DNA of 64,000 nt from Epithemia pelagica (taxonomy: Eukaryota; Protista; Bacillariophyta). The position numbers were made by a program, and so were the translations under genes. The notes below the pieces were generated by a model. The model was not told where the DNA came from. It searched no databases and saw nothing but the letters and a program-made list of their open reading frames with translations. Shown in pieces: positions 1 to 64,000 of this stretch. The stretch covers positions 1,054,001 to 1,118,000 of the forward strand of contig OX337239.1 in the NCBI GenBank assembly GCA_946965045.2. Direction: 5' to 3'. Each line of letters opens with the position of its first letter. The first letter of the stretch is position 1.

Positions 1-2265
1 CATGATGTACAGGAATGCAAGAAATACTCGATCGAAGACGATCTCATCAAGGGATCCCTTGCCTTTCAAGCAAACATGTTCTTCATCGATGCAGAAGGCT
101 TGTTTTCAATCGCCGTAAATGCGTACAAAGAGCTCGACCAAAAGCTTTCCGAAACGAGTGATCATGGACAACATGCTACTGCCATCCTTCAAGCTACAGC
201 TGTTATCAACCTTGTTCTCGAAAACGTGGTTCGCTTAGAGAAATCCTTGCATCTCGAGTCCGGGACGTTCGAAAACATATATCAAGTTTTTGCTGTTTTG
301 ATCTTCCAGAGGCAGATTTCCGAGATGGAAGCCATTCTTGGTCAGGCGATTGTCGCCAAGAATCCGAAGACGTGCCTATCCATCTGTGGTCAATCTATCC
401 GCTTTGGTTTGCTTTCCACGGATGCATTGTACGCTAGCCCTATGTACACTGGGTTGGTTAAAGATCTTTTGTCCGCCTCTCGGCTCAAAGGTAAACTCAA
501 GCCGAGAGCCGATGATATCGAAGCGATTATCAAGCTTGGACAACAGATTAGTTGTACCACCCAGATGGAGAGCTTTCATGGAGAAAGTCTGCCCGAAGTC
601 TTGGAACATGCAAGAGATTTGGAGAGCAACGGGCCTGCAATCGATGCGAAAACAGGAGCCGATCGTGATAGATGGCCTGATGGCTCGTGGTCTACCGCTT
701 TTTACACCGATGGTGACAAGAATACGCCCGTTTGTGTTTCAGTCAGTATCACGAACGAAAATGGTGAAGTGGGCAGTACGCTTCAATGCCTCCCACTGCA
801 ATGGCTGAAAAGCTACAAGCTGCTTGGAGGGAAGAAAGGCATTATGAGCACTTTTGCCTTTGTGGGTTCCTTTCACTTTGAACTCGAAAAGCCGAACTTC
901 GAATTCTTCACTGGGAATCAATCGTCCCCTCTTGGCGCTTTTTCGAGGCTTCCATATGCGTTGTGGAAGATGTACAACAGCGAAAATGGATACAGCTACG
1001 CCCTTCGAACGGTTCTAGGCGAGGCGTTCTACTCCAAGTTCACACCTTTCTACAAAATTTTCGGGGATTCATCCCCAGAGTACAAAGATGACCGTGTGGT
1101 ATTAAAAGGCACTGACTTTGCAACAGTCTTTGCGGCCCATGCTCTGGTATATGGAGTGCTGACTCTTCATGGTCAATGCAAACGAATCTCAGTTATTGCC
1201 AGCCTAGCTTCGTGCAAGTTTGAACAACATGTAAAAGGGCTTGAAAACTCAAGCTTCATGGAGAGGCTCAATCAGACGCACCATGATTTTTATGACAATG
1301 CGCATATTGTTTTTGGGACTTTGGCCACCTTCGACAAATGGTTTGGGATTTGTGCCCCTTTGTTGGCAGGAAACTTGCTTTCCGTGACAACTTTTGTTAC
1401 AAGCCTCAACTGGGGTTTTGACGTTCGGATAGAAAGCTTCTCGAGGAGAACTGTTTTGCACCTGTATAACGCGCTGCGCCAGATTGGAATGGTGCCACGA
1501 ATCGAATTCCTGGATACTCTTTTGGAGCTCTTTAGCAATGACATTTGGCCCGTCCATGGTAGACCAGAAGCGATGGGTTTCTTGAAAGCTTTCTTGATGA
1601 TAAATGGCGATTCCAGCCGTGTTGTGGATCGCGTGCTTGATTTCATGGAAGTCGACGATTCCGACCAAGATCGAATCCTTGGAGAACTTGGGTACTCGTC
1701 AGATAGACGTCGAAGCACAGCCCCAAAGCCTCATTCGGATCAGTACCTTTTTGAGAGGGTTACGCATTTATTCCGGATACGAAACCGCTGCCATTCGGTT
1801 CGGCCCAGAACACGCGGGGTCCACGGTGCCGACCTCAGTCCCGCTTTTACTGCCGTTGTGAAGAGGAAAGGACTAAAGAGAACATCTAAGAGCGGAAACG
1901 ACTATGACCTTGTGAAAAGTTGCTCGGAACGTGCAGACTTCTTGAAGAAAGCGATCAGTGAGGATCAAGCTCGGCTCCGTCTGAATTGGGTAAAAGTTGG
2001 CTTCCACTTGTCCGAGTTTCAGACCGCTATCTATGATAGCCTTTGTATTTCGGAGCTAACGACGAAATTCAGTGTCTGCAACAAGTGGCGAGTGCTGTCA
2101 AAGGATACTGAGATTCTTGATGTTTCCAATCGTTTCCTTGCCGACATGGTCTTTCGTGAGATTGAGTTTGGCTACAATGAAAGACGCAACAGTGCTATTG
2201 TCGCCTCTCACATGACAGAGTACTTTACGAAAACTGCGACCCTCGAAAACACGTCTCTTTTTTGA
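1..2265 (+). CDS. Large intronless protein of unknown function, 5' end lies outside the window
   Basis: The frame of the 76..2265 ORF is open back to base 1 (CAT GAT GTA CAG...), giving at least 754 codons. No confident domain. The segment 'LHLYNALRQ...F...GRP' faintly recalls helical DUF6604-type proteins (from memory, unverified). Confidence 0.7.
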   Translation, partial: HDVQECKKYSIEDDLIKGSLAFQANMFFIDAEGLFSIAVNAYKELDQKLSETSDHGQHATAILQATAVINLVLENVVRLEKSLHLESGTFENIYQVFAVLIFQRQISEMEAILGQAIVAKNPKTCLSICGQSIRFGLLSTDALYASPMYTGLVKDLLSASRLKGKLKPRADDIEAIIKLGQQISCTTQMESFHGESLPEVLEHARDLESNGPAIDAKTGADRDRWPDGSWSTAFYTDGDKNTPVCVSVSITNENGEVGSTLQCLPLQWLKSYKLLGGKKGIMSTFAFVGSFHFELEKPNFEFFTGNQSSPLGAFSRLPYALWKMYNSENGYSYALRTVLGEAFYSKFTPFYKIFGDSSPEYKDDRVVLKGTDFATVFAAHALVYGVLTLHGQCKRISVIASLASCKFEQHVKGLENSSFMERLNQTHHDFYDNAHIVFGTLATFDKWFGICAPLLAGNLLSVTTFVTSLNWGFDVRIESFSRRTVLHLYNALRQIGMVPRIEFLDTLLELFSNDIWPVHGRPEAMGFLKAFLMINGDSSRVVDRVLDFMEVDDSDQDRILGELGYSSDRRRSTAPKPHSDQYLFERVTHLFRIRNRCHSVRPRTRGVHGADLSPAFTAVVKRKGLKRTSKSGNDYDLVKSCSERADFLKKAISEDQARLRLNWVKVGFHLSEFQTAIYDSLCISELTTKFSVCNKWRVLSKDTEILDVSNRFLADMVFREIEFGYNERRNSAIVASHMTEYFTKTATLENTSLF

Positions 2266-3205
2266 TGTTTCGATCAAGAAATGACACAATTAGGCCCAGC
2301 CCTTCAGAGAGATTCCGTAGAATGTTCCCAATGGATGTGGCCGTTTTAAATACAAACAGAGAAGAATACTTCCTTATGAAAGATATACACTCTAGTGGTT
2401 TTCTTTTTAAAGCACCTTGGTAGAGAGGTAATTGCTAGACACAACCCAAGCCGGGATAGTGCTCTCTTCGTTGCTCTGTTGGGGCTCGTAGGATGGGTCT
2501 TCTCCTGCCCATCTTTGGCTCCCATGTATCCCTCCAACAATAGTACTAAATAACTCCTCTGTTCTTGTAGAAATCTGGGGACCATGAAAGAATCTTGAAC
2601 TCCGGGCTACATTCACGGTCGAACTAAGTGGACGTGGATCGTGGCCGTGACCCCTTCAAAGCAAGGAACCAAACTAGTTGCGTCCTTGTTGCTGCCCGTC
2701 TTGTCCGTCTTTACAAATTTGTTGTGTGGCCAGAATTATTCCATCAGGTGCCACCGTGCTTATCCTAGATAAATTTGCTCACTTGGTCATGGACTCGTTC
2801 TGATCCCGTCGTCCTTACAACATGCTTGCTGTCTGAGGAGCTGAACTATGGCCATGGCAAACACAAAAGGTAGCCACAGTAGCAGCACCGCTAACCCCAG
2901 TACATGTGCAGCTGCAGAGCCATGGACATCGAATCTTCTGCTGTCATGTGCGCGCTTGCTACTCCTACTACAATACTCCTACTCCTACTAGCTATGGAAG
3001 GTGGAAGGCTTAGATACAGCTTCCCAGCAAGATATCTCTTTCTTTGCCAAATTTGGGGTCATCGGCCCCATTTTTTGAGAATCCCATCACCGTGCCTTCC
3101 ACATGCATCCTCTTTTTGGGTCAAGGCATATTTGACACATCCACAAAGACACGGATTGACGGAGAGGGAAAGCGATACCTTCCTTCATTCATCAAGAGTA
3201 CAAGG

Positions 3206-5638
3206 ATGGTTGCTCAAAAGTTGCGCTTCTCGTGTTGTCGTTGGGTGGTGTCTGTCGTTTTGCTCCTGAGCCATCACTGTAACAGAATTCATGTGAATGG
3301 GCATGCTCTGGAAGGACAAACCCAACTCAAAGTGTTGGTACGTGCAGCTCAAGGTGTAGGAGTGTGTGGTGCGACAGGATTGGCTGTTCAAGTGGTTTGG
3401 GTGATTGGCCGTCTGCGGATCGGATCTCTCACTGCGATGATTGACAGCGTCCCTGCTGTACCTGTGATTGCCCCTTTCAGAGTTTACTGACTTACTCCCC
3501 GATTTCTCTTTCTCTTTCATTGGTTCCCCCGTGTGCAGTTGCCACAATCTTTAGCCACAATTTCAGACAGGGACAATGATGAGACGACTCTTGCGCCATC
3601 AGAAAGCCGCCGCCACCCCAAGTCCTATGATCATCGACCAGCCTTGTTCGGGATTCCACCCTACGGTGGATCCATAATCCAAGCCTTGTATTACGTAGAT
3701 TCCGATTTTTGCAATCCCGATGGACGAATCTCCACTTATTCCTATCATCCGACATCGCCCCTTCCACCATCCAATTCTCAACCCTTTTTGCTCATGTTGA
3801 ATCGAGGAGGATGCACCTTTGTCAAAAAGGTACGCAAACGTTGTCTGAAGTCTCATTTGTGTGTTGGAGAAGACTGTATGCGATTCTGACTCTTTTTCTC
3901 TTGCCATTTGTGGTGGTTTGGGGTCTTCTTCTTTCAAACAACGAACCAAACCGCAGGTTCGGAATGCCCAACATTTGGGTGCCGCCGGTGTGTTGATTGC
4001 GGACAACGTTTGTTTGTGCTCCGACACCAAATGTCGACAACAAACCGCGAGTGCCACATGTGAAGAGTACGTAGATGCTTTTGAAGCGACCACAAAGACA
4101 CGCACAATAATCTGGACGAGCGCATGCCTCACTCTGATCCTTCACAACGTGCTGTTACTTTCATGTCTGTGTTGCCCGTTGTTGATTCCAGCGCCGAACC
4201 CGTCATGGCGGACGATGGCAGTGGAAGTGACATTACCATTCCTAGTTTCTTGGTATACAAGCACGATGCCGATTTGTTCAAACAAACCATTCTCTTGACC
4301 AATCAAACGATGCGAGTGGAAATGTACTTTGCACCACCTCCCTCCATGTCATCTGTGTCAAACAACAATAACAATGGCAATTACAACCAACATGCAGAAA
4401 CCCAAATCGATTCCATGTCTCGGGTGCCCCCCAAAAAGGCACGAGTGACTTTGGATTATTGGATGTCTCCGGCAAATCCAGCATCCATGCAGTTTCTGTT
4501 ACATTTTCAACCCATTGCATGGATACTGGCCGACCAGTTGGACTTTACACCTCACATGTATCTTATCAATGGGACCAAAAGCGGATGCACGGCAAGTGGC
4601 GCTACGGGTAGCAACCGCAATAATACTGTACAAAATGACTCCAACAAGGAAGATGATCTCTCCAATTTACCCTGTTACAATCTGTGTACCAATCGTGGTC
4701 GATACTGTGCCCCCGATCCCGATGGTAGTGAGGAACAAGGTGCCACGGGAGCCTTGGTGGTGGAAGAATCTCTCCGACAATTGTGCATTTGGTCTTTGCA
4801 GGAGGATGGCACTGATTTGGACAAGAAAACCAAAGCTACTGAGCCACCTCATTCGTTGTGGTGGAAGTACTTGGTCGAGTACTACGACGATACCTTTCAT
4901 ACCGACACGCCATTGCAAACCACCCATCACGTGGATCAATATCGAGAGTTTGTCGACCAGGTTTTTAAAGGAGTGCGTATTTCCAAGGATGAGATTCAGC
5001 GGTGCATCGACCATTCGGGAGGCTTGTCCAATGACCATTACAGCAAGAACAGAATCAACAGCAAATTGGATAGTGAACTGGAATTGCAACAGCAAGAACG
5101 CATATATGCTCTCCCATCGGTCCTCCTAAATCAAGTACGGTTTGAACCTGTCACCATTTTACATGTCTTGACAGCCATTTGTGACCAACTCAACCTTCCA
5201 CAACCCCAGTCGCTCGGTAGCAGCAATACACTGCACCATCTATGCCGTCCAGAATGTCTTCATTGCTCGGAACCAGCCGCGTGTGCTGCCAATGGAGGTT
5301 GGTGTCCTACCAAGGCCATTGTCTCGTCGTCCTCAATCTCCAAATCCACTACGGCTCCCTATAAACAGGCAGCCTCGATGCGGTCCCATGCTTATCACGA
5401 TCACACCCACAGTAAGGGTCGCCAACAAGAGGCAGCTTCCGGCGTATCTCATCTCACCTTTGCATGCTCGCTACTCATGATATCGTCCTTGGCCGTACTT
5501 CTTGCCTTTGTATATCACCGACGATCACGGCGTGAAGCGCGACAACGTGTGCGAGCGATTCTGATGGACTACATGCCGTTGCGGGACCATGGTGAAACAA
5601 ATCCTAACCTCCGTGGCATGGTTCACTCTCCAATCTAG
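3206..5638 (+). CDS. VSR: Vacuolar sorting receptor (BP-80/VSR)-like PA-domain membrane protein, paralogue 1 (~659 aa)
   Basis: Exons 3206-3337, 3539-3829, 3957-4066 and 4192-5638 join in frame at GT-AG introns. Signal peptide; PA motifs 'ALFGIPPYGGS', 'NRGGCTFVKKVRNAQHLGAAGVLIADN' and 'MADDGSGSDITIPSFL'; 'CTNRGRYCAPDPDG'; one TM helix; tail 'DYMPL'. Confidence 0.9.
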
Positions 5639-6291
5639 AGAGAGAAAGAGGCATGAACAGAATATGGAATTGAACACCTCCTCCTAGCCTCTTGCGAATA
5701 TGTTGCGCCTTGGCACCTATGAGTAGGAGCACAATAGGGCGCAATCCCCATTGCTATCCTTTCCGTACCTTCCTAGTGCACCTAGGTAGAACAGTCACAT
5801 AATGGGCGAGTGGGATCTTCAGGATTCAGTCCCAGTCGCAGAGTACAAGATATTCAAGACCTCTGGCGGAAGTGACCCAGTCGTGTGAAGGAATGGGACA
5901 TGAGAGAACATAGAACATAGAACATACAGACAGTATGAACCGTGAACACGTCATTTTTGTCTCCGATGACTCGGAAGCTGGTGAAGAACGAACATCAAAC
6001 CTGAGAATTTTCGCATCTCGCCTCTGTGTTTGTTACGGAAGCGAAGAGAACGTCCTCCTTGTCTCTTCCAAACTTACAACGGCATTGACACATCCTCATT
6101 GCAATGACAAAGAAGTAGCTGTTGGTTGAAAACCATTATCAACAACAAAGAGAATCAATCCATTTCCAATTCGAGTTGGAAGCAGAGATCCTTACGTTGC
6201 GTGTCAAGTCCAATTATCAAGAACAACCTTTCCACAGAAAGGATCCAAACCAATGACTCGCTCCGCCGTCAACGGAGGAAAACATGGTGTC

Positions 6292-8642
6292 ATGGCCCTT
6301 ATCAACATTCAACGTGTGCTTGCAGCGGTTTGGGTCGCTACATTGTCATCACGAAAGGCGACTGTCGCGGCTTCGATGAACAGTCGATTGATTGTCCATG
6401 TAAGTAATGATGTTTCTGTGCGTTTTGGCTCTTGGCCTTTTTCGTTGGCTTGCTGCTGGTTGGCTGTTCCTTCAGGGTTATCATCTAACAAGTATTTTCG
6501 TCTTTTCGGTTGATATGCTTTCGTCCAGATGCCGCAAGCATTGAACGAGTTGGGTGGTTCTACAGGGTTTCGCCATCAACATGCTTTGTTTGGTCAACCG
6601 TCACTATTCGTAGGACGGTCCCTGGTCCAACCGCTGTACTACGTCAACAGCACTTTGTGTCCCAGAAGTTTAATCAACAACGACAACGACAAAACGGAAT
6701 CCTTTTACCCCTCCTCCCCCTTTCCACAAGAAAACGAGAACCAACGCCAACATTCGTCGTCGCCCTTTGTTCTCCTCATTCATCGAAGTTCCTCGTGTAC
6801 GTTTGTACAACAGGTACGTCCGAACTCTTTGGTTCAAAAAGAAACAATTTGTATGGGCAACAGCGGCCTCATTTTCTCGTCCATTTGGGGCACCCTCGAC
6901 TCTGCTAATGGGCTACTCTTTTCTTGTCCCTTTGTCAGGTGCGCAATGCTCAGCACATGGGCGCCGCTGGTGTGTTGATTGCCGACGACCGTTGTGTGTG
7001 TTCCGACCAGGAGTGTCGGTCAATTCAAGATGCGGAGCGTGCGGCGGCTCCTTGTCAGAGGTATGTATCCGATACATGTGTCGGTGGGCTTGGCTATTCG
7101 CTGACCTGAATTCCGTCAGGGTGGAGTTTCTCATCCCCATCTTTGCTTGGCTTTCTTGTCTGGTGCGTGTTGTTTGTCTTCTACGATAGTCGCGCACCAG
7201 TCATGGCCGACGATGGTAGTGGCAATGACATTTCCATCCCAAGTTTCTTGATGTACAAGCAGGATGCCGATTTGTTCGGGAGAACACTATTGGAAACCAA
7301 TCAAAACTTGCAAATCGAAATGTCCTTCTTTTCCGTGGACGCAACCACCAACCATTCCTCAACATTGGAGGAAATTGAACACCAAGTCGACGAAGGCAAC
7401 CAGCCAAAGCATCCAGTGGTCACATTGGACTATTGGATGAGCCCGACGGATTGGATGTCTACTGAGATGGTGACTAAATTTCAACCAGCCGCCTTGGCCT
7501 TTTCGAACCGTCTGCAGTTCAACATGCACATGTTTCTTGTCGACGGTGTCAAACTAAACTGTCGTGCTCCTTCATCATCCGATGGTGGCAAACAACGAGA
7601 AAGTGCCCTGGTCATGAGTCAAGAACAATCTGACTATTGCTCGACACAATGCACCAATCATGGTCGCTATTGTTCCATTCATGTCTCCAACAACGACTTT
7701 GCATCGCTCCAGAATCTCCCCGGCTCTGCCATTGTCACTGAAGCTTTGAGACAATTGTGTATTTGGTTCGAACCGGACACCGAGAGCGTCGAAACGTTAC
7801 GTCCCAAACACACTCTGTGGTGGGCCTATGTCAAGGAATTTTACAAATCTTGCTTTTCGACCAACGCCTTTGACGACCAAGGCTGTATTGACCAAGTGTA
7901 CAAAAAGGTCGGCATTTCCCATGCGAGTGTTGACTCTTGCATATCCAACTCGGGGGGACTAGGATCCCCTCGAAAGGATGGCCGCGGAGGTGGGGGAGAT
8001 GTGAATAGCATACTGGAAAAAGAGTTGGAAATGATTCGGGATCATTCCATCTATGCCTTGCCAACATTGTACATGGACGGTGTTCCTCACAATAGTGCCA
8101 TGACGGCTAGCACATTGTTTTCCGTCGTATGCTCACAATTTCACTTTGCCTTGCCCCGAGACGCCCCGGAAAGAATGCTTTGCGATCGGTGCGATTCTTC
8201 TGTATGTACCGACTTTTCCACGTGCATTCAACAGAATGGTATTTGCCCGGATGGACACGCTGGGCTTTCACAAGTTGGTGGTAGCCGTTCGGCCAACATC
8301 GGAGAAACAAGCGGACGAATTTCCATGAGCACATTTTGGTTGTCCATTGCTTTCATCCTTTCGCTGGCTACCGCGTTGTCCTTGTTGCATTATCGTCGAA
8401 TGCGCACAGAACTCAAGCGGGAAATGACCAGTCTAGTTGCAGAATACATTCTTGTTACAGATTCTTCGTTGGATCGGGATACTGAGAAAACCAGAAGCTC
8501 CATGGAATCAAACCACAGTAATAGTGTTCCGCAGTCAATAGAACTGAGTCAAGAAGATTGCTTCCTGCAAAATCCACGGGATGCCATGGGTGGCTTGCCG
8601 AATGGAGGACCGTTGGGCATGTTTCATCAAGAAGATGTTTAA
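6292..8642 (+). CDS. VSR: VSR-like protein, paralogue 2 (~655 aa)
   Basis: Exons 6292-6399, 6529-6813, 6939-7060 and 7190-8642. Motifs 'VRNAQHMGAAGVLIADD', 'MADDGSGNDISIPSFL' and 'CTNHGRYC'; TM helix; tail 'EYILV'. Confidence 0.88.
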
Positions 8643-9310
8643 TCAATGAATCTGGTCTTTCATATATCTGGTTTTTAGGTGGTCACACCATAGACAAAGT
8701 TGTGATACATCCCATCGCATCTTTTGCGATGTAGCAGTCAGTGTGTCATTATTTGTTCCGACTCCGATCTAGTTTCAATACACATTATATAGCTCTAACT
8801 CTATCTAACCTTACTAGTTAGGAGTATCTGTTACTCAACATTTGGAGCAAAAAACATATGGAGCATAAAAAAAACATTTAGCGCTTTTATTTCCAAAAAC
8901 CTTAACTCGACAAATCAAATGGATGCACAAACATGCAATCATTTGTTCTGACAAATGAATGCATTGCACTCAAATGCCTTTTGCACTAAAATGACGTGTA
9001 ACATATCCGTACATCGACGGGATTGCTTTGCGAAAAATTGTGATGCGGAATGCGGACATACATTATTTATGCCCGACAACACGGGCCAAGCGAGCCCGCA
9101 TGCAAGTGAGTAAAAAAAAGGTGCGCCACATTTTAGCGATGTTCACATCTTCTCAACACGAAAACGGTCGGTTGACCCTTGTCACTCCCTTGTTCAACTA
9201 ACCTCAATTAAATGTATTTTAGACAAGGTTTGATATTCCTTCATGGTATCAAGAAGTGTGAGCGTTCCGAAAACAGATCATTTGGAACAAGATAATATTC
9301 CCATACCACC

Positions 9311-9338
9311 CATACACCATACACCATACACCATACAC
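9311..9338 (+). repeat. (CATACAC)x4 tandem repeat
   Basis: Four direct 7-bp copies just upstream of the ABC gene. Confidence 0.85.
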
Positions 9339-9414
9339 CCGTCACGTGAGAACAACAGAACGAGCTGTGTACACCAACGCATTCAAGGACGACAATTCGA
9401 AGAAGTGAACGACA

Positions 9415-10731
9415 ATGGCATTAACACTTGTGATTGGAAGCTCCGGTGCAGGAAAGACAACCTTTCTCAATGATGTATACAAGCAACATAAATGCATCTA
9501 CATTCGACAGTTTCATTCGATGAGACCATACATTCCTGTCACCAAAATTCCAAACTTTGACCCGACAACATTGCCATATTGGTCAACCTACGTCAAGGAA
9601 GAAGCTGCGTCAACTATCAAGGTGGGAGGTACCATGGCAGGCAAGTTCACTGCCGGTTTATCTGGTGGTCAACGGAAACTCCTTCTGTTTGAACTGATTT
9701 ATCAAAGGACATTCAATCAGAAAGATTTGTTGATTGCTCTGGACGAGCCATTCGCAGGTGTGACGGATGATTTCATTCCATTCATCGTGGAACGACTCAA
9801 GTTAATGGGGAAAAGGCACAACATTATAGTGGTTACGAACGATCATGTAGAAGCATTGATGAAGATGACCGATAACACTATCTTTGTTTCTTCAATCAAT
9901 CGCCAGACAGTGGGCGTGAACAATGTTGAGGGAGTGAATCGAGATCTAACGATTCGAGCCTTGTCTGTCGGTGAAAACTTTGAACGAGAATGGACACATC
10001 AGGATCTGAAGTTCTACGTGGACGTTGAGATTCGGTCCAACAAATCGTTCCTCACGACTCCATTTATCTGCTTGTCATCCTTTGGCTTGTATATCCTTGC
10101 TTGCTGGGACTCTGAGGATATGCTAGCATCGCTGGTTATAATTACTACAACTTTGATTGGATTCTTTTCGATCAACCCGTATTTATTGTCCCTTGTGGAA
10201 TGGCGCAATGCCATGGAGGAGGAAGCCGAAGCATTAATGCATTGCTCTGGTAAGATGAATCGGATCCTCACAATGGTGTTTGGAGTGGCTCTTGTTTTCA
10301 TTGTGTCGGTTGCACACTATGTTGCCGTCAATGCTGTGGTTGATGGACTATTGGGGTTTGACATTTTGGTCGGACTTGTGTCCACCACCGTCTTTTACGT
10401 GTTGTTGTACATTTATCTCAGCATCTTCTCGGAGTTGAACTTTGAAGCGGTTCAAATTTTGGGAATGCTTCCATTCTTATTCAATACCTTCTTCAGTACC
10501 ATTTTTAGTCCGGGCTCTGGTCTGACTAGAGTCAAAGACTCCCGATTAACCACACCCAGTTTTTTGGCACCAGTGGTCTGCCTGTCAACTCTTTCATGGT
10601 CTGTCCCGCTCACCAAAAACTACAACTTGTCTAGAAAAAATTTCACATCCGTCTGGAAAGGCTTGCGTGATATGCTGATACCGAGGGATGATGATTCACC
10701 CTTTCGACATTCCGTGTCTTGGCTGTGTTAG
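9415..10731 (+). CDS. ABC-type protein: compact N-terminal ATPase domain plus C-terminal membrane domain (ABCG-like order)
   Basis: Walker A GSSGAGKT (aa 8-15), Q-loop YIRQ, signature LSGGQ (aa 82-86), Walker B IALDEP, then several hydrophobic helices. The last ~70 aa are hydrophilic, so the true 3' end is uncertain. Confidence 0.8.
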   Translation: MALTLVIGSSGAGKTTFLNDVYKQHKCIYIRQFHSMRPYIPVTKIPNFDPTTLPYWSTYVKEEAASTIKVGGTMAGKFTAGLSGGQRKLLLFELIYQRTFNQKDLLIALDEPFAGVTDDFIPFIVERLKLMGKRHNIIVVTNDHVEALMKMTDNTIFVSSINRQTVGVNNVEGVNRDLTIRALSVGENFEREWTHQDLKFYVDVEIRSNKSFLTTPFICLSSFGLYILACWDSEDMLASLVIITTTLIGFFSINPYLLSLVEWRNAMEEEAEALMHCSGKMNRILTMVFGVALVFIVSVAHYVAVNAVVDGLLGFDILVGLVSTTVFYVLLYIYLSIFSELNFEAVQILGMLPFLFNTFFSTIFSPGSGLTRVKDSRLTTPSFLAPVVCLSTLSWSVPLTKNYNLSRKNFTSVWKGLRDMLIPRDDDSPFRHSVSWLC

Positions 10732-11205
10732 CTTTGGTCGTTTCCTGTCGAATTTGCCGGGTGTCCCTGTATATTCGCCCCCTCTCTGTTGATCATCTAT
10801 CGATCCGTTGAAATGATGAGGACCACGATCCCAAAATGAGTCGAATCCCCAAACATACTAGACCTTTATGTTCCAATTATCCATACAACTAGAATATCAA
10901 ACAAGTTACGGCACTTATGAATCATTAAGTCGACTCAAATGGTAGTGGACTGACTGCCCCATACCCAAACACTGACAAGAGTTTGGATCCCTTTGGTCCC
11001 AACAATAGCAGCTGCTCCATGAGGTACATGTACCTAGGGGTGTCGACAGGGACCGTCCATGATTCTACCAAATCCCCAAGTGTTGGAGGTGTCCTCATGG
11101 TGTGGTGTCGGAGTGTCGTGCGTACGCGCAAGGATGCCCATGGACAGGTCCTTGACTATTTTCACGGCCATCTCATTGTGACGACAAAAGTGGAGCTGGA
11201 ACATC

Positions 11206-13601
11206 TTACACTCGTGTTAGTGCCGCAGTTTGTAGAAACTCGTGTTTCGTAGTGTCTTGTGGCAATTCTTGTTGTTGTTTGTCGCTACGTTGTGGTCCTC
11301 GTTCCTCGTCATTCGGTTCTTCTTCGTCATCCGTCAAGAGCATGTAATCGGCCACCAAATCACGCACGTGTTGTCGTCGAGATTGTTGTTCACGACGAGC
11401 CACAATCACTGCCATGAGTGTCACTACAATCACCATCAGACACAGAGACGAGACAAAGGCCGGAATGGAGAGTCCCCCGTCCTCGTTCTGGATGGATGTT
11501 GTCAACATTGCAGTCGAACAGTGCCCTCCGGTTTCCAAACATGTCTTCCAATCCGGACAATATCGACACTTGGCGCACAATTGCCCTTCGGGGGATGAGG
11601 AAGTTGCTGTTGTCGTCGTCTTGCTGCCGTGTGGACCGTCGAGGGCCGTTTGCCAGGCATCGCAAACGGCTCCCAAGACATGAGAGGCGGTGACAGGACC
11701 TTGCAGGGGCATTTGATTCAGATACACGGTGGGCAAGGCATAAATGGAATGATCCTTTTGCAGTTGCAATTCGGCTTCCAACAAGGCATTGGGTCGATTG
11801 TCCACCAAGCCACCCGTCTCGTACATGCACCGGTTAATCACAGAACCATCAATGCCCAGTTTTCGGTACACATGTTCCACACAGGCGGTCAGATCCATGT
11901 TGGAATGGCTGCGTAACAACCCGTCGTGTGACAAGGACGAGGATAAGGAGGAGGACATGCCCAAACAGGTTTGAGAGAATTCCGTGACGTAGGCCCACCA
12001 CAATTCTCCATGTTCTTGTCCCAACCAGGGCCTCTTACTTTTCAAAGTCGTGCCGACAGCTGCCTCTGCCGTTTCGGGTTGCGTCAGGCACAATTGTCGC
12101 AAGGATTCTGCTACCACATTGGACCCCGTCAAGAGCAACTCTTCGGCCATGGCGGTGGACGATGACGACGGATCTTGCGAGGTGGCGCAATACCGACCAT
12201 AATTGGTACACAAATCCGTACAATGAGGACCAGGAACAGAATGACATCCATAAAAGACTCCATCCATCAAATACGCATGCCAGTTGAATTGAATGCGAGA
12301 CTTGTTGCTGTTGCTATTGGTGGGAGCAAAGGCTTGCAAGACGTTTCGAAATTCTTGCAAAAAGGTTTGAGACACCACGTCCGTAGGCGTCAACCACACA
12401 TCCAATTCAATTCGGGGAACAACGGCCACTTCTTCTTCTTCTTGGACTTGTTGTTGCTCTTGGTTGGTGGTAGTGGTAGGACCTGGAGGAAAGGACATTT
12501 CGACTTGAAGGGTCTGATTGGCTTGCACAATGGCATGTTTGAGCCGTGTGGCATCTTGTTTGAACACCAAAAAACTAGGAATGGTAATGTCGTTGCCACT
12601 ACCATCATTGGCCAAGACAGGTTCGCGACTGTCCATAAGGGTAAGAAACAAGCAAACAGAAAAAACATCCCATTGAGAGTGAGAGTGTGGAACAAAGAAC
12701 ACCAAACACACAAACGAACGGTCCTCTCTACGTACGGTTGACAGGCCAATTCACCCGAGTTCTTGGTACAAGCCGTGTCGCCACACACACAAAGATTGTC
12801 GGCAATCAACGCACCCGCGGCACCAAAATGTTGTGCGTTGCGAACCTGTAACCAAAAAAAAGAGATTCAGCCAACAAGATCATCAAGCATCCAAATTGCA
12901 GGGTGTTGTGAGACACATGGACCGCCATATCTATAGAGTGCCTGCCGTCTCGTCATGGTCGTCGAGATTTACCTTTTGGACAAAGTTGCATCCTCCTCGA
13001 TTGACCATGAGCAAAAAGGGGCTGGTCCGTGAGTTTCGAGTGGGATTGGTGGGATGGTACACGTCCTCCGAAACGGTCTCGAGATTGCAAAAATCCGAAT
13101 CGACATAGTACAAGGGTTGGACCAAGGAGACTCCCTGTGGTTGTTGACCAAACAAGGCTTGTCGATGACGGTAGGAACCACTCACAACGGGAGAGGCCTG
13201 GTTGTGGTTGTCTTGGTGATGCTGGTTGGTTTGGTGTTCAATCATCTATATATCATAGAGTAGAAGAGAATCGTCCAGAAAAGACAGGGCAACAGAAGCA
13301 GAATATGAGAGATGAAAGACGATCGAACCGACCAGAAACCCAATCCACTCATCCTTCCATCACAGAAAAACATTGATCCAATGCAACAATCCATCCATCC
13401 CAGAACAGGGCGCAGAGATGATAGTATACGTACATGATGAACAATCAATCGTGTACCACTGGGACTGTTTGAGGAGGAGGACATGGAAACAGCGCTCGAG
13501 TGTTTGCTTGCGACCAGAACTGGTGAACCTCCAAACAGGATACTGCACACAAACAGCCAATAATAATGCCACGCTCGGAACACGGATGGTTGGTATGACA
13601 T
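11206..13601 (-). CDS. VSR: VSR-like protein, paralogue 3 (~657 aa)
   Basis: Exons 13601-13434, 13245-12973, 12845-12736 and 12628-11206. Motifs 'NRGGCNFVQKVRNAQHFGAAGALIADN', 'LANDGSGNDITIPSFL' and 'CTNYGRYC'; TM helix; tail 'DYMLL'. Confidence 0.88.
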
Positions 13602-14422
13602 GATGATGATGATGAGATCCAATCAATATGAAACGAAGTGTCAAACGGATTCGTTGAACAGAGAGGAGAAAAATGAGAGTGTATGACAAAGAAAGAGAGA
13701 CAACTACAGAATAATCTTTTGGCTGGTTTGCCAGAGACGTCGCAATGTCAAATGGAAAGGTTTTTCGCTTGGATTGTTCCGGTCCATTGTGAATTGTGAA
13801 GCTCGAGATGGGCAGGACGGGCATCCGTGAATGCGCGTGTGCACGACCCGTGCCGTTGATGCAGGTAGTACATTTCCCTACACTACTACTATGGATCAGG
13901 ACCGTCTCATTTTCACTCTCATTCGGACGCTCGCGACTCGCCCGTCGCCGGCCAGTCACTGTCATTGCGTTCCGGAGAACCGATTCGTGACTGCATTCGT
14001 GAGGCTCAGCAATCCGCGACACCATCTAGTTGGTGCGACCGAATAGACTCACGCACGACCCGGAAGTTCCAAAGTTTTCGCGTGAGCGAGTTGCATCGTT
14101 CAAGACGGCAAATCTTTTGCGTCACCGAATCATCCCCAGTCTCATTCTCATCTCAATTGTCGACGACCGACCGACCGACCTCTGTGCATCCGAGTAATAA
14201 CAGGTAGAGGCGTCCCGATACAAACCTCGATTCCACTTGCTGTGTGCGTTTCTGGGATCATTTTGCACAGTTGCAACATCGTGTAAGAAGGGTTCGGCTC
14301 GGAGGCTCTTGGTTGGACTTTTCCTTGTTGGTCCATTTCTCACTATTTCCGTCATTGTCGACCTTGGACCCCACAGATTAAGAACACTACTGGATATCTG
14401 TAGAGTCCTCATTGTCAGCACC

Positions 14423-16970
14423 ATGTCGTTGAAGGATTTGTATTTGATGGCCTACAATGGCGCTTGTTGTGCGGGATGGGCCGTCGTGTTGGCTCTGTCG
14501 GCCCAATGCTTTTGGGAGAGTGGCAGTTGGTCCGCCAGTGCTTCGGTCTATAGCTTTGGTCCAGTGTCCACATGGCTCACCCTTTCGCAATCGGCTGCCA
14601 TTTTGGAAAATGTCCATGCCGCCTTGGGGTTGGTCCGATCTCCCGTCATGGTCACCTTTATGCAAGTCTCCAGTCGGTTGGTGGCCCTCTATGCCATTTG
14701 CAATGCCCCTCAAGCACAAGGTAGGTGATTGCCTATATATATATCGTGTCGGACAAGTCAAACCTTGGGAGAAGATTATGGGTTGTGTAAACCCCGCACG
14801 ATGGACATTGGTCGAAAATGGAAACTGCATTCTTTTTTCTACATTCTGACACTTTTATATTTTGATCTCTTGTGTGTTTTGGTGGGTTTGTCGACGTCGT
14901 CGTCAATCGATCGTGGTCCTCTTTGTGATTGTTTCCCACTTCAATGGTCCAACCTTTTACTTTTCATGATTGCGTATATGAACCGAACCTATTTATGATA
15001 CCTGTTCAGACCAATGGGGTGCCGGTCTCATGATTGTATCCTGGGCCATGGTGGAAGTTCCACGATATGCCTTTTACCTCATGGCATTGATCACTGGCGA
15101 TGCCACCAAAAAGACCCCCTATCCGCTCTTTTGGCTCCGTTATTCCCTCTTTGCCGTCTTGTATCCTACTGGTATTACGGGCGAATTGTCCGTCTTTCTC
15201 AAGGCCGCTTCGGATGCCGCCTTTGTCAGTCAGGCATTCCCCGGTGCCAGTCTCTTTTATGGGACCGTCTTGCCCATTGTCTACTTTTTTGGATCGCCCT
15301 TTATGATCTTTAACATGGTGGGCAATCGCAAGAGTGCCTTCAAGAAGCGCTTTGCCAAACCGCCTCCTCCTCCACGCGGCTTGTGTTGGCCCGTCGACAA
15401 CAAGGGCGAACGCAGTTCGACCAAAACCAATCAAGCCATTTTGGCCGCCGCCGTGGGGGCCGTCAATTCCACCAAGGCGCAAGCCATTTTGGCCAATAAG
15501 AAATGGCGCTTTAGTTATTGGAAACATCTCAAGGGGTTGGTCGAAGAACAATGTCAATCGCCCGAAGCCGCCTTGAAGATTGCCCAAGAAGGCTTGGACA
15601 AGGCCTATGAATTGTTTGAATTTGTCGCTCCGGATGGATCGGCCATGAGCTTTGCCAAGGCCATGGCGCAACCCAAGGATACCGCCAATGCCTTTTATAC
15701 CCATGAAATCAAGGGATCGTCCTCCACGGCCAAGATTGAAACCTGTCAAGTGCCCTACAAGGGCGAAACCTTGTCGGGCGACAAACTCAAGGCTCAAGTA
15801 AAGGCATGGGTGGACTATGGTACCATTGAACCCAGTGCCGGAGAAGCCATTTGCAAATGCATTGATCATCCGGAATATATCAAGAATACCATCGCCAAAC
15901 AATCCTTTGTCTTGTTGGGTGCCGGATCGGCCATGGGACCCTTGTTGGTCTTGTTGAGTTTGGGTGCCACCGTGGTGGCCATTGATTTGGATCGACCGCA
16001 AATTTGGTCACGTTTGATTGGGTTGGTACGCAATTCGCAGGGAACCTTGATTTTCCCCGTCAAGGTACCACCCTCGCAACTGAAAACGGACCAAGACTTG
16101 CTTGCCAATGCTGGCTGCAATCTCTTTACCGATACACCGCGTATTCGCGATTGGTTGTTGGAGGTTCAACCCGGCAAACCCATGACGGTTGGTAGTTATG
16201 CCTATTTGAACGGTGCCTTGCATGTGCAAGTGAGTTTGGCCATGGATGCGATTTGTCGGGATCTGATTGCCAAGCGTGGCGCCAAGATTAGTTTGGCCTA
16301 CTTGTGTACTCCCACCGACTTGCATCTCATTCCCAAGGAAGCACACGATGCCGCGGCGGACAATTATCGTACCTATCAACAAAAATTGTATTGTTCGCTC
16401 TTTCAATTATTGGGTGGTTCCTATTTGCGCAAGAATGCTCTTCCTCCCGTGGCCACGGCCAAAGCGGGCGAATCCTTGTACTTGGTCAATGGTGTGAGTG
16501 TCGCTCAAGGTCCGAATTACATTTTGGCCAAACGAATGCAACATTGGCGAGCCATTGTTTCCTTGGCCAAGGGCAATATTGTGTCGTCCAACATTGCACC
16601 CTCGACATCGACCCAATCCGTCGTGCAAAATCGAACCTTTGCCTGGGCGTATGAGGGTATGCCCTATTTCCGTCCATACGAAATCTTTGCCCCCCAAACC
16701 TCCAATGCCGTCATGTCCGCCATTTTGTTGACCGATTTGAATACACCCAATCAGTACAAGAGCCTGATCAACCCCAATCAATTGTTCTCGACCGGTGCCT
16801 TTCATGGTGGTACCTGGCGATGCGCCTATACCATTGACAGTATTGGAGAAGCCTCGGTCTTTTTGTACTTTTCTCGAGTGGCTGGACAATATGCGCAAGA
16901 TTATGCTCCCGTCGTCTTGGGTGCCGCCGCAGCTGTCGTGGGAGCAGTCTATTATGGGAGTAGCTCGTAG
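14423..16970 (+). CDS. PTPLA/HACD (PHS1-type) 3-hydroxyacyl-CoA dehydratase fused to a ~540-aa Rossmann-like domain (~752 aa)
   Basis: Exons 14423-14720 and 15010-16970 (intron GTAGGT...TTCAG). PTPLA motifs 'YLMAYN', 'LENVHAALGLVRS...MQVSSR', 'WAMVEVPRY' and 'RYSLFAVLYPTGITGE'. C-terminal 'FVLLGAGSAMGP...GATVVAIDLD' glycine-rich dinucleotide-binding-like motif. Confidence 0.85.
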
Positions 16971-17195
16971 TGTATACAAACTGCAGGAAAAAGAAGATTG
17001 CGGTTGGTGGTGAATGGGTGGCCCATGGTTGCAACTGCATCTGATATCATGTCTACCACAATAGTGACTACGAAACTCGTTTCAGTTAACCTTCCTTCTG
17101 GTTTATATTATTTCTCGACTTTAGATTTGGTAGCAGCCTCGGAGCTACTCCTAGGAGAAACACACACAAAGTCGGACACCCCGACTCCAGGTTAA

Positions 17196-18725
17196 CTAGA
17201 GCCTCCTGATGGTCAAGACAAAGAGCGACTGTTGACAAAGAACCCTACATGCATTAGTGACTACTCCTATGTATTGGAATGCAATTCCTTGCATCCCAAG
17301 TTCTTGACGATTCTTGAGTGCATAGTTCAAGTATTCGTCACTCGATACACCAAAGACACCGCATTTCTTCAATTTGCGGGCCAACGGGATAATGTAGAAG
17401 TCAAAAAATCCCAATTCTCCCTTGTACCAGTTCAAGGATGGATCGGTCTCGGCGCGACCATCCAAGAACGCTTGATAGCACTCCCGAAAGAACTTTTCAT
17501 TCCATTTTCGGTACACATACCTTATAGCAAAAATGACAGGTAACAAGATGTTAAGATTGCGTGACAGAGTTGAATGAACGGGGAAAAGGCAGTGGACTTA
17601 CCAATGCTGCATGGTATGGGCGACATCGGAGGCTTGGATCAAGTGCTCAATTACAATTGTAGCCTTTCGATTCACGGTATCACGCGGATTCTCTTCGGAT
17701 ACATTGTCAGAGAAGGCATCGTCCCAGCGAGCATTGCGCAGAACCTTCAACTCCTTGTCCGCAATATCTGTGGCCAAGACAGCCTTGAATACGCAAAGAA
17801 AGAAGGGAAACCCAACAAGACCTCCTTTGAGATGACGGACGATGACAAAACCCTGTCGAGATGTGAACTTACCTGGACAACCAATTGTCGGAAACGGTCA
17901 AATTCAGGTGCGGTTGAGTAAATACACGCCCGAAGATCTTTATATTTCTCGCCTTCCAACAAATCCCATGCCAGATCGATCGAGTTTTGTTCCGCCACAC
18001 TTTTATTCCGGTACATCGAGGCTTTGAACCAGCCTTGTATTCGGTACCCCAGCTGAAGTAGAGAATAGGAAGTGAACAAAATGTGAGTCTTCCATTGCCG
18101 TAAACGCACCGGACTGTAGACTTGACAATTTTCTTACTGTGATCAACATCATGAATAAGGGCAGAAAAGACCAAGGCAAATTGAGTCAAGGGATCCGACG
18201 TGATACCGTATGTATGATCGTGCAAGGTGGATGCTTCAATATGGAATCGAAGTCGTTTCTCAGTCGAGTTTTGGCGTTTCAGAGTACCAGTGGACTGACT
18301 CTGTTTTTTCACGTCTCCTTCTTTTTCATCGTGCATCTCATCAAGGTCCGAGGGTGCCACAATGCGAGACAAGAGCTTTGTCACAGACATGGTCACATGA
18401 CAGGCATGTTCAAAACTGTGAAATTCGTTCGTTCGGTACATTGTTGAAACGGTGCTAATGTATGACCGAAGCTGTTGTGTCACTCTTTCACCCAAATCCA
18501 TTGTTTCTGGATCTTGTTGCAACTTGGCCGCATGCGCGTCAAACTCGGGAAGGGTGATTATTTCCTTGACTTCGTCTAAGCACGTTTGACCGGGGACCTG
18601 CGTCCATCGAAAGGATTGGTTATCCTGTTGGGTCTCCAAAAGAGAGGATCCAGGCACTCTTGTTATTCCACTGTTTTGTACTTCCTGTGATGACTTTTGG
18701 ATGGCATCACGTCGGGCGACTAACG
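17196..18725 (-). pseudogene. 5'-truncated, frameshifted cyclic-nucleotide phosphodiesterase domain of a guanylate-cyclase/PDE-type gene
   Basis: Motifs 'FHSFEHACHV', 'LIHDVDH|TGVPN', 'NKSVAEQNS', 'LATDI', 'IQASDVAHTMQHW' and 'ELGFFDFYIIPLARKLKKCGVFGVSSDEYLNYA' lie across introns. The frame shifts near 18022 between 'TGVPNTRLVQ' and 'ASMYRNKS'. No cyclase domain is found upstream. Confidence 0.8.
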
Positions 18726-19276
18726 ACCAAGATGCCGGACAAGCACTACGAGACCAAGACACAGCTGCGTCGAGCAGTCACATGCCACTGTATCAAAAAC
18801 GGACCTGGATCCAATGGATGTTTTGGTTTATTGAATTCGGTGTATCTCTTTTAATGATATTTTTGGGGGCCTTGAACTGGAACGACTGCGACTCCATCTC
18901 AACCTTGCCCGTATGGTGCATTATCTATGGAATTCTCTTTTTAATCCTTTTGGTTGTGACACCCTGCATGAGATTGTATCCTTCCGTGTTTTGGAATGTC
19001 AAGAGACTGGACCAGTGGACGTACTTTTTGGGCAATCAAGTGCTTCATTTCATGGTGGGGTATGGTGCCGCCCTGATTTTGCCCAATTTGGTGGGAGACG
19101 ACTCGACCGTCCGTGATTCTTGCGATTCGAGTCTGTATTACTTTTGCTTGTACATGGTGGTAGCGTCCATGGTGGGAATCGTCCTGTTTGCCCTCTCTCC
19201 CTGGTGCATTCATTTCATGTTTGGCAATCAACTCACGGCGACGACGACGACCAACAGCCAAACGGACACGAGGTAG
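18701..19276 (+). CDS. Small 4-TM membrane protein, TMEM272-like
   Basis: 191-aa ORF with four hydrophobic helices and the pattern 'IFLGALNWNDC...LPVWCIIYG' ... 'CDSSLYYFC', as seen in TMEM272-type proteins. The start may instead be the ATG at 18782. Confidence 0.65.
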   Translation: MASRRATNDQDAGQALRDQDTAASSSHMPLYQKRTWIQWMFWFIEFGVSLLMIFLGALNWNDCDSISTLPVWCIIYGILFLILLVVTPCMRLYPSVFWNVKRLDQWTYFLGNQVLHFMVGYGAALILPNLVGDDSTVRDSCDSSLYYFCLYMVVASMVGIVLFALSPWCIHFMFGNQLTATTTTNSQTDTR

Positions 19277-20705
19277 CCACACGAGAACCCACCCCGTGTC
19301 AGTTGTCTTATTGTTTCTGGACGCCAACTTGACATACCTTTGAACTGGCATCATTTTACATTTCGACTTTTGGGGTTTTGAAAAATTGTAGGAGTAGAAA
19401 ACATGAACATGAATCCTCTACTACTGCTAGGTAGTTTACCATAGAGAGCTGCAACAAGAGGAAGGGGAAGAGATGATAACTCGAACCTCCAAACTCCAAA
19501 CTGCAGATTCGAAACTAAATAATGGCGTAGGACAACCAACGAAGGTAAGATGGAAGATGGGGAACGTATGTTATGGAGTGGTTCGCATTCCCTCTCGATG
19601 GGCGCTGTTGGTCTACGTTTCTTGCATTCCGTTCCATTCGTCTTCTTCTCTCCTTCTTCTTGTTTGCAAAACGAAAAAAGGAGCGCTGTCATTGTGATGA
19701 CAACAGAAAAATACGAACAGTGTCCTTGCAACAACTGTTGTCTCGCTTCTCGTTTTTGTCGTTTGTGGGTTTCCGGTTTCCGTTCACCAATCAGAAATAC
19801 ACGCCAACGAACGAGAGTTGATCCGTGTTCCTGCGACTTCTCTCTCCAGTGTCGCCACGCCTGCACCATCTGTCCTCAGTATTGGAGTGTGGAGGCAACG
19901 ACACACACACAAGATGCATCATCCGATGGATGCATCATGAACCCATGGTCGATTGTCCATGGTGTGTCGCATCCGTGCGGGTGTCTGGGTGTCGTACCCT
20001 TCTGACCCGCTTGCACTTCTGTGCATTCTAGCAGTATCTGCGAAACAGTACTCGATGGACACGTCATGGATACAGTTTCCCTAAACATCAAGTGCGACAC
20101 AATTGAGCCAATAATTGCATGCCAACCTAGCATGGTCAGCTTGTCGAACGGAAGCGTGGCCAGATGGTACCTACGGCATCTCTCTGTAGAGAGTGCCGTA
20201 GTACAAGGGGTCCTCGAGTGACAAGCGGCAAGCTAAAGGTATCAAGAGGAGAGGGCCAACAACTCCTAGAAGCAATACACCAATACACACGAGTAGCAGC
20301 ATTGAGGCAGACCATTCATCGAACGTGAATAGAGAGCTGTCGTCACCAAGAAACTGGCAACGAAACGAACTTGTATCACCGAGTATTTCTTGGAGTGAAA
20401 GAGCCGCAACGAAACAGAGTCATTGAAACACAACAACGCGACATTTTTGGAAAAACGAGAAGGAGCACCTATTGAGCAAGAAAGGGAGACTGAAAGGAAG
20501 CGGAACCGGTTTCTCTCGTTGGTTTGTTGCGGTCGTTGGTTCGGATTGGGCAAGAGGTTGTTGTCTGTTCGGGTTTGGTAAAAACCAAAAAAGTAACCAA
20601 ACACCAAACAACAACAACACACTCGCACATAAGGGTTCTCTTCTCTCTTTGTGTGTTTGCTCCACCAAAGTCCACCACAACACAACAAACGAAAAAAGAG
20701 ACAAA

Positions 20706-23555
20706 ATGAGTCCTTCCACCACCACAGCAGCAGCAACAGGGAGTAGCAGTGCGGTTGTTCCGGTCCATCGGAATCCTCCTTTACCACACCCACCACCACT
20801 GCCACTCCAGTCCCAACCGTTAACGCAACCACCACCCCTTCGGAGACCACCGCTTCTTGCTTCGTCGTCCACCACTGGGACTACCAACAACACGGCAACA
20901 ACGACAAGCACAATACCAACAACTACAACGTCAACAACAAGCACATTGAACAATTCCACAAGCTTTCCACGCTCATCGTCCCAATCCTCCTTGGAGGCCT
21001 TTTTCCTGACACCCGCCGCTTCCACAACAATACCTCAACCAGAGTCTCAATCCCAATCACTGCAAGAGCAACACTATCTACCTCCGTCAGAGATTGGTAG
21101 TAATAGTAGTAGCAACAACAACACGAGTCATGACACAGCCAATCATCACCATCACCATCCGGAGGGTTCCTTGAGTGAGGAACACCCACCATTGCAAACG
21201 TTGGAGGAAGAAGAAGAAGCAGCAGCGCATCATGCCTTGCCTGGAGATGTTGTCACCTTGGCTTCTTCCGAGGCAGCCGCAGCGGCCTTGGATTCCTTTT
21301 TTGCCACCACTTCGGCTACCGAAGCCGATGCCGCAGCAGCCGTGGCGGCTGTAGAAGCCTCCAATTTGTTCTTGTCCTCCTTTGTTACCGGAGGAGAAGA
21401 AGACGAGGATGAGAACCATCACCAAGACGGAGGAACCCACAACGAGAATCGACCACCTTCATATCAACAGCAACGGCAGCATGGCGAGGAGGAGGATGCG
21501 GCCGCACAGGCCGATGATGAAGGAGAATCCAGCAGCAACAACAACAGACAAACACGGCATTCTACCATTAGTAGTAGCAACAGCAGTAGTGGTTGTGACA
21601 GTGGACGAAGCAGTCCAACGACGGCATCGCATTCCTCTTCGGCAGCCGCAGCGGCAGCCGCCGCTGTGGCCGCGACATGCTCCACAGCCGCCGAACCCTG
21701 GAGTGACATTCCCTCGGGAGGTGGAGGCTATCCGACCGCTTCTTCTTCGTCCACCACGACAACCACAACCACCACGGCCGATTCACCTCTCTTGATGATG
21801 GTGGGTGACACGGATCCGACCCTTACCACAACAACAACAACGGCAGCAGGATCCATGGCTCCCTCTTCTACGGCTGCAACGGCGGCGGCGTTTCCCATTC
21901 CCTTGGCCCCTGCTTCCAGTGGTACAAGCACCACATCCTTGGCAGCGGCCACAAATTCCACAACTACCAATGCAACGACAACAACGACCACAACAGCACG
22001 ACCGTCATCTTCGGCCTTTTTGATGATACCCACTCTGTTTGGGAAACGTGTTGATTTGCCAGCTGCCATGGGAAGCAACAATACCAATGGGAGTACTACT
22101 ACTTCTGCCACTTCTCAACAACAACCTGTAGCACCCTTATCGTCCTCCTCTTCCAACCCACCACCACCGCCCTCTGTTGCGACGAGGCAACAGAGTACGA
22201 GTGGTGTTGGTCCTCCCCTCAACGGATCGGATCGGTCTAATACCTCCTCATCCTCCCTCTTGGGCAAACGTCGTCGACCACCCTCCACTACGACAACTTC
22301 TTCTGCGGCGGCTACTGCTGCTGCGTCCGCCTTTGGTGTGGCCGTTTCGGAAGACGAAAGCGAACGAGAACGTCGTCGACAAGATCGAAATTTACGAGAA
22401 CAACAACGATCGCATCAAATCAATGACCAAATCGCGGAATTGCGGGATTTACTCGTATCGGACAATATCCGATTCAAACCCGACAAGTATTCGACTCTGG
22501 CCCGCGTGGCGCAATACATGCGTGAATTGCAAGACAAGCAACAACAATTGCAACACGAACATGAACAATTGCTTGCCACCATTACGGCCACGGCACAAAT
22601 CATGACCCAGCAATATGTGGGTGTATCGGGTGGTGGGGACTCCCAGACGACTCTTGGTACGGGGACGGTATCGACGGCGGGAGATGCCACGGCTTCTTCC
22701 ACTGGCTCCTCGGCGACCTCCTCGACCAATGTCAACTCGTCCTTGTTTCAACAAATCGACTACCGCCTTATTTTCGTGTCTTCTCAAGTCTTTTGTGCAG
22801 CCATTACCAGTATTGATGGACGGTTTTTGGATTGCAATCAAGGATTTCAAGAGTGTAGTGGCTTTGATCGAGCCGAATTGTTACCCTTGCAACAACAGCA
22901 ACAACTAGCATCTAGTAGTAACGTTGGTGATGATGGCGTTCAACGCAACTTGTCACTCTTCAATGTCTTGGCCCGACAAGATATGGAACGAGTCTTTCAT
23001 TCCATGAGCTCCATGTTGAAACGCCCCGTCGTGTCGCAACCATCACCACCGGCGCTCGTACCCCCGCACGAAGATGAGACTTCTTCCCATCATCATCCTA
23101 TGGATACCTGGACCACACATGTGACACTGTGCCGAAAACCGAGTCAACAGGTACGAAACGACAACAACTCCTAATTATCACAAGTACCGTTTCCTGGTTT
23201 CTCACCCACTGTATGCATTTTCCTGTATTGCTGTTTCGAACAGGTTCAATTGAGTCTTTGTTTGATTCGTACGCCCGACGAAAACCGGCCTCATTTCTTC
23301 AATTGTACCCTGATTCCCCAAGAAACGACTCGCGACAATGAGCTCAGCAACAGCCAGCAGCAGCATAGCATGCCAAGCTCGCCATCCCTGCACCCTCAAG
23401 GTTTACCTCAAGAACCGAACCATCATGCAACCGCCTCGACCGTTTCGACTTCCACGACCGCCACCACAGCTGCCGTCACAGCCACCTCCCTGGCCACGAC
23501 AACAAGTCCCTCGTCAGCTTCGTCCGTGTCGAGTACCAATGCAACCTTTTGTTAG
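20706..23555 (+). CDS. bHLH-PAS transcription factor with long low-complexity N-terminus (~918 aa)
   Basis: Exons 20706-23150 and 23244-23555. bHLH 'RRRQDRNLREQQRSHQINDQIAELRDLL...KPDKYSTLARVAQYMRELQ' followed by a coiled coil. PAS 'IDYRLIF...AITSIDGRFLDCNQGFQECSGFDRAELL...LIRTPDENRPHFFNCTL'. Confidence 0.9.
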
Positions 23556-23892
23556 CCCGCTGAAAATGTGGAGCAGAGAGGGCGTTCAGGAGAGTCGTGG
23601 CGTAAGAGGGAACAAATGCAAGGCGTGGAGGAGTGATGGAACTGGAGACAGAAGCGATTGGGTTTGGTTGTGAATTGAGGTGAGGTGAGGTGAGATGAGG
23701 TCATGTGGCAACTGCGATCGAACGGAAGGTCGACCATGGGGGAGAAATGCTCCAGCTGGACATGGAACAACGGTGTGAACACTTGCTCACAAGAGGAGGT
23801 TCTGCACGAAATGCTCCGGCTGGGTGTAAACAAGAGCACAAGATGTTCGACACGAAAACAAGACGAAAAGGAATGAAGGTAGATCCAAGAGA

Positions 23893-23915
23893 GGGGGGGG
23901 GGGGGGGGGGGGGGG
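23893..23915 (+). repeat. Poly-G tract (23 G)
   Basis: Uninterrupted G run downstream of the bHLH-PAS stop codon. Confidence 0.9.
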
Positions 23916-24943
23916 TACAAAGATCAACCATTCAGGACATTTGTACTGCAAGAGAAAGGAAGGAACAAATAAGAAAGCAGCGTCCACAAACGAAACAAAA
24001 ACAGAAAACGATACATGATGAAGAGGTAACGAATTCAAGTGTGCCATTCCCCTTGCGCACAAGCAGCATCGTTGGAGTCGTCCATTCTCTCATGAATCCG
24101 GCATTCATGGGTGATGAATGATCGTCCAAAGGAGACAAACCAAGAGGGGGGAAGAACCAACCAAGACCGCCTACTACAAGCCCAAAATTAAGAAACAAAC
24201 AAAAAAGTAACCAGAATCCAGTCAACCAAACATTCACTCTTGTCATTGTTGTTGTTGTTGTCAGAATTACCTACAACTACAAGCAACTCCTGGGACAACA
24301 ACCTACAAACAAATTTCCCCGAAACAAAAGAGAGAATCCCAAAGTTTCGGAACTGTATGTTTTTTGTTGGGACTCACAACACACGCGTCAAAACGAAACG
24401 AACAAAACTCTGTGTTGGTCCGTACTCACACAAAGAAGAAGAAGAAAAAACGCACACGGAATTATAGAAAGCCGAATCCTAAAATGTTGATCAACTCTTA
24501 CTGTAATGAAGTGGAATTGATTGGTCCAAACCTCTACGTGTATTTGTAAGTGAACGTATCTACCTAGTAGGGCGACCATTCGAGTTGGAGTAGGTTTCCT
24601 GTTTGCTAGATGAGGAACAAGGATGCAACGACGCTGGAGCAATTCGTTGTTGACTATCGGAAGCATGATACTCGTGTCGTACTCTCGATCCATACATCAT
24701 TGCCGGTGGAGATGAAACCATTGGAGAGGAGACACGAGATTGTGCCGGAAACGAGCATGATTTCCACTGACCTTTCTTGTTTGTGTCATTGATTTCTCCC
24801 ATCAACCCTTATCCACCTGCGACATCATGAACTCTCATGTGTCTGTGGATCGACCGTTGTTGGTGTCCTTGAGGTTTTTTCTCCATTACGCCATGCTACC
24901 CCACGTTCCAGTTGTGTATGGTTGTATTTGTTGGTTCTGATTG

Positions 24944-26491
24944 TTATTTTCCAAACCGTCGTTGTCGTTGTGTGGCATAGGTTCGGACAATCCGCACCAA
25001 ATCGTGTCGTTGCAATTCGGGCCAGGTTTTTGGGACAAAAAAGAGTTCGGTATAGGCCAATTGCCACAACAAGAAATTACTCAATCGAACTTCTCCCGAC
25101 GTTCGAATCAACAGATCCGGGTCGGGGACAGCCTCTGAGGAATCGTGGTGGTTGGTGGTGGTGGCATTCTCGTTTTGGTTGGGCGATGATCCTGTGAACC
25201 AGGAATGGGAGAGTTGGGTCAGGCGTTGCGCAAAGACCGATTCGGATATGTCCTCGGGAGTCATGACGGATGATGGACGACAACAGTCGTGTGCCAAGGC
25301 TTGACAGGTTTGGACAATTTCTTGTCGACTTCCATAGGACAAGCAAATGCGCAATCGCAATCCTCCCCGGCCCTGTTGGGTGTTGTCTTGCGTAGCGGTT
25401 TGCAATTCCCGCATGGCCCGTCGTACGGGGGCCGGCAACAAGTAGGGATCCGTCACGAGAAATTCCACTTGTACCGAGGGTGGTTGTTTTTGTTTGGATC
25501 GTGGTTGTTTGGATCGTGGCGCCTCCTCATTCTTGTCGTCCTTGTCGTCGTCTGCCGGTGTCACGGATGCTGGTTGATATTCGTGTTGCAAGGCTTTACA
25601 TTGTTGGACAAAGAGGGTCATGAGATGGGAGACTTCGGTGGGACTCCGATGCCAATTTTCCGTCGAAAAGGCATAAAGGGTGACCATGGGAATACCCGCT
25701 TCCAAACACCATTGACAAAAGGTTCGAACTTGTTGGGCACCGGCCACATGACCCGACAAGGCCAGGGACATGGAGGAGGACGACAATGAGTGGTGGTCGT
25801 CGTCATGTTGTGGTGATTGCGATTGTGGATGTTGTCGACGGCCATAACGTCGATTGCCATCCATAATGACGGCAATGTGACGAGGACAGGACGATGGAGG
25901 TGGAAAGTCGGCTTGCTCGTCGTCAGTGTCTTGATTCTTGTCGAGGAGGAGGATGTTGGCAGGTTGGTTCCTCACAGCAGTCTCCTTGTCCTGTTCCTCC
26001 TTTTGGAGGAGGCCGGTCGATTCCTCCGGTTGGATTAGAGTGTTGGTCGTACTCCACGAAGAAGACGAAGACGGTGCAAACAAGAGATAGCCCAACAAGA
26101 GACCAACACTCAATGGAAGGAGTACCAAGAGTGTGGTTTGTGCCCCATAGGTATGTGCCATTCGCAAGACAATGAGTTTGATCCATTTCAAGACTTTGGA
26201 CAGTAACGCCACGGGACACTCCGTCTCCGCGGCGGATTGGTCCAATGCAGCTGCTCCTGTTGTTAAACAACAAGAGGGCAGTGGTGCTGCTGCTTGTTGT
26301 GTCTGCTTGGTGGTATCGTAATAGGGATGACATCCATCCATGAGTAACAAACTAAAATTGTTGACCATCTTGTCATACAACTCCTTGGTGGTGGTGGTGG
26401 TTGTATCTGCGGGGGGCGGAGACGAATACCCATTATACTCTTGTGGATGAGTTCCAGATACCACCATGGAAAACCAATTGGTCAGAGGTTC

Positions 26492-26559
<68 letters not shown>

Positions 26560-26584
26560 CTTGTTGCAATATCATCATCATCAT
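24944..26584 (-). CDS. cis-prenyltransferase (UPPS/DHDDS family) with N-terminal polyQ and a TM helix
   Basis: All five cis-PT regions are present: 'HIAVIMDGNRRY', 'GHVAG', 'TLYAFSTENWHR', 'LSYGSRQEI' and 'PDLLIRTSGEVRLSNFLLWQLAYTELFF..KTWPEL'. C-terminus 'RQRRFGK'. The first ATG is at 26584; the frame is open to 26794. Confidence 0.92.
26492..26559 (+). repeat. (TTG)~22 microsatellite encoding polyQ in the cis-prenyltransferase
   Basis: Perfect trinucleotide run that reads CAA on the coding strand. Confidence 0.95.
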
Positions 26585-27083
26585 GGTCCTCGTTTGCTTG
26601 GCTGTATTGGCTCTATCTGGACAATATTCGGCCCAAGAAACACGCGACGTGTCGTCATTGTCTGTCCATGGTCCTCGATCATAACGCGACCCAAGTGCTC
26701 TACTGAAAAAGCGACCTAAATGCTTGCAGTCTCCACAGACTGAGTCCCATTTCTCAATGTCTGACTCCCGGGAGGGTCTTTGATTAGTACACAAAAGTCC
26801 GTAGTGAAAGGGGCAAGACTGACTACACTAGAATGACAGCTGTTTTCTACTATGGTCACTTTTTGTTGGCATTGGTTTTTCGTCCCACGCACAAAGAAAG
26901 ATCGAAAATCTTTTGGCTCATCTCATCGAGAGGAGGAATCTTGGGTCTGTAATAAGCACACGCTGTTGTTGTTGCTTCGTTTGACTTGTGTGCGTTGTCG
27001 CTCTGGTCATCCTCTCCAGTTCTGGACGAGTGCATTTGACCGATTCGCAAAATCCATTCCAACAACGTGTGTTCATCATCATC

Positions 27084-29653
27084 ATGTCGTCCAATGGATA
27101 CGAACCCATTCCCGATGTGGAAGCTCCGAGCAGCACCACTACGACCAAGCCGCCGACGACGGCCGCCGACTATGAAAATCTTCCCGAGGATCAAGGCCAA
27201 CTCATGGCCAATTTTGATGCGGCCGCTGCCACGGCCAATTTGGACTCTGACATGCCAGCCTTGGTAGACCAAGATGAATTGGTGACGCAAGGCAGTTCCA
27301 TGCTGCAAAGCATGATTCAACCAACGGTCGCGTCCCTCTGTACCATGGCGACGGGTTTGTTGTTGAATTATCAAGCCCACTACAGTAGTGCCTCTTTCCC
27401 TATCTCAATGCCGTGATTCAATTTGGGGTAACGATGCAACCCATTCAACAACGGTTGCAAAAATCGGTCCAACTCGTCTTTGACAAAAAGGACACAACCG
27501 AAGATTAAATTCAAGAGGGCTTTGATTCCTTGACGAAACGAGTCGATACGACGGTCGATACCTTGCAAGAACAAGTCGTGAGTGCCTTGGATCCCATTCG
27601 TCCCACCTTGGATCAAGCCAGTGCGCAAATGGCACCCCTGAAACGATTGGATCCCAACTTGGAAGATATTCCCGATGTGAGTGACTTGGATGCCGAATTT
27701 GATGAAGCCCAAGGCAAGGTGGCGGCGCGGGTTGCCGAGGCCAAGAATCAAGTGGCAGATTTGGATCAATATACACCCAAACTCTTGCATTCGGCCCAAA
27801 ACTTTTATTGTCAAGTCATTCTTCCCATTCTCGTCCTGGCCCTGGTCCTCCAATTGACCATGGCCTTTGTCACCATTCATGCCACACAAATTCAACAAGA
27901 ACAACAACAACAACCGGAAGCAACGGCAGCGTCCATCGTGACTGACTTGGAGGACCAGAATCGTCGTCTTGGTCGTACCGCGTATTTGAGACACGTGACT
28001 GCTCCAGTAGCAGTCGCGTCGTCGTCCTCGTCCTCGTCATCCTTTGGTTTGCCCCGGCCCGAATCGTTTGGGAAACGGTCCCTGGCAGAAGAAGAAGGAC
28101 AACCACCACAAGTCGATACGGCCTTTCCCACTCCCTTGAACGATCAAATCACGGATGCCGTGACCAAGGAACAAGCCTCTGCTCAAGTCGATGCGGCCAA
28201 AGAAGAAGCCTCTGCTCAAGTTGATGCCGCAAAGGTAGAAGCCTCTGCTCAAGTCGATGCGGCCAAAGAAGAAGCCTCTGCTCAAGTTGATGCTGCCAAA
28301 GAGCAAGTCGTAGATCAAGTTGATGCTGCCAAGGAACAAGCTTCTGTTCAAGTTGATGCTGCCAAAGAGCAAGTCTCGGATCAAGTTGATGCTGCCAAAG
28401 AGCAAGTCGTAGATCAAGTTGATGCTGCCAAAGAGCAAGTCTCGGATCAAGTTGATGCTGCCAAAGAGCAAGTCGCGGATCAAGTCGATGCTGCCAAAGA
28501 GCAAGTCGCGGATCAAGTCGATGCTGCCAAGGAACAAGCCTCTGCTCAAGTTGATGCCGCAAAGGAACAAGCCTCTGCTCAAGTTGATGCCGCAAAGGAA
28601 CAAGCGCAAGCTGCTGCTGATCAAGTTTCGGACCAAGTTGATGCTGCGAAGGAACAAGCATCGGCGCAAGTTGATGCCGCAAAGGAACAAGCATCGGCGC
28701 AAGTTGATGCCGCAAAGGAACAAGCATCGGCGCAAGTTGATGCCGCAAAGGAACAGGCACAAGCTGCTGCTGATCAAGTTTCGGACCAAGTGGATGCTGC
28801 CAAGGAACAAGCCACGGCGCAAGTCGATGCCGCAAAGGAACAGGCACAAGCTGCTGCCGACCAAGCCACAGCGCAAGTCGATGCGGCAAAACAGCAAGCC
28901 GCAGACGAAGCCGCCAAACTGGAGGCTCAAGCCACGGCTGCCAAAGACGAAGCGGTCGCACAAGCGCAACAAGTCGCCGATCAAGTCAATGGCCAAGTCA
29001 ATGCCGCCAAGGAGCAAGCTACGGCGCAGTTGGATGCCGCCAAAGAAGAGGTGGCCAAGATTCAAGCTCAGGCGGATGCCACCAAGGCAGCGGCCGAAGC
29101 CAAGGTGGCCGAGGTCCAACAACAGTATGATGCATTCCACAAGGATTTGGATGACAAATTGGCCACGGACGTCAAACCAATTATTACCAGTGTCATTGTG
29201 TCCTACCTCCTTTCATTTTTACAACTTGCCTTGGTCTTTCTACTCACCAGCCCCAAGGTGAAGGCGTGGGTCGTGAACAAAATGGTCTCGGCCGCCAAGG
29301 ACGATGCCACGCGTCGATTGCGGGCTACTGGTGTACCGGATATGCTCCACGACGTGTTGGTCGTTCGCATGGGCAAGATCAAAAATCGTTTGCTCAAACT
29401 GTTTACCGTCGTGGCAAAGATTCAAACACTATTGGATCGACTCCAAGGAGTCAAGGGTGTGGGCAAGGCGGCCGAAAAAGTTTCCGGTGTCATGTCCAGT
29501 TTGACGGGCAGTGGTGGTGGCAGTGCCGCGGTGGACAAAAAGGTAGAAAAGGTTACCGGTGCCGTATCCGGATTTGTCGGTGGATTGGGCGGCAGCACTG
29601 ATGATGACAGTAAGAAAAAGTTTGGTGGATTTGGACGCTTTGGACGAAAATAG
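27084..29653 (+). CDS. Membrane protein with LEA/apolipoprotein-like 11-mer repeats; 5' junction unresolved
   Basis: An N-terminal ORF from ATG 27084 precedes the long ORF 27530-29653, which has two hydrophobic segments flanking 22 'QVDAAKEQ(A/V)xx'-type repeats. The two ORFs are joined either by a weak intron 27385-27515 or interrupted by a frameshift plus a TAA. Confidence 0.7.
28169..29049 (+). repeat. 33-bp coding tandem repeat (11-aa unit), including three 54-bp (18-aa) variants
   Basis: Unit of the form GAACAAGCCTCTGCTCAAGTTGATGCCGCAAAG; 20 VDAAK plus one VNAAK and one LDAAK. Confidence 0.95.
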
Positions 29654-30026
29654 ACAAGAAATAATACAAATATACAGTCATATACATTGACGAAATCCAT
29701 CCCTTTCTTTTGTTCAGTACTATGGACGATTCCCCTCGTTTGACAAGAGACAAGGGCGAGGTTCCCAGGATGCACTCTGCCACAGCAAACGATCGTATTT
29801 ATCATCTTCTTGAGTGAAAGCAAAAACCAATTCCTTCTAGAGTGTTGGAAACTACCGTAATTACGGTAGACTAGGAACCGAACCTAAGACCCATACAAAC
29901 GCCATAAAAACATGAACGAACTCATTTAAAGTTCGCCGAGTAGAGATGAAGGAATATGCACTACAAATATCCGAACGAAGGGTTCGTTCGTTCCGAATCT
30001 CCGTATTATGAAAAGTCCCATTGATT

Positions 30027-32288
30027 TCAATGGTGCGGCATGCCTGCCTCACCAGCAGCTTCACTGGCACCCCCGGGGAACGAGGCCGAAGGCGGCGACA
30101 AGGCCATGTGAGTGTCTTGTTCTGGTTGCTGTTGCATTTGGGGAATCTCAACCATGGTATCTTCGTCGCCGCTGCTGTCCAAGAGCATGTAATCCGATAT
30201 GATACCTCGCACTTGATCCTTCAAGACGGCACGAGACCTCTTGTAGTGCCAAATTCCGACGAGGGCGGTTACTGCCACAAGGCCGAGAATGGAGGAAAGA
30301 AACATCAATACCGAGACTCCCTGGTTGGTACTTGATTTTCCACCATTGCGAAACTTGGTGCTATGTTGGACGGCGGCTTCTCGGAGCAAGGAGTCGGGAC
30401 ACACACCATTGTTGGCCACGCAGCCACTGAAATCAGTGCATTCCAAAGAACCGCATCGGTGACACAATCGACGTTCATGGGAATCTTTGGGCATTTCGGA
30501 ATACTTGAGGTGATTGCACACGACTTGGAAGAGTGCATCGCCCGTTAGGGGTCGCACGTCAAAGGGTGCACGATCTACATTGATGGTGGGCAACACATGG
30601 ATTCCATAGTGCCTCTGAACTTCCAATTCTTCCTCCAATAAGCGATTGATCCCCTTGCCTTCCAGTCCACCGGAATGTTTCATGCAATTATTAACAGCAG
30701 TTTCGTCAATTCCAACTTTCTTGTAGATTTGCTTGGCACATTGACTATCATGGAACCGTTGGTCCGGTAGGCAGTTTTCATAGAATTCCTGAATATACCG
30801 CCACCAAAAAACTCCTTTTCCGGTCCCATCGTCTTGGGACCAGATACAGAGTTGCCGCAAGGACTCTGTCACCACGTCGGCTCCCGTCACTCGGTGGTAA
30901 CTCTCATCCTCATCATCGGGATCAATGGCGCAATACCGACCTTGGTTGGTACACAAATTAAAGCAATTGCTCTTGTGCGACTGTTCATTCTCCATTTGTT
31001 CCGATTCCTGGCAGCCCGTCTTGACGCCATCAATCAAGGACATGTGCAAGGTAAAGTTCAAGTGTTTGGAAAATGCCAAGGCCACTGGTTGGAATCGGGT
31101 GATCAAATTGACCGACATGGTGTCTGCCGGATTCATCCACAATTCCAAGTCTACCGTAGAGGATTCCAGGCGATACCCAGCCGGACTGAAACCGGGAGCC
31201 GTTTCCGTTTGCGGTGGATACTGCATTTCGACCTGTATCGTTTGATTGCCTTGCATAATGGTCCGCTTAAACAGATCGGCATCGCGTTTCCAAAGTAAGA
31301 CACTGGGAATGGTAATGTCATGACCCCCACTCCCATCGTTGCGCATAATAGGTTCTCGTCTGCAGGTAATCCATGTATGAACAGCAACATAGTAGATGTA
31401 TAGACACATGTATGAACAGCAACATAGTAGATGTATAGACACAAACACAAGATGCACACACATGAGAACGGGCATGGTTTGACGACAGAACGACAAAGAC
31501 AGTACAGAGACCAGTGTTCGTACCTTTGACAGGCAAGGGTTGGGTCGGCTTCTCCTTGCTCTTCCCATTCCTCCAGACAGGCATAATCCTTACAGACACA
31601 TTTAGTGTCAGCAATAATGACACCCGCCGCACCCATGTGTTGAGCATTGCGAACCTGAGAGGAAAGAAAACGAAAAAGTACAGAATCAAGTATGAGAAAA
31701 ATAGACCAGCAACAAACAAGCGGCAAACGACACAAGGAAATGGGTGTACGCTCGTTCTTTCGATAGCAAAAGCAAACCCAAACATACCTTTCGGACAAAG
31801 TTGCATTCGCCTCCACGGTTGACCATGAGGAGAAAGGGATGTGAGGAATCAAAGGGCTTTGTTGGATAGTACTGAATGGGTGGTGATAATCGATCGTCTT
31901 GAGGATTGCAAAAGTCCGAGTCCGCATAGTACAAGGGTTGTATAATGGATCGCCCATGAACCCGTTTACCAAACATGGCTTCTTCGTGGTTGAATCCCTG
32001 TGGACTGACACGGCGCAAGGATTCTGGTGACTACATAGAGAGACAAGTTGCACGGAAAGGAAAAATGAGATCCACGCATCGTCAAAGAACACAATAGCAG
32101 ACACGAGAGGTCGATTAGAATATGTTGCTCAAGTGACATCCCAAAACCAGTACGGCCACCCCAAAACTTACATGGACAATCAAGCGACTATTGGCAAGGA
32201 CAGTCGTAGATGACATGAGACAAATCATGCATACGAAGTAGACCGGGCTGGTCCTCCAGTGGCACGAAGAAGGACTTTTGGATGCCAT
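30027..32288 (-). CDS. VSR: VSR-like protein, paralogue 4 (~607 aa)
   Basis: Exons 32288-32172, 32030-31788, 31654-31524 and 31359-30027. Motifs 'NRGGECNFVRKVRNAQHMGAAGVIIAD', 'MRNDGSGGHDITIPS' and 'CTNQGRYCAIDPD'; TM helix; tail 'DYMLL'. Confidence 0.88.
31372..31441 (+). repeat. Perfect 35-bp tandem duplication inside intron 3 of VSR paralogue 4
   Basis: CATGTATGAACAGCAACATAGTAGATGTATAGACA at 31372-31406 and 31407-31441. Confidence 0.95.
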
Positions 32289-33012
32289 GCTTCGTCAAGC
32301 GGTGATACGTGATTTGGGTTGGGAATCAACGCAGCAATCGAAGGAGGTGCGAGCAACTGCGGAGGAGCGTGAGCTTCCTTCTGCGGATGCGAGAAACAAG
32401 GGTGATGAAGACTCAATGGAATTGGCAATGGAAAGGAGCAGTCGTTGCGTAATGGAGTTTAGAATGCGAGAATAATGAGAAACGAGGTACTACTATGAAT
32501 GAGAATATTCCCGAAAAGATACACTCAGACGAAATGTCATTATCGAATTTCGAATTTCAAAAAATGGCCTTGTCTTCTGTCTTCGGTCTTCGCATGCAAT
32601 CCACGCGACACTGCCACATCATAGAAACTGGAAAGGCATAGAATTACTCCTTCCCCAGACTTCGAGGGAACACAGCTCGAACAGAAAAGACACACACAAT
32701 CGACATCACGGACGGTGACTCTTCGAGTCACGAACGGATATCCATTCCCAGTAAGGCTCTTCCGAATCAGATGTCTGACACCTTCCGTTGAGCGTTAAAT
32801 TTGTTAACTCTTGTGATCATCATCCGGTCGTGCTATGACTTGATTCGCACGCCGGCTCTCTTGCGAACCTCCATTTAAACCCTTCATCACAATCTCTCCG
32901 CCCTCACAAAATGCAAAACGCGACACACAAATCCTGCGTGAACCAGCATCTGTCTCCCAATCACATCCTCTTGACCTTTGGTTCATAAAATAGAACCTTC
33001 CGAGTCGAAAAC

Positions 33013-35292
33013 ATGGGATTGATCTCGTCGAACACGAAGATGAGTGCGACAGGCAAGTTAAGTTTCCTTTTCCTATGGCTGACGATTGGAACATGTCAAG
33101 CTATAGTGTCCGTGTCAACCAAACTACGAGTTCACGTAAGTACTGATGCTGCATTGCGTGAAATGGCAAAAGGAGAAATAATGCATGTTTCCTCATTTCA
33201 ATTTGTTCGATGTTGTCTTTGTCTTACTTCGCTCGACGTACTTTGGTGCACCATCGTCAACCCTCTGTTCGACCTACACCCACACACAATGATTCTATAT
33301 TCCTGGCTCAGCTTCCCGTGTCTCTGAGCCTTCACAACTCGTCCATGCCCTATTATGACCACCGCGAAGCCAATTTTGGTGCCCCACCGTCGGGTGGATC
33401 CCTGACGGCTCCCCTGTACTATGCCGATTCTACCTTTTGCAAGTCGCCCACTCATGATGTCCACGGCCATTCCATTGCGTACCATCCCTCGTCTCCGGTG
33501 CAAGCCTCCCTGAATAGTCGTGTGCCCTTTATTCTCATGGTGAATCGGGGAGACTGTCACTTTGTACAAAAGGTATGTCGACTCCCAGAAAAGCTGGGAT
33601 GTTTGTTGATGTGGAATTCGTAGTGTCCATGCATTACACCTAAATACTCATCCCTTTTTATTCGTTCTACGCACGTCAAGGTTCGCAATGCTCAACATTT
33701 GGGTGCTGCAGGAGTATTGATTGCTGATGATAAGTGTCTGTGTACGGATCCCACATGCCACCACACACCGGGTGCCTCTTGTGAAATGTACGTTGTCCTC
33801 AGCTGGCTCTTGCGTCCACCAAAGTTTTGCTTCGTGAATCCTGCCATGTATCTTATTACCATTCTCGTTTTTGTACCAATCATCATGCATTAGGGTTGAG
33901 CCCAGTATGGCCGATGACGGCAGTGGAAGAGATATTACAATTCCCAGTTTCTTGTTGTTCAAGCACGATGCTGACGTGTTTAAGCAAACAATTATCGATA
34001 CTGGTACACCAATGCGGATTGAAATGTCCTTTCCCTCGGCCTCGCTGACCTACCAAGACGACGAACCATACATGCCTGCCGACTCTTGGCGCGAGTCCAA
34101 CCCAGACGAACGACATGGACACATTCCCGTTGATTTGTGGATGTCCCCCTTTGACTATCATTCCAAGTTCTTTCTTCGTCATTTCCGATCCATGGCCGAT
34201 GCCTTTGAGAGTTGCATTGCGTTTAAACCGCACATGTATATTATTGACGGTGAATACAGTGCCTGCGTAGGGCGGGCAAAGCAGTATGAGTACAGCCACA
34301 TTAGTGGAACTGCAGAAGAAAATGAAGAAGAAGAGGAACAGGACTGGACGAATTTGCCCTGTTACAATCTCTGCACCAACGGTGGACGATACTGTGCTGG
34401 AGATCCCGATGGCACTCTTGGCAATGGCATTACGGGAGGGGACGTGGTAGCTGAATCGCTTCGTGAATTGTGCATCTGGTCCTATTACGGTCCCAGTTCT
34501 GACCCAAAGGGTAATGGTGAACTCGACCGACGTGGAGAACACTTGTGGTGGAACTATATCGCCAACTTTATCGACGGATGCGAAGAGGCTGCCAAGACGT
34601 CAAGACACGAGCTTGAATTGTGTGCCAATGAAGCAATGAAGAAAGCGGGAATTGACAAGGACGTTGTGGACCAATGTATTTCGAATTCGGGTGGACTGAC
34701 CACCAGTGACCATAACAATAAACTGGACACAGAAGTTGCGCTTCAACGGAAGGAAAATATTTTCATGCTACCTACACTGCGTGTTCATGGCCGAAACTTT
34801 GATCGCAGTCTGGAGGAACTCTTTCATAATATTTGCAACATGTGTGGTCTTGAACAGTCACCGGGAGTCTGTCGTTCCTGTGCTTATTGTCCGGATATCG
34901 CGGGTTGTGTGGCCCACGGCGGCAAGTGCCCCAGTGGAGTCACGACGACAACCATCTCGGGGACCGTTTCCTCCTCCAAGAAGAGTTCTGATAATCATCA
35001 CACGTTTTTTGACAGCAGAAATTCGAAACCAACGGGTGTTTCCCTGTCGACATTTCTTTCTTCCTTCTTTATCGTGACGGCTTTGATGCTGCTTGCGGGA
35101 TTTGTCCACTACAAACGTACGCGGCACGAAGCGAGAGAACACATTCGCTCCATTTTGGCTGACTACATGCCACTGACGGACGACGGCAATGCTTTCCCTG
35201 ACACCAGTGTTCACGGAAGGTTTCCAGGGGCGATGTGGACGATAGACGATACAACATACAGGTTCAACGAAAGTATATGTCTTGACTCTTGA
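33013..35292 (+). CDS. VSR: VSR-like protein, paralogue 5 (~629 aa)
   Basis: Exons 33013-33135, 33312-33572, 33681-33787 and 33894-35292. Motifs 'EANFGAPPSGGS', 'NRGDCHFVQKVRNAQHLGAAGVLIADD', 'MADDGSGRDITIPSFL' and 'CTNGGRYCAGDPDG'; TM helix; tail 'DYMPL'. Confidence 0.9.
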
Positions 35293-36042
35293 CCGCTGGA
35301 GCAGAATGGAAAGAATTTTAAAGATCCAGGTGTGTACTGCACGGGACGATGAAAGTGCCGAACATTGACGTGGAATTAGAAAGAAAGCACTCCTTGGCCA
35401 AACATACACCATAGCTAGCAACAACGCCTGCAGTCCGCATACTTGTGTAGAAGGAAGTGTGTCCGCATCATAGTTTGATAGTTGGGTGAAGGGCAAACCC
35501 AGCCAATCTGGGTGTTCGTGATTCCAACTTCGTTGAAGACTAGGATCCTGATCCATTCTGTCCGTCTTAGAGATGGTCGAGTCTCGGTTCGAGTTGTTTA
35601 ATAGAATTGGCAGCGAATCGGTACATTGCCTACTCATCGTCGTTACTAATAGGAAAGTTCCAAGACTGCGATTCTTCACCGTCAAGAACCGGTCCATGGT
35701 GTACCCAAACTTTCGGGATGTACGACATTTGCTCGTAACACGCCCTTGGTTGTCTTTTGAACTGCGACCCAGAATACCACAACAACCGCTACGACTGCGC
35801 CAGGGCAGTCGATCGAGTGTGTCTTGCTGGGACTGCCGCGGCAGCGCAAACAGACTATCCCGACAAACACTACGAATGTAAGGAGCAACGCAAGGAGCCA
35901 GAAGGCGATGGACGCACCATGCCCACTCTTACTTTCATCGCAAATTATTGCGTACAGTCTCTTGGTACGAAGCGGTCGAGTACCAGTGCAATGAGCAATA
36001 TTCTTACTATTCCATGAAATATCGTCGCAGTTTCCATCCACA

Positions 36043-36744
36043 CATGTCCAAGTTGAATCGAAGTTGACAGGGAAATTTACGGAACAGCTTGTGGAACCGA
36101 TCATTTTCCAATTGCACTGCCATTTCATGGTACAGCAACTTTCTTGGCATATTGATTCAACCGAATGACAGCCACCAGACTTGGCATGCGTCGATCAAAA
36201 GAGGAGGATACAAATGGATGCACGGAACAACAACTTCATCGTTTCCAAAAAATCTCGCTAAACCTTTGGTGGAGAACGGCACCACAACAAGCGACCAAAC
36301 ATCTGTACCGTATGTTGATCCGTCACAGAGACTTGACAGGAAAGTCTAGCTGTACGATCTGGTAACTACCTCGCGGTTCCACGCAAAATCTCAACTGTTT
36401 GAATCCTCTTGCGTTTCGGCATGTCCAAGTGACGTCAACACGAGATCACAGAAAAGCTTGTGGTACCAATCTTTTCCCATTGTTCTGCCAATTCATGGCA
36501 CAGCAACTATCTTGGCATGGTGGATCAATCGAATGACAGCCACCAAACTTGGCACTAGTCGATCCCTGAGGATACAAATGCATGCACGGAAGAATAAACT
36601 TCATGCCTTTCACGCTACCTTTGGCAGAGAACGGCACCACGCCAAGCGACCAAACCGGCACCTGATCCGTACCAGAGCCTTCTGGCAGCTACCTCGCGGT
36701 GCCACGCAAAGTCTCAACTATTGGAATCGCTCCTCCTGCGTTTC
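36043..36744. repeat. Diverged head-to-tail tandem duplication (~375 bp and ~325 bp units)
   Basis: Copy 1 36043-36417 and copy 2 36420-36744 share blocks such as CATGTCCAAGT, AGCTTGTGG, CGAATGACAGCCACCA, GAGAACGGCACCAC, CAAGCGACCAAAC and CTACCTCGCGGT in the same order. Confidence 0.85.
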
Positions 36745-37665
36745 TACTGGTGCGCACAAATCGGCACACCGTCATGTGCTGCGAGTCTCGCGTTTGTGAC
36801 AACGCGGCTATCACTAGAATACACAACAAAGAGGGAATCTTGTTTGTTCACAGTGATCCAATCCATCGATCCAAACGCTGTTTGCTTGTAGTCGAACATG
36901 GATTCGTCATCTAGTCTGTATGGAAAGCGTTGCTTTCAGAATCAACCAGTTTGTCTCGGCGTCCTCTTGACCCTGACTGTGTGTGTTGCATAATATAGGA
37001 CAGACCCGATTCGATGGATGGGGGAAGTAGTGGAGAGCGACTTCGTCAGTCGTCGCTGATCAAAAGATTTGCAATTTTTACGACGGCAAGATTGACCACA
37101 CGTTTTTTCTTCTCTGAATCACACATTCCAAATTCCCCCAGTCCCCAAGAAAGACACCCAAGAAGAAATCATTTGTGGGAGGTACAGGAAATGAAAGGAA
37201 ATAGACTGTAAGGCATAAGAAGAAAGGATCGGTGATTTCTGACTCCGGAGGGTTCTTGGAAGGGCGCAATCTCGTTGGGAATATTCGGATGGTCCGAAAG
37301 TTCTCATCGTGTGAGCGGAGGGCGGAGGGCCAAAGTTCTGGTGGCATGGTTTGCATCTTGCATCATCCCTCGTCATCACCACCAGACCAAGAACCTCTCC
37401 CTACCCCGATCCCCAATAAGGCTATGCTAGCAGTATCCCATCGCCCAGCCAATGCCTCTACTCCTAGAGTCCTCTCATCTCAGACTTGAGAAGAAGATAT
37501 TATGAATACAAGTATAACAAAGATCCATAGGAACAAATGAAACAACAACAGCGATTCTAGCTAGTTTTTCAGATCCGCGCATCAAGTAGTAGTAGTAGGC
37601 AAATATTTACAGCAGGTGTACACACTCCATTCTTGTTCCGGGAGGAGAAAGCGGGACGGTCCAAT

Positions 37666-38679
37666 TCACCGCACGGCGGAATCTTTGCCAGGAGCAGGAT
37701 TCCAAAACTCTTCCGAGGTGCGTTTGGCAGACAATGGAGTGGGTGTTGGAGTGTTGTTGGTAGGGAAGCGCGCCAAAATGCGTCGTCCGTGCAGTTGCAG
37801 CGACCGTCGCAACTGTCCTCGTCGAGCACAGGCCCTGCGATGTCGTTGAATTGCCAGGACTTGGTCTCGCACCAACGTCAATTCGGATCGAGGACTGCCC
37901 GAACTGCGACAAACATCCTCGCGTACGGCAACGGGCAAGACAAGTTGAATAGTGTCGCGACGAGGACCGCGATGCGCTTCGTACTCCTCAATGGACAATT
38001 GTACATGATGAACGGCCGTCCATTGAATCGTTACGGGGACGCCACTGGAGACACTGGGATTGTCCCCCAATTGCATTTCGTGATCGTAAATGTCCAATAC
38101 ATGCCATGTAACGTGGTGTCTTTCTGTTTTCGAACTGCCAATGATGGAACTCGATTGCTTCAAACACGATTTGATTGGTCTTTGTACTTTGGCTGGATCC
38201 ACGTCGTTCGCCGAGGTCATAGATATTGGTTCCGACTCGGTCTCGGCATCCTGCGTTTCTGGTAGCTCCGGACAGGAACCCAAGTCCATGACAAACAAGG
38301 GCTCCACCAATTTAGTATCGTCTTTTTCGTGGTCCACATCAAAGGTGTTTGTATGCTCCTCCTTTATTAATTGGGGTTTCTGACTGTCCTCATTTTCCTC
38401 GTTTTGGACTTGTTCCAGTAGCAACAAGGAAAAGGAGCTGCTGCTATTGTGGGAAGACATGGAGGAGCCAAGGGTGGCATCTTCTACAGGGCCAGAAGAA
38501 GATGCTTGAAAGAAAGAATTGCGACCAGACCGTCTTCTTCTTCGTCGTCCTTGAGGACGGCCAAGCAATTCCGAAACTTTGTCGGTCGTCGTGTCTTCTT
38601 CTTCTTCTGAGGCTCTTTGTTTGGACCAGGATGCATCTCGTTTGGATACAGCTCGTTTCGGAAGGGCAAACAAGGTCAT
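37666..38679 (-). CDS. Hypothetical protein with 'HVTW...LGDNPSVSSGVPVTIQW' motif (possible PP1-docking, CSRNP-like)
   Basis: 337-aa ATG-started ORF. The motif is shared with the ORF at 47116-49368 and is preceded by 'KSCLK'. Confidence 0.7.
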   Translation of the reverse strand: MTLFALPKRAVSKRDASWSKQRASEEEEDTTTDKVSELLGRPQGRRRRRRSGRNSFFQASSSGPVEDATLGSSMSSHNSSSSFSLLLLEQVQNEENEDSQKPQLIKEEHTNTFDVDHEKDDTKLVEPLFVMDLGSCPELPETQDAETESEPISMTSANDVDPAKVQRPIKSCLKQSSSIIGSSKTERHHVTWHVLDIYDHEMQLGDNPSVSSGVPVTIQWTAVHHVQLSIEEYEAHRGPRRDTIQLVLPVAVREDVCRSSGSPRSELTLVRDQVLAIQRHRRACARRGQLRRSLQLHGRRILARFPTNNTPTPTPLSAKRTSEEFWNPAPGKDSAVR

Positions 38680-39295
38680 CCTTAGAAGCCGTTGGTATGT
38701 TTGGATTGCACGTGTACAAGAAATTTCTTTTTGCGGTTGAGAGACTCCGTTTGCGTTGTAGGATCAAAGCACAAAAGGAGGATATGAGTATGAGAGCGTT
38801 TGGTTTTTTATAACACAATTGCGAAGGCTTCGAATTGAGGGCTTTCGGTGATGCTGTTGCTGCTGTTGCTGTTTGGCTACGGTGTTTGGATGAGTGAATT
38901 CGTGTTGAGAGGGACCCGGTTCTTCGCGGCTGAACCACGCACATGCACAAGAAGTTCTCGTACGGCCCTACTGACCACACTCCATCACCCTTTCCGGTTA
39001 TTCGCGATTTTACTCTGAAATAAATAGTACGCCTACTGTTCACATTTTTGAGAGAAAATATAAGTAGTGTACAAGTTTCGCACAGTTGACGTTGTTGGAG
39101 CTGTTGAGACCTCAAAAACGAACACCCCAATGGCACCTAAAAGCAGCCATTTTATTACACTCCCGAGAGATATTTGGATGCGGCCTTAACACCATTTGTT
39201 AATGACCAACATGAGAAAGACTCCAAGGAGTATCAAAATGGAAAATATACAAAAATGAGACGTCACGACGACAAAATTCGAGAAAAACGACACTA

Positions 39296-39326
39296 CAAGC
39301 TGGCTCACATTTCGTAGTGCATGAGT
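39296..39326 (+). repeat. Left terminal inverted repeat
   Basis: Pairs with 46255-46285; preceded by TA. Confidence 0.93.
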
Positions 39327-39493
39327 ATATTAGTGTACAGGACTGTACCGAGAAAAAACTTGTACACAAAACTCCACAGTGGAAAATCCGCAGCAACCAT
39401 GACAGTGGGACGGCCCGATGTTTGGGCAAATACGATGGCATTCATGGCCTCAAACACTAGAACTGCTGTTACTAATCGACTAAGTAGGTTCTA

Positions 39494-40000
39494 TTAGACA
39501 TCTGCTGTGAAAAATAGGTTCTGGGTGGGGAACTTCGTCGTCATGTAGCCCAGAGCAGTCTTGAGCTCGTTCATGTGGAAGAGGCTCATATAGATGGTCA
39601 GGACCATTGGGTCCATGCTGCTCTTGGTATCAATTGTGCAGCGTGTATAGAATTGAATGCGGCCCTTCTTCTTGCTGGAGTCCGTGGGTGAAAGAACTTC
39701 CTTCATCACGGTCTTCACAATGAACCCAACTGGCAGCACGAGCAGCGGGTCAGCGAACTCAGATCGCGCTTCCCTTTTGTAGAAAGCCAACCGAAGATAG
39801 TCGGTGCTTGTCTCGCGTTGGAGGAGAGCATGCCCACGGTCCACAACATTTCTTCCATTTCGTTCTTCCTTGTCATCAACAATGTCCGACACGAGAACAT
39901 TCACCCTATCTGCGTAGAAACTTGTCCGAAAGTTGCACCGACTTTTGTCATTTTCAGGGCCGTCATGGTCCTTGTTGAAATAGAAGTCAATCTCCTCCAT
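39494..40000 (-). CDS. Transposon cargo: 168-aa protein, predicted PH-like fold
   Basis: ATG-started ORF inside the TIRs. About seven alternating-hydrophobic strands followed by a C-terminal amphipathic helix 'LFHMNELKTALGYMTTKF'. The fold call is inference. Confidence 0.65.
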   Translation of the reverse strand: MEEIDFYFNKDHDGPENDKSRCNFRTSFYADRVNVLVSDIVDDKEERNGRNVVDRGHALLQRETSTDYLRLAFYKREARSEFADPLLVLPVGFIVKTVMKEVLSPTDSSKKKGRIQFYTRCTIDTKSSMDPMVLTIYMSLFHMNELKTALGYMTTKFPTQNLFFTADV

Positions 40001-40281
40001 GCTTGTCGATTGTGGAAAACTGTTTACTCCACGCCGAGTTGATTGTTAGATTCAAATCACTTTTGTTTCTTGTTTGCGTATCGTTTCCGGATGCATCCAA
40101 AATGTGGGAGCCACACGGGTTGGTCGGATCTTGGGCGCGCACCGCTTTCCGTTGGTCTATCCGTTGCTCTAAGTAGGTTGATTGAGTTTGGTCTTGTCCG
40201 AGCATGCACATTCCCACATGCCATCCAACCAACACACAGCATGGCGAGTTCTGTGAGTGTGGGTCTCACAAAAAACAAAGC

Positions 40282-41214
40282 ATGAGCAGCAACAGCAACC
40301 ATCGCTACCCAAGTCGTACCCGCACGAAAACGGCAATCTTCCTGGAGGACATCAAGGAAGAAGCTGCTGTTACTCCAGGGAAGCCTTCTCGAGGAGGAAG
40401 GGCATCGGCAACGAAGCTCCCTCCGAAGAAGAGCTCCGGAAAGAAGAATGCCAGGAAAAAACGCCGGACGAAGAAGACAAATCCCGAGGAGCTCCCCCTA
40501 CCCCAGTCTCCAGAGTTTGTTATTTCCAAGGTGGTTGGGGAGACTCCGGACAACAGCGGGGTTGACAAGAAGCTGGCAGGAGGAGGAATGAACGACGCTG
40601 TGGTATTGGTGCCGGCGGCCAGCAGTGACGCAGAGAAGAGGTTCGAGACTGCGCTCAAGGAAGCGCAGTGGCATCTCATCCTTGGTGATGCCAATGGAGC
40701 AACAACACTTATGATTGGTAGAAACTATCAAGGCACGGGTAAGAAAGTCTCCATTGGAGAGATCGTGGAAACGCTCCGGCAAACCGAGAGCAGCCACAAT
40801 CCCAGAATTGACAAAACAGTCAACAACAATGGTAAGTTGAACGTGGACTCTTTGCAATTGAAATGAGCTTGTACTGACCTTGTATTGTTTTCAGGACAGG
40901 ATGGAATGATGGTAACCAGCACTCCCTTGAAGAAGGAGGACGATTTGATCGCTGAAGCGGAGACTGTTGCAAAATCCAATGTGGATTGGCAATACATGAC
41001 GCCAGGTGAAAAGCACGCACACAATCGACGTGAGGCGGAGAAGACTGTGCAGTTCATGCCTGGAAGTCGTGCATTTGAGCCGCAGCACAAAAGCCCGAGT
41101 CTCTTTTGCGAGGATGCTTCGGATGACCACGCAGCAACTTACGATTCACACGTAGATGATGGATTTGAAGATACGCAGGAAAATAGTTTTAGTCAGGAGT
41201 ATTACAAGTTCTAG
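40282..41214 (+). CDS. Transposon cargo: spliced ~289-aa protein with basic/NLS-rich N-terminus
   Basis: Exons 40282-40831 and 40895-41214. The 63-nt intron has GTAAGT, a TACTGAC branch site and a TTTCAG acceptor, and joins the two ORFs in frame (N-G|QDG). 'KKSSGKKNARKKRRTKK' tract. Confidence 0.75.
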
Positions 41215-41285
41215 TTACATATAAGAAACCATATCTAAATATTGAAGAATTGCTGTTGTTTACTGCTACTACTGCCTTAGTTCTT

Positions 41286-42389
41286 CTACTCATCTTCGTC
41301 GTCATCTGAATCCTCATCGTCCTCGTCATCCGAATCCTCATCATCCTCGTCATCCGAATTCTCTTGTTCTTCATCATCCGAATCCTCATCATCCAAATCC
41401 TCATCTTTGTCGTCATCGTTGCCATCATCGTCTTCTTCGTCGTGGTCGCCATCCGAATCTTCAGAAGTGTTGTCGTGTTCATCCTGGCTTCCTGCCCTCA
41501 TGCCCGACACCAGATTGTAGCACCAGAAGATTTCTTCATTCTTCTTGATGTTTCGTCTCGCTGTTGCCTTGAGCTTCGTACTGACTTGGACATTATAACA
41601 CTTGGCATCCGGGTCGACGGATTCGTTGGTCTTGTGCTTCTCGTACTGTGGATCGTTTGCAAAGTGCAAACCCATCCAAAGGTCTGATGCAGATGGATCC
41701 ACGAAGGCAAAAGGCCTTGTGCGCAGTTGAATAGCGTAAGCAGAAGGCGGACGGGACTTGTCCAAGACCTTCCCACAATAATATCCAAGCATTTCGCCTT
41801 TTTTGTAGGGCTTTGCTGCAAAAAGCCCAAGACGGGCGTTGTCCAAGGTTGATCGCTTGATCACGAACAGATCTTCGTCGAGGTACCGAACAATGCACTC
41901 GTACTTTTGTGAATTGTCGTTTAGGTCCACCATCATTGTCCCCTCGATGAGTAGATTGTCCTTATGTTTCTTGTGCTTTCCAGTCCCTTTCTTCTTGTTG
42001 TACTTGCTGGGGGCGTAGTGCTTGACTGCTGTGCCAACAGGTTGGCCCTTGGTGTCGTGGCCCTTCCGCACCTGTGCACCTTGAATGTTCACGATGCCCT
42101 TGATGTGGGAGGAAATGAACCGATACATTTCGATTCTTTCCTCCAAAGTGCCATTACCGAACAGTACTTCTAGCTTGGCCATCAGATTTTCTGCCTTCAC
42201 TGCCCGCGGAGTTCTTGTTGTCGCGATCTTTTTTTTCGCTCGTTCTTTCTGGTTGAGCTCATCCATCTTGTATTTTCGATTTTGCTGCTTGCGAGGAAGC
42301 TTTGAAGGACGATACATTGCTGCTTTTGCTCCTTTTGTCTTGGAGCGTGTCTGTCGCTGGGTAGCGGATCGTGTCTGTCGCTTTCCCAT
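41286..42389 (-). CDS. Transposon cargo: SET-domain (lysine methyltransferase-like) protein with D/E-rich tail (~367 aa)
   Basis: SET motifs 'RLGLFAAKPYKKGEMLGYYCG', 'LHFANDP' and 'ATARRNIKKNEEIFWCY'. Basic N-terminus; about 60-aa acidic tail with DEDDEDSD repeats. The first ATG is at 42389; the frame is open to a GTG at 42449. Confidence 0.88.
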   Translation of the reverse strand: MGKRQTRSATQRQTRSKTKGAKAAMYRPSKLPRKQQNRKYKMDELNQKERAKKKIATTRTPRAVKAENLMAKLEVLFGNGTLEERIEMYRFISSHIKGIVNIQGAQVRKGHDTKGQPVGTAVKHYAPSKYNKKKGTGKHKKHKDNLLIEGTMMVDLNDNSQKYECIVRYLDEDLFVIKRSTLDNARLGLFAAKPYKKGEMLGYYCGKVLDKSRPPSAYAIQLRTRPFAFVDPSASDLWMGLHFANDPQYEKHKTNESVDPDAKCYNVQVSTKLKATARRNIKKNEEIFWCYNLVSGMRAGSQDEHDNTSEDSDGDHDEEDDDGNDDDKDEDLDDEDSDDEEQENSDDEDDEDSDDEDDEDSDDDEDE

Positions 42390-42751
42390 GGTCGTTGCAA
42401 GCTGCTGCACTTTTTGCTGGGCTGCCGAAAAACTCTGGGACCGCTGCACTTTATGAAAGGGATCTTTGGGGGGTAGAAGGCGCAGAAACGCCCCCTTTCA
42501 GCTTCCGAATGAGTGTGGTGTTGAGTGAAAACCGCATTGACAGTAATCAGACTGTCGTTTGTACAATGTGGATCAGACTACTTGTCACCCTTTCACCAAT
42601 GAACTTCGCAGACCCTCGGGGGTTCAAAAAAAGGATTTCTCATTTTCTCACAAAATCTCGGAAGATGAAACAGGGAGAGGTCCTTGTGCATGACGACGTA
42701 CAAGTATGAAAGCTCTAAGGTACGTAAACACTTTGAATTATAATATTAATT

Positions 42752-45700
42752 TCAGCGTTCAGCTTCTTGTGCCTCCTTCCAGACTTGCTGGATGAAGGAA
42801 TGCTCTTGATCCAGCGTACAACGGTGAGTCTTCATACTTACATTCACATACTTCTCAATTTCTACAAACAGGATGTCGTTCGTTGTGCCCTGGTTCTTCT
42901 TGTCAAACAACTGATAGGTGAGCATATACCGCCGTGCTTTAGCGGAGAACTTGCGTACCGTGCTCAATGTCACTCTGCCAATACTCGTTCTCACCACTTC
43001 CATGAACTTTGTCTTCGTTGCTTTCTTGCTCTTTGTCAAGCGACGGAAGTATCGCTTTCCAAGACCCCATGCGTACTCGATCCCTTCACCCGCGAGTTCG
43101 CAGTGGTACTTCGGTGTCACAAGGATCTCAAGATTGCGAGAATATCGCTTTGAGAGATCAACCGCCAGTTGTTCGAGGGCGGATCTCTCGTTCTTGAAGT
43201 CCTCACATGATCCCATCAGGTAAGTCAATGAGTATTTCTTGTATTCTTCCATCATGTCATCGCGGACCTGTCCTGAACCATCCAACCATGTCTTACTCAC
43301 ATCCTTGCGGTATTCCTGGAGCTTGGTGGTGTCAATGAAACCACGCTCGCCCAGAACTTGGAAGAGACCCTTTGGTTGCCCGAGCCAGCCCTGCTCCATG
43401 ACAACTTGGTCTACCTCGGTTGGTAGCTTCCTTGCTGTCGAAATTGCCTGGAGCTGGTCAAGGGATTTGGAATGGTAGGCTTGAAGTGCCCTGTCGCCAT
43501 GTTGAGCTCCTTGTTGAATGTCATTTCAAATGAGCTCACCAATCAATTCTTTCTTGGACAGCTTGTGTTTCTTTGTTTGATTGGCTGGGTGGTCGAACTT
43601 CATTTGTTGTCGTTGCTCCTCCGTCAGAGGAACACCCTTAGAAGCAAATGGGCCAGGGTCCTCATCTGTGTAGACCATGGACTGCTTGGACCCTGGCTGA
43701 AGACGATGAGGGTGTGGATATGGACCAATGGACTCAACAATGGTCTCATGCATCCTGGGTACAACTCCACCCCAATCCTTGTTCATCGTTTTCTCGTTGA
43801 GCCCATCTTTCTGTTTTCGTCCGTGGCCACTACTGTTGTCAAAAAGAAAAACAAAATCAAAAGATGGGTACAGGATCATCAAACAATCAACCAAGTCCTC
43901 GAATTGGAGGGCCATGTGGTCGTAGTTCCACCAGCCATCATTGTTGGATCCATAGTCAAAAAACGTGCAAAACGCGCTGGCATCGGTGATCTGCCGGAGC
44001 CGCTTGTGCGTGCCACCAAGGACTTGTTTGGCAGAGTCATCGGCCAAGTAGGTCTGTTGCCTACGGGATTGATTAATTGCATCAATCTTCTCGGGCGTGA
44101 GCAGGACAACTTCGCCTGCGTTGTCCGAATAGAAGCCCCATGCCCGACTCACAAATGCGCTGAGCATGAGTCCATGCCCATTGTCTTTTGGCAAAAGGAC
44201 TCCACGCCCTTGATGGTCCCCCCAACTCTTCTTTGAGAAAGACCATTGCTTGAAAATGGCCTCATCTTGGCCAACAAGGACAACAGGACGACGGTCCGAT
44301 GGGAAACGATGCGACAAATTTCCTCCCAGCAGCTTGTTTTCATCTTTGACATAGGATGAAAACACCTCGGGAAAACAATCAACGTGATACTCCCGCATTT
44401 GTTGATTGGTTGTTGGGTCTTCAAACTCAAAGGCCCAAACGTCCTCCATGAGCTTTTCTGACACACCCTCAATCTCCCCGTGTTCCAGTTTGATTGCTTG
44501 GGTAGCAGGTATCTGGACCCACCGATGTGCGAGCTTCTCCAGCTCGAAGTAAGTGGAAATGAACTGCTTCCGGGCGGCGATATTTTCCGGATCTTCGTGG
44601 CGGTCCGTGTAATAGGACTTTTTGGTTTCAGAAAATCGAAAACCAGCATAATTCAGCATCTTCCATGCTGTACTTACAGAAACACTGGGGAGATTCACTT
44701 TTTGGCGGAACTCATCCAAGGTTAGCAGCCCTGTGATGGATGGCTCCCCGTCTTGGCTCTCCGTGTCTATCTCTTTCTGATACACCACGGGGATCAAAGT
44801 ATCCCGGATGTACGTGGCGGCCGTCTCGCAGGAAAGGGTCTCCAAACGTTGACTGGCCCACTTCTGCAACAACTGGAGTGCTTCTGGGTATTGTCCCAGA
44901 AAGTATGGACATGGCTTCTTCCCTATCTGGATGTACCAGTTTGGATGGGGGAAGTTGCCATTGACCCGGAATGCAACATTGGCTCGTTGCACAGTCTGCC
45001 AATGCTGCAGACCGCGATACGACATTTGACTCTGGTCGGTTGCATATTTGCAACACGACGTCCACGTGGCACCATCCTCCATTGTTTGGAGAGCTCGTTG
45101 ATATGTCAGCCTAAGAACCCTCATTCTCATGAGCATTCTTGGGATCTGGGAGTCTTGGGGTGGCTCATCTTCACCCTTGTTGATGAGAGACAAAAAACAA
45201 TCAAACCGTTGTTCCGCCAATTCAAGTGACTCAATCCACCGTTCCAGCTTCTTTCTCGTTGTCTCCCCATTCACTCTCGGACCAAAGATTTTGCTCACAA
45301 CGGGCCGGTCGAAGAAATCTACGGCAGAAGAGTCACTGGAGGCATTGGAATGCTCATTGTTGTTGTTGTTTCCATTGTCGTTTCCTGTGCCTGTGGTTGT
45401 TGTTGTTGTGGTGGTTTCCAGTGCCTCTTCCAAAATCTGCTCTGGGCTTGGTGGTGATGACGCTGCCGTTGTGGCAGTTTCATCATCATCCTTGATTGGT
45501 GTTGTGGGTTTCTTGCGTTTGTTCCTCCCTCCAATTCGAATCCGATTGTGACTTATGAAGTTAAGCCACTCCTCATTCGTGTGGTTGAATTGAGGTGGTG
45601 GATCGGTCTGACGAGCCGAAACATAGTAGAATATTTGTTTCCCACCTCGACGTCGCACCTCGTGGCGGTAGATACCCTTGGGATTCCACTCTTGCGATAG

Positions 45701-45907
45701 GAAATGGAGTCGCCATTCACTACCTGAGCGCATTAAAGATCGATTCATCATTGTTGCGTCGGATAATTCCGGAATCCACTGCTTCAAGAAGACGGCAATC
45801 TCAGCGTCAATAATCCACCGGTTTGTCCAGAGGAAGCGTATTGGATGGCATCTGAAGCCAAATTCGTCGCATATGGTTGTGTATGGCCCTGTATATGATT
45901 GGACCAT
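42752..45907 (-). pseudogene. DDE transposase (~1,050 codons) interrupted by a single in-frame TGA
   Basis: The ORFs 43526-45958 and 42752-43399 share one frame; only the TGA at 43528-43526 separates them. Motifs 'YTDRHEDPE', 'VGQDEAIF', 'YGSNNDGWW', 'FLFDNSSGH', 'PKGLFQVLGERG' and 'TPKYHCELAGEGIEYAWG'. Confidence 0.88.
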
Positions 45908-46254
45908 TTTGTCTGTTCGGGCACAGGCAGAGAGATGGAGGATGAGGGGACTGCCCACGATGTTCGACAGTAGCTACTTTCACTGCTCCTGGAGACTGAA
46001 CCACAGGTCGAAATGCGCGACACCCCTATGATTTTCTACTACTTTTATATCTATCCTATCGATTAGGTTGGGTGGTGTTTCGCATTTCGACCGGCGAATG
46101 GCCATCGTCGCATGAAGCGGTCACTAGGCGTTATTGCATTTTGCATTTTTCAATATGTGCGTGACAAAATGTGAGGAACACGAAAACCGTAAGTGATCCG
46201 AAACGCTGGGGTACTGTGGGCTAAAGTGTAGTATACAATTTCCCACTATGAAAA

Positions 46255-46285
46255 ACTCATGCACTACGAAACGTGAGCCATCTTG
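46255..46285 (-). repeat. Right terminal inverted repeat
   Basis: Pairs with 39296-39326; followed by TA. Confidence 0.93.
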
Positions 46286-47115
46286 TACGACAGATTCGCA
46301 TCTCCTGAGAATTCCCCCATGGCGTAAATCGTAAATCAGAACCTACCCTCGACAATGGCCCACGTGTAGCGTGTACGAGTACTCGTACGAGTAGGTGTAC
46401 AATAGAGCTACAAGTTACAAGCCTCTCTATTGTACTCTTACCTCGATAGGAGCTCTAGGAGTAGAGTAATTCCAAAGGCACTCCGTGTCTATCTACTTCT
46501 TCTACTCCTAACTCCAAACCCCTCATACTCCTATGAGTTTCAACATAATATATCATGCATCATGTCAAATCAATCATTTACTCCAAAGTGGTTTTGTATT
46601 GCAGATTCGTAATCTCCTCGATACTTGAAATCGTATCTCATGATATTCTCATGCTATTTAATAATGATGAGTGGAGATATGAGATATACAACTGTGGTAG
46701 AATAACGACTACTAGAGGACTCTCTAGTTATGGATGGATGGATATGGGATAGTCTCAGTTTTGCTCCTCCTTGGACAAATACTGGGATAATCTCTCGTGT
46801 TGCCTACCGGCTGTGGCAAGAAAAGGAACACCACCGCAACCATGCGGTGACAAGGGCAGGATAGAGCAAAGGGAACTGCCTGACAACTGGGATGCAGAAC
46901 AATAATACTATAAGACCACATGCTCTGGAATCACACAACTCTGGAAGAACAGCAGACGAAAGAAAAGAATATTAATAGCGAGACAACTACTAATGTGCTA
47001 GTAGTTGTAGAAGCAGAGCAAATCGTGGAACGAATGGATCATGCTTGCCGTTCCGGTAGAATGTTGCTTGTCGGTAGTCTACCTAGTAGAGGTTGTGCGT
47101 GTGTGTGCTGTGATT

Positions 47116-49368
47116 CTATAACAAGAGCGCTTCTTGAGGATGACAATGATACAGTTTGGCAAAATGGGCACCAAATTCAATGGAATCATTCACATCCAAT
47201 AGTACCATGGGGGCATGGGGATGACGCGGTTGGGTAGACCACCAATACGAGGAGAATGACGACGATGACGACAAGGAGGACCCAAAGCCAAACCAATTGC
47301 TGGACCAAGAAGTTGTTTGAGATGGTTGTTGTTGTTGCAGAGTGGCAAAAAATCTCTTGGCGCTTGCTTGTCGTTGTGCTTGAATGCGTTGAACGGTTCG
47401 TTGCGCCCGTTGCAAATCACGTTCTTGTCGACGCGTTGAGGCCAAGAACACGAGCAAACTGGGTGTGGCAATGGAATTGGAAACGGCCAATGATTTACGG
47501 TTGGCTGTCGTTGATGTTGATGTTGTTGTCTTGCGTTGAAAGTCGGCTTGTCGTTGTGCCGTCAAGGCTTGCAAACACAAATCGTGTCGAAGTTTTTCCG
47601 ACAGGAGCAGTTGCAATCCGGAACGATTTCCATGGGTACCATGGGCATCCGACATTTTCCAAATGGACCGGAACTCTTCCCTTTGGTCGTTGTCATCGTC
47701 TGGGTCTTGGACCGGACCCAATTGGTACACCACAGTGGTTTGGGGTGTCTCCTTCTTGGTGTCCGTCGTGTTGCTTTTTTCAGTGTTGACTTTGGTGTTG
47801 TTGTTGTCATCATGCACAATGTCATCGTGGTTATCTTGATCCAAATTGTGCCATTGCAATGTAACGGGGACTCCGGATGTGACACAGGGATGATCGCCCA
47901 AGGTCATTAAATGATAATAGACCGTGACGGTGCCCCAAGAAAGAATACAAGGAGGACGACACGGAACTGCCGAGTCCATGTCCTCCTTTCTGGATGACAC
48001 GAACGACAGAGGGTGGGAGGGTGTTGCCGATGGCGGCGGCATCAATCCTTGCGCCTGAAGGAGCAGTGGATTGTCAAAGGGGTTTTGAATCGCAAAGGAG
48101 GATCCATCGTTGTTGGTAGTCGTAGCAGTGAATGTGGAAGATGGAGCAGTAGAGGAAGGGTGGTGATTGTCGTTGTGGTGGAATGGTATAGCAGGTTTGT
48201 CGGTGGGTGGTTGTCGATCCTCCTTGTTGTCATAATAGGATTGTTCCAACGACCCTTGGAGGGTGGATATTTTGAGACACGAAACGAGCCGTTGGCGTGG
48301 AGTACTTCTTGTTGCTGTGGTGGTGGTTTTGGTCGACGGACCTGGAAGCTGCGGTCGTCGTCGTCGCCGTTTCGTCAAGTAGTGTCGTTGCCATTTGAGT
48401 AATTCATGCCAGGCTTTTTGTCGTTGCGTTTGCCGTCGCCACAAATGAAACAAATACCAAAATCGTGCCGTGGCCGACGATCGTGTTGGGGTGGCACACG
48501 TATCCATGCCATAGACGTACAAGTCGTCCGACGGTGGTTGTGCCGTCGTGGTGCTTGTTGTGCTTGTGCTTGTCGTTGTTGTGCTTGTTGTGCTTGTCGT
48601 TGTTGTCGTTACCGGTGACGTAGAAGGGTTGATGAATGGCGGCTCCCTGTGAGAGGATGGTGGTTGCAACGCAGGAACAGCAGCCGGTCGAAGCAGTCCA
48701 TCGCCAAATTCCAAGGCATCAAAAAAGACATCCTCGTCCGGATCGTCCGTTGGAAAATGTGTGGTGGTACTACTACGACGACACGTCTCATTGTGCGGCG
48801 TTGGTACCGAGTCCAACGACGACGACGATGGTAGTGGCAGCACAGCACTGTCGTTGGGATGCGGCTGGGACGACATGGACAAGGGCGTTTGCGTTGTAGT
48901 GCTGGTCGAAGTGGTTGTGGCAGTGACAGTGGTCGAGGCGCACGACTGTGCGGCCAGACCTGCAGGGTCGTCCTTTCGCGCGCTTGTTCGTTGCGGTGGT
49001 GGTGCTGCTGCTGTTGCTAATGCTTGTGCTTGTGACAGAGTCGTGGGAACGGAGTGGTGAATGACAGTCTTGTGGTTGTCCTCGTCGTCGTGGTTGTTGG
49101 TCTTGTGGTTGTCCCTCAAATTCTCGCACGTCAAACCCACTGTGGGAGATTCCCTTCCTTCAGGAATGGAATCCAAATGATCCTGCTTGTTTTCAACGTG
49201 GTTGATACTGTCACGGCCATTGGTGTTGATGTTGTCGTGAGTGCCGTCCTGGATTACAGGAGGCTGCTCAATACGTTTGTGGTCGTGATCGTCGTCCTCC
49301 ATGGGATGATGATCATGATGATTGTGGTTGTATTTGTCCCAGGCCAAGGCCAAGAACGACGGCGGCAT
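47116..49368 (-). CDS. Low-complexity hypothetical protein with 'SWGTV...LGDHPCVTSGVPVTLQW' motif
   Basis: 750-aa ATG-started ORF, T/P/H-rich. It shares the core motif and a downstream 'V..E.LR.D.C....Q..R' helix pattern with the ORF at 37666-38679. Confidence 0.7.
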   Translation of the reverse strand: MPPSFLALAWDKYNHNHHDHHPMEDDDHDHKRIEQPPVIQDGTHDNINTNGRDSINHVENKQDHLDSIPEGRESPTVGLTCENLRDNHKTNNHDDEDNHKTVIHHSVPTTLSQAQALATAAAPPPQRTSARKDDPAGLAAQSCASTTVTATTTSTSTTTQTPLSMSSQPHPNDSAVLPLPSSSSLDSVPTPHNETCRRSSTTTHFPTDDPDEDVFFDALEFGDGLLRPAAVPALQPPSSHREPPFINPSTSPVTTTTTSTTSTTTTSTSTTSTTTAQPPSDDLYVYGMDTCATPTRSSATARFWYLFHLWRRQTQRQKAWHELLKWQRHYLTKRRRRRPQLPGPSTKTTTTATRSTPRQRLVSCLKISTLQGSLEQSYYDNKEDRQPPTDKPAIPFHHNDNHHPSSTAPSSTFTATTTNNDGSSFAIQNPFDNPLLLQAQGLMPPPSATPSHPLSFVSSRKEDMDSAVPCRPPCILSWGTVTVYYHLMTLGDHPCVTSGVPVTLQWHNLDQDNHDDIVHDDNNNTKVNTEKSNTTDTKKETPQTTVVYQLGPVQDPDDDNDQREEFRSIWKMSDAHGTHGNRSGLQLLLSEKLRHDLCLQALTAQRQADFQRKTTTSTSTTANRKSLAVSNSIATPSLLVFLASTRRQERDLQRAQRTVQRIQAQRQASAKRFFATLQQQQPSQTTSWSSNWFGFGSSLSSSSSFSSYWWSTQPRHPHAPMVLLDVNDSIEFGAHFAKLYHCHPQEALLL

Positions 49369-50091
49369 GGTTTCTAGCTACCAACAACCAAGCACAGAAA
49401 AGAACAAAGAAACACAGACGGAGGTGCCGTCCATTCGTTGGCCTGTGCCGAGTGTGTGTGTGTGGGTGTCAACAGTGATCCACGACACCACAAGAAAGAA
49501 TGGAAAAAACAACAGCCAGTGCGGATCTTGGATCCTACCAAGATATGATAGGAACGACACCACTAAAGGGTTCAAGAATGAGGAATTCGAAACGAAGGAA
49601 AGAGGCTACGAATGATCACCCAACTTGATGATCTACCGCATCAACAAAGCTGCCACCGACACCGACACGGACGACCACATCTGAACCGCCGAACGACGCG
49701 AGAGATTCGTTCTGCATGGTGGGGGATGGACGACCGACAACACGTACTTTGCAGCCAAAAAGATAGTCCGTTCCCCCTACTTGGAACATGTGGGGTTCGC
49801 TTTCATACCCCCGAAATCGAATTCGGGATGGGCGGGGTGCCTCCGACGGAAACAATGCAGCTGCAGTCCAACCGTTGGAGTACGTACTTCAACAGTTCTA
49901 TCGCATATTAGTCGCTATTTTGGAGAGCGTGATTACTGATGACCTAGCTTCACTAGCTAACTATTGGATCTCAATCCAATAGTTTTGCTGCTTCACCTTC
50001 ACCACATCCATTGCGAGGAAAAACCACCAAGCCTGCACCTCCGCTAGTCCCGAAAAGGCACACCACACGCACGGCGACACCACCACCCGTC

Positions 50092-53000
50092 ATGCAAACA
50101 CTCTCTGGTCTCCGAAACCGCAATTCGCGAAGCAAAGACAACGCAAAACACCACCATGGTCGACACCACACCACCACAACCGTCACGCCCAACCCCGTGG
50201 GAAGGACAGACCGGCCTCGGGCCCAAACCAACAAAGGGGGAACAAAACCCACGCCAATTTTGGCCAACAACAACCAAACAGTCATCAAGCCCAACGAAAG
50301 GACACAACACGTTGCTTTTAAACCAACCGAACAAAAACCCACACCGTCAGAGACAAAAAAGACCCAACAGCCAATCCCGACGAGGACCATTGCGACTCAA
50401 ACAACCCACGTGGACAACGGAGAAAGACATCACTTGGGCCCAATCCAACTACGTCAGAACCAAGATCACGCCGCTACCCTACGCCCAACAGGACAACCAA
50501 AAGACTCCCCAAGGCACTTGCCAAATGCCCAATCCCCTCAGCAACCCCTCACAATTTCTCGGGAAACCCAGAACTTGCCCCAAGCCTCCAGCAGAGACGC
50601 CAGCCATCGACAGCCAACAACCCAAACCATGCAACTCCATTCGAAGCCAACCAACAGCAAGCAGCCTCCCCGCCGCCAAGTCGCGGCCAGGGCCAACACC
50701 CCTGGATCCCCAAACCGGGAAGACTTTCCCCCCCTCCGTCCCAGCCATACCATCACGCCCGCTCGTGTCAGTCGCCCAACCAACAAAGGCCGCGCCTCCC
50801 CGCCCGCAAACAACAACAACCACCATGCTCTGACCGACCAAGCCACGGCCACCGTCACCATCACCCCCGTCCACCACCGTCACCACGAAACCGAAACCAC
50901 CACCGAGACCGACCACAACAACAGTACCAACCACAAAAATATTGAAAACCAGAAAAACGAAAACGAAAACACCTTTAAAACCCAGAAAAAACAACACCCA
51001 GACAACACCACGGAACCGAACCACCACGGAGAACACACGACCTTGACAGACAACCACAACGAGGACGACACAGGAACCAACAACTACGAAGGCGACAACA
51101 ACGAGACGGCGGCAACCCCGACCATCCAAAACCCATACCGGCCCACGAAAAAGACGGCCAAAAGCCTCCTGACGCCCAAACCAGGCCCCAAAAAAGAAGC
51201 CCCGAGCATCCTCATCCACCTACATGTGGCAGTGGTGCACCATACAAACCCACAAGTGGAGTCATCCCTCCCACGCCTCACGGAGAAATCCATCAAAGAC
51301 CACATCAGCGACATCCTCGCCCACCACAGCCATCGCCAGGGCGAAGACCCAATGAGTCTGCAGGTTCACCGAGTGGACTTTCTTGAAACGAAACAAGGCC
51401 CCCGCAACCCACCACGCCAAAACAACAACAACGAAACGACGGGCCGCGGAACCAGGAACCACACCTCCTCTTTCCACGTAACCCTCTCACCGGCACCAAC
51501 CAACGACCAATTCGACAGCGACGTCTTCATGGACCAAGGCCTCCGCTTGGTCACCCAACTTTGGCATCGTCACCACCGGGACGACTACCAGTTTGACGAA
51601 AGGGGCGACCAATGCGTGCTACGAAACGGCACCCCACAATCAAACCCGACGGTCAACCCCAGGTTTGACCAAATCAACATTTACACACCGGCATGCAACA
51701 ACCGCGCATGCGAAACACACGGCATCGTGGCAGGCATTCCAGCCTCGGCACTCAAACACCGCCGCAGCCTGGTCAACTTGGCCACAACCATCCGGAACCT
51801 CCTCACCCCACACTTGCCCGACAAACTTCAAGGGCTTGATTTCCACAACCACATTGGATGCCGCGCAGGAGTCTTCAGCGGAGAACTGAAGTCGAAACAG
51901 CGCGGACAAGTCCCCGTCATCTACATCGCCGCCTCGTCGCGATTGAACTTCGAAAGCCTGATGCGCTCCTACAACGCACATCAAACAACCAACCAAAACC
52001 AGGAACTCTGCTGGTTCGACAACTGCATCCAACTCCTACCGATGCCAAAGACTCAAGCTGCCAGGACCACAACACTGGAAGCACTCAAAGATCTTGACCA
52101 ACATTTCAACGCATGCGTCAAGATCCGCCTCCGCCCAATAAACTTGGAAGCAACCGAGGAAGACTGGGACCAACTAGCCGCCATGGAAGAATTTGCCGGA
52201 CTCTTTCCAGAGTATGCAAACGCCGACCCCGACCCCGAATCCTACACGTTATATCTGCGACGCACCCCGGATACACATCACTTGAACGCAACTTCCATTC
52301 GACAATACGAGAACTTCCCCGACAACATTTTGCTCCCCACCATGGCCGCCATGGCCGCGTCGCCACCGAGGCCACTGGACGCCAACAACCCACACAGCCC
52401 ATCGACAGGAAGCCACACCAACCGCCTCGTTGCATTCACAACCAGGATCCTACGACGACGCGCAAACCAAACAGACAGGACCCACAACGAAGACACCGAA
52501 CCAACAGACGAGGAACAAAGCCGCGGCGACACAAGGACCCGCACCAGCCCCCCCGGCACACCACCACCGAACAAACGACCATGGCAGGACAACAACGATC
52601 CATACGAAGACGAAACAAACTGGCAGGAAGTAGTCGCCAACTCCCCTCACCTCCGGTCGCCGCCACACGAAACCACCGGAGAAGACAACACCAAACCACC
52701 CGCCAACAACAACAAATTCTCGCCTCTGGCAGACAAGCGAAACGACACAGAACATTCCGACGACGAAGCAGAATTCGACGACGACGCCATGGAAACCGAG
52801 GAAGGCACCGACGGTTCCCAACCATTGATCGACGACGACACGGACATCCCCCAGTCCGGAGCAACAGCGAACGAAATGGAAACAATAGCCAACTACGTTC
52901 GCACCCATAACCCATCGAGACTGCCGGACATCCAGCGGTACCTCCACGACATTCGGTCTTTCTGCACCGACCAAGACGCGCAAGACGCGTGGGATTACGC

Positions 53001-53097
53001 ACAGTCCTTGATCGAGACTGACGATCCCACCGTCGCCGGCCCCCGCACCGGCCATGTGGTCCCGCATGACAAATGGGCCAAAGGGCCAAATGAGTGA
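50092..53097 (+). CDS. Retrotransposon ORF1 (~1,000 aa), no recognisable domain
   Basis: The frame is open from 50011; the first ATG is at 50092. Disordered basic N-terminus, structured-looking core (about aa 400-790) and acidic C-terminal region. Its stop overlaps the ORF2 ATG. Confidence 0.8.
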   Translation: MQTLSGLRNRNSRSKDNAKHHHGRHHTTTTVTPNPVGRTDRPRAQTNKGGTKPTPILANNNQTVIKPNERTQHVAFKPTEQKPTPSETKKTQQPIPTRTIATQTTHVDNGERHHLGPIQLRQNQDHAATLRPTGQPKDSPRHLPNAQSPQQPLTISRETQNLPQASSRDASHRQPTTQTMQLHSKPTNSKQPPRRQVAARANTPGSPNREDFPPLRPSHTITPARVSRPTNKGRASPPANNNNHHALTDQATATVTITPVHHRHHETETTTETDHNNSTNHKNIENQKNENENTFKTQKKQHPDNTTEPNHHGEHTTLTDNHNEDDTGTNNYEGDNNETAATPTIQNPYRPTKKTAKSLLTPKPGPKKEAPSILIHLHVAVVHHTNPQVESSLPRLTEKSIKDHISDILAHHSHRQGEDPMSLQVHRVDFLETKQGPRNPPRQNNNNETTGRGTRNHTSSFHVTLSPAPTNDQFDSDVFMDQGLRLVTQLWHRHHRDDYQFDERGDQCVLRNGTPQSNPTVNPRFDQINIYTPACNNRACETHGIVAGIPASALKHRRSLVNLATTIRNLLTPHLPDKLQGLDFHNHIGCRAGVFSGELKSKQRGQVPVIYIAASSRLNFESLMRSYNAHQTTNQNQELCWFDNCIQLLPMPKTQAARTTTLEALKDLDQHFNACVKIRLRPINLEATEEDWDQLAAMEEFAGLFPEYANADPDPESYTLYLRRTPDTHHLNATSIRQYENFPDNILLPTMAAMAASPPRPLDANNPHSPSTGSHTNRLVAFTTRILRRRANQTDRTHNEDTEPTDEEQSRGDTRTRTSPPGTPPPNKRPWQDNNDPYEDETNWQEVVANSPHLRSPPHETTGEDNTKPPANNNKFSPLADKRNDTEHSDDEAEFDDDAMETEEGTDGSQPLIDDDTDIPQSGATANEMETIANYVRTHNPSRLPDIQRYLHDIRSFCTDQDAQDAWDYAQSLIETDDPTVAGPRTGHVVPHDKWAKGPNE

Positions 53098-56000
53098 ACG
53101 AAAGACAAAAACCCCCCGACACTGTCCAGTACCCGACTGCCCATGGACAGTGCCATCATCATCAACCAACCCCCATGCCTCCCTGAAGGAACACCTAATC
53201 ACCGAGCACAACGAAACTCACCCATCAGACTACCTCACACCCCAATATTGCAACCAGCACGGCTTTCATCCATGCCTCAAATGCGACACGCCCACCGCCA
53301 TCTTCACTACGGAAGGGCATCTAAGACAACACGTAACAAAAAAACATAGTAGGACGAAAACAAACCTCCAGTTAGTCCTACAAACCTACCGACATTCTCA
53401 ACCAGAAACTGAGAGACAATGGAAAGATAGCTTAGCTTATCTGCACAAACTACAGCTTTCACCACCACCATTCCGCCGAAGTATCTGGCACAAACTAAAG
53501 CCTCCCATCAAAGCAGAATTTTACACAACATACAACACGGTTGTGTCTTGGATCCTTGAAGCAACACCACCCCTGTCCCCCTCGGTCCTGAAGGACGACA
53601 GACCACCACAACACGACATCGACGCCAGTCCCTTTTGGAAACTGTTAATTCTATTAGAGTCCCTCCTGCTGGCACCAATCAAAGGAACAGTGCACCTCAC
53701 CTATGCAAACGCCTTTCGAGCCCGGCTCTCCTGGTTTAAGACCGGCAGACTCGAAGAACTCCACCACATCATCTGGAATCCAACACCGCTCCCAAAACAG
53801 GGCGCAAGCAACAAGAAAAAACAGAAACAACGACAACAACATCACCCCTCCCCGTCCGACCAACTGCCACAATGGCGTCTCCACTCAGCTCAACAATTAG
53901 CCGACCTTGGCAATTACCGAGCAGCAGTCAAACGACTCACAACAAACACACCACCAGCAACATTGACCGCACCAAGAGTCGAACGTTGCCAGAACGAACT
54001 CTTTCCACTAAGACAACGACCACCCCCGTCAACAAGATCACATGGTCAACCAACAATGGGACCCCCAGCCGCCCAGTATTTAAAACTGACAGACGAGTCC
54101 TTCGAAAGGGCACTGCGGCAGATGTCACCGGGGACGGCCTCTGGACCGTTCTCCACATGCATCGACACCATCGTGTCGATGGCTCTCCACAAGACAACAA
54201 AAGCGCCGAATGCAACAAGACCGTACTTCCGCAACATCAAATCTCTCATACAACTCGTAGTGACTGCCCAAGTACCGACAACAATCCAACCAATTCTCGC
54301 CAGCAATTACTTTCTTGCTTTGCATAAAGACATGAACAATCTGGAACGGCTACGACCAATTGGGATTGGAACAGCCATCCGAAGAGTAGCAGCCAAGACA
54401 GCCCTGGTACACCTTACCGATGCCATTCAACCCCTCCTGCTCAAAGGAGGCCAGTACGGCATACAAGTACCAGGGGGAGTCGATTTTGTCGCCCAAACCA
54501 CGGCCATGGCAGTGCGACAATACATCGACCGAAATCCAACAACGACAGACTCCTCAACCACATCAACAACAACCGAAAACCGGACGACAACGACAAACCC
54601 ATCAACACCATCAACAACAACCGACAGTCGGACGAGACCGCCGAGCCGAGCACTGGTCATGCTCGATCTAACAAATATGTTCAATAATGTGAGCAGAACT
54701 GAAGCAAGAAAAATCTTGTTAGAGCACGACGAAACAACACCACTGGTCCCCTTGTTTGACCTGTTAACACAACACACCTGCAAGCAATGGTACTTCGACG
54801 AAAACAAACAAGCAAAGTTTTTACGGCAAGAAGAAGGGTTCCCCCAAGGCTGCCCTTTGAGCCCGCTATTCTCCTGTCTCGTCTTACTGGCCTTAACAAA
54901 CAAGCTGAACAAAGAACAAGCCAAAAGAGCACAACAACGACAGCGCAACAACAACCCACACGACGACGAAATGGGCGGAGTAGGACACACCGCATCCATC
55001 ATGGATGACACATCAGTGTGTTTGCCCCACTGCGACGTCCCATGGTTCCTAAAACGTTTCGAAGCACTCGGTCAGCCTTTGGGAATCATTTTGAACAAAA
55101 GCAAAACAACAATTCTTACCTCCACCGACGGTACACCCCCCGACACGCTAGACCCAACCGACAAACAGTTCCTCAAACAAGCGCTGTCGTTCCTTTCTCC
55201 CGCCGACCCGGCAAAAGCCGAGATCACAAACGGGGTACGATTTCTCGGACAGCCTATAGGTTCGAGCAACTTCGCCCAGCAATACATCCAAAACAAATTG
55301 AAAAAGATGCATCACAAACTGGACGTTTTCTTGCAACTGCAAGACCTCCAGACCAAACACAACCTTTTCAAATTTACCATGATATCGTCCCTGTTGCACC
55401 TGCTACCATCAGATGTCTACCTGGCGCACACAACAACAAATCCAAGAACAACGCTTTGGTCCAGCCCAACAACATTAGAGACAGAAAAAATCGTCGCACG
55501 CTTTCTATCAGAACTCACCTCGCTCCCCGAAACCGAGATCAGCTCTTCGGCTTGCCTCATTGCGGCAATGCCACAACGTCTTGGAGGCCTCGGCTACCAA
55601 CAAGCGGCCACATCGGCGTACCCACGATTGCTAACCCAAACGGCACGAGCAATCGCCTTAGCAACCTCTAGCGAAACGCCAATCCCGAGAGTCCACCAAA
55701 GGGAACTTAACAATTGGCAAGAAAGCACCGATGAGTACATGACAATTTTCAGAAAAACACTTTCACTCTACGCCAAAGAATACGCAGAAGAACAATTGTA
55801 CACACCAAAGAGGTATGACCATACCACTCACAACAGGCTACTCCATCACACAGTCCAAGAACATACTCTACCGCGCTTGGTAGCCGAAACCCCACCAGAA
55901 CAACGAACCTTCCTCCCCGGTTTATTGTCGCCTCTCACCAGTTTGGCCCTGTCCCTACCTTTGACAGCAACACAGTTTCGCTATCCAAACGAAGTATTCC

Positions 56001-57025
56001 AAACGGCAATCAAAAGAAAATTGCGGCTCCCCTTGTTCGTGAACGATCCAACCCAGTCTTGGCCCCAGAAATGTCGCTGCTCCAAAACCAAGACAATTGA
56101 CCCTCTGGGAGACCATTTGTTCTCATGCACCTCCGCTTCGAAAACAGCCCTTTCGAATGCAATTCGAGACACCTTATTCGACGTACTACGACAACTCGCA
56201 CCTGCAGCTGGAACAGTCGAAACCACCCACGACGTCCACGTTGAGCCACCTGGTTTGGCTCCGCAACACGAGCGAAACATACGGCCCGCCGATGTCGGGA
56301 TGCTCCTCCGCAAGCCACACCGCAACGACCACTTTCAATATGTGGCGATAGACATCACCATTCCCCCACCTCAACAACCTTTGCCAATCCACGACCCGTC
56401 CGACCACAAAACAATAGCCACAATGGCATCAAGGGCGCATCACGAGGCAGCAAGGGCTAAGTTTTGTCGGGATCCACAAACAGCAACACACCTGCTCCAC
56501 AACGGCGTTTATCTCTTACCATTCACCGTCGACCACCTGGGTTCCTTGGGATCTTTCGCCAATACCCTTCTTTTCCCATCAGAATATCACCACCCAACCT
56601 TATCAACAAACGAACCTCCGCCATGGGATAACCCCTTTTTCGGAAAAGACGAAAAGAGAAGTAAATCACATCCAGCGGCTTACGCACTCTTTCAACAACT
56701 AAAAGAAGCCCCAAACAACATGCTTACAAAGGCAAACAAAAACACAAAGAAGTTTAGCTATCCAGAGGCTAACATATACACAATCGGACACTATGCCAAA
56801 GCCTCACTGGGCCATGCAATCATCTCGGCATTGGCCAACCACGCCAATAATAACATCACAGCGATAAAACATCACCAATCCCTTCGAAAAACTCGAATCA
56901 CACAGTTGCAAAATCTGGCAACACCGTGTTTTGCACCAGTCACTCCGATCTACTCCCCGGCTCCAATGGCACAGTTCATCACTGCCACGGACACAGCCCC
57001 ACTCCTTTGCGAACTCCCCGCTTAG
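53090..57025 (+). CDS. Retrotransposon ORF2: C2H2 zinc fingers + reverse transcriptase + CCHC finger + restriction-like endonuclease
   Basis: Fingers 'CPVPDC...HLITEH' and 'CLKC...HVTKKH'. RT motifs 'LRPIGIG..IRR', 'LDLTNMFNNVSR', 'GFPQGCPLSP', 'SIMDD' and 'GVRFLGQPIG'. 'CRC...DPLGDHLFSC' and RLE 'RPADV...AIDITI'. Confidence 0.93.
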   Translation: MSERKTKTPRHCPVPDCPWTVPSSSTNPHASLKEHLITEHNETHPSDYLTPQYCNQHGFHPCLKCDTPTAIFTTEGHLRQHVTKKHSRTKTNLQLVLQTYRHSQPETERQWKDSLAYLHKLQLSPPPFRRSIWHKLKPPIKAEFYTTYNTVVSWILEATPPLSPSVLKDDRPPQHDIDASPFWKLLILLESLLLAPIKGTVHLTYANAFRARLSWFKTGRLEELHHIIWNPTPLPKQGASNKKKQKQRQQHHPSPSDQLPQWRLHSAQQLADLGNYRAAVKRLTTNTPPATLTAPRVERCQNELFPLRQRPPPSTRSHGQPTMGPPAAQYLKLTDESFERALRQMSPGTASGPFSTCIDTIVSMALHKTTKAPNATRPYFRNIKSLIQLVVTAQVPTTIQPILASNYFLALHKDMNNLERLRPIGIGTAIRRVAAKTALVHLTDAIQPLLLKGGQYGIQVPGGVDFVAQTTAMAVRQYIDRNPTTTDSSTTSTTTENRTTTTNPSTPSTTTDSRTRPPSRALVMLDLTNMFNNVSRTEARKILLEHDETTPLVPLFDLLTQHTCKQWYFDENKQAKFLRQEEGFPQGCPLSPLFSCLVLLALTNKLNKEQAKRAQQRQRNNNPHDDEMGGVGHTASIMDDTSVCLPHCDVPWFLKRFEALGQPLGIILNKSKTTILTSTDGTPPDTLDPTDKQFLKQALSFLSPADPAKAEITNGVRFLGQPIGSSNFAQQYIQNKLKKMHHKLDVFLQLQDLQTKHNLFKFTMISSLLHLLPSDVYLAHTTTNPRTTLWSSPTTLETEKIVARFLSELTSLPETEISSSACLIAAMPQRLGGLGYQQAATSAYPRLLTQTARAIALATSSETPIPRVHQRELNNWQESTDEYMTIFRKTLSLYAKEYAEEQLYTPKRYDHTTHNRLLHHTVQEHTLPRLVAETPPEQRTFLPGLLSPLTSLALSLPLTATQFRYPNEVFQTAIKRKLRLPLFVNDPTQSWPQKCRCSKTKTIDPLGDHLFSCTSASKTALSNAIRDTLFDVLRQLAPAAGTVETTHDVHVEPPGLAPQHERNIRPADVGMLLRKPHRNDHFQYVAIDITIPPPQQPLPIHDPSDHKTIATMASRAHHEAARAKFCRDPQTATHLLHNGVYLLPFTVDHLGSLGSFANTLLFPSEYHHPTLSTNEPPPWDNPFFGKDEKRSKSHPAAYALFQQLKEAPNNMLTKANKNTKKFSYPEANIYTIGHYAKASLGHAIISALANHANNNITAIKHHQSLRKTRITQLQNLATPCFAPVTPIYSPAPMAQFITATDTAPLLCELPA

Positions 57026-57137
57026 GAGTCCCACTTTACCATAGACAGTAACGTACTAAAAATCTTACAAGCAGCAGACCGAAAAAAGAAGCAACCCAAC
57101 AACGACGACTGTACACCAAACCCGAGGCACTATCAAC

Positions 57138-60100
57138 ATGTCGTCGTCGTCTCGATCGGCCTCACAATCGAAAACACACCCTCTTTCGTCGTCGTCGAAT
57201 ACTAGCAATAGCACTGGGTCTCCACCTTCCAAACGCCAATGTACCACCCGAAGTCGCACCAGTCAGTCCCCGCCACAACAACAACAACCGAATCCTCCCC
57301 TTCCAACGACAAATTGGGAACCCTCTCAAGCATCGCAATGGACTGTCTTGCATCAATGTACCCATTGGTCATGGATGTATACGAGCAATCAGGAATGGCA
57401 TGGACAAGGAACGACCAAACTCTTTGTCCTTCCCCGTCGTCGAACCACAACCAGCAGTAGCAACCAGCCGACACCAACCACAACCACCAACAACAACACA
57501 TCCTTGGAATCCTTGGCCTTGCATTTACGTGGCACTGTGCAAGTCCAATCCATTCAAGTTCATGCCATGGGTGTCGTCCAGGATGGTACCAACAACAACA
57601 ACAAAAATAGCAATACCACCAACCACAAGAACGACCGGACGGAACCGGGTGCCGTGTCCTTGCAGGCCTGTTCCAACGTTTCCTATTTGCATGCCGATCC
57701 CTTGGAATGTGTCTTGTGGAGTCCCCGAACCAGTCCAACGGCCAACAACAACAACAACAACAAGAACCAGAACAAATGTCAAGCCGATGGACAATGTTCT
57801 AGGGGCGCTGCTGGCATGACCTTGGGATTGCGAGCGGCCAGCATTGCCAGTTTGCAAGGACAATTGCAAATCCAATACCAACGACCGACATCCTCCCTGG
57901 CCCTATTGTCGTCATCCAAAGACCAAGATAATGATCATGGCGGCGACAAGAACAAGAAGGCAACCGACCCCCCGAGTGGTTCGCAGCAGCAACAGCAGCA
58001 GCAGCAAGTTCAAGAGGCTTGGAAGACGGCCTTGCAACAGCAGCAACCACAAACTGCTGGTACAGCCGTGACAAAACTGCAAACCAAATTGCGACACGAA
58101 CGTCAACGGTCGCAATACGAAGCTCGTCTCGAGTCCATGAGCAAACTCTTGGCGCAAGCTACCACGACCACCACAACCACAACTACCACCAATGCGGCGG
58201 CACCTCTGCAAGTGACAATTCACTTTTCCATCACTTCATCCTCCTCATCATCACAGCAACATTGGGGTGGCTTGCACGTGTTGTCCAAAGGATGTACGCC
58301 ACATATTTATACGACGAGTGGCGTTCATGGAGATGCCAGTGAAGGACCGTCCTGTTGGGTTCCTTGTTTGGATTCGGCCGCCGTCCATCATCGGGCTACG
58401 CACGAATGGTCCATATCGGTAACGGCTCCCATGTCGCAAGGGCTGTCCAGTGTGGGTATGGGACAAGATTTGGGACTTCAACAATCCTACTTGCATTTAC
58501 TCTCACCGCCGACAACAACAGCAATGTCATTTTCAGCCAAGGATTCCACCAAGCGACTGTGTCGACACGTGTTGGGACCACAACACTGGGACTTTTGTCA
58601 AGGCATTCTGCAACAAGAGCAAGAAGAACAAGAACAACAAGCCTTGTCGTCATTGACACACACTACGCATGTGATTCCACCCGACGATGACGATGATAAT
58701 GAAAATACAACGGGTGGAATGTCGGTGTTGAAAGTACACAATGTGTGGGCCACCAGTATTTGGTGTTCGGCCACATGGTCTCCCATATCGCCCCGGTCCT
58801 TTGGCTTTGCCATTGGTCCCTTTTGTACCTTGGCCGATGCCGAATATGTCAGTACCATTGCTGTTACCTCGCAACCATTGGAAGAAGACGACGATAATGA
58901 TGAACAACAACCACAAGTTGCATCCAAAGATGGACCCCAAAATAGTGCATATACGACCGATTCAAAAGTGCAATCGCAGAATACGACAGAAACAGATAAT
59001 CCAAATACAGGGTCAGACCAAACAACGAACTCAAATTCCATGGACATCTCTCAAGATGAGGTTCTTGAAGAGGGAGAGGAAGAAGACCACGACGACGAAG
59101 AAGAAGACGAATCGATCGACGAGCCTGACACGTCCAAAACTGTGGAAGAAACTCAAGCTCAGTACATTCAAGCGGCTTACGAACGAGGAGAGGGGATTCG
59201 ACAAGTCTATTTTGCTCCTGTTTGTTGGCGTAAACACATTTTCGCGCATCAAGCAAGTCGCATGTTGCTGCCAAATCACAGTGCACGATTGGCTCTGCGG
59301 GATTTGACCCTGTCGCAAAAAGTGTGGATGCAGCAATTGGAAGAAACCATTCAAGCAGCAACCGTCGGCGTCCCCCATCGAGCCTTGTCGTTGATGCGGG
59401 ACTTGTTGGCTGTACCCGAATACCGGACCGTTTCGTATACACAAGTATGGATCCCCAATGCCGTTCACGGTGGTTGTTCCAGTGGATCCCTTCATCAGTG
59501 TCCTGAAGTCATGATCAATCCCTTTCTGGGTGGAGCAATTATGGATGCTCGTCTCTTGCCACCCTTACAGACACGATTGCCGTACTACAACAGTGGCCGT
59601 GCGTTGCAATTTTTGCAAGCGCGCAATGCCATCCGCGGCTGGATTCAGGCCTCATTGCCCTTGGGAGGTGGTGGAGACGACGATGTCGGACATGGCTACA
59701 TACTGCGTTTATGGGAAGCCTTAATTATGAGTTGCTACGAACGAGGACATGGGGCCTTTGGCGAGGGAGGGGCTGCGGCAGCGGCTCGTGGAGGCGGCGG
59801 GGGTGGATTGTTTGGGACCCGTCGCTATGCCGCGCAGAGTGGTTTGAACAGCACCAATTTAGATTTCTTACCGATTCGAAACTTGTGGGAAGATCACATG
59901 TTCTCGTCGGGAGCGGCCATGTTTGACGCGGGGCATGGCGGTATGGGCATGGATGGATCCATGGGTGTCACTCCAATGGGTAAGAAGACAATTTTCCCAT
60001 TGTTTGGCCGATGTCTTTTTTTCTGACGTGTTCTTGATTTGCGCGTTTCCTTATTGCAATCATGAATGAAATGGATATTGCAGACGAATCTCAAAACGAT

Positions 60101-63100
60101 TACTTGTGGCGATCGGCGACCAACGGAACCGAATCCCATACATCTGGCATTGACGAGTACAACATTCGTCACTTGTTGCGAAAAGATGTAATTGAAGCGG
60201 TAGAACGTGGAACTGATAAAGACAAGCAAGTTCCATCTCCGGGAATGGGTTGGGGTGGTGTATTTGGATCGTACCTCTCTTGCACCTATTTGTCGAGCAA
60301 CGCCTCTTCCAGCAGTCAACTGGGATGCGGAGCAGTTGAAATGATGCATCCTCTTGGTGGTTTAGTCTATCGGGCGATGAAGATTGATGTTTTTCGCGCA
60401 GTGGTGGAAGGACGTGCGGGGATTGCGAATTTCTTGCGATTAGCTCGGGCTACCTTTGTGGCGGCTCACCTTTCCGACATTGGAGAAAAGACCTTGGTCC
60501 TCCCCAAACGACCCGAATCTAAAAAGATGGGCAGCAACAAAGAAGGTCAACAACAAACCATGTACGATGAAGATCTGCCTCCCTTTGTTGTCTGTGTCAA
60601 CGAAATTCTTGCCAAGGGCGGACTTACACACACATTGTTCACGAGAGCTTTACAAAACATGTGTGGAAGACATCGTGAACCCTACTTGGCCGGGACGTTG
60701 GTAGATGTCGAACGAGAAGCACAGGATCCACGAACACGAAAGTCATTTGTAGACTCGGAAGGCTTTCCTAATTCCTATTTACGTGCATCCAGCATGTTGT
60801 ACTGTCGAGTGGGTGTTCAGGTCGAACAACACAGCCGCGATACAGCAGGCATGGCAGGTGGAGGTTCTGCTGCTGCAGCTTCCAAAAGCACACAGTGTCA
60901 GATTTATGCCGAACCGATAATACCGGAAGGTGGTGTAGCATTTGGAGGACCTATTACGGTGCGGGTTGTGGAGAATGAAGGGCAGTTCCGAGAATATGAG
61001 AAGGACTTGTTGGCCGATGGCAGTCGACGAGATTGGGGATCGATGACATTGCACGCCAAGCCAGTTTCCACTCCTCAAGCTCAGGTAGGCCTATGCTCTC
61101 CCAATAACCAAAAGAAGCAATGTATCGTCACGTCGATACTCTAACTTGTTATTTGTTTCTTATCGAATAGACTGCTGCAAGCGGAGCATTGGAACGTAAG
61201 GGATCCAAGGGAGGTTCTGATTTGGGGAAGATACAGAGTGCTGGAGGTGCTTTTACCAATTCAAGTTTTCATGGAGGAGGATTCCAGGCAATTGAGCTTG
61301 TCCGCCTTACAAACTTAAGTCCGCTTCTTTGGGTCCGTGTTGACCCCTTTGATATATATTGTGGTCGAATATCAGTTGTTCAACCCGATGCATGTCTTGC
61401 AGAGGAACTTTTTCATGACGGCGATGCAAGTGCACAGGTCGATGCAATTAGAAGCCTTGCTGAGCGTCCTCTTCGTATCCAGGGGTCCATGAAAGTGTCT
61501 GTAGTTCACGGAGTCAATGTTTCGGAACTGCCCGTTCGGCTTTTGAGCGACTGTCTCAAAGGATCCTCGGCTCTTCATAGTTCATTGCCTCATACACCTG
61601 GCGTCCGTAGTCACGCAGCGCTGGCGATAGCTCAGTGGCAAAACAACAAGGGACCTCCTTCCAAGAACACGGCGGGGACAGATAGTTGGCTGGGTCTTGA
61701 TCTCTTGATTGAATACTTTCAAGAACGATTCTGTAGCAATTCAGTTACAATGCCTGTTAAGTTCTCCAGAGTCGCCATCAAGAACAGCGAGGCAGAAGCA
61801 CGGGCAGCGAACAATGCCATGGAAGGAGGTGGTGCAAACCCTATGAGTTCTCACGATGAATCCTTGTATGAATACTTGGACACACTAGATGAAGGTGACG
61901 AACGAAAGACGTCATTGAAGCGTGCCGAGGACGTGGAAGTGGAAGAAGATGAGGAATATCGTGTCCGATCTGCGTGTGTCACCGCGATTGCTTCAATTAG
62001 AGCTCAGGATGGGCAAACTCCGGATGCTGTTATCAATTTCTTGGAATCGGTTTTGGAAGCAGAAGATGCATCAGTTATTCCCAACGTGACATGTCCTGAT
62101 GATGAGACAATGGCTGAGCATGACTTTGTGCGAATGAAGAAAGAACGCGCGAGAAGGCGCAAACAGAGAACTGATGCCGACGGTGAAGAGACACCGGCGC
62201 CTTGGTTCCCTTATAACTCGGGGACTTTGGTTGCGGATACCTTACTTGCCACATGTCATGTCAACGCATGGCCATCTGTATACACAGATCCAGCGACTGG
62301 GGTGACAGTCGAAACGTCTGGAAAGCATCCCGTGACAAAACTCATCGAACTAACTAAGTGTTGGCTGGAATGGGAGCTCTTTCGTGAACGAGTACGCTCT
62401 GATATGGAGGGAAAAGAAGGTGAGACATTGGTCGGCGGGAACTGCTTCGACGTTGTTTCAGCTTGTGCCATTGTGGCTTTGGCAAACCTTGTAATGTTGA
62501 AGCAGTGCACAACAACAAGTTCCACCCCCAAGTCGAGTGAACAAAGTTTGGACGATGGAGACACCATAGACCAAGTAACGACAGCAGAATATTATGGTAA
62601 TATTCTCGACTCAAAGTTCATTTTGAATGATCTTACAAGAGCTGCAGCGGCGCAAGCCTTGACATGCATCTGTTGTGCAGCGGATCGATTTGAGGTGGAC
62701 GCTGCGCCAGCTTTGGGGCTGTTGACTTCTCTGGAAATCTTATTGACTCACATTGCAAGTGATGAAACGTCTCCTTCGCTTCGTCAGACATTGGCGCAAA
62801 TCATGATGGATGCATGTACAGGGAAAGTCTGTTCCATGCAACGGGTTGGTGCGATCGCGGGACGGAATGATTTGTATTCATCCGCCTCTCGTTTCTTCTG
62901 CGGCCCGCTGGGTTCCAGTCATGGTGGCGACAATGGCAGCTCAATGTTAACAACAGTTTCGGCAGCGTCTTCGCCGGCGGCATCCGCTGTTAACGATGGA
63001 GCGAGACGAGGTCTAAAGTTGCTGAATCGAGCTGGTCACCCCCGCGGCGAGGCCGTTAGCCGTGAAGTTGTGGTTCGTGTCGCAATTTTTGCGACTCGTT

Positions 63101-63699
63101 TATGGAGGATAATAAATGGAGAAACCCCGGAACCATGTTCAAACGCTTTTACAAGCAGGTATGCTCGACCGAGTATAGGTGTTTGTGCCTACGACGGAGT
63201 CCTTCGGTGTTCTCTACTGTCTTTGTGGTTGTGGCTCTGGCCAAAGGGATGCTTCGCTGTTCTTCAAGTACAGTCTTGGAAGACTATGGAGAATACACCT
63301 GAATACGCGGCCATCGGTGCGGACCGTGTTATGAAGATTACAGAAGAAGAAAAAGCAGCGGCTGCTGTGGAAGAGAACTCATTGAATGAACTAGGGCGCT
63401 TGGTTCAAATGGAAATTGACCGTCAAGCTTGGCGAGGTGAAATGGCTTCCAAATCCTACACCCTGTTCAAGGCGGTCGGTGGAAGTGGAGCAGCTGCATC
63501 GGTTGATACGGGCGCAGCTGAGCAGGGTATTGGTCAACCATTACCACCTATTCAGCGGGATGCAGCATTCAAACAAGGTGGTTGGATTGCATCAGCGGCG
63601 CAGCAACGCAGAGCATTAGCGTTGGACGGAGGAACGGTCGTGACAAAGCTACGTCTCAAGGTTGGAAACAGCAACACTGGTGGAAATGGAACTAAATAA
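57138..63699 (+). CDS. TAF2: TFIID subunit TAF2 (inactive M1-aminopeptidase fold), ~2,123 aa
   Basis: Exons 57138-59979, 60084-61084 and 61171-63699 join in frame at GT-AG introns. TAF2-type motifs 'SCWVPCLDS', 'FGFAIGPF', 'SPLLWVRVDP...QPD..LAEELFHDGDASAQVDAIRSL' and 'YRVRSAC'. No HEXXH motif seen. Confidence 0.82.
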
Positions 63700-64000
63700 A
63701 CTATGATCATATCCGATGTTGAGATTGACGGGTTGTATGAGCAGAGCGTCCGAATCACAAAAAGTACATACTTGGGCATCGTCTCTATGGTGACTGGGGA
63801 CACCGCCCGAATGTGCGACATGCATCCTCACGGCGGATCGGTCGCGGTTCACGAAACGACGATGGGCAAAAGGTCCGAGGAGATGATGAGATCCTTCGAC
63901 ATTTTGTTGGTTGTTCCATGGTGCAGTTGGTGATGTCAATATCACTCTATTCTGAAGACGCTTGACCCACGACGAGTGAAGGAAGCAGAAGCAACAGCTG

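Follow-up and report, generated by a model that had tools for sequence, protein, structure and literature searches.

A four-gene, TA-flanked transposon family with a SET-domain gene and a Tc1/mariner-like transposase

The element, its ends and its copies

In the window, by which we mean the whole stretch of 64,000 nucleotides that was analysed, lies a 6,994-bp unit in which four genes, encoding a transposase, a SET-domain protein, a basic protein and a 168-residue protein (p168), are enclosed by 31-bp inverted repeats with a TA on both sides (Table 1). The repeats differ at two positions, and no such match is expected in shuffled sequence. The preliminary description had claimed repeats identical at 29 of 31 positions, a TA outside each and four genes between them, and both arms, both TAs and all four genes were located. 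An Rfam scan of the window returned no match.

Table 1. Coordinates of the element's features in the window
Feature	Position	Strand	Remarks
Flanking TA, p168 side (presumed target-site duplication)	39294..39295		Both ends carry TA in the 7 full-length copies (sub-families A and B), L008, L091 and L092
Terminal inverted repeat, 3' end relative to the transposase gene	39296..39326	+	Starts CAAGCTGG, conserved in all lineages
p168, 168 aa, predicted PH-like fold	39494..40000	-	Most conserved accessory gene, dN/dS 0.12
Basic protein, exon 1	40282..40831	+	Lys/Arg-rich N-terminus; small conserved core around QWHLILGD-NG
Basic-protein intron, 63 nt	40832..40894	+	GT-AG (GTAAGT...CAG), in-frame stop; 65 nt in sub-family B
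Basic protein, exon 2	40895..41214	+	Acidic C-terminus; spliced product 289 aa
SET-domain protein, 367 aa from conserved ATG	41286..42389	-	Basic N-terminus, SET domain, long Asp/Glu tail
Transposase, C-terminal 257 codons and natural stop	42752..43525	-	Cut off in the window copy; presumed catalytic E944 (43076-43078)
Premature TGA, codon 794	43526..43528	-	CGA or CGC (Arg) in 6/6 other copies
Transposase, codons 1-793	43529..45907	-	Includes D548 (44264-44266) and D690 (43838-43840)
Terminal inverted repeat, 5' end relative to the transposase gene	46255..46285	-	
Flanking TA, transposase side	46286..46287		

Six further full-length copies (L001-L006) are present in one public assembly, ERZ21939226, and in all seven, the window copy included, homology stops exactly at the TA and repeat while the flanks are unrelated, which bears out the earlier reading of a unit that is mobile and ends in inverted repeats beside TA. 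All three accessory genes recur in every full-length copy, each at another TA site, answering a question that the same description had raised. Copies of sub-families A and B share 98.9-99.96% identity, the pairwise values among L003, L004 and L005 are 99.90-99.96%, and L005 carries no private substitution; as copies 99.9% identical are very young, the element may still be moving. A cluster at 90% identity holds 25 transposase sequences, and the 15 that were listed come from many different contigs. We take the family to consist of recently active DNA transposons that reside in the nuclear genome of a eukaryote.

An empty allele, suggested beforehand as a check and expected to read ...AAACGACAC-TA-CGACAGATTC... 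for the window copy, was recovered neither by look-ups of flanks nor by blastn. Exact look-ups of both ORFs flanking the window copy found nothing on record, those of the genes flanking L003 and L004 returned occupied loci only, and a blastn comparison of all flanks with all fetched sequences gave no uninterrupted paralogous site. With neither an empty site nor an excision footprint recovered, it is by analogy that we read the TA as duplicated target sequence and not as the terminal base pair of the repeats themselves, and the element presumably moves by cut-and-paste.

The transposase is a single ORF of 1,049-1,051 aa in the six other copies. In the window copy, codon 794 has changed from CGA to TGA, a C-to-T change at a CpG, and the 810-aa and 215-aa ORFs seen there are one frame split by this stop, which the preliminary description had missed. 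An intron joining the two ORFs was considered and rejected, since the six other copies read through with arginine. Because the TGA removes the last 258 residues, including the presumed catalytic Glu, the window copy is probably non-autonomous. Both of its ends remain intact, however, so that it could be mobilised by sister copies.

Accessory proteins and their proposed role

The three accessory frames are intact, as first described, at 367 aa (SET), 289 aa (basic protein, spliced) and 168 aa (p168). The SET profile PF00856 matches the window copy at 34.3 bits, above the Pfam cut-off of 22.4, and in the older lineages it matches L007 at 23.9 bits and falls just under the cut-off in L008 at 21.5 bits. 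When sub-families A and B, L008 and L007 are aligned, the G-x-G-like RLGLFAA, the Asn and the tyrosine of E-E-I/L-x-x-x-Y are kept in all four, and the canonical N-H-S/C motif reads N-D, with His replaced by Asp in each. This substitution leaves the putative methyltransferase activity not assured, and the substrate need not be a histone. Database searches with the whole SET protein and with the SET region returned the element's own copies only.

The intron of the basic protein is 65 nt long in sub-family B, where the reading frame holds only if the intron is spliced out, a comparison that backs the spliced gene proposed at the outset. The product has no recognisable domain and no assignable fold, and it carries a Lys/Arg-rich stretch resembling a nuclear-localisation signal. 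The model of p168, of moderate confidence (pLDDT 68, pTM 0.67, 11 sequences), shows seven strands and a C-terminal helix at 140-156, and with this seven-stranded sandwich and helical cap we assign the protein a predicted PH-like fold. Foldseek matches it to RanBD, PTB, Vps36, Rtt106 and p62 domains (probability ~1.0, TM 0.4-0.5). Database search found no p168 relatives outside the element family. A Ran-binding domain proper was rejected for p168, there being no sequence match to the Ran-binding family.

We propose a model, which we hold to be probable as a whole, in which an active TA-site DNA transposon of ~7 kb carries three old accessory genes that act on chromatin proteins. A 1,051-aa DDE transposase of the IS630-Tc1-mariner kind, with an insertion of ~235 residues, would move the element by cut-and-paste. 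The four-gene lineage has long carried genes for a putative SET lysine methyltransferase that ends in an acidic tail, for the basic protein, whose gene has an intron, and for a small protein of predicted PH-like fold. The three would act together on chromatin proteins, with the SET protein supplying the enzymatic activity and its two companions the targeting or binding. Their action would favour the element's expression, its integration or its tolerance by the host. The proposed chromatin role of the cargo, which the preliminary description called 'chromatin-directed', is read from the SET domain, and not from p168, with its PH-like fold, or from the basic protein, which has no recognisable domain.

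A more specific version of this model, which we consider possible but rather doubtful, joins the SET protein, p168 and the basic protein into an essential, co-evolving chromatin module and makes of the transposase a deep branch that still lacks a name, or a new superfamily. The SET protein would be the writer, p168 a histone- or peptide-binding adaptor and the basic protein a DNA- or histone-tail-like targeting subunit, which together would determine lysine methylation at the target sites or on the nucleosomes of the element itself, allowing a Tc1/mariner-like element to escape or steer host silencing. Such a module would have been part of the transposon lineage since before the sub-families split, and the transposase branch would comprise >2,500 sequence clusters from aquatic eukaryotes.

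The accessory proteins may, on the other hand, serve the mechanics of transposition (nuclear import, end binding or complex assembly) rather than chromatin marking, much as the Myb-like second protein of Harbinger, and the SET protein might then methylate the transposase or another non-histone protein. Ran-binding domains are the best fold matches of p168 (RanBP1, E 1.3e-3), the basic protein has its localisation-like stretch and the SET motif is atypical, all of which would suit such a role. Nevertheless, PH-like folds of many functions (PTB, Vps36, Rtt106, p62) score almost as well for p168, the family-level sequence match to Ran-binding proteins is absent, and transposase-only relatives evidently manage without accessory proteins, so that we regard a purely mechanical role as unlikely.

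Relationships of the transposase

In the proposed model the transposase is of the IS630-Tc1-mariner kind. Three motifs, GQDE..F, FD.S.GH and GIEY.W, are invariant or nearly so in the family, which comprises 2,550 representative clusters at E<=1e-3, and they contain the putative triad D548, D690 and E944. The second Asp and the Glu stand ~253 residues apart, against the 34-41 of IS630-Tc1-mariner transposases, and a conserved insertion of ~235 residues (roughly 691-925) accounts for this spacing. No match to Pfam, NCBIfam or PDB sequences was obtained with single sequences, a 25-member profile or a core-only profile; likewise, the DDE_3, Transposase_1, DDE_1 and NCBIfam IS630 profiles matched neither the protein, nor 25 relatives, nor their core regions, and a lone weak HTH_33 match (E 0.035) appeared in one of 24 sequences. 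The AlphaFold model (pLDDT 84.9) does find Mos1, whose chains make up the top four PDB matches and seven of the top 17, all weak (E 0.045-0.7, TM 0.2-0.3). Among viral models, the only strong match is a giant-virus protein, of Sylvanvirus (E 2.9e-17, probability 1.0), described as 'Tc1-like transposase DDE domain-containing', a name that is a database annotation. A viral origin gained no support from IMG/VR, where pattern scans gave no match either for the transposase or for p168. The kinship to Tc1/mariner is therefore best worded as a likeness, linked by fold matches of predicted models and not by sequence. Of the earlier 'Tc1/mariner-type' label, the TA, short repeats and motifs speak for the name, and the missing profile match and the ~253-residue spacing against it.

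A transposase from another superfamily with a large insertion domain, such as hAT, P or Sola, would have reached the TA and the motifs by convergence. The D-to-E spacing is typical of superfamilies of that architecture, and the failure of every Tc1/mariner model to match by sequence would be expected. Yet no hAT, P, MULE, piggyBac, Harbinger or CACTA model matches the transposase either, and DDE_Tnp_4, Plant_tran and MULE, the domains that would place it in PIF/Harbinger or MuDR, match neither it nor its relatives. Tc1-type enzymes would account for the 2-bp TA site, for a first strand that carries DE, for a His placed five residues beyond the second Asp and for the IE..W motif; the top PDB fold matches, though weak, are to Mos1, and the Sylvanvirus match is annotated as Tc1-like. 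Convergence from another superfamily appears quite unlikely.

Relatives of the Tc1-like transposase extend well beyond the four-gene lineage. Six environmental contigs hold complete transposase-only elements of 3.35-3.6 kb with a TA adjoining the repeats, and the environmental relatives share the CAAGCT terminus beside that TA. Cargo genes were detectable in none of 80 environmental loci, where at ~30% transposase identity tblastn might miss them; the query alignment of the metagenome scan consisted of the 12 closer sequences. The cargo is, as far as these sequences indicate, lineage-specific. Neither Pfam nor NCBIfam has a model for this family of 2,550 clusters, so that annotation pipelines built on profile models probably miss such elements.

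Age of the gene set and comparison with known systems

Within the four-gene lineage, whose elements measure 7-8.8 kb, the order of transposase, SET, basic protein (reverse strand) and 168-aa protein is kept with the same orientations in L008, L091 and L007, where transposase identity has fallen to 57%, 56% and 38-41%, respectively. L091 has repeats identical over the 28 terminal bases compared and a TA; the 5' end of L007 was not located. Pairwise identity matrices of the transposase, SET and p168, the three genes measured, agree with one another. Between sub-families A and B, the two closest (dS 0.40-0.65), dN/dS is 0.14 for the transposase, 0.27 for SET, 0.30 for the basic protein and 0.12 for p168. 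This comparison, one that the preliminary description had called for, gives cargo values of 0.12-0.30, and to judge from these alignments the accessory genes are under purifying selection. Gene order kept in older lineages, parallel divergence and low dN/dS together indicate that the three extra genes are old, selected parts of the element, which argues against recent capture. The earlier notion of a 'composite' element is not supported, given that the four-gene order is retained at 38-41% transposase identity.

Were the accessory genes passengers, that is, host genes captured without a role in the element and kept because the copies are young, the high identity of A and B copies and the lack of relatives in SET and p168 searches outside the element family would be in keeping. 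However, the gene order persists at 38-57% transposase identity, the accessory genes diverge in step with the transposase and are constrained at dS 0.4-0.65, and a 1.77-kb derivative in a second assembly has kept p168 alone between its repeats, so that we think it very improbable that they are mere passengers. Finally, that the unit arose from segmental duplication and dispersal, or is an artefact of assembly, can hardly be entertained: the lack of an empty site and the origin of all related full-length copies in ERZ21939226 would allow it, but the ten elements with both ends identified (the seven full-length copies, L008, L091 and L092), on nine contigs, all have precise ends at the same inverted repeats with a TA at each and unrelated flanks, the second assembly also contains an element, both repeats of sub-family B carry matching changes, and environmental relatives end in the same CAAGCT.

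The model of a transposon with old, chromatin-directed accessory genes is best placed beside known elements. Like Mos1, Sleeping Beauty and Tc1 of the IS630-Tc1-mariner group, the element has short inverted repeats, each next to a TA, and a DDE triad in which the first strand carries DE, the second Asp opens D-x4-H and the Glu belongs to IE..W; it differs in a transposase three times longer (1,051 aa) and in its 7-8.8 kb and four genes, against 1-3 kb and one gene. The Tec, TBE and Sardine elements of ciliates are Tc1/IS630-type elements of 4-7 kb with a TA-type target and several ORFs besides a short D35E transposase, among them tyrosine recombinase, zinc-finger or kinase-like proteins, domains that were not found here.

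Transposons with epigenetic enzymes of their own are rare, and they are direct evidence for the ways in which mobile DNA combats or exploits silencing by its host. The family described here is an unusually clean case, with very young copies, an old, selected gene set that diverged in parallel, transposase-only relatives and a p168-only derivative, and these natural comparators make any benefit of SET to the element directly testable. A SET gene in a DNA transposon has precedents in HarbingerS and MuDR elements of Phytophthora (Kojima and Jurka 2014, Repbase Reports, cited in PMC12730594). As far as they are described there, these elements have a stramenopile host, as ours would have in the diatom proposed for it, and differ in belonging to another transposase superfamily, no PIF/Harbinger or MULE domain being found here, and our family is set apart by two more conserved genes, p168 and the basic protein. 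As functional models, the VANC anti-silencing proteins of VANDAL (MuDR) elements and the TET/JBP genes of fungal KDZ and other transposons (PMC12730594) are alike in that a transposon-encoded protein is aimed at epigenetic marks, as we propose here; enzymes and superfamilies differ, and an effect on DNA methylation is shown or well grounded there, whereas ours on chromatin is only proposed. In primate SETMAR (Metnase), a SET domain is likewise associated with a mariner-type transposase, but in a host gene that arose when an Hsmar1 transposase was domesticated and fused to a SET gene already present (PMC6326780), whereas here SET and transposase are separate genes in a mobile, multi-copy element.

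The four-gene element and its copies

The feature in the window is real and well supported. The pair of 31-bp arms by which the preliminary description delimited it, differing at two positions, is present with TA directly outside both, and between them lie the four genes it had claimed, the SET one above the Pfam cut-off. Such a repeat pair is not expected by chance (0 in shuffled sequence), and the GC content of the interior and the flanks is alike.

Features of the window element
Feature	Position	Strand	Remarks
Inverted-repeat arms	39296-39326 and 46255-46285		31 bp, 2 mismatches; TA abuts outer side of each
p168 ORF	39494-40000	minus	168 aa
Basic protein	40282-40831 and 40895-41214	plus	two exons
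SET-domain protein	41286-42389	minus	Pfam PF00856, 34.3 bits vs cut-off 22.4
Transposase gene	42752-45907	minus	very long frame

From the contigs of two close SET relatives found by database search, and those of the transposase cluster, we traced six additional full-length copies, all in assembly ERZ21939226. The match to the window element begins and ends precisely at TA and repeat in all six, and the flanks are unrelated to one another, such that the cargo (SET, basic and p168 genes) does recur within repeat-bounded copies elsewhere. The element is thus a multi-copy unit with inverted repeats and TA at both sides. Sub-family A comprises the window copy, L001 and L006 (mutual identity 98.9-99.35%), and sub-family B, ~86% identical to A, comprises L002-L005, among which L003, L004 and L005 share 99.90-99.96% identity and L005 has zero private substitutions. 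The B repeats differ from those of A at matching positions in both arms, as expected if the ends are functional. A single 90%-identity cluster contains 25 transposase sequences; the 15 of them listed come from many different contigs. As a search for an empty site found none, we only infer TA duplication and excision; the element would move by cut-and-paste transposition into TA. A ~270-bp stretch, 79% identical, upstream of two insertions ~30 kb apart on one contig (L002:5961-6229 and L005:6188-6450) was rejected as an empty site, being a local repeat at unequal distances from the element (31 bp in L002, 171 bp in L005).

The first ~1 kb on the transposase side (window 45289-46287), covering the repeat, the 5' region and the first ~200 transposase codons, is 97.5-99.5% identical between L002-L005 and the window copy, whereas identity beyond it is 70-93% (A-B dS of 0.07 vs 0.52). 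Judged from the alignments, this mosaic points to exchange between the sub-families by recombination or gene conversion.

Elsewhere in the window, the minus-strand ORFs either side of the insertion (37666-38679 and 47116-49368), neither with a Pfam match, look like tandem paralogues because of a common conserved stretch, ...LGD-P-V-SGVPVT-QW.... Six ORFs with a vacuolar-sorting-receptor thioredoxin-like domain (PF25011) at 4124-35292 indicate a local gene-family expansion. Two long plus-strand ORFs at 50011-57025, one with a reverse-transcriptase domain (RVT_1), are probably a retroelement; at 50-52 kb GC skew is strongly negative and AT skew positive.

A Tc1/mariner-like transposase

The transposase is a single ORF of 1,049-1,051 aa in L001, L006 and sub-family B, with L002 called at 996 aa. 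Codon 794 reads TGA in the window copy, as opposed to CGA or CGC in all other copies, and the product would retain the presumed catalytic residues D548 and D690 and lose the Glu motif; sister copies may mobilise this copy in trans. The nonsense change (43526-43528) arose by transition of a CpG to TpG. In the window copy, L001, L006 and L002, CpG-to-TpG/CpA changes account for 22-43% of private substitutions, against CpG sites at ~9.5% of positions, an excess that would fit cytosine methylation of the copies.

Searches against Pfam, NCBIfam and PDB sequences, profile searches included, gave no match to the transposase, and its family extends to 2,550 representative clusters at E<=1e-3 (992 at E<=1e-10). 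Its conserved motifs G-Q-D-E-x-x-F, F-D-x-S-x-G-H and A-G-E-G-I-E-Y-x-W parallel the D-E-x-x-F, D-N-x-x-x-H and P-I-E-x-x-W of Tc1/mariner enzymes. A confident AlphaFold model (pLDDT 84.9, pTM 0.70) places D548 on a long strand, D690 at a strand end and E944 where a long helix begins; a folded insertion separates D690 from E944. In Foldseek, Mos1 mariner chains rank top in the PDB, weakly (E 0.045), and the sole strong match among viral models is an 805-aa Sylvanvirus protein (E 2.9e-17, probability 1.0) named as 'Tc1-like transposase DDE domain'-containing. On the strength of motifs, Mos1 ranking and Sylvanvirus match we term this DDE-type enzyme, whose spacing of ~253 residues from D690 to E944 is unusual, Tc1/mariner-like, which denotes a likeness rather than proven membership.

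Age of the four-gene linkage

Three more divergent lineages in the same assembly retain the order transposase, SET, basic (reverse strand), p168. L008 (8.8 kb, transposase 57% identical) and L091 (8.4 kb, 56%, with the 28 terminal bases of its two repeats identical) have TA at both ends; of L007 (38% by tblastn, 41% in alignment) the 3' end alone was located. The Pfam SET domain is confirmed in L007 and slightly under cut-off in L008. Identity matrices for transposase, SET and p168 are alike, with A-B closest, L091/L008 intermediate and L007 farthest. The A-B comparison gives a dN/dS of 0.14 for the transposase, 0.27 for SET, 0.30 for the basic gene and 0.12 for p168 (dS 0.40-0.65). The basic-gene intron measures 63 nt in A against 65 nt in B, where splicing is therefore required for frame. 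A second assembly, ERZ25042306, holds a natural p168-only derivative, a 1.77-kb element that shares the CAAGCTGG termini and the TA; it lies at L092:9399-11163, amid piggyBac and Copia fragments, and encodes a 242-aa p168 homologue. The four genes are therefore co-inherited and under selection, the extra three having long belonged to the element. Taken together, these findings exclude both a recent capture of the extra genes and host genes caught between a chance pair of ends. The preliminary interpretation is thus partly right: it stands as to a mobile unit whose cargo recurs in other copies and falls as to a composite element.

A JGI metagenome scan gave 390 transposase relatives, and six environmental contigs carry complete 3.35-3.6-kb elements, their inverted repeats adjoining TA, with space for the transposase alone; some share a CAAGCT terminus. 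SET, basic and p168 genes were detected in 0 of 80 fetched environmental loci, a count that highly divergent cargo could escape, and those of the large neighbouring ORFs that match Pfam encode Copia or MULE proteins. Given these cargo-free relatives, the three genes were apparently gained in one lineage. In the environmental transposase-only elements L009, L057, L011 and L056 the blastn repeat extends 2-3 bases past TA on both sides (e.g. CGG-TA ... TA-CCG), from either a palindromic target or true ends farther out.

Accessory proteins and known systems

In the SET protein the N-terminus is basic and the long tail acidic; among solved structures its sequence comes nearest, weakly, to EZH2 and PRDM2. 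All four aligned sequences (A, B, L008, L007) retain a G-x-G-like motif, the Asn and the tyrosine of E-E-I/L-x-x-x-Y, and all four carry Asp in place of the His in the N-H motif. Sequence searches with p168 turned up no relatives beyond the element family; the protein is modelled (pLDDT 68) as a PH-like fold whose best matches, at near-equal scores, are Ran-binding, PTB, Vps36, Rtt106 and p62 domains. The basic protein, for which a domain assignment was attempted and none obtained, runs from a Lys/Arg-rich N-terminus through a small conserved core to an acidic end. The SET N-terminus (42320-42389, M-G-K-R-Q-T-R-S-A-T-Q...) and the basic one (40282-40340, ...S-R-T-R-T-K-T-A...) give the impression of a loose resemblance to the histone H3 tail (A-R-T-K-Q-T-A-R-K-S).

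The four-gene element is of biological interest, with a putative chromatin role: SET may methylate lysine on chromatin or other proteins, the two partner proteins helping, to the benefit of the element. PMC12730594 already reports SET genes in DNA transposons, in HarbingerS and MuDR families of Phytophthora, alongside VANC and TET/JBP as other transposon-encoded epigenetic factors, so this kind of element is known. Measured against the literature that can be searched, which leaves out Repbase and Dfam, three features are new: a giant transposase in a Tc1/mariner-like carrier, the conserved module of three genes, and the extent of the transposase family, which is unannotated.

Follow-up and report, generated by a model that had tools for sequence, protein, structure and literature searches.

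The window, i.e., the whole 64,000-nucleotide stretch of DNA analyzed here, contains an open reading frame (ORF) for a SET-domain protein next to a gene resembling those of transposases. This raises the question of whether a transposon carries, and exploits, a lysine methyltransferase of its own. Transposons are usually regarded as the targets of histone methylation rather than as its writers. In diatoms, methylation of H3K9 and H3K27 silences transposons and, since these hosts are also genetically tractable, the idea is testable.

Boundaries and copies of the mobile element

Blastn comparisons revealed that homology between the window and other copies of the same unit starts at position 39294 and stops at position 46287. 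These limits coincide exactly with inverted repeats, indicating that the SET gene is transposon-borne, as the first-pass annotation of this DNA had proposed. The interval comprises the dinucleotide TA on either side (39294 to 39295 and 46286 to 46287) and an element proper of 6,990 bp (39296 to 46285). The latter is bounded by 31-nt terminal inverted repeats (TIRs) on the left (39296 to 39326, forward strand, CAAGCTGGCTCAC..., kept in copies L001, L002, and L012) and on the right (46255 to 46285, reverse strand), which correspond to inverted repeat I2 (33 nt, 94% complementary). The window element is 98.9% identical to positions 6031 to 13025 of L001 and 83.4% identical to positions 6261 to 13237 of L002; the fourth copy, L012, ends at the same TIR. 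The flanks differ between the window, L001, L002, and L012, indicating several insertions at unrelated loci. Those of the three fully sequenced copies share only the TA, which is also present at the one sequenced end of L012. Found at 7 of the 7 sequenced element ends, the TA is a candidate target-site duplication, but it may instead represent the outermost bases of the TIRs.

Exact homology boundaries were detected in four other copies located at different loci of the ENA assembly ERZ21939226, and one assembly contains, at loci other than that of the window, no fewer than four young copies plus one that is 83% identical. Because copies within one assembly are 98.5 to 99% identical, the window copy and those of ERZ21939226 appear to originate from the same genome. 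The unit of ca. 7.0 kb is a sharply bounded cut-and-paste (TIR) DNA element. Its exact boundaries ruled out the possibility that the SET gene is a host gene adjoining a transposon. The search for TIRs and target-site duplications in the divergent copies L003, L004, L005, and L007 yielded nothing convincing, and a clean TTAA was not found at L010.

The transposase-like gene and two accessory genes

The largest gene of the element (42752 to 45907, reverse strand; 1,051 codons in intact copies) had been annotated as a transposase. In the window, it is interrupted by a single in-frame stop codon at 43526 to 43528 (C>T at 43528 in comparison to L001); the ORF is continuous in L001 (1,068 residues) and L002 (1,088 residues). 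We found 81 homologs in diatoms and metagenomes. Residues D548, D690, and E944, with a D-142-D-254-E spacing, are invariant in 36 sequences of the family, and the structural model displays the β-β-β-α-β...α order of an RNase H-like fold. No match was obtained in Pfam with pieces of the protein, with its full-length sequence, or with 36 family members, or in the PDB by phmmer and profile hmmsearch. Alignment with a pogo-type DDE_1 protein by hhalign gave a probability of 0.1, and the recurrent highest-probability Foldseek match of the whole 1,051-residue model, the Mos1 transposase, was not significant (probability of 0.57, E value of 0.11).

Several features are reminiscent of the IS630/Tc1/mariner group: the TA flanks, a helix-turn-helix-like region preceding the GQDE, FDNSSGH, and ELAGEGIEYAW sequences, and the resemblance of these three sequences to the D, D, and E blocks of that group. 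However, the Pfam models DDE_1, DDE_3, and HTH_Tnp did not match the protein, which is three times larger and displays a D-142-D-254-E spacing far outside the DD34-41E/D range. Based on the motifs, the invariant D/D/E triad, and the TA flanks, we infer that this ca. 1,050-residue protein is a DDE-like transposase belonging to an unclassified diatom-wide family. The initial assignment is amended on two points: the gene, whose product finds no sequence counterpart in Pfam or the PDB, is a putative transposase gene, and its window copy contains a nonsense codon. A large diatom-wide transposase family missed by current profile libraries matters for the annotation of diatom repeats.

The two other genes of the element are of conserved but unrecognized types. 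ORF3 (40091 to 41214, forward strand), located on the strand opposite to that of the SET gene, consists of two exons (the first extending to 40831 and the second from 40895 to 41214) separated by a 63-nt intron (GTAAGT...TTTTCAG, 40832 to 40894). In the window, a 2-bp insertion (40261 to 40262) causes a frameshift near its 5′ end. ORF3 has no match in Pfam. ORF4 (39494 to 40000, reverse strand; 168 residues), the most constrained accessory gene, is 62% identical in L003 and has no match in Pfam or the PDB.

Organization of the SET protein

The SET ORF reported by the first-pass annotation (41286 to 42449, reverse strand) was found intact, with the quoted motifs at the expected places. It encodes 387 residues from a GTG codon. 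Met21 (42389), the first ATG common to all copies, is probably the translation start, giving a gene extending from 41286 to 42389 (reverse strand; stop codon at 41286 to 41288) and a 367-residue product. The ORF is located downstream from the transposase gene, in the same orientation, with a gap of 302 nt between the transposase stop codon and the ORF (362 nt to Met21), and it is unbroken in the window copy, L001, L002, and L012.

Three regions can be distinguished. The N terminus (residues 21 to 90; 42180 to 42389, reverse strand), which is disordered in the model, contains 33% K/R and has a pI of 11.7; it probably mediates nuclear localization or contacts with nucleic acids or histones. At the other end, an acidic tail of 66 residues (residues 322 to 387; 41289 to 41486, reverse strand) contains 73% D/E and was delineated by its composition and as repeat family D1. 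Comparable tails are present in L002 and L003, and the tail is kept even in a copy whose SET protein is only 39% identical. The basic and acidic extensions described initially were thus recovered. Between them, the SET core (residues 193 to 312; 41514 to 41873, reverse strand), defined by model confidence, Foldseek, and motif conservation, contains the NARLGLFA (41817 to 41840), GYYCG (41772 to 41786), HFANDP (41649 to 41666), and EEIFWCY (41517 to 41537) motifs, all on the reverse strand.

Residues 207 to 312 matched the Pfam SET profile (PF00856) with a score of 34.3 bits (E value of 3.3e-8), above the gathering cutoff of 22.4 bits; paralogs scored 25 bits. In the AlphaFold2 model, most of the core had a pLDDT of >90. 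Foldseek retrieved 78 PDB matches at an E value of ≤1e-3, and all of the 50 matches listed were SET or PR domains with a probability of 1.0. A profile built from the SET family matched EZH2, PRDM3, MLL, NSD, and SETD8 (E values of 1e-10 to 1e-4). Since the 387-residue protein contains only four Cys residues (positions 185, 225, 284, and 310), none of which are clustered, it lacks the Zn-binding pre-SET and post-SET Cys clusters of the SUV39, SET2, and EZH types. The description of a minimal SET domain is therefore correct.

Conservation of the catalytic motifs

Word-indexed searches with the SET protein, with or without its tail, retrieved two paralogs only. The acidic tail swamped word seeding of the whole-protein query, and an exhaustive profile search recovered the SET family. 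Motifs were counted in an alignment of 70 sequences, two rows of which are gapped at the later motifs (n = 68 there). The first Gly of the GxG motif (motif I) is replaced by Arg in the window protein (R-L-G). Gly is present at this position in 53 of the 70 sequences, Asn in 7, Arg in 5, and Lys in 2, and Arg thus appears to be one among several tolerated variants. The second Gly is conserved in 70 of 70 sequences and the Tyr/Phe of GxYxG in 68 of 70. In HFANDP, Asn is invariant (68 of 68 relatives), and 63 of 68 relatives have Asp in place of the canonical His of NHS, as does the window protein. The terminal catalytic Tyr (Y311 in EEIFWCY, which conforms to the ELxF/YxY pattern) is conserved in 68 of 68. 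The invariance of Asn and of the terminal Tyr, together with the prevalence of Asp, indicates that HFANDP is a hallmark of the whole subfamily rather than the result of decay. The deviations from canonical SET motifs pointed out in the first-pass annotation are therefore real, but HFANDP is not an alteration private to this protein.

The register of HFANDP relative to RFxNHS is itself deduced: HMMER places H262 on the canonical His, whereas the comparison with FAND sequences and the secondary structure of the model favor N-D standing for N-H. This segment fell outside the residue-level alignment to PR domains. In SUV39-type enzymes, the His of NHS matters. The FAND core is also found in a bacterial SET protein annotated as a lysine methyltransferase. 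A scan of bacterial and archaeal genomes, a weak test relying on two N-terminal peptide patterns only, retrieved no relatives.

Selection on the element genes

At a dS of ca. 0.6, the SET gene as a whole had a dN/dS ratio of 0.27, and its core, with 0.17, had the lowest ratio of any part of the protein. Neither value is near 1, at variance with the neutral decay considered at the outset. The ratios for the transposase (0.16 to 0.18), ORF3 (0.16 to 0.5), and ORF4 (0.12) likewise indicate purifying selection on all four genes of the element. The SET ORF is unbroken in 5 of 5 copies of two close subfamilies, including the window copy, in which a nonsense codon has disabled the transposase gene and a frameshift the start of ORF3. 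Selection and family conservation are incompatible with an ORF that arose by chance or that is decaying into a pseudogene. Between the window and L001, the SET genes differ by 5 synonymous and 9 nonsynonymous changes.

SET relatives are associated with diverse transposons

Alignment of the relatives places the window protein in a distinct subfamily, referred to as FAND type, with the consensus AGxGLFA..GxYxG..GxHFANDP..GEELFxxY. All FAND-type members of known genomic context are located in or beside transposons. L003 displays the same four-gene order, with a 60%-identical transposase; its SET reading frame is still open and still encodes the acidic tail, but motif I is gone. In L004, the SET gene is downstream from a 42%-identical transposase, and L007, from another assembly, is an internally deleted element retaining SET. 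L008 and L009, from the assembly that contains the young copies of the window element, are two copies of a Harbinger element, a 7,396-bp repeat with TIRs of ca. 750 bp that encodes a DDE_Tnp_4 protein (40 bits) and a SET protein. In the same assembly, a piggyBac-type transposase gene lies beside a homologous SET gene within 0.9-kb inverted repeats. Neither the Harbinger nor the piggyBac-type loci contain ORF3 or ORF4. Finally, in a metagenome contig, a SET domain is fused to the C terminus of a Ty3/gypsy gag-PR-RT-RH-INT-chromodomain polyprotein. Relationships in the SET tree do not follow those of the transposases, the SET protein of L004 pairing with the piggyBac-associated P0099 (support of 100/97). 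The occurrence of such a SET family next to several unrelated kinds of transposons suggests that the elements supply a chromatin-modifying tool of their own.

Possible role of the SET protein

Our preferred explanation, with a probability of about 0.6, is that the transposon is still active, or was so until recently, and that the SET ORF is a passenger gene with a function, encoding a methyltransferase that shifts chromatin in favor of the element. The basic N terminus would direct the protein to the nucleus, where the SET core would bind S-adenosylmethionine (SAM) and methylate a lysine, most probably one in a histone tail. The acidic tail may assist docking on basic histone surfaces or regulate the basic N terminus. 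The resulting mark would alter chromatin at the element or its targets, and the element could benefit by countering silencing of the H3K9 or H3K27 type or by steering its integration. Features that weigh against this proposal are the Arg at the first Gly of motif I, the Asp replacing the His of NHS, the loss of motif I in L003, and the lack of a post-SET region that could close the channel for the cofactor or the lysine.

The same features speak for a catalytically dead SET protein that binds chromatin or histones, either to tether the transpososome or to protect the element, its groove reading a lysine or histone tail and its acidic tail binding histones in the manner of a chaperone. The conservation of the long tail in L002 and L003, in the latter despite the loss of motif I, and the best target-normalized TM-scores, which were obtained with PR domains (PRDM3, PRDM12, and PRDM5), are in agreement with such a role. 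To our knowledge, several PR domains have no demonstrated activity. However, the most conserved residues of the family are those needed only for catalysis or cofactor binding (the Asn, the terminal Tyr, and the second Gly), most family members combine a canonical GxG with the absence of an acidic tail, and the core is the part of the protein with the lowest dN/dS. We therefore regard a pseudo-enzyme as unlikely.

Still less probable is an active methyltransferase that modifies the transposase, ORF3, or ORF4 of the element itself, or a host factor, and thereby tunes transposition rather than chromatin. Many SET enzymes methylate nonhistone proteins, and automethylation has been reported for SETMAR. 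The constant coencoding of SET with a transposase, here together with two further conserved proteins, would fit such a substrate. In contrast, members of the subfamily accompany four unrelated transposition machineries, which argues against any one transposase as the substrate and in favor of a substrate shared by all four, for instance chromatin, and ORF3 and ORF4 are missing from the Harbinger and piggyBac-type loci.

Passive carriage of a captured host gene devoid of function for the element (Pack-type transduplication) is very improbable: host fragments do get captured by DNA transposons, and the youngest copies differ at few positions, with no strong skew, but the SET gene is whole, has an intergenic region of its own, is under purifying selection across subfamilies, is retained in an internally deleted copy, and remains linked to transposases down to 42% identity and in other superfamilies.

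Comparison with known systems

SETMAR (Metnase) is a primate fusion of a SET protein, carrying pre-SET and post-SET regions, with the Hsmar1 mariner transposase; it is an immobile host gene that captured the transposase by exonization. SETMAR and the window element have in common the physical linkage of SET to a cut-and-paste transposase that targets TA, the transposase and its TA target being putative in the window element. Here, however, SET is a separate gene of a mobile element, and kinship with mariner is only suggestive.

The first-pass annotation had drawn a parallel with chlorovirus vSET. The resemblance holds at the level of the fold, since vSET and other giant-virus SET proteins are also minimal SET domains without Cys-rich flanks encoded by selfish elements, and Foldseek retrieved giant-virus and phaeovirus SET proteins (E values of 1e-6 to 1e-4). 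The window protein is three times longer than vSET, has basic and acidic extensions, and has N-D in place of N-H. A specific kinship was rejected, viral SET proteins being no closer than cellular ones. The highest target-normalized TM-scores (0.63 to 0.65) were obtained with the PR domains of PRDM3/MECOM, PRDM16, PRDM12, and PRDM2, which also lack the canonical His of NHS, and the N-terminal half (FE[LV]K.S.[LI]..AG.G[LV]FA...[IF]..GE..G.Y.G) aligns best with PRDM3 and PRDM16. However, the PR-domain profile PF21549 did not match the window protein and gave 17.3 bits for the L004 relative (cutoff of 27 bits), the window protein has no zinc fingers, and EZH2, MLL, and SETD8 score equally well.

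DNMT-bearing retrotransposons occur in dinoflagellates and charophytes. Other transposons carrying epigenetic enzymes have been described in fungi, in which KDZ, Harbinger, and other elements encode TET/JBP proteins (PMC12730594), and the same article cites anti-silencing by VANC proteins of VANDAL elements. These carriers and the FAND-type elements have in common the repeated recruitment of a chromatin- or DNA-modifying enzyme by heterogeneous transposons; the enzyme class and the host group differ, and the role of SET is here a proposal.

The closest precedents come from Phytophthora, in which HarbingerS and some MuDR transposons bear SET genes (Kojima and Jurka, Repbase Reports 2014, cited in PMC12730594). 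They are, like the window element, stramenopile DNA transposons in which a SET lysine methyltransferase gene lies beside the transposase gene, and the Harbinger element of L008 and L009 looks like the same kind as HarbingerS. The window element differs from them in having neither a DDE_Tnp_4 (Harbinger) nor a MuDR transposase but a DDE-like protein of ca. 1,050 residues, TA flanks, and two extra conserved genes. Conceptual novelty is moderate because transposon-borne SET genes have already been cataloged in oomycetes; the breadth of the carriers, the evidence for selection, and the defined subfamily signature are what the present analysis adds. If the preferred reading of an active chromatin methyltransferase is correct, SET-carrying elements manipulate host chromatin directly, in parallel with plant VANC, fungal TET/JBP, and algal DNMT.

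A broader version of that reading is possible, although we advance it tentatively. FAND-type SET proteins would be active histone methyltransferases and would form, in diatoms, a portable chromatin module owned by transposons and passed between at least three to four superfamilies, serving in anti-silencing or in the steering of integration, and the transposase would represent an undescribed superfamily-level lineage among eukaryotic DNA transposons. The superfamilies concerned would be the unclassified DDE family, Harbinger, the piggyBac type, and Ty3/gypsy. In the Ty3/gypsy fusion, the location of SET after the chromodomain would form a read-write pair.

SET-domain gene and its subfamily

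The open reading frame (ORF) at 41286-42449 on the minus strand of the window comprises 387 codons if counted from a GTG. An ATG at codon 21 (MGKRQTRSAT...) is common to all copies of the gene and is likely to be the eukaryotic start, in which case the protein consists of 367 residues. The Pfam SET profile (PF00856), for which the gathering score is 22.4, matched residues 207 to 312 of the ORF at 34.3 bits (E value, 3.3e-8), which confirmed the SET assignment for which the first-pass annotation had proposed a profile search. The motifs quoted in that annotation, NARLGLFA (41817-41840), HFANDP (41649-41666), and EEIFWCY (41517-41537), were all recovered. The domain is minimal, lacking pre-SET and post-SET regions, because the protein contains only four, scattered Cys residues. 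The basic N-terminus and acidic tail were also found as described, with K/R accounting for 33% of residues 21 to 90 and D/E for 73% of residues 322 to 387. The ORF is co-oriented with a large upstream ORF and begins 302 nt past its stop codon (303 bp in the annotation), M21 being located at 362 nt. The structural part of the earlier reading was largely right.

The AF2 model displayed pLDDT values above 90 across most of the SET core, and the 50 Foldseek matches listed were all SET or PR folds with a probability of 1.0. Among these listed matches, PR domains gave the top target-normalized TM-scores (0.63 to 0.65), and SETs from giant viruses and phaeoviruses matched no better than cellular SETs. 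The family profile matched EZH2 and PRDM3 (1.3e-10), as well as MLL, NSD, SETD8, and PRDM12/2. The ORF is a real gene, and its modeled product adopts a SET fold.

An exhaustive profile search, with a query lacking the acidic tail, against 1.84 billion representatives retrieved 170 relatives at E ≤ 1e-3, including 19 at E ≤ 1e-10; most relatives were 120 to 400 residues long. Alignment of 70 sequences defined the signature AGxGLFA .. GxYxG .. Y .. GxHFANDP .. YN .. I..GEELFxxY. The first Gly of motif I, which is Arg in the window protein, is variable (Gly in 53 sequences, Asn in 7, Arg in 5, Lys in 2, and Ser and Gln in 1 each), and the second is invariant (70/70). The Asn of HFANDP and the terminal Tyr were each present in 68 of 68 sequences and the Asp of HFANDP in 63 of 68. 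HMMER placed H262 of HFANDP opposite the canonical His, whereas the first-pass annotation had read this motif as N-D in place of N-H. The latter register is favored because the gypsy-fused relative and one bacterial relative retain FAND without LH and because, in the model, L-H-F forms a short turn and N lies in a bridge. Thus, the deviant HFANDP characterizes the subfamily and does not reflect decay.

Mobile element carrying the SET gene

Two 33-nt inverted repeats (39294-39326 and 46255-46287) are 94% complementary. A search with the SET protein retrieved only two database relatives, P0001 and P0002, both from ENA assembly ERZ21939226. By blastn, window positions 39294-46287 were 98.9% identical to positions 6031-13025 of one locus of that assembly (L001) and 83.4% identical to positions 6261-13237 of another (L002), the limits of homology being exactly the inverted repeats and the flanks being unrelated. 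In a further copy on a separate contig (L012; 98.5% identity), homology also ended at the inverted repeat. The SET gene is therefore carried inside a mobile element, a finding that is both genuine and well delimited. TA was the sole sequence common to the flanks of the copies, at every sequenced end. From these ends, we read TA as a putative 2-bp target-site duplication bordering 31-nt terminal inverted repeats (TIRs; 39296-39326 and 46255-46285); alternatively, TA could represent the outermost bases of the TIRs. The window also contains vacuolar-sorting-receptor, bHLH, PTPLA, and prenyltransferase genes, and introns are few in the host, which is a eukaryote. Among named organisms, the closest relatives of the element proteins occur in the diatoms Fragilaria crotonensis, Thalassiosira exigua, and Epithemia clementina, and a chlorophyll a/b-binding gene is present at a neighboring locus in ERZ21939226. 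On these grounds, we regard the host as a diatom.

The element contains four genes, encoding a transposase-like protein (42752-45907, minus strand), the SET protein, ORF3, and ORF4 (39494-40000, minus strand; 168 residues). ORF3, on the strand opposite to the transposase and SET genes, consists of two exons, and its frame is continuous once a canonical 63-nt intron (GTAAGT at 40832 to TTTTCAG ending at 40894) is removed. Neither ORF3 nor ORF4 matched Pfam, and ORF4 had no match in the PDB. The transposase ORF is uninterrupted in L001, L002, and L012 (1,051 to 1,088 residues); in the window, a C>T change generated an in-frame stop codon at 43526-43528. The window copy of ORF3 contains a 2-bp insertion near its 5' end (40261-40262) and a 3-bp deletion (40664). 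In the window copy, the transposase and ORF3 are damaged and SET and ORF4 are intact; the L001 and L012 copies are intact throughout.

Nei-Gojobori dN/dS ratios, obtained by comparing young copies with L002 (dS, 0.4 to 0.65), were 0.16 to 0.18 for the transposase, 0.27 for SET, 0.16 to 0.5 for ORF3, and 0.12 for ORF4. Within the SET gene, the ratios were 0.19 for the N-terminus, 0.29 for the middle, 0.17 for the core, and 0.25 for the tail. Neutral decay with a ratio near 1, which the first-pass annotation had named as part of the evidence against its proposal, is therefore not what the SET gene displays; the gene is maintained by selection. The youngest copies differ by 5 synonymous and 9 nonsynonymous changes, too few to be informative. 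Noncoding sequence of the element diverged less between the window and L002 (JC, 0.13 over 1,065 aligned nt) than the synonymous sites of its genes (0.36 to 0.65), suggesting either constraint on TIRs and regulatory regions or inflated dS estimates.

Transposase-like protein

The transposase-like protein had no match in Pfam, whether searched as pieces, at full length, or with 36 family members, nor among PDB sequences, profile search included. A total of 81 homologs, all lacking annotation, were found at E ≤ 1e-54 in diatom genomes and many metagenome contigs. Three residues were invariant in the 36-sequence alignment, D548 (GQDE), D690 (FDxSxGH), and E944 (ELAGEGIEYxW). In the AF2 model (mean pLDDT, 78.5), D548 falls within a long strand. 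A long helix precedes the strand that ends with D690, and E944 opens a helix preceded by another strand; an insert of ~235 residues separates D690 from the latter strand. The predicted secondary structure follows an RNase H-like order. A Foldseek search with the complete model returned nothing significant, the highest probabilities belonging to several entries for the Mos1 mariner transposase (0.57; E, 0.11) and to RNase HIII, and hhalign against a pogo-type DDE_1 protein returned nothing. We regard the protein as a putative DDE-like transposase in an unclassified diatom family, because the invariant D/D/E residues and the modeled RNase H-like order point to such an enzyme but the profile, PDB, Foldseek, and hhalign searches provided no support. 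Its motifs and the TA flanks resemble those of IS630/Tc1/mariner elements, but the protein departs from that superfamily in both profile and spacing.

Relatives in other transposons

At locus L003 of ERZ21939226, the transposase is 60% identical, and the accompanying SET, ORF3, and ORF4 are arranged as in the window element; the SET ORF is open and ends with an acidic tail, but an in-frame deletion removes motif I. At L004, a transposase with 42% identity is directly followed by a 404-residue SET gene with canonical GAGFGVFA and LIND. In assembly ERZ25042306 (L007), SET follows transposase remnants in which residues 10 to 60 are joined to residues 986 to 1051; the element has undergone an internal deletion and retained SET. 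At an Epithemia locus (L006), SET is present and no transposase was detected within 9 kb. A transposase homolog without SET was found in F. crotonensis (JAKSYS010000423.1); it may belong to a minimal 3.6-kb element (7757-11329) with 13-bp inverted repeats beginning with TA, the repeat match being weak (E, 0.06).

The subfamily recurs with several transposon types. Two copies (99.7% identical) of a 7,396-bp element (L008, 5375-12770; L009, 5378-12770) encode a 413-residue ORF, a 261-residue SET protein 31% identical to that of the window, a DDE_Tnp_4 (PIF/Harbinger) transposase (40 bits), and a 140-residue ORF. Their unusually long TIRs (~750 bp) begin with GGGTTACCCGG, and no obvious 3-bp duplication was seen at the flanks. 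At L010, a 267-residue SET protein is encoded 2.4 kb from a fragmented DDE_Tnp_1_7 (piggyBac-type) transposase (32 bits), both within a 12.8-kb segment (1868-14681) bounded by inverted repeats of 0.9 to 1.2 kb that are 98% identical and hold internal tandem repeats. The association with a piggyBac-type element is only probable, because no clean TTAA was found at this segment. A separate 212-residue acidic ORF (10082-10720) just downstream of this SET gene echoes the tail of the window protein. Finally, a Ty3/gypsy polyprotein of 2,440 residues (P0167), encoded by an 8.4-kb ENA metagenome contig, contains gag, protease, reverse transcriptase, RNase H, integrase, SH3, and chromodomain regions followed by a C-terminal SET domain sharing FAND.

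In the SET tree, all DNA-transposon-borne SETs fell into one 18-member clade (support, 90/82), and the P0167 domain was outside this main clade, nearest to a bacterial MAG protein (P0131; MDC0366806.1). The L004 SET paired with the piggyBac-associated P0099 (100/97), apart from the clade of the window protein (100/99). Thus, SET genes moved between transposon lineages or were acquired repeatedly. SET-carrying HarbingerS and MuDR elements of Phytophthora are the subject of two Repbase Reports papers from 2014 cited in PMC12730594, so that this kind of element is already known, if from a little-known precedent. Our literature search turned up neither functional work nor any description from diatoms or of this transposase family; as far as it reached, novelty lies in the carrier, its set of four genes, the form with an acidic tail, and the range of carriers.

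Proposed function of the SET protein

The first-pass annotation had proposed a lysine methyltransferase or a catalytically altered histone binder acting in anti-silencing or self-regulation, which is plausible as a hypothesis. We estimate at about 0.6 the probability that the protein is an active methyltransferase in the service of the element. The basic N-terminus would mediate nuclear import, the core would methylate lysine in a SAM-dependent reaction, with a histone tail as the most likely substrate, and the acidic tail may have a docking or autoregulatory role, the element benefiting through counter-silencing or target choice. Several features speak against activity: motif I contains Arg, Asp takes the place of the His of NHS, a post-SET region is lacking, and motif I is deleted in the L003 copy. 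A noncatalytic chromatin binder appears unlikely. The combination of a chromodomain and a SET domain is the read-write layout of SUV39-type enzymes, which the domain order of P0167 resembles; by analogy, this arrangement in a retrotransposon hints that chromatin is the common substrate, and action of an active enzyme on a nonchromatin substrate is improbable. That a gene maintained by selection is a functionless passenger is hardly credible.

Other features of the window

Two direct repeats of ~340 bp (72 to 90% identical; 36079-36744) are located just upstream of the neighborhood of the element, and the ORF at 27530-29653 contains a ~130-bp tandem array (28164-29051). Five ORFs of ~500 residues, 4124-5638(+), 7143-8642(+), 11206-12711(-), 30027-31568(-), and 33871-35292(+), have in common nucleotide blocks that are 70 to 80% identical and look like a local paralog cluster; the first encodes a vacuolar-sorting-receptor thioredoxin-like domain. 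In the block from 50011 to about 63699, which is probably a large retroelement, the two strands differ to an extreme degree in base composition (GC skew, -0.26 to -0.36; AT skew, +0.24 to +0.49). The block contains two very long ORFs at 50011-57025(+), of 1,028 and 1,323 residues, the second of which matched RVT_1 weakly (37 bits), followed on the same strand by three large ORFs (57138-60026, 60062-61144, and 61189-63699) with no Pfam matches.
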